Shown one piece after another: positions 1 through 31,281 of a stretch of 31,281 bases of DNA. Location of the stretch: the NCBI GenBank assembly GCA_964366065.1, contig CAYISF010000001.1:1-31281 (forward strand), in the 5' to 3' direction. A program made the position numbers and the translations under genes. Under the pieces are notes generated by a model that made no database searches, was not told the DNA's origin, and worked only from the letters and a program-made list of their open reading frames with translations. This stretch comes from an uncultured Candidatus Saccharibacteria bacterium. GTDB taxonomy: Bacteria > Patescibacteriota > Minisyncoccia > Phycocordibacterales > VMEP01. How positions within the stretch are numbered: the first letter of the stretch is position 1; each line of letters opens with the position of its first letter.

Positions 1-2271
1 ACATCTCTCTCCAATCTCCTCCTTTCCGGCTCCACCACCCTCCAGAACTTCACCGCCTGGGAGGCCACCACCACCTCGGCCACCTCGACTAATTTCTACA
101 TATCCGGAAATATCGCGATAGCATCTACTTCTCCATGGGGCAAACTTTCAGTTGAACTTGATACTCAAAATCCGGCTCTCGTTGTTTCCAATCAAGGCAG
201 TAGCACCCCCTCCTTTTATGTAGGCGGCGTTAATCAAAATGGTTTTGTCGGAATTGGCACGACCACTGCTCCGTCACTGGCGCGGCTTATTATGGACGGT
301 TCAATGTCAGCGTCTGGCGCGGCTACGGCTGTAACCGGCATACATCAGATTTTCACTTTCAACCCGACATCAAACAATACTATTCAAGTGGGGAACCGCC
401 TCGTTCTTCAGAACATCACTTCCGGCGCGGCGACAAATACGGCAGTAGCGCAAATCATCCGCATTATAGACAACAGCGGTACCTCCAATCTCACTCGCGG
501 TCTGGAAGTGGTCGCGAGCGCGGGGAATACGACTTATGGCGTAAACACGGGCGTGCGCACCACCGGCCACACCTTCGGTCTCCAAGCGCTCACTACCGGA
601 CTGGCCGGCGGCACTTCCACCCCGGCGGCTATTTATGGAGAAATTACCGGAACAACGCAAGGTGACGCCCTGCGCCTTTACAGCTCAAATATAACCGCCT
701 CTGTACAAAACATGGCGCAGTTCTATCAGCAGTCCACGGCCTTTGTCGGAACCGGATTGCTCATGAACTTCGGCGCCGGCGGCGGATCATTCACTGGTGA
801 TTTTCTTAATCTTCAGGTTAATGCCGCTACAAGGTTTAGGATAAGCAATATGGGGACGACCACTATCGGTGACGGCACCAACAGCGCCGGTTTGCGCGTA
901 CTTAAGGGCAGTATCTGCGTTGACGACGACGGCACTTGTACTGGCACAACGACCGGCGCCGTGGCCGCCGTGAGTTTCCTAACGGGTAAAACTGATGACC
1001 TTGCGGAAACTTATTATTCAACGACAACACTTGAGCGCGGAGACATCGTTTATACGGCCGGAAAGTATGGTATCGGAAAAGCAAGCACTTCCTCGCAGCC
1101 AATTATCGGTGTCGTTTCTACCCGTCCCGGTTTCCTGCTCGCCGCCGGAGAGGAAGGTATCACTCCGCCAGCAGAAGGAACGGCGTACCCAATTGGTCTT
1201 GCCGGTCGCGTGCCGATTAAAGTTTCAAACGAGAACGGCAACATAAATGTCGGCGACCGCATTACGTTATCAAACGTTTCCGGTGTCGGGATGAAAGATA
1301 ATGGGCGCGGCGGAACGGCCGTCGGAATCGCCCTAGAGACCTTTGACGGCATATTCTACCTATCGGAAGCCACTCGGGAAAACGAGGCGGTCAAAATGCC
1401 AATTGGTGAACCAGTTTGCACACCCCAAAATAATGCATCCGATTCGAAAGTCGGGGGTGGGCAAGACGTGGAAGGGAGCAGTATCCCCGTTTTAAATTCT
1501 CCCGATTTGGGGAATGGAAACGCAGAAAATTGCATTCAGCCGATGGAATACGTAAAACCGGAAGCCGGAATAGCCAAGGACGAAACAATGCCAAACGGCA
1601 CATCGGTGAAAGTCGGGAAAATTCTCATGTTCATAAACCTAAGTTACCGCGAGCTTACAGTGAATAGCGGCGTTGCCGCCGAGCCGGCGAAATATTTTGA
1701 AGAAAATCTTAACCTGAAAGGAAACGAAATGCTTGAAGTTGGCGGAATTTACGGGATATCAAACAAATGGTCAATAGACGAGGAGGGAAACATGGTAGCC
1801 AATACAGTTAGAGCGAAAAAAGTTATCGCCGAGGAAACGCTTGAGGTTGGTTCAAGCGCCTTGCCGTCGGGCATTACCATTTACGACGTGGATACGAAAA
1901 CGCCCTACTGCATTCAAATCAAAGGTGGTTTGGTGACTTCAACGTCAGGGGCTTGTCAAGCCGCCGCCGCGGGAAGTGGAATAAACGGAGGCGGAGGGGG
2001 CAACGCGCCAACCGAAAACGGTACCATTGAAACGGCGACAGATTCCACAAACACAACCGCAACAACCTCATCGGAAACTTCAAGCGGAGATTCCGGTTCA
2101 ACTTCAATAACCGATAGCGCAACGCCATCTGATACAGCTGCTTCTCCAGCGGTCTCATCGGAAACAAGCAGTGACGCATCATCCAGCGAACCAGCGCCGT
2201 CGGTTTCGGAAAGCCCAACCCCAACCCCGCCGACATCGGAAACGACCAGTTCTCCGCCCGCGACCCAGTAA
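1..2271 (+). CDS. Giant CPR-type surface/adhesin-like protein, C-terminal part (5' end outside the window)
   Basis: Frame 1 is open from base 1 (TSLSNLLLSGSTTLQNF...GFVGIGTTTAPS) into the 292..2271 ORF. It has Thr/Gly/Ser-rich beta-strand repeats with a GIGTT motif, a DLAETY...IIGVVST.PG...GLAGRVPIKVS.ENG.I..GD.IT.S..GVGMK...G..VGIALE domain typical of tail-fibre-like CPR proteins, and a Ser/Thr/Pro low-complexity tail. Confidence 0.75.
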   Translation, partial: TSLSNLLLSGSTTLQNFTAWEATTTSATSTNFYISGNIAIASTSPWGKLSVELDTQNPALVVSNQGSSTPSFYVGGVNQNGFVGIGTTTAPSLARLIMDGSMSASGAATAVTGIHQIFTFNPTSNNTIQVGNRLVLQNITSGAATNTAVAQIIRIIDNSGTSNLTRGLEVVASAGNTTYGVNTGVRTTGHTFGLQALTTGLAGGTSTPAAIYGEITGTTQGDALRLYSSNITASVQNMAQFYQQSTAFVGTGLLMNFGAGGGSFTGDFLNLQVNAATRFRISNMGTTTIGDGTNSAGLRVLKGSICVDDDGTCTGTTTGAVAAVSFLTGKTDDLAETYYSTTTLERGDIVYTAGKYGIGKASTSSQPIIGVVSTRPGFLLAAGEEGITPPAEGTAYPIGLAGRVPIKVSNENGNINVGDRITLSNVSGVGMKDNGRGGTAVGIALETFDGIFYLSEATRENEAVKMPIGEPVCTPQNNASDSKVGGGQDVEGSSIPVLNSPDLGNGNAENCIQPMEYVKPEAGIAKDETMPNGTSVKVGKILMFINLSYRELTVNSGVAAEPAKYFEENLNLKGNEMLEVGGIYGISNKWSIDEEGNMVANTVRAKKVIAEETLEVGSSALPSGITIYDVDTKTPYCIQIKGGLVTSTSGACQAAAAGSGINGGGGGNAPTENGTIETATDSTNTTATTSSETSSGDSGSTSITDSATPSDTAASPAVSSETSSDASSSEPAPSVSESPTPTPPTSETTSSPPATQ

Positions 2272-2307
2272 TCAAACATCCGATATTCGTACGTAGTCAA
2301 AAAATAT

Positions 2308-5300
2308 GTGAACTTATTTAACTGTAAAAATAAAATGAAGCTCCACGGGCAAGCCCGTGGTATCTGTTTGTTACGGTCAAACCCTGCTGGCTTGCCCGTG
2401 GAGCGGAATCCCGCACCGAAAACCATTCATCCATGGATAACCCCGTGGTTTTCTGGTGCGTGGACAAACTCCGTAAATTCTCAAGTATATGCAAACTTGT
2501 TTTTTATAGTTTTTGTTTCATTAATTGGTTTATATATTTTCATTCCAAAAGTGGTATCGGCAGATTACCAATTCATCCCCACCGCGGGCAACATCGTTAC
2601 CGGCACCAATCAAATCATAAACGCCACCTTGGCGCCTACCGCCGAGACCAGTTTGGGCTCATACAAAGCTCTTCTGGCGGATGATACCCGCTATTGGGGC
2701 GCGACCTCCACCGCCAGCGGCATAGATATGCAAGTAACGCTCGGGAACGTGGCCTTAAACGGGGCCAACAAACTCATCATTCAAACGGACCTTGATATTG
2801 ACGCCACCGTGCCCAATCTTTTAATCCAAATTTGCGACTGGACTTCAGCCACCAACGTGGATAATCAGGCAAACGGGCAATGTACCGGCGGCGGCTGGCG
2901 CACGCTGAACTCCCGGAACGCCGTCAATTTTCCGGTCTATTATACCAGCGCCACCGGCGCCACTCTCCAGTGGCATGTCTATGACGGATACTTTGCCACC
3001 ACCAGCGCCGCCGGAGGAGTGCCTATCTCCACCCCGCTTTCCAACTTCGTCAACGGCTCCAATCAAACTTTAATTCGTTACTTCGCCACCACTTCGGTAA
3101 CTTCCGTGGTGGCCGTGGACTTCCTGCGCATGTTCGCCGTGGTTGACCCCATATACCAGGCCTCCGGATTTACCAATTTAGGTTCGGGCGTTCCCACTGG
3201 CACCTATCACAACACCATAGCCATTGGCAACTCGGCCACGGCTCAAACCATTCAAACCGGCGACGCCGTCAATCTCTCTGTCCCCGGCACGGCCGGCACG
3301 ATATCCGACTTTTACCTCTCCTTCGGCAATATCAAAACCTACACCGGCATGAACACCATTTTAGTCAACACCGACGCCCTGTGTTCTGCCGCCACGCTCA
3401 ACCTTAACTACACCTTTGCCGTTCGCAACTTCACCACTTCGGCCTGGGAAGACATAACCGGCCCCGTTGATTGCTCGGTCACGGCGGTGGTCCGGACCTT
3501 CGCTAAAAATAACATGGCCAACATAAGTGACTACATCTCCGGGGGCGAAGTGCGCATCAGAGTGTACGGTTCCATCAACAGCACCACTAATATTCAACTG
3601 GACACCATGTACGTCATCTTGGGCACCACCAACAGCGGTGCCAATGACTTTGAAGTTTCTTTCGGCACCACCACCGCCGGCAGACTGCACATCGATCCTT
3701 CAACCGGGTCCGACCAAATCAACGCCATGGCCAGCGACGGGACATACATGTACCTAGCTGGCCTTGATTCTTTCGGCATAGACAACCGCTGGCGGCTGGA
3801 GAAGAGAAACTTAAGCGACGGCGCTCTGGTCAGCACTTTCGGCACTGGCGGCGTGGTCGTTTCAGATCCCTCAATCAACTCCGACCAGATACTCGCCATT
3901 GCCACCACCTCCGACGCCGTCTTCATTGCCGGTTTTGACTCTATTGTTTCAACGACCGACTCCGCCTGGCGAGTGGAGAAGTATGACATTACCACCGGGG
4001 CTCCGGTCACAGCCTTTGGATTAAATGGTGTGCTGAGAAGTAACCCCTCGGCCCGCCTTGACAGGATCCGCGGCATTGCCGCCGACGCCACCGACATCTA
4101 TATCGTTGGAGACGACCTCGCCGTGAGCACCACCAACGGCCGGTGGAGAATTCAAAAGCACAACATTGTGACCGGGGCCACCACCACCGCCTTTGATACG
4201 GACGGCATCGTCACCTATGACCCCTCTGTAGCGCTTGACACTCCCTACGCCATTAAACTGGACGGAGCAGGCAACATTTTCGTGGCCGGCTCGGCTTCCA
4301 CCACTTTAAACGGCATCGGCTGGAACATTCAAAAGATAAGCGCCTCCGACGGCTCTTTGGTCACGGCTTTTTCCGGCGATGGCATACTTAACGATACCAA
4401 TCCCAGCGCGGTCACGGATGAAGCCCTGGCCTTAGCCCTAAACGGAACTGACATTTTTGTCACCGGCTATGACGGAGTGCAGGGCGGCGCCTCTCCCCAA
4501 CAGTGGCGCACCCAGAAGTATAATATTACCACCGGAGCCACCACCACCGCCTTTGGAGTAAACGGCGCGGTCACCTTTAATAATACGACTACTGCCGACA
4601 ACGACCAGGCCAAAGCCATCGCCATTAACAGCACCGATGTCTATGTGGCCGGTTTTGACGACGACGATGCCGGACGGGCAAGAATCTATAAATACGACAT
4701 CGTGACCGGAGCCACTTCCACAGACTCTTTCGGCCGCGCTGGCACGGTCATGTCTGAAGACGGCGGGGACGACCGGTTTAATGCCATCTTTCTCAACGGC
4801 AACTATCTCTATGTCGGCGGCTACGGCACGGGGCCGGGCAACAACCAGTGGATTGTGGAGAAAAGAGAAAAATCGTCGGGTCTTTTGGCCACCACCACCT
4901 TCCCGGCCATTACCGGAGTGGCGGCCACCAGAGACATTGATACCACCGCTACCTCGACCAACGTTTGGAGCATTCAGTCCGAAGATGAAACGACAAACAT
5001 GAGCCACGATTTCTATTCAATGGACAACGGGGCCAGCAACTCCACCGTTGAAGAAGCCACTTCGGCCAACATCAACTTCTCGGTTACCGCTCCGACTAAC
5101 GCCGCCATTACCAGCGCCATGTTTGCCGGACGGTACATGTCCGGAGCGGGCGGAAGCGCCCAGCTGACCATCAGAGATTACTCGGGTCTTTCCAACACCT
5201 TGGCCGGCACGACCGAGGGAGGATGGAGCTTAATCGGAGCCGCTTCCACTATCGCCCAAGTTTACACCGACCCGGTTACCGTCGGCACCGTAGCTTTAGG

Positions 5301-8300
5301 CGGCATTCACGGATATATCTCCAACGCCGACGACTACATTGATCTGGTGGGCAATAAGATGAACCTGCGTCTGCCCACCACCGTGGGCTCGGCTTCCACC
5401 ACCAACACCACCATGATGTGGGATTTTGCCTTTGTGTCTTTGCAATGGGCAGAAGATGCGAATCGTCCCTCCCGGCGCTCTCAATTCATCCCCACCGCGG
5501 GCAACATCGTTACCGGCACCAATCAAATCATAAACGCCACCTTGGCGCCTACCGCCGAGACCAGTTTGGGCTCATACAAAGCTCTTCTGGCGGATGATAC
5601 CCGCTATTGGGGCGCGACCTCCACCGCCAGCGGCATAGATATGCAAGTAACGCTCGGGAACGTGGCCTTAAACGGGGCCAACAAACTCATCATTCAAACG
5701 GACCTTGATATTGACGCCACCGTGCCCAATCTTTTAATCCAAATTTGCGACTGGACTTCAGCCACCAACGTGGATAATCAGGCAAACGGGCAATGTACCG
5801 GCGGCGGCTGGCGCACGCTGAACTCCCGGAACGCCGTCAATTTTCCGGTCTATTATACCAGCGCCACCGGCGCCACTCTCCAGTGGCATGTCTATGACGG
5901 ATACTTTGCCACCACCAGCGCCGCCGGAGGAGTGCCTATCTCCACCCCGCTTTCCAACTTCGTCAACGGCTCCAATCAAACTTTAATTCGTTACTTCGCC
6001 ACCACTTCGGTAACTTCCGTGGTGGCCGTGGACTTCCTGCGCATGTTCGCCGTGGTTGACCCCATATACCAGGCCTCCGGATTTACCAATTTAGGTTCGG
6101 GCGTTCCCACTGGCACCTATCACAACACCATAGCCATTGGCAACTCGGCCACGGCTCAAACCATTCAAACCGGCGACGCCGTCAATCTCTCTGTCCCCGG
6201 CACGGCCGGCACGATATCCGACTTTTACCTCTCCTTCGGCAATATCAAAACCTACACCGGCATGAACACCATTTTAGTCAACACCGACGCCCTGTGTTCT
6301 GCCGCCACGCTCAACCTTAACTACACCTTTGCCGTTCGCAACTTCACCACTTCGGCCTGGGAAGACATAACCGGCCCCGTTGATTGCTCGGTCACGGCGG
6401 TGGTCCGGACCTTCGCTAAAAATAACATGGCCAACATAAGTGACTACATCTCCGGGGGCGAAGTGCGCATCAGAGTGTACGGTTCCATCAACAGCACCAC
6501 TAATATTCAACTGGACACCATGTACGTCATCTTGGGCACCACCAACAGCGGTGCCAATGACTTTGAAGTTTCTTTCGGCACCACCACCGCCGGCAGACTG
6601 CACATCGATCCTTCAACCGGGTCCGACCAAATCAACGCCATGGCCAGCGACGGGACATACATGTACCTAGCTGGCCTTGATTCTTTCGGCATAGACAACC
6701 GCTGGCGGCTGGAGAAGAGAAACTTAAGCGACGGCGCTCTGGTCAGCACTTTCGGCACTGGCGGCGTGGTCGTTTCAGATCCCTCAATCAACTCCGACCA
6801 GATACTCGCCATTGCCACCACCTCCGACGCCGTCTTCATTGCCGGTTTTGACTCTATTGTTTCAACGACCGACTCCGCCTGGCGAGTGGAGAAGTATGAC
6901 ATTACCACCGGGGCTCCGGTCACAGCCTTTGGATTAAATGGTGTGCTGAGAAGTAACCCCTCGGCCCGCCTTGACAGGATCCGCGGCATTGCCGCCGACG
7001 CCACCGACATCTATATCGTTGGAGACGACCTCGCCGTGAGCACCACCAACGGCCGGTGGAGAATTCAAAAGCACAACATTGTGACCGGGGCCACCACCAC
7101 CGCCTTTGATACGGACGGCATCGTCACCTATGACCCCTCTGTAGCGCTTGACACTCCCTACGCCATTAAACTGGACGGAGCAGGCAACATTTTCGTGGCC
7201 GGCTCGGCTTCCACCACTTTAAACGGCATCGGCTGGAACATTCAAAAGATAAGCGCCTCCGACGGCTCTTTGGTCACGGCTTTTTCCGGCGATGGCATAC
7301 TTAACGATACCAATCCCAGCGCGGTCACGGATGAAGCCCTGGCCTTAGCCCTAAACGGAACTGACATTTTTGTCACCGGCTATGACGGAGTGCAGGGCGG
7401 CGCCTCTCCCCAACAGTGGCGCACCCAGAAGTATAATATTACCACCGGAGCCACCACCACCGCCTTTGGAGTAAACGGCGCGGTCACCTTTAATAATACG
7501 ACTACTGCCGACAACGACCAGGCCAAAGCCATCGCCATTAACAGCACCGATGTCTATGTGGCCGGTTTTGACGACGACGATGCCGGACGGGCAAGAATCT
7601 ATAAATACGACATCGTGACCGGAGCCACTTCCACAGACTCTTTCGGCCGCGCTGGCACGGTCATGTCTGAAGACGGCGGGGACGACCGGTTTAATGCCAT
7701 CTTTCTCAACGGCAACTATCTCTATGTCGGCGGCTACGGCACGGGGCCGGGCAACAACCAGTGGATTGTGGAGAAAAGAGAAAAATCGTCGGGTCTTTTG
7801 GCCACCACCACCTTCCCGGCCATTACCGGAGTGGCGGCCACCAGAGACATTGATACCACCGCTACCTCGACCAACGTTTGGAGCATTCAGTCCGAAGATG
7901 AAACGACAAACATGAGCCACGATTTCTATTCAATGGACAACGGGGCCAGCAACTCCACCGTTGAAGAAGCCACTTCGGCCAACATCAACTTCTCGGTTAC
8001 CGCTCCGACTAACGCCGCCATTACCAGCGCCATGTTTGCCGGACGGTACATGTCCGGAGCGGGCGGAAGCGCCCAGCTGACCATCAGAGATTACTCGGGT
8101 CTTTCCAACACCTTGGCCGGCACGACCGAGGGAGGATGGAGCTTAATCGGAGCCGCTTCCACTATCGCCCAAGTTTACACCGACCCGGTTACCGTCGGCA
8201 CCGTAGCTTTAGGCGGCATTCACGGATATATCTCCAACGCCGACGACTACATTGATCTGGTGGGCAATAAGATGAACCTGCGTCTGCCCACCACCGTGGG

Positions 8301-9183
8301 CTCGGCTTCCACCACCAACACCACCAAGATGTGGGATTTTGCCATGTCTAGCCTTCAATGGGTAGAGACGGGAGCACCGGGAACACCGACATTAACCCAA
8401 GCTTACTATCGCTGGCGGGATGACAACGGGGGTGAAACAGGCGCTTCTTTCGCCGTAGCCACCGACACTCCTTTGACGAGCAACGTTTATATCGGTGATC
8501 GTCGGCGCCTCCGTTTTTTACTCTCTAACACCGGGAATGGGACGGCCACCGGTTATACTTACCGCTTGGAACACGCTTCAACTTCCTGCACTACTTGGTT
8601 GCCGGTGCCGGCCTCGGCTACTACCGAGCATTGGCAAATGGATGCAAGCGGGAACATGCTTGACAACACCGCGACCACAGATTTCTTCCCGGGGATTACC
8701 AATCCTTCGGGAAAAACTTTTGTGGCCGGGGCCGTGAAAACAACGGGCAACCAAACAGACGCCATCACTCTTTCCAGTACCCAGTTTACCGAGCTGGAAT
8801 ACTCCATTCGCTCAACGTCGTTGGTGACGTCAGGCACCACTTATTGTTTCCGCCTGACCAATGCGGGTTCCATAACTAACTTTGCTTATACCGTCCAGCC
8901 GCAGATTAGCGTACAACCGATTTCTAACCGACCAACTGGCGGCGGCGAGGGAAGCGAGCCAGGCGGCGGCGGTTCCCCGGTAAGCGGCGGCGGAGCGGGT
9001 GGGGGAGGCGGCGGCGAACCCGAAGGTGGCGGTTCACCACAAGGCGGCGGAAATCCCGATGGAGGAGGGGGAGATTCGGGATATTTATACAGCAAAAGTA
9101 ATCTGGCCGCGGTTTTTGAAACTCGTTTTTCAGGGAGTATTAGCAATATAATTATAGCTATAACCAGATTACTTTTTAGGTAG
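2308..9183 (+). CDS. 2291-aa secreted surface protein: hydrophobic leader, two 971-aa modules each containing a delta-60/DUF5122-like beta-propeller, a unique C-terminal domain and a Gly-rich tail
   Basis: Long ORF with leader core LFFIVFVSLIGLYIFIPKVVSA and ~55-60-aa repeats (W.(L/I)EK.....G.....FG..G.V) typical of propeller blades. The start is uncertain (GTG 2308 or ATG 2335). Confidence 0.8.
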   Translation: MNLFNCKNKMKLHGQARGICLLRSNPAGLPVERNPAPKTIHPWITPWFSGAWTNSVNSQVYANLFFIVFVSLIGLYIFIPKVVSADYQFIPTAGNIVTGTNQIINATLAPTAETSLGSYKALLADDTRYWGATSTASGIDMQVTLGNVALNGANKLIIQTDLDIDATVPNLLIQICDWTSATNVDNQANGQCTGGGWRTLNSRNAVNFPVYYTSATGATLQWHVYDGYFATTSAAGGVPISTPLSNFVNGSNQTLIRYFATTSVTSVVAVDFLRMFAVVDPIYQASGFTNLGSGVPTGTYHNTIAIGNSATAQTIQTGDAVNLSVPGTAGTISDFYLSFGNIKTYTGMNTILVNTDALCSAATLNLNYTFAVRNFTTSAWEDITGPVDCSVTAVVRTFAKNNMANISDYISGGEVRIRVYGSINSTTNIQLDTMYVILGTTNSGANDFEVSFGTTTAGRLHIDPSTGSDQINAMASDGTYMYLAGLDSFGIDNRWRLEKRNLSDGALVSTFGTGGVVVSDPSINSDQILAIATTSDAVFIAGFDSIVSTTDSAWRVEKYDITTGAPVTAFGLNGVLRSNPSARLDRIRGIAADATDIYIVGDDLAVSTTNGRWRIQKHNIVTGATTTAFDTDGIVTYDPSVALDTPYAIKLDGAGNIFVAGSASTTLNGIGWNIQKISASDGSLVTAFSGDGILNDTNPSAVTDEALALALNGTDIFVTGYDGVQGGASPQQWRTQKYNITTGATTTAFGVNGAVTFNNTTTADNDQAKAIAINSTDVYVAGFDDDDAGRARIYKYDIVTGATSTDSFGRAGTVMSEDGGDDRFNAIFLNGNYLYVGGYGTGPGNNQWIVEKREKSSGLLATTTFPAITGVAATRDIDTTATSTNVWSIQSEDETTNMSHDFYSMDNGASNSTVEEATSANINFSVTAPTNAAITSAMFAGRYMSGAGGSAQLTIRDYSGLSNTLAGTTEGGWSLIGAASTIAQVYTDPVTVGTVALGGIHGYISNADDYIDLVGNKMNLRLPTTVGSASTTNTTMMWDFAFVSLQWAEDANRPSRRSQFIPTAGNIVTGTNQIINATLAPTAETSLGSYKALLADDTRYWGATSTASGIDMQVTLGNVALNGANKLIIQTDLDIDATVPNLLIQICDWTSATNVDNQANGQCTGGGWRTLNSRNAVNFPVYYTSATGATLQWHVYDGYFATTSAAGGVPISTPLSNFVNGSNQTLIRYFATTSVTSVVAVDFLRMFAVVDPIYQASGFTNLGSGVPTGTYHNTIAIGNSATAQTIQTGDAVNLSVPGTAGTISDFYLSFGNIKTYTGMNTILVNTDALCSAATLNLNYTFAVRNFTTSAWEDITGPVDCSVTAVVRTFAKNNMANISDYISGGEVRIRVYGSINSTTNIQLDTMYVILGTTNSGANDFEVSFGTTTAGRLHIDPSTGSDQINAMASDGTYMYLAGLDSFGIDNRWRLEKRNLSDGALVSTFGTGGVVVSDPSINSDQILAIATTSDAVFIAGFDSIVSTTDSAWRVEKYDITTGAPVTAFGLNGVLRSNPSARLDRIRGIAADATDIYIVGDDLAVSTTNGRWRIQKHNIVTGATTTAFDTDGIVTYDPSVALDTPYAIKLDGAGNIFVAGSASTTLNGIGWNIQKISASDGSLVTAFSGDGILNDTNPSAVTDEALALALNGTDIFVTGYDGVQGGASPQQWRTQKYNITTGATTTAFGVNGAVTFNNTTTADNDQAKAIAINSTDVYVAGFDDDDAGRARIYKYDIVTGATSTDSFGRAGTVMSEDGGDDRFNAIFLNGNYLYVGGYGTGPGNNQWIVEKREKSSGLLATTTFPAITGVAATRDIDTTATSTNVWSIQSEDETTNMSHDFYSMDNGASNSTVEEATSANINFSVTAPTNAAITSAMFAGRYMSGAGGSAQLTIRDYSGLSNTLAGTTEGGWSLIGAASTIAQVYTDPVTVGTVALGGIHGYISNADDYIDLVGNKMNLRLPTTVGSASTTNTTKMWDFAMSSLQWVETGAPGTPTLTQAYYRWRDDNGGETGASFAVATDTPLTSNVYIGDRRRLRFLLSNTGNGTATGYTYRLEHASTSCTTWLPVPASATTEHWQMDASGNMLDNTATTDFFPGITNPSGKTFVAGAVKTTGNQTDAITLSSTQFTELEYSIRSTSLVTSGTTYCFRLTNAGSITNFAYTVQPQISVQPISNRPTGGGEGSEPGGGGSPVSGGGAGGGGGGEPEGGGSPQGGGNPDGGGGDSGYLYSKSNLAAVFETRFSGSISNIIIAITRLLFR
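2335..2468. mobile_element. Small palindromic element (REP/PATE-like, probably IS200/IS605-related, non-autonomous) read in frame in the gene leader
   Basis: Hairpin CCACGGGC-AA-GCCCGTGG at 2343-2360. 16-bp inverted repeat 2340-2355/2389-2404. Second stem CGCACCGAAAACCA 2412-2425 / TGGTTTTCTGGTGCG 2446-2460. Boundaries are approximate. Confidence 0.6.
2569..5413 (+). repeat. Copy 1 of a 2845-bp direct repeat (period 2913 bp = 971 codons)
   Basis: Starts CAATTCATCCCC at 2569 and again at 5482. The protein strings match, and the off-frame ORFs recur at an offset of exactly 2913. The first mismatch seen is 5414 T vs 8327 A. Confidence 0.93.
5482..8326 (+). repeat. Copy 2 of the 2845-bp direct repeat
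   Basis: As for copy 1. Identity was judged from spot checks and six duplicated off-frame ORFs, not a full alignment. Confidence 0.93.
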
Positions 9184-9237
9184 AAGCTTGAATTGTGATA
9201 TAATCACTTCATTAAAAATAAGCAATGAATTAACACA

Positions 9238-9636
9238 ATGTCTTTTTTCAAGGAACAATTTGAGAAGAATAAAAAGCAATTTATCGGGGCAGTAATTGTC
9301 ACAGTTATAATTCTTATCGCCGGGTCGTGGTATTATTACCGTGAGAAGAAGTCGCATACTTATTACGCGGTTTTCCTGACCAATAATCAGGTTTATTTCG
9401 GCAACCTAAGAGATAAAGATGATAAGTATATAAAATTGACCGATGTTTCTTACCTACAGGCGCCGGACCCGAGCAAGCCAGAGCAAGTTCAGCTGATTCG
9501 GCGGGGGACAGAACTGCACAGTCCAAGCGGCGATATGTTCATAAACAGCAGCCAGATTCTTTTTATTGAGGAATTAACAAGCGCTTCACAGGTGTCAAAG
9601 ACCATAGAGGATTACAAAAAAGCTCAAGTTAAGTAA
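9238..9636 (+). CDS. Conserved CPR-type hypothetical protein with an N-terminal membrane anchor
   Basis: TM segment FIGAVIVTVIILIAGSWYY followed by Y.AVFL.N.QVYFG.L...GTELH.P...M.IN..QILFIEEL. TGATATAAT (extended -10-like) lies near 9195-9203. Confidence 0.8.
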   Translation: MSFFKEQFEKNKKQFIGAVIVTVIILIAGSWYYYREKKSHTYYAVFLTNNQVYFGNLRDKDDKYIKLTDVSYLQAPDPSKPEQVQLIRRGTELHSPSGDMFINSSQILFIEELTSASQVSKTIEDYKKAQVK

Positions 9637-9647
9637 ACAATCTATTT

Positions 9648-9679
9648 ACTTGGACGACTTGGACGTTTCGTTTCCAAGT
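9648..9679 (-). repeat. REP palindrome upstream of the RAYT (inverted copy)
   Basis: Exact reverse complement of 10176-10207 (ACTTGGAAACGAAACGTCCAAGTCGTCCAAGT). Confidence 0.9.
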
Positions 9680-9867
9680 ATTAAAATGTTTATATGAGAA
9701 AGAAACCTTTTGTAGCGGGTGAATATTATCACGTTTACAATCGTGGGGTAGATAAACGCAATATTTTTTCTGACCAGAATGATGTACAAAGGTTTTTGCA
9801 AAGCATGAGGGAATTTAATACTAAAGAGCCGATAGGCAGTATATATGAAAATTCTTTTGTAAAACCC

Positions 9868-9894
9868 CAACTTGGACGTGAAACGTCCAAGTTG
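9868..9894 (+). repeat. REP copy inside the RAYT CDS (12-bp perfect stem, GAA loop)
   Basis: CAACTTGGACGT-GAA-ACGTCCAAGTTG, translated QLGRETSKL. Confidence 0.9.
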
Positions 9895-10172
9895 CCCAAG
9901 TTGGGGAAACTGCCAAAATCTAATCAGAAATTAGTTGATTTTATTGCATATTGCTTAAATCCAAATCATTTTCATTTTATCCTAAGACCCCTCAGTGATA
10001 ATGGATTAAGTGAATTTATAAAAAGATTAGCGGGTGGTTATACAAAATTTTTTAATAATAAAAGCAACAGAATCGGAGTCCTATTTCAGGGAGTGTTTAA
10101 GTCAATTCATGTAAATAGTAACAAATACTTACTCTATTTGAGTGCTTATGTAAATCTAAATAATGAAGTTCA

Positions 10173-10207
10173 CCAACTTGGAAACGAAACGTCCAAGTCG
10201 TCCAAGT
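10173..10207 (+). repeat. Second REP copy inside the RAYT CDS
   Basis: CCAACTTGGAAACGAAACGTCCAAGTCGTCCAAGT, translated QLGNETSKSSK. Confidence 0.9.
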
Positions 10208-10389
10208 TGGTAAGGAATAGTTTTAATGAGTATATAAATAACGAGCCTGGCTTTTGCACAAAGGAGATTATTTTGGAGCAGTTTAATTCAAAGAAGGAAT
10301 ACGGTATATTTGTAAAAGAGGTGGTGGGCGAAATCGCCAAAAGAAGAAAGGAAGATAAGGATTTTGAAAAATTATTGTTAGAATAAGCT

Positions 10390-10426
10390 AACTTGGAAAC
10401 GAAACATCCAAATAGCATCCAAATAG
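10390..10426 (+). repeat. Degenerate REP just downstream of the RAYT stop
   Basis: AACTTGGAAACGAAACATCCAAATAGCATCCAAATAG: the left arm is intact and the right arm has decayed. Confidence 0.8.
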
Positions 10427-10434
10427 TATAAATT

Positions 10435-11904
10435 GTGAATATATTTAGGCGAAAAAAACAAGTTATCGCGTTTTATTGGCGACATAGAGCGAGAGAAATG
10501 CAAAAGTACAACTTCTGTATTTCCGAGCCGAGGAGCCAATATAGGTCTAATCCCCCGCGCTCTTGGCGCGGGGTCAAATATCTTTTTGCGCTTACAGTGT
10601 TTGTTTTTTCCTTGTGGGGAGGAAACGCAATTGCTCAACAATTTAATTCTTCGTCATTTAAGGTAGAGAGTCCGGTTGTCGCGCCGGGAGGTTATTCCAG
10701 TTCCAATAGTTACCGTTTAAACAGCGTGTTGTATCAAATGTCCATTGGCACTAGTTCCTCGTCTTCCTTTGGCGGAGCTTCGGGATTTCTTTATTTTCCT
10801 TTTGTCACGACACCGGTTGTTTCCGCGACGGCCGGAGTGAACGAAGTGGCTCTTAGTTGGTCGGCCGCGACCGGTTACCTTGGCTGGAATGTCGGTGATT
10901 ACAATTACGGGCAAGGGAGCGTATCCGGCGGACCCTATTCATACACAAATGTCGGGAATGTGACAAGTGCCACCGCAAGCGGACTTACAGCCGGAACTAC
11001 ATATTACTTCGTTATTCAGGTAAAAGATGTTTTTGGCACCGTCGTCGCTACTTCAACCGAAGTATCGGCCGCGCCGACGGCGCCGGCAACCCCCTCTCCT
11101 CCCGGCGGAGGAGGCGGAGGGGGGGGAGGAGGAGGGGGCGGCGCGCCTAGCGACGTGTACTACGGCCCGGCCGTTGTTAATTTTTCCGGTCGGGCATATC
11201 CTTTGAGTGTTGTGACACTACTGAAGGATGCGCAAGTGGCGGTCACTACGGCAGCAGGCCCCGATGCCAATTTCCAAATATCTCTAACCGGCCTTTCCAC
11301 CGGCAGTTACCTTTTTTCCGTTTATAGCGAAGACAAAAATAGACGACGGTCCAGTTTGCTCACATTCCCGGTAAGTGTTACCGTCGGCGCCAAGACGAAC
11401 ATTACAGGAATCTTTTTGGCGCCAACCATCGGCACCGACAAGAGTGAAGTGAAAAAGGGGGATGACATCGCCATTTTCGGACAAAGTGTTCCTAACGGCG
11501 ACATTACCTTTGTGGTAAATTCAGAAGAGGACTTTTTTGCCCGGGCCAAGGCCGACGTAAGCGGCGTGTATCTTTCCAATTTTGACACAGTCGTGCTTGA
11601 TTATGGCCAGCACACCGCCAAATCAAAAGCGGCGTTAGTTTCTGAAGTCAGCCCCTTCGGTTCTGCCGTCGGATTCAAGGTTGGGACAAGAAATGTTCTT
11701 GCCAGTCCGTTCTTGGCCTGTCCGGAAAAGGCCGATTTTAACGGCGACTGTCGGGTCAATCTCGTTGATTTCTCCATCGCTGCGTATTGGTACAAGCGCC
11801 CTCTTACGGCGGAATTTGCGGCGGTAGAAAAAGTCAAACTAAACGGCGACGGCAAAATTAATCTTGTTGATTCCAGTGTAATGGCTTATTACTGGACGGG
11901 GTAG
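10435..11904 (+). CDS. Secreted protein with an FN3-like domain, poly-Gly linker, Ig-like domains and a C-terminal dockerin-like domain
   Basis: Signal core YLFALTVFVFSLWGGNAIA. FN3-like VALSWS...Y.YG...SGGPY...GLTAGTTYYFVIQVKD. Two EF-hand-like repeats ADFNGDCRVNLVDFS and KLNGDGKINLVDSS. The start could be GTG 10435 or ATG 10498. Confidence 0.8.
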   Translation: MNIFRRKKQVIAFYWRHRAREMQKYNFCISEPRSQYRSNPPRSWRGVKYLFALTVFVFSLWGGNAIAQQFNSSSFKVESPVVAPGGYSSSNSYRLNSVLYQMSIGTSSSSSFGGASGFLYFPFVTTPVVSATAGVNEVALSWSAATGYLGWNVGDYNYGQGSVSGGPYSYTNVGNVTSATASGLTAGTTYYFVIQVKDVFGTVVATSTEVSAAPTAPATPSPPGGGGGGGGGGGGGAPSDVYYGPAVVNFSGRAYPLSVVTLLKDAQVAVTTAAGPDANFQISLTGLSTGSYLFSVYSEDKNRRRSSLLTFPVSVTVGAKTNITGIFLAPTIGTDKSEVKKGDDIAIFGQSVPNGDITFVVNSEEDFFARAKADVSGVYLSNFDTVVLDYGQHTAKSKAALVSEVSPFGSAVGFKVGTRNVLASPFLACPEKADFNGDCRVNLVDFSIAAYWYKRPLTAEFAAVEKVKLNGDGKINLVDSSVMAYYWTG

Positions 11905-12040
11905 TGAATACAAGAATATAGAATTTAGAATGTAGAATATAGGGAGATGCAAGATTGAAATACAGGGCAAGAATATAGAATTTAGAATGTAGAATATAGG
12001 GAGATGCAAGATTGAAATATAAGACAAAAATATAGAAATA
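11905..12040 (+). repeat. Left heptamer array (TAGAATA family) containing an exact 52-bp direct repeat (11911-11962 = 11968-12019)
   Basis: Units tatagaa/tttagaa/tgtagaa; period 57 bp. Confidence 0.9.
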
Positions 12041-12043
12041 CGA

Positions 12044-13300
12044 ATGAAAAGCGAAATAAAATCTTTTAGAAATTTGATAGTTTGGCAAAAATCAGCTGAT
12101 TTGGCAGTTTTGGTTTACCGCTACACAGAAAAATTTCCGCGCTCAGAACAAAATGGTTTAGTAAATCAGATGCGTCGGGCAGTAGTTTCCGTCTCTTCAA
12201 ATATTGCCGAGGGGTTTAAACGAAATCATAAAAAAGAGAAAGTTCAATTCTATGCTGTATCATATGGCTCTGTCTCAGAGCTGGAAAGTCAAATAGAAAT
12301 TTCTAAAAGATTGAATTATCTCAACGAAAAACAATCAAGCGAATTACTTAATTTAGTTATAGAAATATCCAAAATGACCGATAGCCTTATACGGTCTACT
12401 AATAATAATTTTTCTAGGTCTTATGTTCTGAATTCTATATTCTTTTTATTTTTCCTATATTCTGTATTCTATATTCTAAATCCTTCTTCAGCTTTGGCGG
12501 CGCGCTTCTCGGTTGAAGCACCCAGAAATATCGGCATGGAACAATTTGTGGCGAAGATATATCTGGACACGGAGGGAGTTTCAATAAATGCCATTGAGGG
12601 AAGTATTGCACTTTTAAAATCGGCCAAGGTTCAAATACGGGCCGATAATTCCGATGTGCCTTTCTGGGTTGACCAGCCAATACTAAATGCTTCAAAAAGA
12701 ACCATTTCGTTTTCCGGAATTATTCCGAACGGTTATCCCGGGAACAGGGCGTTTCTCTTTTCCATCGTCTTTTCTGACGGAAACGCATTTTCGGGAACGC
12801 GTTTTTCCGGTACGGCCTACAAAAACGATGGTCTAGGGACAAAGTTAGCGATTGAAGAAAATAGAACGTCAATTATCCGTCTTGCCAGCATTTCTCTCCC
12901 GGACATTTCGGATGACCGCGAACCGCCTGAAACATTTATCCCTCTTCTGGGCAATGATCCGGCCAATCCCGATATTTATGCCGTCTTTTTCGCGACCCAA
13001 GACAAATTTTCCGGTATTGACCACTACGAAGTTGCCGAAGCCCGGCCGACGCTTTTTGGGCTTGCTCCCAAAGTGCTTACTTTTGAGAAAGCGGTATCGC
13101 CATATAACTTGAGCGACCAAGACAAGGCAAGCTTTATTTATGTAAAAGCGGTTGACAGAAACGGCAATGAACGCGTGGAAAAGATTTCCCCAGAAAATCG
13201 CTTTCTCGCTTACCGCTTTGCGTTGTTTCTCGGTATAATACTGTTATTGCTTATCGGCGCAATTGGTTATGTCGGGAAAAAGTTTAGGCGCGGTAAATAA
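12044..13300 (+). CDS. Fusion: four-helix-bundle protein (TIGR02436/23S-rRNA-IVP, bAvd-like) + repeat-encoded hydrophobic segment + cohesin-like domain + Ig-like domain + C-terminal TM
   Basis: SFRNLIVWQKS..L...VY..TEKFP..E..GL..QMRRA.VS..SNIAEG..R...KE...F..V.YGS..ELESQ. Then SINAIEG...W...P...ISFSGIIPNGY.G...NDGLGT. Ends with LALFLGIILLLLIGAIGYV-type TM and KKFRRGK. Confidence 0.85.
   Translation: MKSEIKSFRNLIVWQKSADLAVLVYRYTEKFPRSEQNGLVNQMRRAVVSVSSNIAEGFKRNHKKEKVQFYAVSYGSVSELESQIEISKRLNYLNEKQSSELLNLVIEISKMTDSLIRSTNNNFSRSYVLNSIFFLFFLYSVFYILNPSSALAARFSVEAPRNIGMEQFVAKIYLDTEGVSINAIEGSIALLKSAKVQIRADNSDVPFWVDQPILNASKRTISFSGIIPNGYPGNRAFLFSIVFSDGNAFSGTRFSGTAYKNDGLGTKLAIEENRTSIIRLASISLPDISDDREPPETFIPLLGNDPANPDIYAVFFATQDKFSGIDHYEVAEARPTLFGLAPKVLTFEKAVSPYNLSDQDKASFIYVKAVDRNGNERVEKISPENRFLAYRFALFLGIILLLLIGAIGYVGKKFRRGK
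12421..12481 (+). repeat. Right heptamer array (TATTCTA family, inverted relative to the left array), translated in frame
   Basis: aattcta/tattctt/tattctg/tattcta/tattcta units encoding YVLNSIFFLFFLYSVFYILN. Confidence 0.85.
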
Positions 13301-13311
13301 TTCGTATAACA

Positions 13312-15051
13312 ATGAAAGCTCGGTTCTTTCGTTTCGCCACAGTTTTTGCCGCGGAAACGGCAGTTGTCGCATGCCTGTTTCTTTTCGCGCCACCTTCGGT
13401 ATCGGCGGCAAATCTGTACTTTTCGCCTTCATCCGGCAACTACGGAACCGGACAGACATTCACGGTTTCCATATATGCCGGAAGCACCGATCAGTCAATG
13501 AACGCGATTTCCGGCGTAGTTGTTTTTCCGTCCGACAAACTTTCTGTCGTTTCGCTCTCTAAATCCGCTTCCATAGTGTCGCTTTGGGTTCAGGAACCGT
13601 CTTTCTCCAACGGAGCCGGAACGGTGAATTTTGAAGGCATTGTTTTAAACCCCGGTTATACCGGTAGCGCCGGAAAAATTATTACCATTGCTTTTAAAAC
13701 TAAGCAGGCCGGTAATGCTGCTTTATCTTTTACCTCAAGTTCATTGCTGGCTAATGACGGGAAGGGGACGAATATTCTCTCCGGTATCGGAACGGCTAAT
13801 TTTTCGATTGGAATCACACCGAAAGAATCCACCACCTCTACTGTTTCTTCAGGCGCGCCTCAAGCGCCTAAGATAACTTCACCCACTCATCCCGATCCCG
13901 GTCAATGGTATTCAAAGAGCGATGCGACATTTGAATGGACAGTGCCTCAAGACGCAACTCGTGTTCGCGTACTCTATGATAAGTTTCCGTATTCGCAACC
14001 GACGGTTGCCTACAATGCGTCGCTCGTTAAAAAAGATATCACCAGTGCCGCCGATGGCATATGGTATTTCCACGCGCAATTCACCAATAGTAACGGGTCA
14101 GGGGCGATTTCCCATTTCCGTTTTCAGATAGACACCGAGAAGCCAGATTCGTTCATTATAGAAGAGATACCAAGGAGCGACCCGACCGACCCTGTAGCGC
14201 AATTTACTCTTACCGCCATGGACAAGCTTTCAGGCATAGACCATTTTGAGATAAAGATTGACGATGGCCTGAACCCGGCTGTGACTTGGAACGGGCAAAG
14301 CGGCGCAACCTATAGAACCAAGCCAATTCCGCCCGGGAAACACACAATCTCCGCCAAGGCCGTTGATAAAGCCGGAAATTACGCGGCCGACTTCGTCGAT
14401 TTTTTCATCCAACCGCTTCTTGAAACGCCCGTTATCACGGACATTGAGAAAGAAATCCCGGAAGGAGAGATTGTTTCTTTGCGCGGCAATACCAAATACC
14501 GCAATGATGGAGATACGGTTCTTGTCCGCATAGAACGCGGCGGAAGACCGACGATTGTGCAAACTGTTCGCATTATCGACGACCAGGGGGATTTTACCTT
14601 TGTCTTGGACCAGAAACTTAATCGGGGCGCTTACAACGTCTCCCTCCGGGCGGTTGACAGCCGCGGGGCCCAAAGCGAAGAATCGCCCAAGTCTAATTTC
14701 GCTGTCGTTTCGTCCGGTTCTCTTAATATTGGCAACATAGTCGTGAGCTATCTTTCGCTATTTCTTCTCTCCATAATCATTATCTCGATAATCGCTTTTA
14801 TCGGCCTCTACATCTGGCATAAGTTTACATGGTTCAATAAGCGGCTTAAGAACGAAACTAACGAAGAACAAATGGCCGTAATGCGCGCTTTTGCTACGCT
14901 CCGGGACGAGATTAAAGGGCAGATCGCCATGATGGACGGGCGGGGGGACCTTTCCGAACAGGAGAAAAAGATTTATCATAAGTTTCGCGAAGCGCTCCGC
15001 ATTTCCGAGAAATATATTGCCCGCAAAGTGAAGGATATTGATAAGAAATAA
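13312..15051 (+). CDS. Membrane-anchored cohesin-domain protein with Ig-like domains, a TM helix and a cytoplasmic coiled-coil tail
   Basis: Signal peptide ending SVSA. LYFSPSSG...GQTFTVSI...MNAISG...FPSDKL.V..LSK..SIVSLWVQEP.FSN..G.VNFEG...PGY.G..G.I.TI.F...G...LSF....LLANDG.GT. TM segment YLSLFLLSIIIISIIAFIGLYIW. Confidence 0.8.
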   Translation: MKARFFRFATVFAAETAVVACLFLFAPPSVSAANLYFSPSSGNYGTGQTFTVSIYAGSTDQSMNAISGVVVFPSDKLSVVSLSKSASIVSLWVQEPSFSNGAGTVNFEGIVLNPGYTGSAGKIITIAFKTKQAGNAALSFTSSSLLANDGKGTNILSGIGTANFSIGITPKESTTSTVSSGAPQAPKITSPTHPDPGQWYSKSDATFEWTVPQDATRVRVLYDKFPYSQPTVAYNASLVKKDITSAADGIWYFHAQFTNSNGSGAISHFRFQIDTEKPDSFIIEEIPRSDPTDPVAQFTLTAMDKLSGIDHFEIKIDDGLNPAVTWNGQSGATYRTKPIPPGKHTISAKAVDKAGNYAADFVDFFIQPLLETPVITDIEKEIPEGEIVSLRGNTKYRNDGDTVLVRIERGGRPTIVQTVRIIDDQGDFTFVLDQKLNRGAYNVSLRAVDSRGAQSEESPKSNFAVVSSGSLNIGNIVVSYLSLFLLSIIIISIIAFIGLYIWHKFTWFNKRLKNETNEEQMAVMRAFATLRDEIKGQIAMMDGRGDLSEQEKKIYHKFREALRISEKYIARKVKDIDKK

Positions 15052-15065
15052 TGATATTACAAGAA

Positions 15066-15160
15066 TTTAATATTTAAAATATAAAATTTAGGAAAGATAC
15101 ACAAAAAATAAATACACATCTGATTTGTACCATATTCTAAATTCAATATTCTACATTCCC
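15066..15160. repeat. Putative empty heptamer cassette: degenerate left-type units, a spacer, then right-type TATTCTA units
   Basis: tttaaaatataaaatttagga (resembles tttagaatatagaatttagaa) ... catattctaaattcaatattctacattccc, which uses the same unit variants as the 11905 array in reverse. Confidence 0.55.
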
Positions 15161-15161
15161 C

Positions 15162-15704
15162 ATGGATACTTTCGCACATGGACTCTGGACGGGAGTTTCC
15201 TATGAAGCTCTCAAGCGAAATTCTAAAAGACCGATAAACGTTTCGCTTTCGGTATTTTGGGGCGTGTTTCCCGATTTTTTCGCTTTTACCATTCCTTTCA
15301 TTTATATGTTTGGAAGTGTTCTTTTTGGGAGAATGAGCTTAAGCAATTTTCGCCCTCATACGCAAATAGAACCCGTGGCTCACCAATTTCCGTTCTATGA
15401 TTTGGCGAATTCGCTTTACAACGTAAGCCACAGTTTGTTTGTTTTTACGCTCGTTTTCGTAATAGTCGCGCTTATGCGGAAAAAAGTGATGTGGGAACTC
15501 GGCGCATGGTTGCTCCACATTCTGATAGATGTACCGACGCATTCCTACCAATTTTTCCCGACGCCGTTTTTATGGCCGATATCAGATTTTCGGGTGAACG
15601 GTTTTTTGTGGGCTACACCGACTTTTATTGCCGTAAATTATACGCTGATATTAGTTTCGCTTGTTGTTTTATATCTGACTCGACTCAAAATAAAGCAAGA
15701 ATAA
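15162..15704 (+). CDS. Membrane-bound metal-dependent hydrolase (YdjM/DUF457-like)
   Basis: MDTFAHG...GVFPD...SHSL...LLHILIDVPTH His/Asp motifs within hydrophobic helices. Confidence 0.75.
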   Translation: MDTFAHGLWTGVSYEALKRNSKRPINVSLSVFWGVFPDFFAFTIPFIYMFGSVLFGRMSLSNFRPHTQIEPVAHQFPFYDLANSLYNVSHSLFVFTLVFVIVALMRKKVMWELGAWLLHILIDVPTHSYQFFPTPFLWPISDFRVNGFLWATPTFIAVNYTLILVSLVVLYLTRLKIKQE

Positions 15705-15747
15705 TTTGATTTTGAGTTTAGAATAATAGAAGTTAAAATAAACGCAT

Positions 15748-15855
15748 ATGTATAAAACGCTTGTAGCCATTTTTCTTGTTCTCGGGGCCGCCGGACCTTT
15801 CTTGGCTTACAAAGGGCGCGCCGAACCGATTCAGATTTACACAATTAGGCCTTAA
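15748..15855 (+). CDS. Possible 35-aa small membrane protein MYKTLVAIFLVLGAAGPFLAYKGRAEPIQIYTIRP
   Basis: Translated by hand (ATG 15748, TAA 15853-15855). Basic N-terminus plus hydrophobic core. Too short for the ORF track. Confidence 0.35.
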   Translation: MYKTLVAIFLVLGAAGPFLAYKGRAEPIQIYTIRP

Positions 15856-15887
15856 AATAATCACTTCCCGTGTTATAATAAGCAAGT

Positions 15888-16385
15888 ATGGATTTTTATA
15901 CGTGGTTGGTTTTTCTTCATATTGTCGGGACGGTTTTGGGCGTCGGCGGCGCCACTTTCGCCGAGATTTTTATAGTTAAGGCCATGCGGGACGGCATCGT
16001 TAACCCGGAGGAAACCGACTACCTGCGCTCAATTTACGCCGTTCTCCGTATCGGGTTTTTCTTGACCATAATTTCCGGTTTCTCCTTTCTCTACGTTTAC
16101 CGCATTACCGGAAACGAAGAGCTTTTGTATCAGCCGAAGCTTTGGGCCAAGCTGACCGTTATCGTTGCCATTGCCGTAAACGCCATGCTTATACACATTC
16201 GCGCCATCCCGCTTTCGGTCGGGAGCGCCGTGGCTCTGGTTTCTTGGTACACGGCTATGTTTCTGGGGGTTTGGCGAACACTCCCGTTCGGATATTTTGA
16301 AATTGTCCTTACCTACGCCGTTATTGTCGTCGCGGCCATTCCCATTCTCACTTTTATACGGAAACAATTCGGCGTTAAGATATGA
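15888..16385 (+). CDS. Multi-pass membrane protein, function unknown
   Basis: About 5 hydrophobic helices, with His in FLHIVG and NAMLIH. TGTTATAAT lies near 15870. Confidence 0.8.
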   Translation: MDFYTWLVFLHIVGTVLGVGGATFAEIFIVKAMRDGIVNPEETDYLRSIYAVLRIGFFLTIISGFSFLYVYRITGNEELLYQPKLWAKLTVIVAIAVNAMLIHIRAIPLSVGSAVALVSWYTAMFLGVWRTLPFGYFEIVLTYAVIVVAAIPILTFIRKQFGVKI

Positions 16386-16840
16386 GCGTAATATTTCAAT
16401 CAGCTTTGCTTCTTCATATCATTTTGGGAATACTTGCCATGGTGGCGAGCGTTACGCTATGGATGGTATTTCTTAAACGCATTCAGAATTTCCGTTTAAT
16501 TAAATTTTCGGCTGGCGCGACCTTTTTCCTCTTATTGGGTTCGTGGATAAGCGGCGGATATTATTACCTGTATTATTACGGCGCGTCAGTCCGTTCCGTA
16601 ATTCTTTCCGGCCCGTATCCGTGGGCGCATAAGATAGTCATGGAAGCAAAGGAACATATCTTTCTTTTCCTGCCTTTTCTCGCAGCAGTCGTTTTTTTCG
16701 CCGTTTTAAGGTTTCGAGAAGGGGAGGCAATAAGTCCGGTACTCCTCCGGGGGCTCGCGATTTTAATAACGGCCATGACGACGCTTATCGTACTGATGGC
16801 GCTCGGGGGAATTGCCATTTCCGGCGCCGTCCGCCCTTAA
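16382..16840 (+). CDS. Four-TM membrane protein, function unknown
   Basis: ATGA overlap with the upstream gene. Motifs LLLHIILG and PWAHKIVMEAKEHIFLFLP. Confidence 0.8.
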   Translation: MSVIFQSALLLHIILGILAMVASVTLWMVFLKRIQNFRLIKFSAGATFFLLLGSWISGGYYYLYYYGASVRSVILSGPYPWAHKIVMEAKEHIFLFLPFLAAVVFFAVLRFREGEAISPVLLRGLAILITAMTTLIVLMALGGIAISGAVRP

Positions 16841-16846
16841 TTTTTT

Positions 16847-17164
16847 ATGAAGCAAAACACCATTATCGCAAGTTGCATCGGAGCCATCGCAGCCATTATT
16901 CTTACGGTTGCGATTACCATCGGCGGGGAACTATACGCTCCGCTTAAGGACTGGCTTAAAACGACATTCACTCACCACTGGCTCGGTAAAAGCGTTATCT
17001 CGGTCGCAGTATTTGCTGTTATTTTATTTATAACCAAATTTTTACCAGTGCCCGAAAGTGAAGAACGTATTGCGCGGTTAATCTCTATCCTTGCCTTAGT
17101 TGCAATTTTAGGCACTTTTTCCCTGATTGGTTTTTATACCTACGAGTATCTAATTTATCTTTAA
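16847..17164 (+). CDS. Three-TM membrane protein, function unknown
   Basis: Hydrophobic helices with a FTHHWLGKS motif; 6 bp after the previous stop. Confidence 0.75.
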   Translation: MKQNTIIASCIGAIAAIILTVAITIGGELYAPLKDWLKTTFTHHWLGKSVISVAVFAVILFITKFLPVPESEERIARLISILALVAILGTFSLIGFYTYEYLIYL

Positions 17165-17173
17165 TTTCAACCA

Positions 17174-17752
17174 ATGAAAGTAAAAAATATTCTTGTTCTT
17201 TTGGGACATTCCGATAAGGAAACAAAATGCGGAGCGTTTGCCAGCGCGTATGAAGAAGGAGCGCGCGCGGCGGGGCACGAAGTGAGAAGAGTGAACATCG
17301 GCGAGCTTAAGTTTGACCCGATTCTGCATAAAGGATACAAAGTGATTCAGGAACTCGAACCGGATTTGCTTAAGCTTCAGGACGATTTTCGCTGGGCCGG
17401 CCACATTTGCCTCGTTTATCCCAATTGGTGGGGGACGATGCCGGCAATTTTGAAAGGACTTTTTGACCGGTTTTATTTACCCTCCTTCGCGTTTCGATTT
17501 TGGAAGAATGACTTAGGATGGGACAAGCTTTTGAAAGGGCGAACGGGAAGAGTTCTTATAACCATGGATGTAAATCCATGGATTGCCAGAATTTTTTTTG
17601 GCGACAATTCCAACGAAATTAGAAGCAACATTTTGGGTTTTGCCGGCATTAAAACCCATGTGACTAAAATCGGGCCGCTCAAAAATATCAGCCCAGAAAA
17701 AATTGAGCACTGGAAGAAAAAGATTTTTGCCATGGGAAAGAGAGCGTGCTAA
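17174..17752 (+). CDS. NAD(P)H-dependent oxidoreductase, flavodoxin-like fold (Flavodoxin_2 / quinone reductase family)
   Basis: ILVLLGH...FDPIL..GY...Q.LEPDL...Q....WA.HI..VYP.WWG.MPAILKG.FDR...P.FAF...L.GRT.RV.ITM. Confidence 0.9.
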   Translation: MKVKNILVLLGHSDKETKCGAFASAYEEGARAAGHEVRRVNIGELKFDPILHKGYKVIQELEPDLLKLQDDFRWAGHICLVYPNWWGTMPAILKGLFDRFYLPSFAFRFWKNDLGWDKLLKGRTGRVLITMDVNPWIARIFFGDNSNEIRSNILGFAGIKTHVTKIGPLKNISPEKIEHWKKKIFAMGKRAC

Positions 17753-17761
17753 TGTGTGCCC

Positions 17762-17875
17762 ATGTCTTTATCTATCGGTATTGTAGGTTTACCGAATGTC
17801 GGCCCCAGTAGTAGAGAGTACCCCAGTAGTACAGCAAAGCTGACTACGGGGCATAGCTCACTATGGGGTGAGTAG
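17762..17875 (+). pseudogene. Displaced ychF 5' fragment (MSLSIGIVGLPNVG) running into inserted palindromic DNA and stopping at TAG
   Basis: 27-bp identity GGTATTGTAGGTTTACCGAATGTCGGC at 17777-17803 and 17924-17950. Confidence 0.85.
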
Positions 17876-17908
17876 TGGTAGTATTGTACCCATTTCATCG
17901 CATGTAAC

Positions 17909-25672: not shown

Positions 25673-26911
25673 ATGGATTTTATTTCTTTTTTTACCTATT
25701 CGTTCCAGCAGTTAATAACACTTTCACAGGATACGGCGGGCTATTGGGCGCCGTTTATTTTTGGTTTTTTCTTTTGGAAAGCGTGGATGTACTACATACA
25801 GACGGACTATCTCTCCAAAATGAAATGGGTGCTGCTTGAGATTCACCTCCCCAAAGAAGTGTACAAACCACTCCAAGCCATGGAGTTTGTACTTATGTCC
25901 TTAGACCAGCCAAGACCGGGGTCCAGGTATGAGAAGTACTGGGTCGGTCTTGTACCTCCGTGGTTTTCGCTTGAAGTTGTTTCCATCGGCGGCAACATAC
26001 GATTTTTTATCCGCATGCATATATTTTATAAAAATTTAATTGAAGCACGCATTTACTCGCAGTTTCCGGAAATTGAATTAAGCGAGGCGCCGGATTATAC
26101 AAATATACCCATACCTTCAGCCGGAACCTGGGTCAGTTTGTATGGCGCGGAATATAAATTGTTGAAACCCGACCCTATTCCCATAAAAACATACGTGGAT
26201 TACGGAATGGACAGGGCGTATTTGGATGAAAAACAGCGTTTCGATCCGATGGCGCCTATGCTCGAATCATTGGGGTCCATTGGTCCCGATGAACAGTTTT
26301 GGGTTCAGATTCTGGTTCAATCGCACAAGAAACGGTATAAAAAAGAAGATGGAGACCTGGGCGACTGGCGCGATGAAGCCAAGGATGAGGTGAAAAAAAT
26401 AATGGAGGGAGAAAAAAAAGAAGATGATAAAAAAGACGACCTTAGGTCCGTACCGCTCTTTCGCCTGACTAAAACGCAGACAGAGAATATTGCTGCCATT
26501 GAACGGAATATATCAAAAACAGGTCTTGATTGCGGAATAAGAGCGATTTATATGGCAAAACCGGGGAAATTTGTAATCAGCAATATCCCGGTGATTAGCG
26601 GTCTGTTTAAACAATATAACTCAAGTGAACTTAATGGTTTTAAGTCAGTACGCTCGGTGGGATTTGATTCTCCCTGGGAAGACGTGGACAGGGTTCTTGG
26701 CATTCACCGCCTCGGCCGGGTAAGGCGAAGATTTTTTGACTCCTACCGCCGGCGTTCGTATTTTTATCCTCCCTACAAACGAAAACCTTTTGTTTTAACG
26801 GTAGAGGAACTGGCGACAATCTTCCACTTCCCGAGCGCCATTGCCGAGACCCCGACATTAAAGCGGATGGAATCAAAAAAGTCGGAGCCGCCGACAAATC
26901 TTCCACTTTAA
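25673..26911 (+). CDS. Conserved CPR hypothetical membrane-anchored protein, resembling the N-terminal region of CPR T4SS/TraG-like proteins but with no ATPase motifs
   Basis: LLEI.LPKEV.K...AME..L, FSLE.VS..G.I.FFI, IE..IYSQFPEIE, PIKTY.D, EELATIFHFP. No Walker A motif. Confidence 0.65.
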   Translation: MDFISFFTYSFQQLITLSQDTAGYWAPFIFGFFFWKAWMYYIQTDYLSKMKWVLLEIHLPKEVYKPLQAMEFVLMSLDQPRPGSRYEKYWVGLVPPWFSLEVVSIGGNIRFFIRMHIFYKNLIEARIYSQFPEIELSEAPDYTNIPIPSAGTWVSLYGAEYKLLKPDPIPIKTYVDYGMDRAYLDEKQRFDPMAPMLESLGSIGPDEQFWVQILVQSHKKRYKKEDGDLGDWRDEAKDEVKKIMEGEKKEDDKKDDLRSVPLFRLTKTQTENIAAIERNISKTGLDCGIRAIYMAKPGKFVISNIPVISGLFKQYNSSELNGFKSVRSVGFDSPWEDVDRVLGIHRLGRVRRRFFDSYRRRSYFYPPYKRKPFVLTVEELATIFHFPSAIAETPTLKRMESKKSEPPTNLPL

Positions 26912-26919
26912 ATTCAATC

Positions 26920-27915
26920 ATGCATTTATTCTCCAAAAAAGAACCGGCATATCTGTTTGTGCCCAATAATCCCATTTCAAAAAAACAGTGGATTATCGGG
27001 TCTATCCTCGCCGCTATCGCCATCCTTTATTATTTTTTTGCCAGCGCGCCGGGTAATTTCCCGGTCGGTAAAACAATCCGCGTACCAAGCGGCATTTCAA
27101 CCAAAGCAGTTTCAGAGATGCTGGGAAACGAGAATATCGTCCGGTCGCCATTCGTACTTCGGACAATCCTCTTTCTTTCTGGGCAAGAATCAAATGTCGT
27201 CGCCGGCGACTATATCCTTTTATCCAGGGAAGGCGCGTTTACCATAGCGTATCGCCTGTCTGCCGGAGAATTTGATTTGACCCCTATTCGCGTGACGGTT
27301 CCGGAAGGCACGGCAAGTTTTAATATCTCCAAGCTTTTCGGAAAAGATTTCTATAATTTTAACAGCGAGGAATTCTTGAAATTAATCGAAGGGAAAGAAG
27401 GGTACTTATTTCCCGATACTTATTTAATTTTTCCGAACGCCACGACTGAAGAAATCGTAAGGATGATGGAAAGCACGTTTACCCGGAAGATGAAAGAAAT
27501 TGGGAATGAAATTACCGTGTCGGGTAAAAGTATTCACGATATAATCGTTATGGCTTCCATTATTGAGCATGAAGCGAAAAAAACAAATGACAGACGCATT
27601 GTCTCAGGCATTTTGTGGAAGCGCTTGTCTATCAATATGGCTCTTCAGGTTGACGCGCCATTTGCTTATATCAGCGACAAGAGCACCTATGAATTGACCA
27701 AGGATGACCTTAAGCAGGATTCCCCGTACAATACATATAATCGTACCGGCCTCCCGCCCGGGGCCATTAATAATCCGGGGATGGACGCAATTCTTGCCGC
27801 CATTTACCCGACGAAATCGCCCTATTTGTATTATTTATCCGACCGGGCAGGGAATATCTATTACGCGGCCACTTTTGGCGAGCATAAGAAGAATAAAGAA
27901 AAGTATATATACTAA
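26920..27915 (+). CDS. mltG: Endolytic transglycosylase MltG (YceG family)
   Basis: N-terminal TM, VTVPEG, EGYLFPDTY, IIVMASIIEHE, LQVDA, SPYNTY...GLPPGAINNPG..AI.A. Confidence 0.93.
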   Translation: MHLFSKKEPAYLFVPNNPISKKQWIIGSILAAIAILYYFFASAPGNFPVGKTIRVPSGISTKAVSEMLGNENIVRSPFVLRTILFLSGQESNVVAGDYILLSREGAFTIAYRLSAGEFDLTPIRVTVPEGTASFNISKLFGKDFYNFNSEEFLKLIEGKEGYLFPDTYLIFPNATTEEIVRMMESTFTRKMKEIGNEITVSGKSIHDIIVMASIIEHEAKKTNDRRIVSGILWKRLSINMALQVDAPFAYISDKSTYELTKDDLKQDSPYNTYNRTGLPPGAINNPGMDAILAAIYPTKSPYLYYLSDRAGNIYYAATFGEHKKNKEKYIY

Positions 27916-27917
27916 TC

Positions 27918-28019
27918 AACGAATTATACAAATTTACGAATGAATACGGATGAATTGATTTATTCGTAACCATTCGTAACCATTCGTATCATTCGTTTCC
28001 ATTCGTAACCATTCGTATT
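27918..28019. repeat. Inverted arrays of 9-10-bp units: about 4 ACGAAT-like cores facing 6 ATTCGT cores
   Basis: acgaat 27919, acaaat 27928, acgaat 27936, acggat 27946. attcgt at 27962, 27972, 27982, 27991, 28001, 28011, ending at the ATG at 28020. Confidence 0.9.
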
Positions 28020-28571
28020 ATGAGAACCCGCAAACTTGCTTTTATAGACACTGAGACAACCGGGCTGGAACCGGACAAGCATGAGCTTATTGAAATCGGA
28101 CTCGTCCTTGCGGAACAATCTCTGTCCAAAGAAAAGAAAATTATTTTAAATGTAATTGAGGAGTGGGAAGTAAAAATAAAGCCTCTTCATATTGAACAGG
28201 CTGATCCGGAATCACTTCTGATAAATCATTACAACGAAGCGGATTGGGTTTTTGCCGTCCCTCTGAATAAGGCGCTTATAGAGTTTTCCAAGAAGACCGA
28301 CAATGCCATGATGGTCGGGCAGAATGTGTCGCATGATTTTTCTTTTCTGCAAAAGGCCTTTGCCGAGACGGGGGTGGAAAATAAGATGCATTACCATAAA
28401 TTGGACACTATTTCCATAGCGTTCGCCAAATTGTATGCTCACGAAGAGGTGGAAAAATTATCACTCCGCGCGCTTTGCGAATATCTGGGCGTTAAAAACA
28501 GGAATGCTCACTCGGCGCTTTCCGACGCCCGCGCGACCTTTGAAGTGTTTCAGAAGCTGATGGCGCTATAG
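28020..28571 (+). CDS. DEDDh 3'-5' exonuclease (DnaQ-like)
   Basis: FIDTETTGL (ExoI), GQNVSHD..FL (ExoII), HSALSDA (ExoIII). Confidence 0.9.
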   Translation: MRTRKLAFIDTETTGLEPDKHELIEIGLVLAEQSLSKEKKIILNVIEEWEVKIKPLHIEQADPESLLINHYNEADWVFAVPLNKALIEFSKKTDNAMMVGQNVSHDFSFLQKAFAETGVENKMHYHKLDTISIAFAKLYAHEEVEKLSLRALCEYLGVKNRNAHSALSDARATFEVFQKLMAL

Positions 28572-28615
28572 GGATTAGAAAAACTAAAATCGAAGGAATT
28601 GGGGTTTGCGTAAAT

Positions 28616-28660
28616 AAAAAAGACCCCTTCCTGTGCGACAGTGTCGCGTGGGTTGGGGTC
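28616..28660 (-). terminator. Probable intrinsic terminator of the SPFH gene
   Basis: GACCCC...GCGACA-G-TGTCGC...GGGGTC hairpin next to an A6 run (U-tract on the minus strand). Confidence 0.6.
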
Positions 28661-28679
28661 CGATCCATCTGGATCTGTC

Positions 28680-29567
28680 TTACTTAAGGGGCACGGTCGG
28701 CTGTACGCCGAGCTGGCCGATGATTGCAGTACAGTTCGCCTTGTTTCCGCAGGCCCCTATAGCCTCGATTTGTTTCTTGGCTATTTCCAGTTGCAGGAAC
28801 TGACTCGGCGTAAAACCAATGTTGTTGCGATACGCATTGTCGGCGTTGGCTCGTTCCGTTTCGGCGTTCTTACGCTGGATTTCGGCCTTTGTTCGCTCGT
28901 CTTCCGTCTTTGCCCGCTGTTGCTGGGCGGCCGTGTCAGCGAGGTTGTCGAGAATCTTCTGCGGCGGAGTCGCTTTGCCGACGATGACTTCCATCACTTC
29001 CGCATCGATGCCCTTGGTTTTGACGAACTCGCGCATTTCACCAATAACGACGCGTTGGATCTCGCCCAAGATATCTTTCCCATCGGCGTTGAGCTGCCGC
29101 GTGGTCAGCGCCGTCATGGACGTCTTTGATACTTCGTCACGAACCGATGTGCGAAACACTTCTTTCAGGTTCATCTGGTACCACGTTGGTCCGAACGACG
29201 CGTGTAGCCGCGGCGTCTTTCCCGGAATCGGCCGCACCTTGATATAGGCGTTGAAGTCGATCGGAATGTTGTCGGCGGTGATGGTACCGTCCTTCACGTC
29301 GTCAAACGGCTCGGTGTGCTGAATCGGCCGCACATCGTACATAATCGGTTCGGTCGTGTAGAACAGCCACTTTGAGCCAGTCGTGAATGGCTCGGACCGG
29401 ACGCCACCGTTATCAAAGATCGTCCAGAACGGTTTGTCCACCAGAACCGCTTCGTTTCCGGCTTCCACCTGAACACGTTTCGTGACCGCAAACATCACAA
29501 TCACGAACAAAAGTAGTAGCACAGAGGCGACCACACTGAAAACAGGGAATTTCTTCTCGCTATCCAT
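28680..29567 (-). CDS. SPFH/band-7 (prohibitin-like) domain protein with a single N-terminal TM
   Basis: TM VVASVLLLLFVIVMFAV; V.AG.EAVLV.KP; F.TSVRD.VS; EV.EVIVG...PP..I; Ala/Gln/Glu-rich coiled coil. GAGGAG lies 6 nt upstream of the ATG. Confidence 0.85.
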   Translation of the reverse strand: MDSEKKFPVFSVVASVLLLLFVIVMFAVTKRVQVEAGNEAVLVDKPFWTIFDNGGVRSEPFTTGSKWLFYTTEPIMYDVRPIQHTEPFDDVKDGTITADNIPIDFNAYIKVRPIPGKTPRLHASFGPTWYQMNLKEVFRTSVRDEVSKTSMTALTTRQLNADGKDILGEIQRVVIGEMREFVKTKGIDAEVMEVIVGKATPPQKILDNLADTAAQQQRAKTEDERTKAEIQRKNAETERANADNAYRNNIGFTPSQFLQLEIAKKQIEAIGACGNKANCTAIIGQLGVQPTVPLK

Positions 29568-29608
29568 CTTATACTCCTCAAAGAACTCACGCGAAATTGC
29601 GTTCTGGT

Positions 29609-29636
29609 ACTATATCATAGATAAGATTTTTGTCAA
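29609..29636 (-). promoter_or_regulatory. Sigma-70 promoter of the SPFH gene
   Basis: Minus strand TTGACA-N16-TATAGT with TGA immediately before the -10 (extended TGn). Confidence 0.7.
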
Positions 29637-29732
29637 TCCCACGTAATGGGGCAATAGAGTTTAGATATTCACCCAATCGGTCGTTATCAGAAAAATCTCA
29701 AAAATTTGGGAGGTATACAAAACCTAGTAATA

Positions 29733-29760
29733 TTCAATTTTCTGCTTTTAACTTTTCATT
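29733..29760 (-). repeat. AGTTAAA-family heptamer array upstream of mnmA
   Basis: Minus strand aatgaaa agttaaa agcagaa aattgaa; same family as the leuS 23694 array. Confidence 0.55.
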
Positions 29761-29780
29761 ACCTGCGGTATTATCCGCAC

Positions 29781-30872
29781 ATGGTGCGAAAGAAAACAAA
29801 AGGTAAAGTTTTCGTGGCGCTGTCGGGCGGCGTGGACTCATCCGTTTCGGCGGCACTCTTACAAAAAACCGGCTATGACGTGACAGGCGTATTTATCAAG
29901 GTCTGGCAGCCCGATTTTTTGCCGTGCTCGTGGCGGGAGGAGCGCAGGGATGCCATGCGGGTGGCGGCTAAACTCGGCATTCCGTTTCTCACCTTTGACT
30001 TGGAGCGCGAGTATAAGCGTGATGTCGCGGATTATATGATTCGCGAGTACAAAGCCGGACGGACGCCGAACCCCGATGTGATGTGCAATAAATACGTGAA
30101 ATTCGGGGCGTTCTACAAAAGGGCGCACGGACTCGGAGCGGATTTCATTGCGACCGGACATTACGCGCGAATTAAAACTAACAACCTACAACCTACAACC
30201 TACAACCTACTAACGGCGGCTGATAAAGCAAAAGATCAATCTTATTTTCTATGGACAATCAACCAGAAAGTTTTATCACACACGCTTTTTCCGATAGGCG
30301 GTTACAAAAAGAGCGAAGTGCGCGCTCTGGCAGAAAAGTTCGGCCTATTTACTTCGGAGAAAAAAGACAGCCAGGGGCTTTGTTTTATCGGGGAAATGGA
30401 TATGAAAGAATTTCTTTCGCATTACATTAAAGCGTCCCGCGGAGATGTCTTAAACGAAAAAGGGGAGAGTATCGGGTATCACTACGGAGCGTGGTTTTTC
30501 GCTCCCGGCGAACGGCACGGTTTTACTGTTCTCAAAAAGAGCCCGCATGATGAACCGCTTTACGTAATCGCCAAGGATGTGTCTAAAAATACGATAACAG
30601 TCGGAGTGCAGCGGAACCATTCGTCTGAATCAAATTTGCGAACGATAACGCTTTCCGAAACAAACTGGATTTCCGGCATGGCGCCTGTGGCAGGGAAAAA
30701 GTATCGTGGCCGTCCGCGTTATAGAGCATCCTTAATCGCCGTGGCAGTGAAAAAAATTAAGCCCGGAAAGGCAACTCTTGCTCTCGCTGAAAAAGATGCT
30801 AATCTCGCGCCCGGCCAGTCATTCGTTCTTTACGACAAGGAAGTGTGTTTGGGTGGGGGCGTCATTGGCTGA
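29781..30872 (+). CDS. mnmA: tRNA-specific 2-thiouridylase MnmA
   Basis: VALSGGVDSSV, GRTPNPDVMCNKYVKFG, IATGHYAR, KDQSYFL, KKDSQGLCFIG, APGQS.VLY...CLGGG. ATG 29781 is preferred over TTG 29706. Confidence 0.97.
   Translation: MVRKKTKGKVFVALSGGVDSSVSAALLQKTGYDVTGVFIKVWQPDFLPCSWREERRDAMRVAAKLGIPFLTFDLEREYKRDVADYMIREYKAGRTPNPDVMCNKYVKFGAFYKRAHGLGADFIATGHYARIKTNNLQPTTYNLLTAADKAKDQSYFLWTINQKVLSHTLFPIGGYKKSEVRALAEKFGLFTSEKKDSQGLCFIGEMDMKEFLSHYIKASRGDVLNEKGESIGYHYGAWFFAPGERHGFTVLKKSPHDEPLYVIAKDVSKNTITVGVQRNHSSESNLRTITLSETNWISGMAPVAGKKYRGRPRYRASLIAVAVKKIKPGKATLALAEKDANLAPGQSFVLYDKEVCLGGGVIG
30176..30210 (+). repeat. AACTAAC plus (AACCTAC)x4 array in frame in mnmA
   Basis: Encodes TNNLQPTTYNLL; same unit as the leuS 22464 array. 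Confidence 0.92.
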
Positions 30873-30901
30873 AGTTATCCATAGTTGCGGTTTTTCTTTT
30901 T

Positions 30902-30910
30902 TGCTATAAT
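30902..30910 (+). promoter_or_regulatory. Extended -10 element TGCTATAAT
   Basis: Consensus match in the AT-rich intergenic region upstream of the mgtC-like gene. Confidence 0.45.
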
Positions 30911-31002
30911 GAAACATATTATAGGGTAATATATATGCCACAAAGTCCCGCAGTAAAAATGATGCCGGAGAAATATGCGCGATTTAAAAAACAGCAATGT
31001 TA

Positions 31003-31082
31003 GAAATTATTAAACATAATCTAGAAATAGCGATAAAACTACTCCGACAGGAGTAGCGCCATTTTCCACTATCGGGATGGAA
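31003..31082 (+). repeat. 80-bp dispersed repeat, copy 2, ending in the ATG GAA of the mgtC-like gene
   Basis: See copy 1. Perfect stem CTACTCC-GACA-GGAGTAG. Confidence 0.88.
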
Positions 31083-31281
31083 TTTTTCAATACTCTCGCC
31101 TCGGATGCCAATATGGACATTCTTCTCAAGCTTTTCATGGCGCTTTTTTTCGGCGCCGTTTTAGGGCTTGAGCGCGTCTTTGCCCATCGTCCGGCTGGTC
31201 CGCGCACTTACGCCCTTGTTTCCATGGGTTCTGCTCTTTTCATCATTATTTCGGAAATCATTTCCCTGCAATATCTGTCGC
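31077..31281 (+). CDS. MgtC/SapB family membrane protein, 3'-truncated by the window end
   Basis: Translated by hand: MEFFNTLASDANMDILLKLFMALFFGAVLGLERVFAHRPAGPRTYALVSMGSALFIII, matching the MgtC G..(I/L)GLER...(K/R)PAG.RT..LV..GSALF pattern. Confidence 0.85.
   Translation, partial: MEFFNTLASDANMDILLKLFMALFFGAVLGLERVFAHRPAGPRTYALVSMGSALFIIISEIISLQYLS

Follow-up and report, generated by a model that had tools for sequence, protein, structure and literature searches.

Heptamer-array elements and PF05635 four-helix-bundle cassettes in the genome of a groundwater bacterium

Genes and repeat elements of the window

The window (the whole stretch of 31,281 nt analysed here) belongs to the 559-kb genome of a tiny groundwater bacterium (GC 46%, 88% complete, 14% non-coding). 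It carries a gene part for a four-helix-bundle (4HB) protein between inverted repeat arms, a RAYT-like gene with hairpins of its own, and short tandem arrays both between and within genes. The initial annotation had read these as loaded and empty cassettes and one-sided footprints of one kind of element; all the features that it listed were located, as follows.

9694 to 10386, + strand: RAYT-like (Y1 transposase) gene, by profile matches, 1.7 kb upstream of the cassette
11910 to 12037, + strand: 57-nt unit repeated 2.2 times (TRF), forming the upstream cassette arm
12044 to 12430, + strand: coding part for an Avd-like 4HB domain (PF05635 / TIGR02436), with no stop codon of its own
12044 to 13300, + strand: 418-aa open frame in four parts, a fusion also found in four other CPR genomes
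12409 to 12485, + strand: (ATTCTAT)n arrays that complement the upstream arm and form the downstream one
15132 to 15158, + strand (CTA strand): solitary array of the TAGAATA family (TRF)
18615 to 18650, + strand: hairpin of REP type and a further 9-nt unit, both in frame within ychF
22464 to 22497, + strand: leuS site 1, perfect (AACCTAC)x4.9 array (TRF), in the loop after WIGRSEGAEIEF
22587 to 22616, + strand: leuS site 2, AAGAATA/TAGAATA array (TRF)
23694 to 23735, + strand: leuS site 3, AAGTTAA/AAAAGTK array (TRF), in a variable linker
27918 to 28019, + strand: gene-less hairpin, arms of the 10-nt units ATTCGTAACC
30181 to 30210, + strand: array in an mnmA loop, perfect (ACAACCT)x4.3 (TRF)

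The 4HB part of the cassette is a member of PF05635 and TIGR02436, with matches above the curated cut-offs and over the whole domain (PF05635: E 4.9e-36, aa 9–112, 123.6 bits against a cut-off of 33.8, profile positions 1–104 of 106; TIGR02436 of NCBIfam: 3e-35, 120.7 bits against a cut-off of 24). Both copies of the 57-nt unit upstream of it bear an (AGAATAT/TAGAATN) heptamer array with TAG on the sense strand, the AGAATAT heptamers lying at 11913–11999 inside the repeat, and the downstream ATTCTAT arrays were delimited by TRF to 12409–12478. For both 11912–11943 and 11969–12000, complementarity to 12454–12485 is 84% across 32 nt. Folded as a 596-nt RNA, the cassette reached -136 kcal/mol as compared with -114 kcal/mol for shuffles (z -3.8), and in the minimum-energy fold both left copies pair with two right arrays. 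The loaded state, a PF05635 gene at 12044 between inverted heptamer arms, is thus borne out by both TRF and folding. The arms of five orthologous fused cassettes scored alike whether paired with their own or with each other's partners (19.0 vs. 18.75), which gives no covariation support for a selected stem. Excision of the cassette was sought in metagenome contigs from four groundwater runs (region 11400–31281). Contigs with excision-like joints (11942/11999 to 12455) had a depth of 28–82 as compared with about 6, 27-nt sides and foreign flanks; because of these flanks and the far greater depth, the joints are TAGAATA hairpins of other organisms and not products of cassette excision. Among RNA runs, none was listed as containing this DNA.

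The 418-aa frame encodes, in order, the 4HB domain, an array-encoded hydrophobic segment, a cohesin-like surface domain and a C-terminal hydrophobic tail. Its hydrophobic segment is the downstream arm translated in frame, ending in an Ala-x-Ala-like site, and the same arrangement recurs in G115/L047 and L189–L192. Recruitment of repeats as membrane anchors, which had been proposed for the window, was upheld for one arm: as predicted from its translation, 12409–12485 is a conserved hydrophobic signal or anchor segment of the 4HB-cohesin-like fusion in CPR genomes.

Of the two empty states that had been claimed, one stood. The hairpin at 27918–28019 is strong (-28.7 kcal/mol, z -4.6); it has additional unpaired 3' units, and its end is the ATG of an exonuclease gene. 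At the orthologous junction, G003 is without a hairpin and G002 has one that is differently spelled. The other claimed state, at 15066–15160, was not upheld, as 15058–15162 folds no better than shuffles (z -0.4) and the left partner at 15064–15090 is not significant, merely AT-rich; only the right array is real, and it stops 3 nt short of the ATG of a ydjM-like gene. A third candidate loaded pair (C5), with TAGAATW arms around a 170-aa ORF with a PD-(D/E)xK-like motif, is of uncertain cassette status, the ORF having no assignment in Pfam, PDB or NCBIfam and a search of 120 genomes of the order yielding no homologue. Related arrays also enclose rplF (C12) and, in L041, an ABC ATPase gene, which shows that this position is also taken by ordinary genes.

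The arrays within leuS (21765–24200) and mnmA (29706–30872) were compared with 30 relatives (LeuRS sites 1 to 3) and with 5 relatives (the MnmA loop). The LeuRS loop at 22464 holds differently spelled heptamer arrays in at least 13 relatives, and the array at 22587–22616 is missing in the same-genus G001, the net difference being +4 aa (+12 nt, not a multiple of 7). Among same-genus relatives, the MnmA loop holds other arrays in G001 and G003 and none in G002. As had been annotated, three arrays in leuS and one in mnmA are therefore read in frame in variable loops, and they are best read as elements that would be tolerated within permissive loops.

The RAYT gene contains its own REP hairpin twice in frame (about 9869–9905 and 10177–10210) and is flanked by further copies (9648–9680 and 10388–10426). 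The 9-mer hairpin ACTTGGACG was found at 9648, 9884(-), 10190(-) and 18627(-), against a chance expectation of 0; the in-frame copies claimed for the RAYT gene and ychF are present, two in the former and one in the latter, and the ychF hairpin is kept in two same-genus species with both arms changed. Clear copies of this REP family number only five and are confined to the window. The statement that no recombinase is visible has to be qualified by the RAYT gene 1.7 kb upstream, which, however, has a REP family of its own and does not predict heptamer arrays.

Association of arrays with PF05635, next to the gene and between genomes

Genome-wide, 118 period-7 TRF rows were found, as compared with 15–22 (about 17) in five order-4 Markov simulations, a roughly 7-fold excess. 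The frequency of the arrays is thus above chance, while an origin by slippage stays as a rival (see below). Although non-coding DNA makes up 14% of the genome, 61 of the 74 strong arrays lie within or at the edges of it; they cluster at gene boundaries, often stopping at or spanning start codons. They have a median length of 31 nt (IQR 28–33), and 47 of 74 contain a TAG/CTA core as compared with 12% of random 7-mers; the core was also found in 24/55 arrays of other genomes (14% expected). Unit sequences are diverse (the 118 arrays fall into 62 classes, singletons forming a long tail), with families such as AACCTAC (12 loci) and TAGAATA (10 loci) recurring; among the recurrent arrays are some translated as N-termini, namely in two pilin-like proteins, adk, fmt and ruvC. 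Perfect and identical AACCTAC arrays of 28–34 nt occur at seven unrelated loci with unrelated flanks, and no defined ends, target-site duplication or insertion mechanism was found. Most are solitary: an inverted partner no more than 700 nt away was found for only 19 of the 74. TAGAATA is common to the cassette arms, the C10 gene-less hairpin, the 15132 array and leuS; with common unit families and the TAG/CTA core, arrays, hairpins and the 4HB cassette belong together, as first suggested.

Both PF05635 genes of the source genome are flanked by inverted arrays, the second copy (C27, 97 bits) lying between nusG and rplK. Within the order, inverted arms were found at 20/30 PF05635 loci and 4/110 control ORFs, and period-7 arms at 13/30 and 1/110, respectively; the supposed enrichment of inverted arrays at PF05635/TIGR02436 genes is thus far above that of their neighbours. 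The contig scan of genomes used a query alignment of 5 sequences. Across many phyla, 53 of 79 PF05635 loci had an arm score of at least 13 (95th percentile of the null, 11), with a best period of 7 in 43 of the 53. The arms have a fixed polarity: the upstream arm reads YAG in the gene sense at 45 of these 53 loci and the opposite at 2.

The query used retrieved no counterpart of the downstream cohesin-like protein from genomes of the genus, and alleles were therefore compared at the nusG-rplK junction. This junction is loaded in G000 and G012, carries a gene-less hairpin in G003 and a solitary array in G001, and is bare in G002 (5 nt) and in 14 others (4–24 nt), so that all four kinds of allele occur within one genus. 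Polymorphism between loaded, gene-less and bare states at one orthologous site, anticipated in the initial annotation, is therefore real. However, the units of the gene-less alleles are unrelated to the loaded arms; neither conversion from loaded to empty nor the proposal that footprints arise by loss of cargo was supported here.

At the genome level, 3 strong arrays were found in 724 kb from 15 PF05635-negative genomes as compared with 52 in 800 kb from 15 positive genomes (Mann-Whitney p 0.001 for array density), and density followed PF05635 copy number (Spearman rho 0.65, 30 genomes). The statistics, from 33 genomes of one order, ignore kinship and do not give a causal direction. Within the genus, arrays per 40 kb were 0.7 in G002 (0 copies), 2.7 in G003 (4), 5.3 in G000 (2) and 8.5 in G001 (5). 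The negative genomes (15 related and one of the same genus) have GC and size similar to those of the array-bearing ones, and about half of the genomes of the order are without the PF05635 cassette system. One genome, G064, has 6 PF05635 copies, period-8 rows and zero strong heptamer arrays in 80 kb.

Origin and possible function of the arrays

On balance, we favour the view that the window shows one dispersed class of array elements in several forms, a class that belongs with PF05635 cassettes of the rRNA intervening sequence (IVS) type. Short arrays, mostly of 7-nt units with a TAG/CTA core and about 31 nt long, would be the terminal arms of such cassettes, present in the window as i) a gene-carrying cassette (11910–12485), ii) a gene-less hairpin (27918–28019) and iii) solitary arrays (15132, leuS x3 and mnmA). 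The elements would turn over fast at gene junctions, and within genes survival would be restricted to copies that are in frame, free of stops and situated in permissive loops or at N-termini; the cassette arm at 12409–12485 would have become the signal or anchor segment of the conserved 4HB-cohesin-like fusion. We infer that the cassette system has the arrays as its cis sites, on which the Avd-like 4HB protein would act, with host replication or recombination supplying the chemistry and RNase III, by analogy with rRNA IVS, cutting the transcribed stems. The elements would be selfish or neutral and not host regulators, and the loops of LeuRS, MnmA and YchF, the leader peptides and the signal or anchor segment would be examples of selfish repeat DNA turned into protein.

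A tentative extension is that the PF05635 protein, as a pentameric Avd-like nucleic-acid binder, may be the trans-acting factor of a recombinase-less system, recognising (N4-YAG)n arrays and driving their renewal and spread via host replication or recombination, the arrays decaying once the gene is lost. If so, it would explain both the excess of heptamer (STRR-type) repeats in bacteria and the function and mobility of the rRNA IVS proteins. The cis architecture and polarity across phyla, the YAG core and the co-occurrence within order and genus make the cis-site hypothesis directly testable.

Alternatively, the arrays could be mutational by-products of in-place polymerase slippage with an intrinsic 7-nt step, which PF05635 cassettes merely acquire or need as arms. 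We consider this rather unlikely, even though the diversity of units with its singleton tail, the absence of fixed ends or target duplications and the differently spelled LeuRS and MnmA loop arrays of relatives are as in-place turnover predicts, and an excess of heptamer SSRs is reported for many bacteria (a 2007 survey, as cited in PMC4692102). Possible copy-number variants were also seen in metagenome contigs at 27982–28018 and 23698–23729, but these are weak and unreliable, and may be assembly loops. Slippage does not readily account for a TAG/CTA core 5-fold above expectation, for identical perfect AACCTAC arrays at seven unrelated loci, for a narrow length distribution in place of a geometric tail, or for the fixed polarity relative to the 4HB gene. 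It is also at odds with the near-absence of arrays from the PF05635-negative genomes of similar GC and size and with leuS site 2, where the net difference is +12 nt.

It is improbable that the arrays are RNA or DNA signals serving the host under selection (processing sites, mRNA stabilisers, terminators or start contexts, cf. REP/BIME). Their positions at gene boundaries, often at or over start codons, would suit such a role, as would the strong hairpins, the presence of an RNase III gene (C17) and the conservation of fused-cassette arms across distant CPR genomes; on the other hand, most relatives, including some of the same genus, have bare orthologous junctions, about half of the order lacks the system and the gene-negative genomes sampled are nearly array-free, the unit sequence changes from site to site, and most arrays have no hairpin partner. 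That the arrays are divergent REPs, i.e. REPIN-type elements spread by RAYT, is very improbable in spite of the hairpin-plus-tandem-unit REPs in and around the RAYT gene and the co-occurrence of RAYT and PF05635 in the order (49/15/26/31, odds ratio 3.9), because the five REP copies of this RAYT are confined to the window and consist of a 9-mer without a TAG core, 2 strong arrays were counted in the roughly 240 kb from six genomes that have RAYT and lack PF05635, few arrays accompany the three RAYT genes of G002, and G065 has arrays and PF05635 without RAYT. RAYT presence does not explain array density.

Comparison with known systems

The 4HB domain is of the same homologous fold family as the Avd protein of diversity-generating retroelements (DGR), with matches to bAvd (Pfam; 2.8e-7) and DivGenRetAVD (1.3e-8) that are both below cut-offs, whereas the best matches are to PF05635/TIGR02436. 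A DGR reading was rejected, as the genome (88% complete) has no RVT_1 reverse transcriptase match. As in REP/REPIN-RAYT systems, the RAYT gene of the window is flanked by REP hairpins, which also occur in frame in the RAYT gene and ychF. The heptamer arrays are separate from these, however, having no sequence in common with the 9-mer hairpin family at the RAYT flanks and an abundance independent of RAYT presence.

Ogata et al. are said to have described, in 2000, Rickettsia palindromic elements (RPEs) that sit in frame in protein genes. The arrays resemble RPEs in that housekeeping proteins tolerate in-frame repeat DNA where their structure permits it, the repeats of LeuRS, MnmA and YchF all being at sites that are variable or without the repeat in orthologues. 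RPEs are palindromes of 100–150 nt with a defined sequence, whereas the elements described here are mostly solitary tandem arrays of 28–42 nt, and one loop carries different spellings in relatives.

Bacterial heptamer repeats were already known in 1990, and we are aware of no accepted origin for them. As tandem 7-nt units that are over-represented and mainly intergenic, the arrays have the character of heptanucleotide SSRs and cyanobacterial STRRs. As far as these are described in PMC4692102, which cites the 2007 survey, where slippage was proposed, and a Calothrix report, the likeness extends to the strong intergenic excess, to inverted pairs able to form stem-loops, to quick change between close relatives and to the lack of an accepted function. 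The present arrays differ from those so described in their unit sequences, their tight size of about 31 nt, their TAG/CTA core and their co-occurrence with PF05635 genes, both in cis and at the level of genomes; no paper linking heptamer repeats to this gene family was found in the searchable literature.

The closest parallels to the cassette are in the 23S rRNA IVS of Coxiella burnetii and Leptospira, which also contain a small PF05635/S23p 4HB ORF (PMC4990558). In the Coxiella IVS, tandem GACAGAT heptamers precede the S23p ORF and a 28-bp terminal stem is cut by RNase III, and ORF-bearing IVS are held to be selfish elements of unknown mobility (PMC4990558). The cassette shares with the IVS the terminal inverted repeats (about 20 bp or more, around an ORF) that can form a long stem, and the tandem heptamers just upstream of the ORF, whose copy number differs between strains in the IVS. 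Unlike the IVS, which are inserted in a helix of a 23S (or 16S) rRNA gene, the cassettes described here lie between protein genes (nusG-rplK) or are fused to one (12044–13300), the cassette of the window having a dockerin-like gene on one side and a cohesin-like gene on the other, and many gene-less or solitary arm-like arrays are dispersed in the genome.

The four-helix-bundle cassette and its surroundings

The arrays named in the initial annotation were all located at their positions by Tandem Repeats Finder (TRF), and the observation is real. The genome containing the window (559 kb in 47 contigs, 46% GC, 88% complete, 86% coding) was obtained from groundwater and encodes an RNase III; no reverse transcriptase was found in this 88% complete assembly. 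The cassette lies among the following features, with ychF, leuS, mltG, a DEDDh exonuclease gene and mnmA downstream in the window.

9694-10386, + strand, RAYT-like gene
10435-11904, + strand, dockerin-like surface protein gene
11910-12037, upstream arm: a 57-nt unit present twice, with AGAATAT-type heptamers in each copy
12044-13300, + strand, 418-aa ORF
12409-12485, downstream arm: two ATTCTAT-type arrays

Residues 9-112 of the 418-aa ORF constitute the four-helix-bundle (4HB) domain (PF05635/TIGR02436). Its coding part has no stop codon, and the right arm is translated in the same frame as a hydrophobic stretch and then an Ala-x-Ala-like site, after which a cohesin-like surface protein follows. 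The arms show 84% complementarity across 32 nt, and in the predicted RNA fold the two right arrays pair with both left copies (z -3.8). A matching arrangement, consisting of a TAGAATA-type left arm, a stop-less 4HB gene (product about 60% identical to that of the window) and an array-encoded hydrophobic segment, was found in G115, a genome from a different family of the same order, and in three more CPR genomes; in the next paralogue of G115, too, a signal segment is encoded by an array. Upstream of the fused cassette, G115 and two of the other three carry a dockerin-like gene, and the upstream protein in the third (L191, Uhrbacteria) has no dockerin-like end. This shared fused arrangement indicates that the cassette at 11910-12485 was acquired long ago and has been domesticated, and that it is no recent insertion.

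Several further features were noted. A giant ORF (2291 aa, 2308-9183) is internally duplicated over about 2.9 kb, its minor ORFs recurring at an offset of 2913 nt (e.g. 3361 and 6274, 4438 and 7351). In another genome (G104:C1:654114-657262), a RAYT gene is clustered with two PF05635 genes in a 3-kb stretch, much as in the window, where the RAYT-4HB distance is 1.7 kb; this proximity may reflect chance or a common insertion hotspot. An orphan ORF of 170 aa on another contig of the window genome (L001:485-1117; G000:C5:4284-4916) encodes a PD-(D/E)xK-like motif. Its neighbours are gyrA and a methyltransferase gene, and inverted 40-nt arrays of TAGAATW, the family also seen in the window's cassette, lie on either side of it; a search of 120 genomes of the order gave no homologue.

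Heptamer arrays and their association with PF05635 genes

TRF reported 118 rows of period 7 in the genome, compared with 19 of period 6 and 27 of period 8, and only 15-22 period-7 rows in each of five order-4 Markov simulations. Arrays with 3 or more copies and a score of 34 or higher, counted as strong, numbered 74 and were of narrow length (median 31 nt, IQR 28-33); 34 were intergenic, 18 spanned gene ends, 13 were internal and 9 were no more than 60 nt from the earliest start. Only 19 of them had a partner in inverted orientation at a distance of up to 700 nt. Besides many singletons, the unit families AACCTAC (12) and TAGAATA (10) recurred, and TAG/CTA, the most enriched trinucleotide class, occurred in 47 of the 74 units vs 12% of 7-mers drawn at random from the genome. 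In two pilin-like proteins, adenylate kinase, fmt and ruvC, the N-terminus includes the translation of a perfect AACCTAC array. Gene-internal arrays are for the most part stop-free, a pattern to be expected if arrays arrive at random and are then filtered by selection.

Inverted arrays were enriched around PF05635 genes. In 30 genomes of the order, inverted flanking arms (score of at least 13) were found at 20 of 30 PF05635 loci vs 4 of 110 neighbouring ORFs, and period-7 arms at 13 vs 1. Across phyla (CPR, Bacteroidota, Clostridia, Planctomycetota, Cyanobacteria, Acidobacteriota, Omnitrophota, Proteobacteria and others), 53 of 79 loci were armed (null 95th percentile, 11), with 7 as the best period in 43. 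YAG was on the gene's sense strand in the upstream arm of 45 of these 53 (the opposite in 2), and the distance from the end of this arm to the first matched residue had a median of 38 nt.

Between genomes of the order, 3 strong arrays were found in 724 kb of 15 PF05635-negative genomes vs 52 in 800 kb of 15 positive ones (Mann-Whitney p 0.001; Spearman rho 0.65 with copy number, for modest samples from one order and with kinship ignored), the latter being mostly not cassette arms. Within the genus, arrays per 40 kb were 0.7 in G002 (96% complete, no PF05635 copy), 2.7 in G003, 5.3 in the window genome and 8.5 in G001. RAYT and PF05635 co-occur across genomes (odds ratio 3.9), yet RAYT-positive, PF05635-negative genomes, including G002, are array-poor. 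In G064 (L126-L129), which has six PF05635 copies, 80 kb of sequence contained 14 period-8 TRF rows but not one strong heptamer array, so lineages may differ in array period.

Array states at orthologous sites

The genome's other PF05635 gene lies between nusG and rplK, with inverted 9-mer arrays on both sides. Comparison of this junction in 28 relatives gave the following states.

G012 (another genus): loaded, same protein
G003: gene-less inverted heptamer pair, 105 nt
G015: inverted array pair, 136 nt
G001: solitary array, 44 nt
G002: 5 nt
14 other genomes: 4-24 nt
Several others: non-array palindromes or longer non-array spacers

Loaded and empty alleles thus occur at an orthologous site, with all four main states inside one genus. 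Simple loss of cargo, by which the initial annotation derived empty arrays from loaded ones, is unsupported here, because the units of the gene-less alleles show no relation to those of the loaded arms. In G002 and G003, the window's other syntenic junctions are likewise bare or otherwise filled. As to the two empty arrays proposed in the window, 27918-28019, built of 10-nt units, folds into a strong hairpin without a gene (z -4.6 vs shuffles), whereas 15058-15162 folds no better than shuffles, so that only its right array is real. Contig C10 carries a further gene-less hairpin of the TAGAATA family (z -5.2).

The in-frame arrays, three in leuS and one in mnmA, were also recovered. The LeuRS loop after WIGRSEGAEIEF is of roughly constant length among 30 relatives, and heptamer arrays of differing units encode it in 13 or more genomes from several families; G001 has the AACCTAC array there with one change, and one relative an in-frame inverted pair. 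The site-2 array is missing in G001 (net +4 aa in the window genome), and site 3 is a variable linker with other repeats in other genomes. The MnmA loop has an AAAAGTK array and an ACCTAC remnant in G001, an AAAACGT array in G003 and none in G002. The RAYT REP, a 9-mer hairpin, has two in-frame copies in the RAYT ORF and one in ychF (0 expected); two same-genus species have kept the ychF hairpin with both arms changed, and the window genome has one 9-nt unit more.

Other length differences were seen. About 17 of 30 relatives (L014-L034) have some 150 extra aa, including a Nudix-box-like motif, inserted in LeuRS at window 22870-22915 (aa 370-384), where the window has only a short Cys-containing linker. 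The exonuclease-mnmA gap (28572-29705) is 1.1 kb vs 13-26 nt in G002 and G003, and the segment with ORF 28680-29567 (- strand) is likely a lineage-specific insertion. Three small ORFs without Pfam match (15888-17164) separate the ydjM-like and flavodoxin-like genes, about 130 nt apart in G002. GC-clamped palindromic inserts (units e.g. CCCCAGTAGTA and TACTACGGGG) occupy spacers 17753-17908 and 19037-19243, the G002 orthologues of which are about 12 and 14 nt.

Relation to known elements

The reading of arrays, hairpins and the 4HB cassette as one element class is largely supported by these comparisons, simple cargo loss at nusG-rplK excepted. Our literature search found no paper tying heptamer arrays to the PF05635 family; the excess of heptamer SSRs and the STRR repeats are still without explanation (PMC4692102). 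PF05635 ORFs, known from 23S rRNA intervening sequences (IVS), have been reported in CPR rRNA insertions (PMC11270868) and between cas genes (PMC3936711). In the Coxiella IVS, tandem heptamers precede the S23p ORF, and a 28-bp terminal stem is cut by RNase III (PMC4990558).

What the first reader, a model, noticed from the sequence alone, without database searches (positions are those of the whole stretch)
11905..13300. Four-helix-bundle cassette fused to a cohesin-like protein, with the repeat array serving as its transmembrane/signal segment
Seen: a TAGAATA-type array on the left and the inverted TATTCTA-type array on the right of a four-helix-bundle domain that has no stop codon. A pure (TATTCTA)n array translates as YSIFYIL, which is stop-free and hydrophobic. 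Here the array gives YVLNSIFFLFFLYSVFYILNPSSALA, ending in an AxA signal-peptidase-like site just before the cohesin-like domain. Inference: the cassette landed in the 5' end of a secreted gene and its repeat DNA replaced the signal h-region, giving a cytoplasmic bAvd-like domain linked to (or cleaved from) a surface protein.
Basis: partly seen in the sequence, partly recalled or inferred. Interest (0 to 1): 0.75.

Follow-up and report, generated by a model that had tools for sequence, protein, structure and literature searches.

The report
Selfish gene cassette fused to surface protein
A small repeat-flanked "four-helix-bundle" gene of the kind first found inside ribosomal RNA genes has no stop codon here and reads straight into a cell-surface protein, with the cassette's own repeat DNA now encoding the hydrophobic core of that protein's export signal; the same layout recurs in many other ultra-small groundwater bacteria.

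Summary
One 418-codon ORF (12044-13300) joins three parts:
- a PF05635 four-helix-bundle (4HB) domain;
- a 28-residue hydrophobic linker encoded by the cassette's right heptamer arm;
- a cohesin-like surface protein with a C-terminal membrane anchor.

The left arm (TAGAATA-type units) is inverted relative to the right arm and has stops in all three frames. Only the frame in use is open through the right arm.

Unfused orthologues follow the same dockerin-like gene within 0-21 nt and carry ordinary signal peptides. The array therefore replaced the n- and h-regions, while the ancestral c-region and AxA cleavage site remain.

The fusion is not a local accident:
- Independent assemblies encode it (98%, 49% and 37% identical partners).
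- At least 84 protein clusters in Patescibacteria start with a close 4HB. In 81 of them it runs into a Sec-type or prepilin-type leader.
- Third codon positions of the linker are 70% conserved against 31-38% in the flanks, so the arm is still constrained as nucleic acid.

Cleavage by signal peptidase I is inferred, not shown. A nested start at Met111 is the main rival.

This scan has reported the same class on other genomes. My literature searches found no published description. It is a new variant of ORF-carrying 23S rRNA intervening sequences.

The parts
10435..11904 (+). Upstream dockerin-like surface gene, ending ...YWTG-TAG. It is the conserved left neighbour of the cohesin-like gene in orthologous loci.
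   Evidence: weak Dockerin_1 hit, E 0.008; conserved gene order.
11911..12024 (+). Left arm: two copies of a 57-nt unit, each with four TAGAATN heptamers (arrays 11913-11942 and 11970-11999). TAG occurs in all three frames. A third, degenerate partial copy runs to 12046.
12044..12397 (+). Four-helix-bundle domain (residues 1-118) of the 23S rRNA-IVS / S23p family. It has no stop codon of its own.
   Evidence: PF05635, E 4.9e-36; four helices at residues 12-120; Foldseek hit to 2gsc Xcc0516 with target-normalised TM 0.95, and to 2rld.
12374..12376 (+). In-frame ATG for Met111 in helix 4. It is a possible nested start that would give a conventional 42-residue signal peptide.
   Evidence: Sequence; residue numbering. 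Whether it is used was not tested.
12398..12481 (+). Array-encoded linker (residues 119-146) containing the right arm: sub-arrays 12426-12444 and 12454-12485, inverted relative to the left arm. It supplies the positive n-region (two Arg) and the hydrophobic h-region.
12482..12499 (+). Retained ancestral c-region of the signal peptide (P-S-S-A-L-A). The predicted signal peptidase I site lies after Ala152, at 12499/12500.
   Evidence: N-termini of unfused orthologues compared by eye. The -3/-1 rule is read directly from the sequence. Cleavage was not tested.
12500..13300 (+). Mature cohesin-like protein: beta-sandwich at residues 153-280, a second beta domain at 300-381, a C-terminal membrane helix at 387-417 and a basic tail, followed by the stop codon.
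   Evidence: 209 homologues, mostly 285-310 aa; cohesin + FnIII module 2w1n, E 1.1e-6; several type II cohesins.

Best explanation
What it is. An IVS-type cassette sits between a dockerin-like gene and a cohesin-like surface-protein gene. The cassette is a PF05635 four-helix-bundle gene in the loop between two inverted heptamer-repeat arms. This cassette lineage has no stop codon. Its right arm is open in exactly one sense frame, and that frame runs into the surface protein.

What the arm replaced. The arm took the place of the surface protein's own start codon and the n- and h-regions of its Sec signal peptide. The ancestral c-region and AxA site survive.

How it most likely works. Translation from ATG 12044 gives a 418-residue pre-protein. 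The 4HB stays in the cytoplasm. The arm-encoded helix inserts N-in/C-out. Signal peptidase I cuts after Ala152. This releases a mature, C-terminally anchored cohesin-like protein identical in layout to that of unfused orthologues. The leader peptidase in effect does the work of the missing stop codon.

Why the fusion persists. The fusion is tolerated because the partner's N-terminus is removed anyway. That would explain why such fusions are found almost only on Sec-type or prepilin-type exported proteins. The arm remains under nucleotide-level constraint as half of a long stem.

Shown: the anatomy, the replacement of the n/h-region, inheritance, recurrence, partner bias and the nucleotide constraint. 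Inferred: initiation at ATG 12044, the membrane topology, the cleavage and the fate of the 4HB.
For: Anatomy:
- Single ORF, PF05635 domain and inverted arrays.
- Only the frame in use is open through the arm.

Replacement of the n/h-region:
- Unfused orthologues and the in-genome paralogue L014 have a short spacer after the dockerin-like gene and a normal signal peptide whose c-region matches the post-array residues.

Real and inherited:
- P0002 (98% identical), P0004 (49% in the partner, 84% in the 4HB) and P0081 = L019 (37% and 59%) keep the same collinear linker and open frame.
- L019 has the same gene order and a near-identical right junction.

Intermediate state:
- In L046 the 4HB has its own TGA, overlapping the ATG of the cohesin-like gene, and the arm encodes the start of the signal peptide.
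- The pilin genes in L026 and L037 are analogous.

Recurrence and partner bias:
- 84 clusters of 208-733 aa start with a close 4HB. In 81 of them a hydrophobic leader follows directly: a strict prepilin motif (G|F-T-L-x-E type) in 16 and a Sec-like or looser pilin-like hydrophobic segment in 65.
- Downstream of 27 standalone cassettes only 14 genes have such a leader.

Nucleotide constraint:
- Between the window and L019, third-position identity is 70% in the linker, 38% in the 4HB and 31% in the partner.
- Each cassette's arms match each other: median score 16.5 against 7.5 for mismatched pairs, and 21 of 31 cassettes exceed the 95th percentile of the mismatched pairs.
- The predicted RNA fold pairs both left copies with both right sub-arrays (z -3.2).

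Membrane-helix features and enzymes:
- Hydropathy 1.98, two Arg before the h-region, and A-x-A.
- Predicted helix at residues 126-145.
- Two signal peptidase I genes in the genome.
Against: - There are no expression, proteomic or cleavage data.
- The hydrophobic stretch is about 18 residues and lies 125 residues from the N-terminus. It could act as an uncleaved signal anchor.
- No clear Shine-Dalgarno motif precedes ATG 12044.
- An in-frame ATG at Met111 would give an ordinary pre-protein.
- Standalone close relatives of this 4HB exist (P0335-P0337, P0339, P0344, P0345). Fusion is therefore frequent in the lineage but not obligatory.
- The counts of fused clusters are not phylogenetically independent.
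- The number of fusion events within the cohesin-like family is unresolved. P0004 is sister to unfused P0006 (SH-aLRT 99), yet AU tests do not reject a single clade of fused genes (p 0.17 and 0.28).
Confidence: 0.62

Rival explanations
1. Nested genes. The functional cohesin-like pre-protein starts at the in-frame ATG of Met111 (12374), inside helix 4 of the 4HB. That would give a normal 42-residue signal peptide. The 418-residue read-through product from ATG 12044 would be a tolerated by-product, or the 4HB start may be little used, as proposed for the Coxiella S23p ORF.
For: - Met111 is in frame and is followed by two Arg, the hydrophobic stretch and AxA.
- The same conserved Met precedes the leader in the prepilin-type fusions, where it would give a leader of about 25 residues.
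- In Coxiella, S23p is probably not translated in vivo (PMC4990558).
Against: - The Met is conserved in standalone 4HBs too, so it is a structural residue and not evidence of a start.
- No Shine-Dalgarno-like motif precedes it.
- The 4HB domain is well conserved in all fused proteins (55-84% identity, intact Pfam match), which argues that it is translated and under selection.
- Any ribosome that starts at 12044 must still make the fusion.
Confidence: 0.25
2. Uncleaved two-pass membrane protein. The arm-encoded helix acts as a signal anchor. The 4HB stays covalently attached on the cytoplasmic face of a surface protein held by two membrane helices.
For: - The h-region is about 18 residues, which is long for a cleaved signal peptide.
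- The model shows a continuous 20-residue helix.
- Both ends obey the positive-inside rule.
Against: The AxA c-region is kept and lines up with the cleavage sites of unfused orthologues across 37-49% divergence. In the prepilin-type fusions the canonical peptidase motif is also kept. Retention of these sites suggests they are used.
Confidence: 0.15
3. Phase-variable switch. Gain or loss of one 7-nt unit shifts the frame by one base. That would turn off a surface protein that has no start codon of its own.
For: The unit length is not a multiple of 3. The partner lacks its own start. The other two sense frames through the arm carry stops.
Against: - The units are imperfect and there are only 3-4 per sub-array.
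- The 98%-identical strain variant has an identical linker.
- In 41 fused proteins the linker length is tightly fixed at 27-30 residues in 34 of them, with no sign of unit-number variation.
Confidence: 0.04
4. Dead gene or assembly artefact. The cassette insertion destroyed the cohesin-like gene, or the repeats caused a mis-join.
For: The partner has lost its start codon. Repeats can mislead assemblers.
Against: - The 418-codon frame is intact.
- The same join is found in independent assemblies at 98%, 49% and 37% partner identity, without stops or frameshifts.
- The partner half gives a confident fold (pLDDT 89.9).
Confidence: 0.02

Closest known systems
ORF-containing intervening sequences (IVS) of 23S rRNA, e.g. 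the Coxiella burnetii IVS with its S23p ORF (PMC4990558); also Leptospira and Xanthomonas S23p (Xcc0516, PDB 2gsc)
   Same: - Same protein family (PF05635) and same fold (target-normalised TM 0.95 to 2gsc).
- The ORF lies in the loop between terminal inverted repeats that form a long stem.
- Tandem heptameric repeats lie just upstream of the ORF start; Coxiella has GACAGAT units.
- An RNase III gene is present in this genome.
   Different: - Not in rRNA: no Rfam family matches anywhere in the window. The cassette lies between two protein-coding genes.
- The ORF has no stop codon.
- One arm is translated as part of the neighbouring protein.
- Excision by RNase III would here decapitate the neighbour's mRNA.
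bAvd, the accessory protein of diversity-generating retroelements
   Same: A four-helix-bundle fold of the same superfamily, with a weak PF22296 hit.
   Different: PF22296 scores 31.4 bits, below its cut-off of 40. No reverse transcriptase (PF00078) was found in the 88%-complete genome. I saw no template/variable repeat pair.
Rickettsia palindromic elements and similar small repeats inserted in frame into host genes (recalled from memory, not checked here)
   Same: Selfish repeat DNA that is translated as part of a host protein without destroying it.
   Different: Those elements carry no gene and are not known to supply export signals. Here the repeat is the arm of a gene-carrying cassette, and it replaces a functional signal-peptide segment.
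Exported pre-proteins with removable N-terminal leaders (Sec signal peptides cut by signal peptidase I; prepilins cut by prepilin peptidase)
   Same: The positive n-region, hydrophobic h-region and A-x-A c-region are all present in the right order. The mature part matches unfused orthologues.
   Different: The leader would be 152 residues long and would contain a folded 118-residue domain. The signal lies internally, not at the N-terminus.

Membership tests
PF05635 23S_rRNA_IVP / S23p four-helix-bundle proteins | Profile match above the curated cut-off | tested here: met
   123.6 bits against a cut-off of 33.8, residues 9-112.
PF05635 23S_rRNA_IVP / S23p four-helix-bundle proteins | Four-helix-bundle fold like Xcc0516 (2gsc) and BT_0352 (2rld) | tested here: met
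   AF2 model with helices at 12-28, 33-59, 63-89 and 95-120. Foldseek hit to 2gsc: E 1.3e-8, target-normalised TM 0.95, 33-35% identity.
PF05635 23S_rRNA_IVP / S23p four-helix-bundle proteins | Free-standing protein of about 115-135 residues | tested here: not met
   There is no stop codon; the ORF continues to 418 residues. Most relatives in the order have open frames of about 115-160 aa.
ORF-carrying 23S rRNA intervening sequence (IVS element) | Inserted in a 23S rRNA helix | tested here: not met
   No rRNA or any other Rfam family in the window. The flanks are protein-coding genes.
ORF-carrying 23S rRNA intervening sequence (IVS element) | Terminal inverted repeats that form a stem around the ORF, with heptameric repeats before the start | tested here: met
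   Arms of 32 nt at 84% and 19 nt at 95% complementarity. The minimum-energy fold pairs them (z -3.2). The arms co-vary across 31 cassettes. Coxiella comparison.
ORF-carrying 23S rRNA intervening sequence (IVS element) | Excision of the stem-loop by RNase III | not testable with these tools
   An RNase III gene is present in the genome. There are no RNA data.
bAvd / diversity-generating retroelement | PF22296 above its cut-off, with an adjacent reverse transcriptase and template/variable repeats | tested here: not met
   31.4 bits against a cut-off of 40. No PF00078 match in the genome, which is 88% complete.
Sec-type cleavable signal peptide (signal peptidase I substrate) | Positive n-region, hydrophobic h-region and small residues at -3/-1 | tested here: met
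   Two Arg before the h-region, Kyte-Doolittle 1.98 over 19 residues, A-L-A|A. The site lines up with those of unfused orthologues.
Sec-type cleavable signal peptide (signal peptidase I substrate) | Located at the extreme N-terminus; cleavage shown | tested here: not met
   The h-region starts at about residue 127 of the ORF. It would be N-terminal only if Met111 is the start. Cleavage cannot be tested here; no SignalP or DeepTMHMM was available.
Cohesin domain proteins | Cohesin profile match or cohesin fold | tested here: inconclusive
   No PF00963 hit for this protein at E <= 0.01, but several homologues carry PF00963. The model matches the cohesin + FnIII module 2w1n (E 1.1e-6) and type II cohesins at target-normalised TM 0.38-0.46. 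Binding to the neighbouring dockerin-like protein was not tested.
Phase-variable simple-sequence-repeat contingency locus | Perfect tandem units with unit-number polymorphism | tested here: not met
   Imperfect units; identical linker in the 98% variant; linker length fixed at 27-30 residues in most fused relatives.

The most novel reading that the evidence does not exclude
The 4HB-plus-arm unit is a selected, portable leader module for exported proteins, not a tolerated parasite. After cleavage the 4HB (a pentamer in Xcc0516) would stay tethered to the membrane by the spent signal helix, or be released by prepilin peptidase. There it would act on the export, assembly or stoichiometry of surface and pilus proteins. 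In parallel, the arm-arm RNA stem would gate translation or RNase III decay of the surface-protein mRNA.
Probability: 0.15. Interest if true: 0.85.

Novelty: new variant of a known kind. Interest (0 to 1): 0.6.

Why it matters
First, it gives S23p / 23S-IVS four-helix-bundle genes a second habitat, and a concrete effect on host proteins. These genes have been known for 30 years without a function. Their repeat arms become signal peptides and pilin leaders, and in one widespread lineage a surface protein can apparently be made only as the tail of the cassette's own ORF.

Second, it offers a simple rule for when such fusions survive: the partner must have a removable leader. That rule is easy to test.

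Third, it is a practical warning for annotation of Patescibacteria. Proteins named "four helix bundle protein" of 260-730 residues are really surface proteins or pilins behind a cassette.

Fourth, it bears on how ultra-small bacteria diversify the surface proteins they probably use to attach to hosts.

Tried and rejected
DNA for P0002-P0006 could not be fetched, so the unfused sister P0006 could not be checked for an array-derived signal peptide.
- A 17-mer junction scan of genome contigs was mostly non-specific. It returned many unrelated hits, including a 77-residue ORF shared by gut Bacteroidales and Firmicutes. It gave only a few useful cassettes: L083, L103 and L117.
- The metagenome scan returned a single distant locus.
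- "All close relatives are fused" was withdrawn. Cluster representatives are probably the longest members, and the near-length search shows standalone close relatives. At E < 1e-36 the ratio is roughly 55 long to 13 short, and at least four of the 13 short entries are truncated fusions.
- Independent gain against single origin within the cohesin-like family stays unresolved. The maximum-likelihood tree splits the fused genes, but AU tests do not reject one clade.
- Phase variation by unit number was rejected.
- A DGR reading was rejected.
- A terminator or promoter role of the arms is unsupported: no terminator-like site, and promoter-like hits no more frequent than in shuffles.
- Literature searches found the Coxiella IVS paper but no description of 4HB fusions to exported proteins.

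Full report
**1. Observation**

The window holds one uninterrupted ORF at 12044-13300, 418 residues long.
- Residues 9-112 match PF05635, the 23S rRNA intervening-sequence protein family (E 4.9e-36, 123.6 bits, cut-off 33.8). The bAvd family PF22296 stays below its cut-off.
- Upstream, directly after the stop of a dockerin-like gene (10435-11904), lie two copies of a 57-nt unit. Each copy carries four TAGAATN heptamers.
- Downstream of the 4HB domain lie the inverse arrays, at 12426-12444 and 12454-12485. The arms are 32 nt at 84% complementarity and 19 nt at 95%.
- The heptamer word is far above chance: 15 matches against 0.69 expected.
- The cassette is a low-GC island, at 0.32 against 0.49 in the flanks.
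- The left arm carries stops in all three frames. Through the right arm only the frame in use is open.

**2. What the downstream half is**

- The part after the array has 209 homologues, mostly 285-310 residues. Some carry the cohesin family PF00963 or are named cohesin-domain proteins.
- An AlphaFold model built on 71 sequences (pLDDT 89.9) shows four helices, a 20-residue helix at 126-145, two beta domains and a C-terminal helix.
- Foldseek matches the N-terminal domain to Xanthomonas Xcc0516 (2gsc; target-normalised TM 0.95) and to BT_0352 (2rld).
- Foldseek matches the rest to a cohesin + FnIII module (2w1n) and to type II cohesins.
- Hydropathy finds two membrane-type segments: the array-encoded linker and the C-terminal anchor.

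**3. The array replaced the n- and h-regions**

- In eleven unfused orthologues from related genomes, and in a paralogue in this genome (L014), the gene follows the same dockerin-like gene after 0-21 nt. It begins with an ordinary signal peptide ending in a small-x-small site.
- In the window and in L019 the sequence resumes exactly at that c-region after the last heptamer. The cassette of about 575 bp therefore stands where the spacer, the start codon and about 20 codons once were.
- L046 shows an intermediate state. It has the same gene order, but the 4HB has its own TGA, overlapping the ATG of the cohesin-like gene, and the right arm encodes the first part of the signal peptide.
- Pilin genes behind standalone cassettes show the same intermediate state (L026, L037).

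**4. The fusion is real, inherited and recurrent**

- The same collinear linker and open frame occur in P0002 (98% identical), in P0004 (49% in the partner, 84% in the 4HB) and in P0081.
- P0081 is encoded at L019, in a Candidatus Taylorbacteria genome of the same order (37% and 59% identity). L019 has the same neighbours and a near-identical right junction.
- A search for longer proteins that start with this 4HB found 84 clusters of 208-733 residues. In 81 of them a hydrophobic leader follows directly. Sixteen have a strict prepilin cleavage motif; the other 65 have an array-encoded Sec-like leader with a small-x-small site or a looser pilin-like one.
- At the DNA level, L103, L117 and L048 confirm arm-encoded leaders in front of pilin-like genes.
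- Downstream of 27 standalone cassettes only 14 genes have such a leader. The rest include L11 and RpiB. Fusions are therefore strongly biased toward partners whose N-terminus is removed. These counts are not phylogenetically independent.

**5. The cassette class**

- In the order, 140 of 401 genomes carry such 4HB genes.
- In 31 loci examined, the gene typically lies between an upstream TAG-containing heptamer array and the inverse array ending a few bases before the next start codon. The heptamer differs from cassette to cassette, including the second cassette of this genome, between nusG and rplK.
- The arms of one cassette match each other far better than arms of different cassettes: median score 16.5 against 7.5.
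- The predicted RNA fold of 11895-12500 pairs both left copies with both right sub-arrays.
- This is the architecture of ORF-carrying 23S rRNA intervening sequences. Coxiella has a 28-bp terminal stem cut by RNase III and tandem heptamers before the S23p start (PMC4990558).
- Here no rRNA is present, and an RNase III gene exists in the genome.

**6. The linker is still a nucleic-acid element**

Between the window and L019, third codon positions are 70% identical in the linker. They are 38% identical in the 4HB and 31% in the partner. Across 41 fused proteins the linker length is nearly fixed.

**7. Mechanism and limits**

- The best reading is a 418-residue pre-protein whose leader, containing the 4HB, is cut off by signal peptidase I. 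Two genes for that enzyme are present.
- This is inference from sequence features and from conservation of the cleavage site.
- The main rival is a nested start at Met111.
- An uncleaved signal anchor is also possible.
- Standalone close relatives of this 4HB exist, so fusion is frequent but not obligatory.
- The number of fusion events within the cohesin-like family is unresolved.

**8. Novelty**

Earlier notes of this scan describe the same class on other genomes. My literature searches found no published description. I file it as a new variant of the IVS-type 4HB cassette, not as a new kind of element.

Noticed in passing
window 22460-22501, 22585-22616, 23696-23729: Three different heptamer arrays (AACCTAC, AAGAATA and AGTTAAA types) are read in frame inside the leucyl-tRNA synthetase gene (21765-24200). 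The AAGAATA type is the same word family as the cassette's left arm.
   Followed up: partly
window 30174-30215: A second (AACCTAC)n array, like the one in leuS, lies inside the ORF 29706-30872.
   Followed up: no
window 15052-15161: A pair of inverted TATTCTA-type arms with only a short loop and no gene (an 'empty' cassette) ends four bases before the ATG of the membrane-protein gene at 15162.
   Followed up: partly
L002 (own genome, contig 27) 1424-1880: The genome's second 4HB cassette (123 aa, with its own stop) sits between nusG and rplK. It is flanked by inverted AAACTTA/TAAGTTT heptamer arrays, a different word from the first cassette. The same nusG-rplK site is occupied in L043.
   Followed up: partly
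L019 3-704 (minus strand): In the Taylorbacteria relative, the signal peptide of the third gene of the operon (homologue of window 13312-15051) also contains a TATTCTA-type array (residues F-S-V-F-Y-I-L). Other genomes have the whole 4HB fused to that gene family (P0131, P0133, P0143, P0178).
   Followed up: partly
L004 about 1140-1180: An unfused orthologue from the same family has five GTTATTT heptamers encoding the h-region of its signal peptide. P0003, which sits elsewhere in the tree, has a very similar signal peptide. This suggests that the 5' ends are exchanged or converge.
   Followed up: no
P0021 (protein only): One orthologue of the cohesin-like gene is preceded in frame by a PD-(D/E)XK protein (PF13366) instead of a 4HB. 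That is another small gene type.
   Followed up: no
L048 2025-4361: A 4HB of another subfamily is fused without a stop to a 779-residue pilin-like protein. The join is a 14-nt repeat (ATACCCACTTCCCA), directly before a prepilin cleavage motif.
   Followed up: partly
window 11940-11960 and 11997-12017: Each 57-nt left-arm unit holds GGGAG directly followed by a three-codon mini-ORF (ATG CAA GAT TGA). Its meaning is unknown.
   Followed up: no
L054, L056, L068, L069, L075 and others: The 17-mer junction scan also hit an identical 77-residue ORF in many gut Bacteroidales and Firmicutes contigs. It is probably an unrelated mobile element shared across phyla.
   Followed up: no
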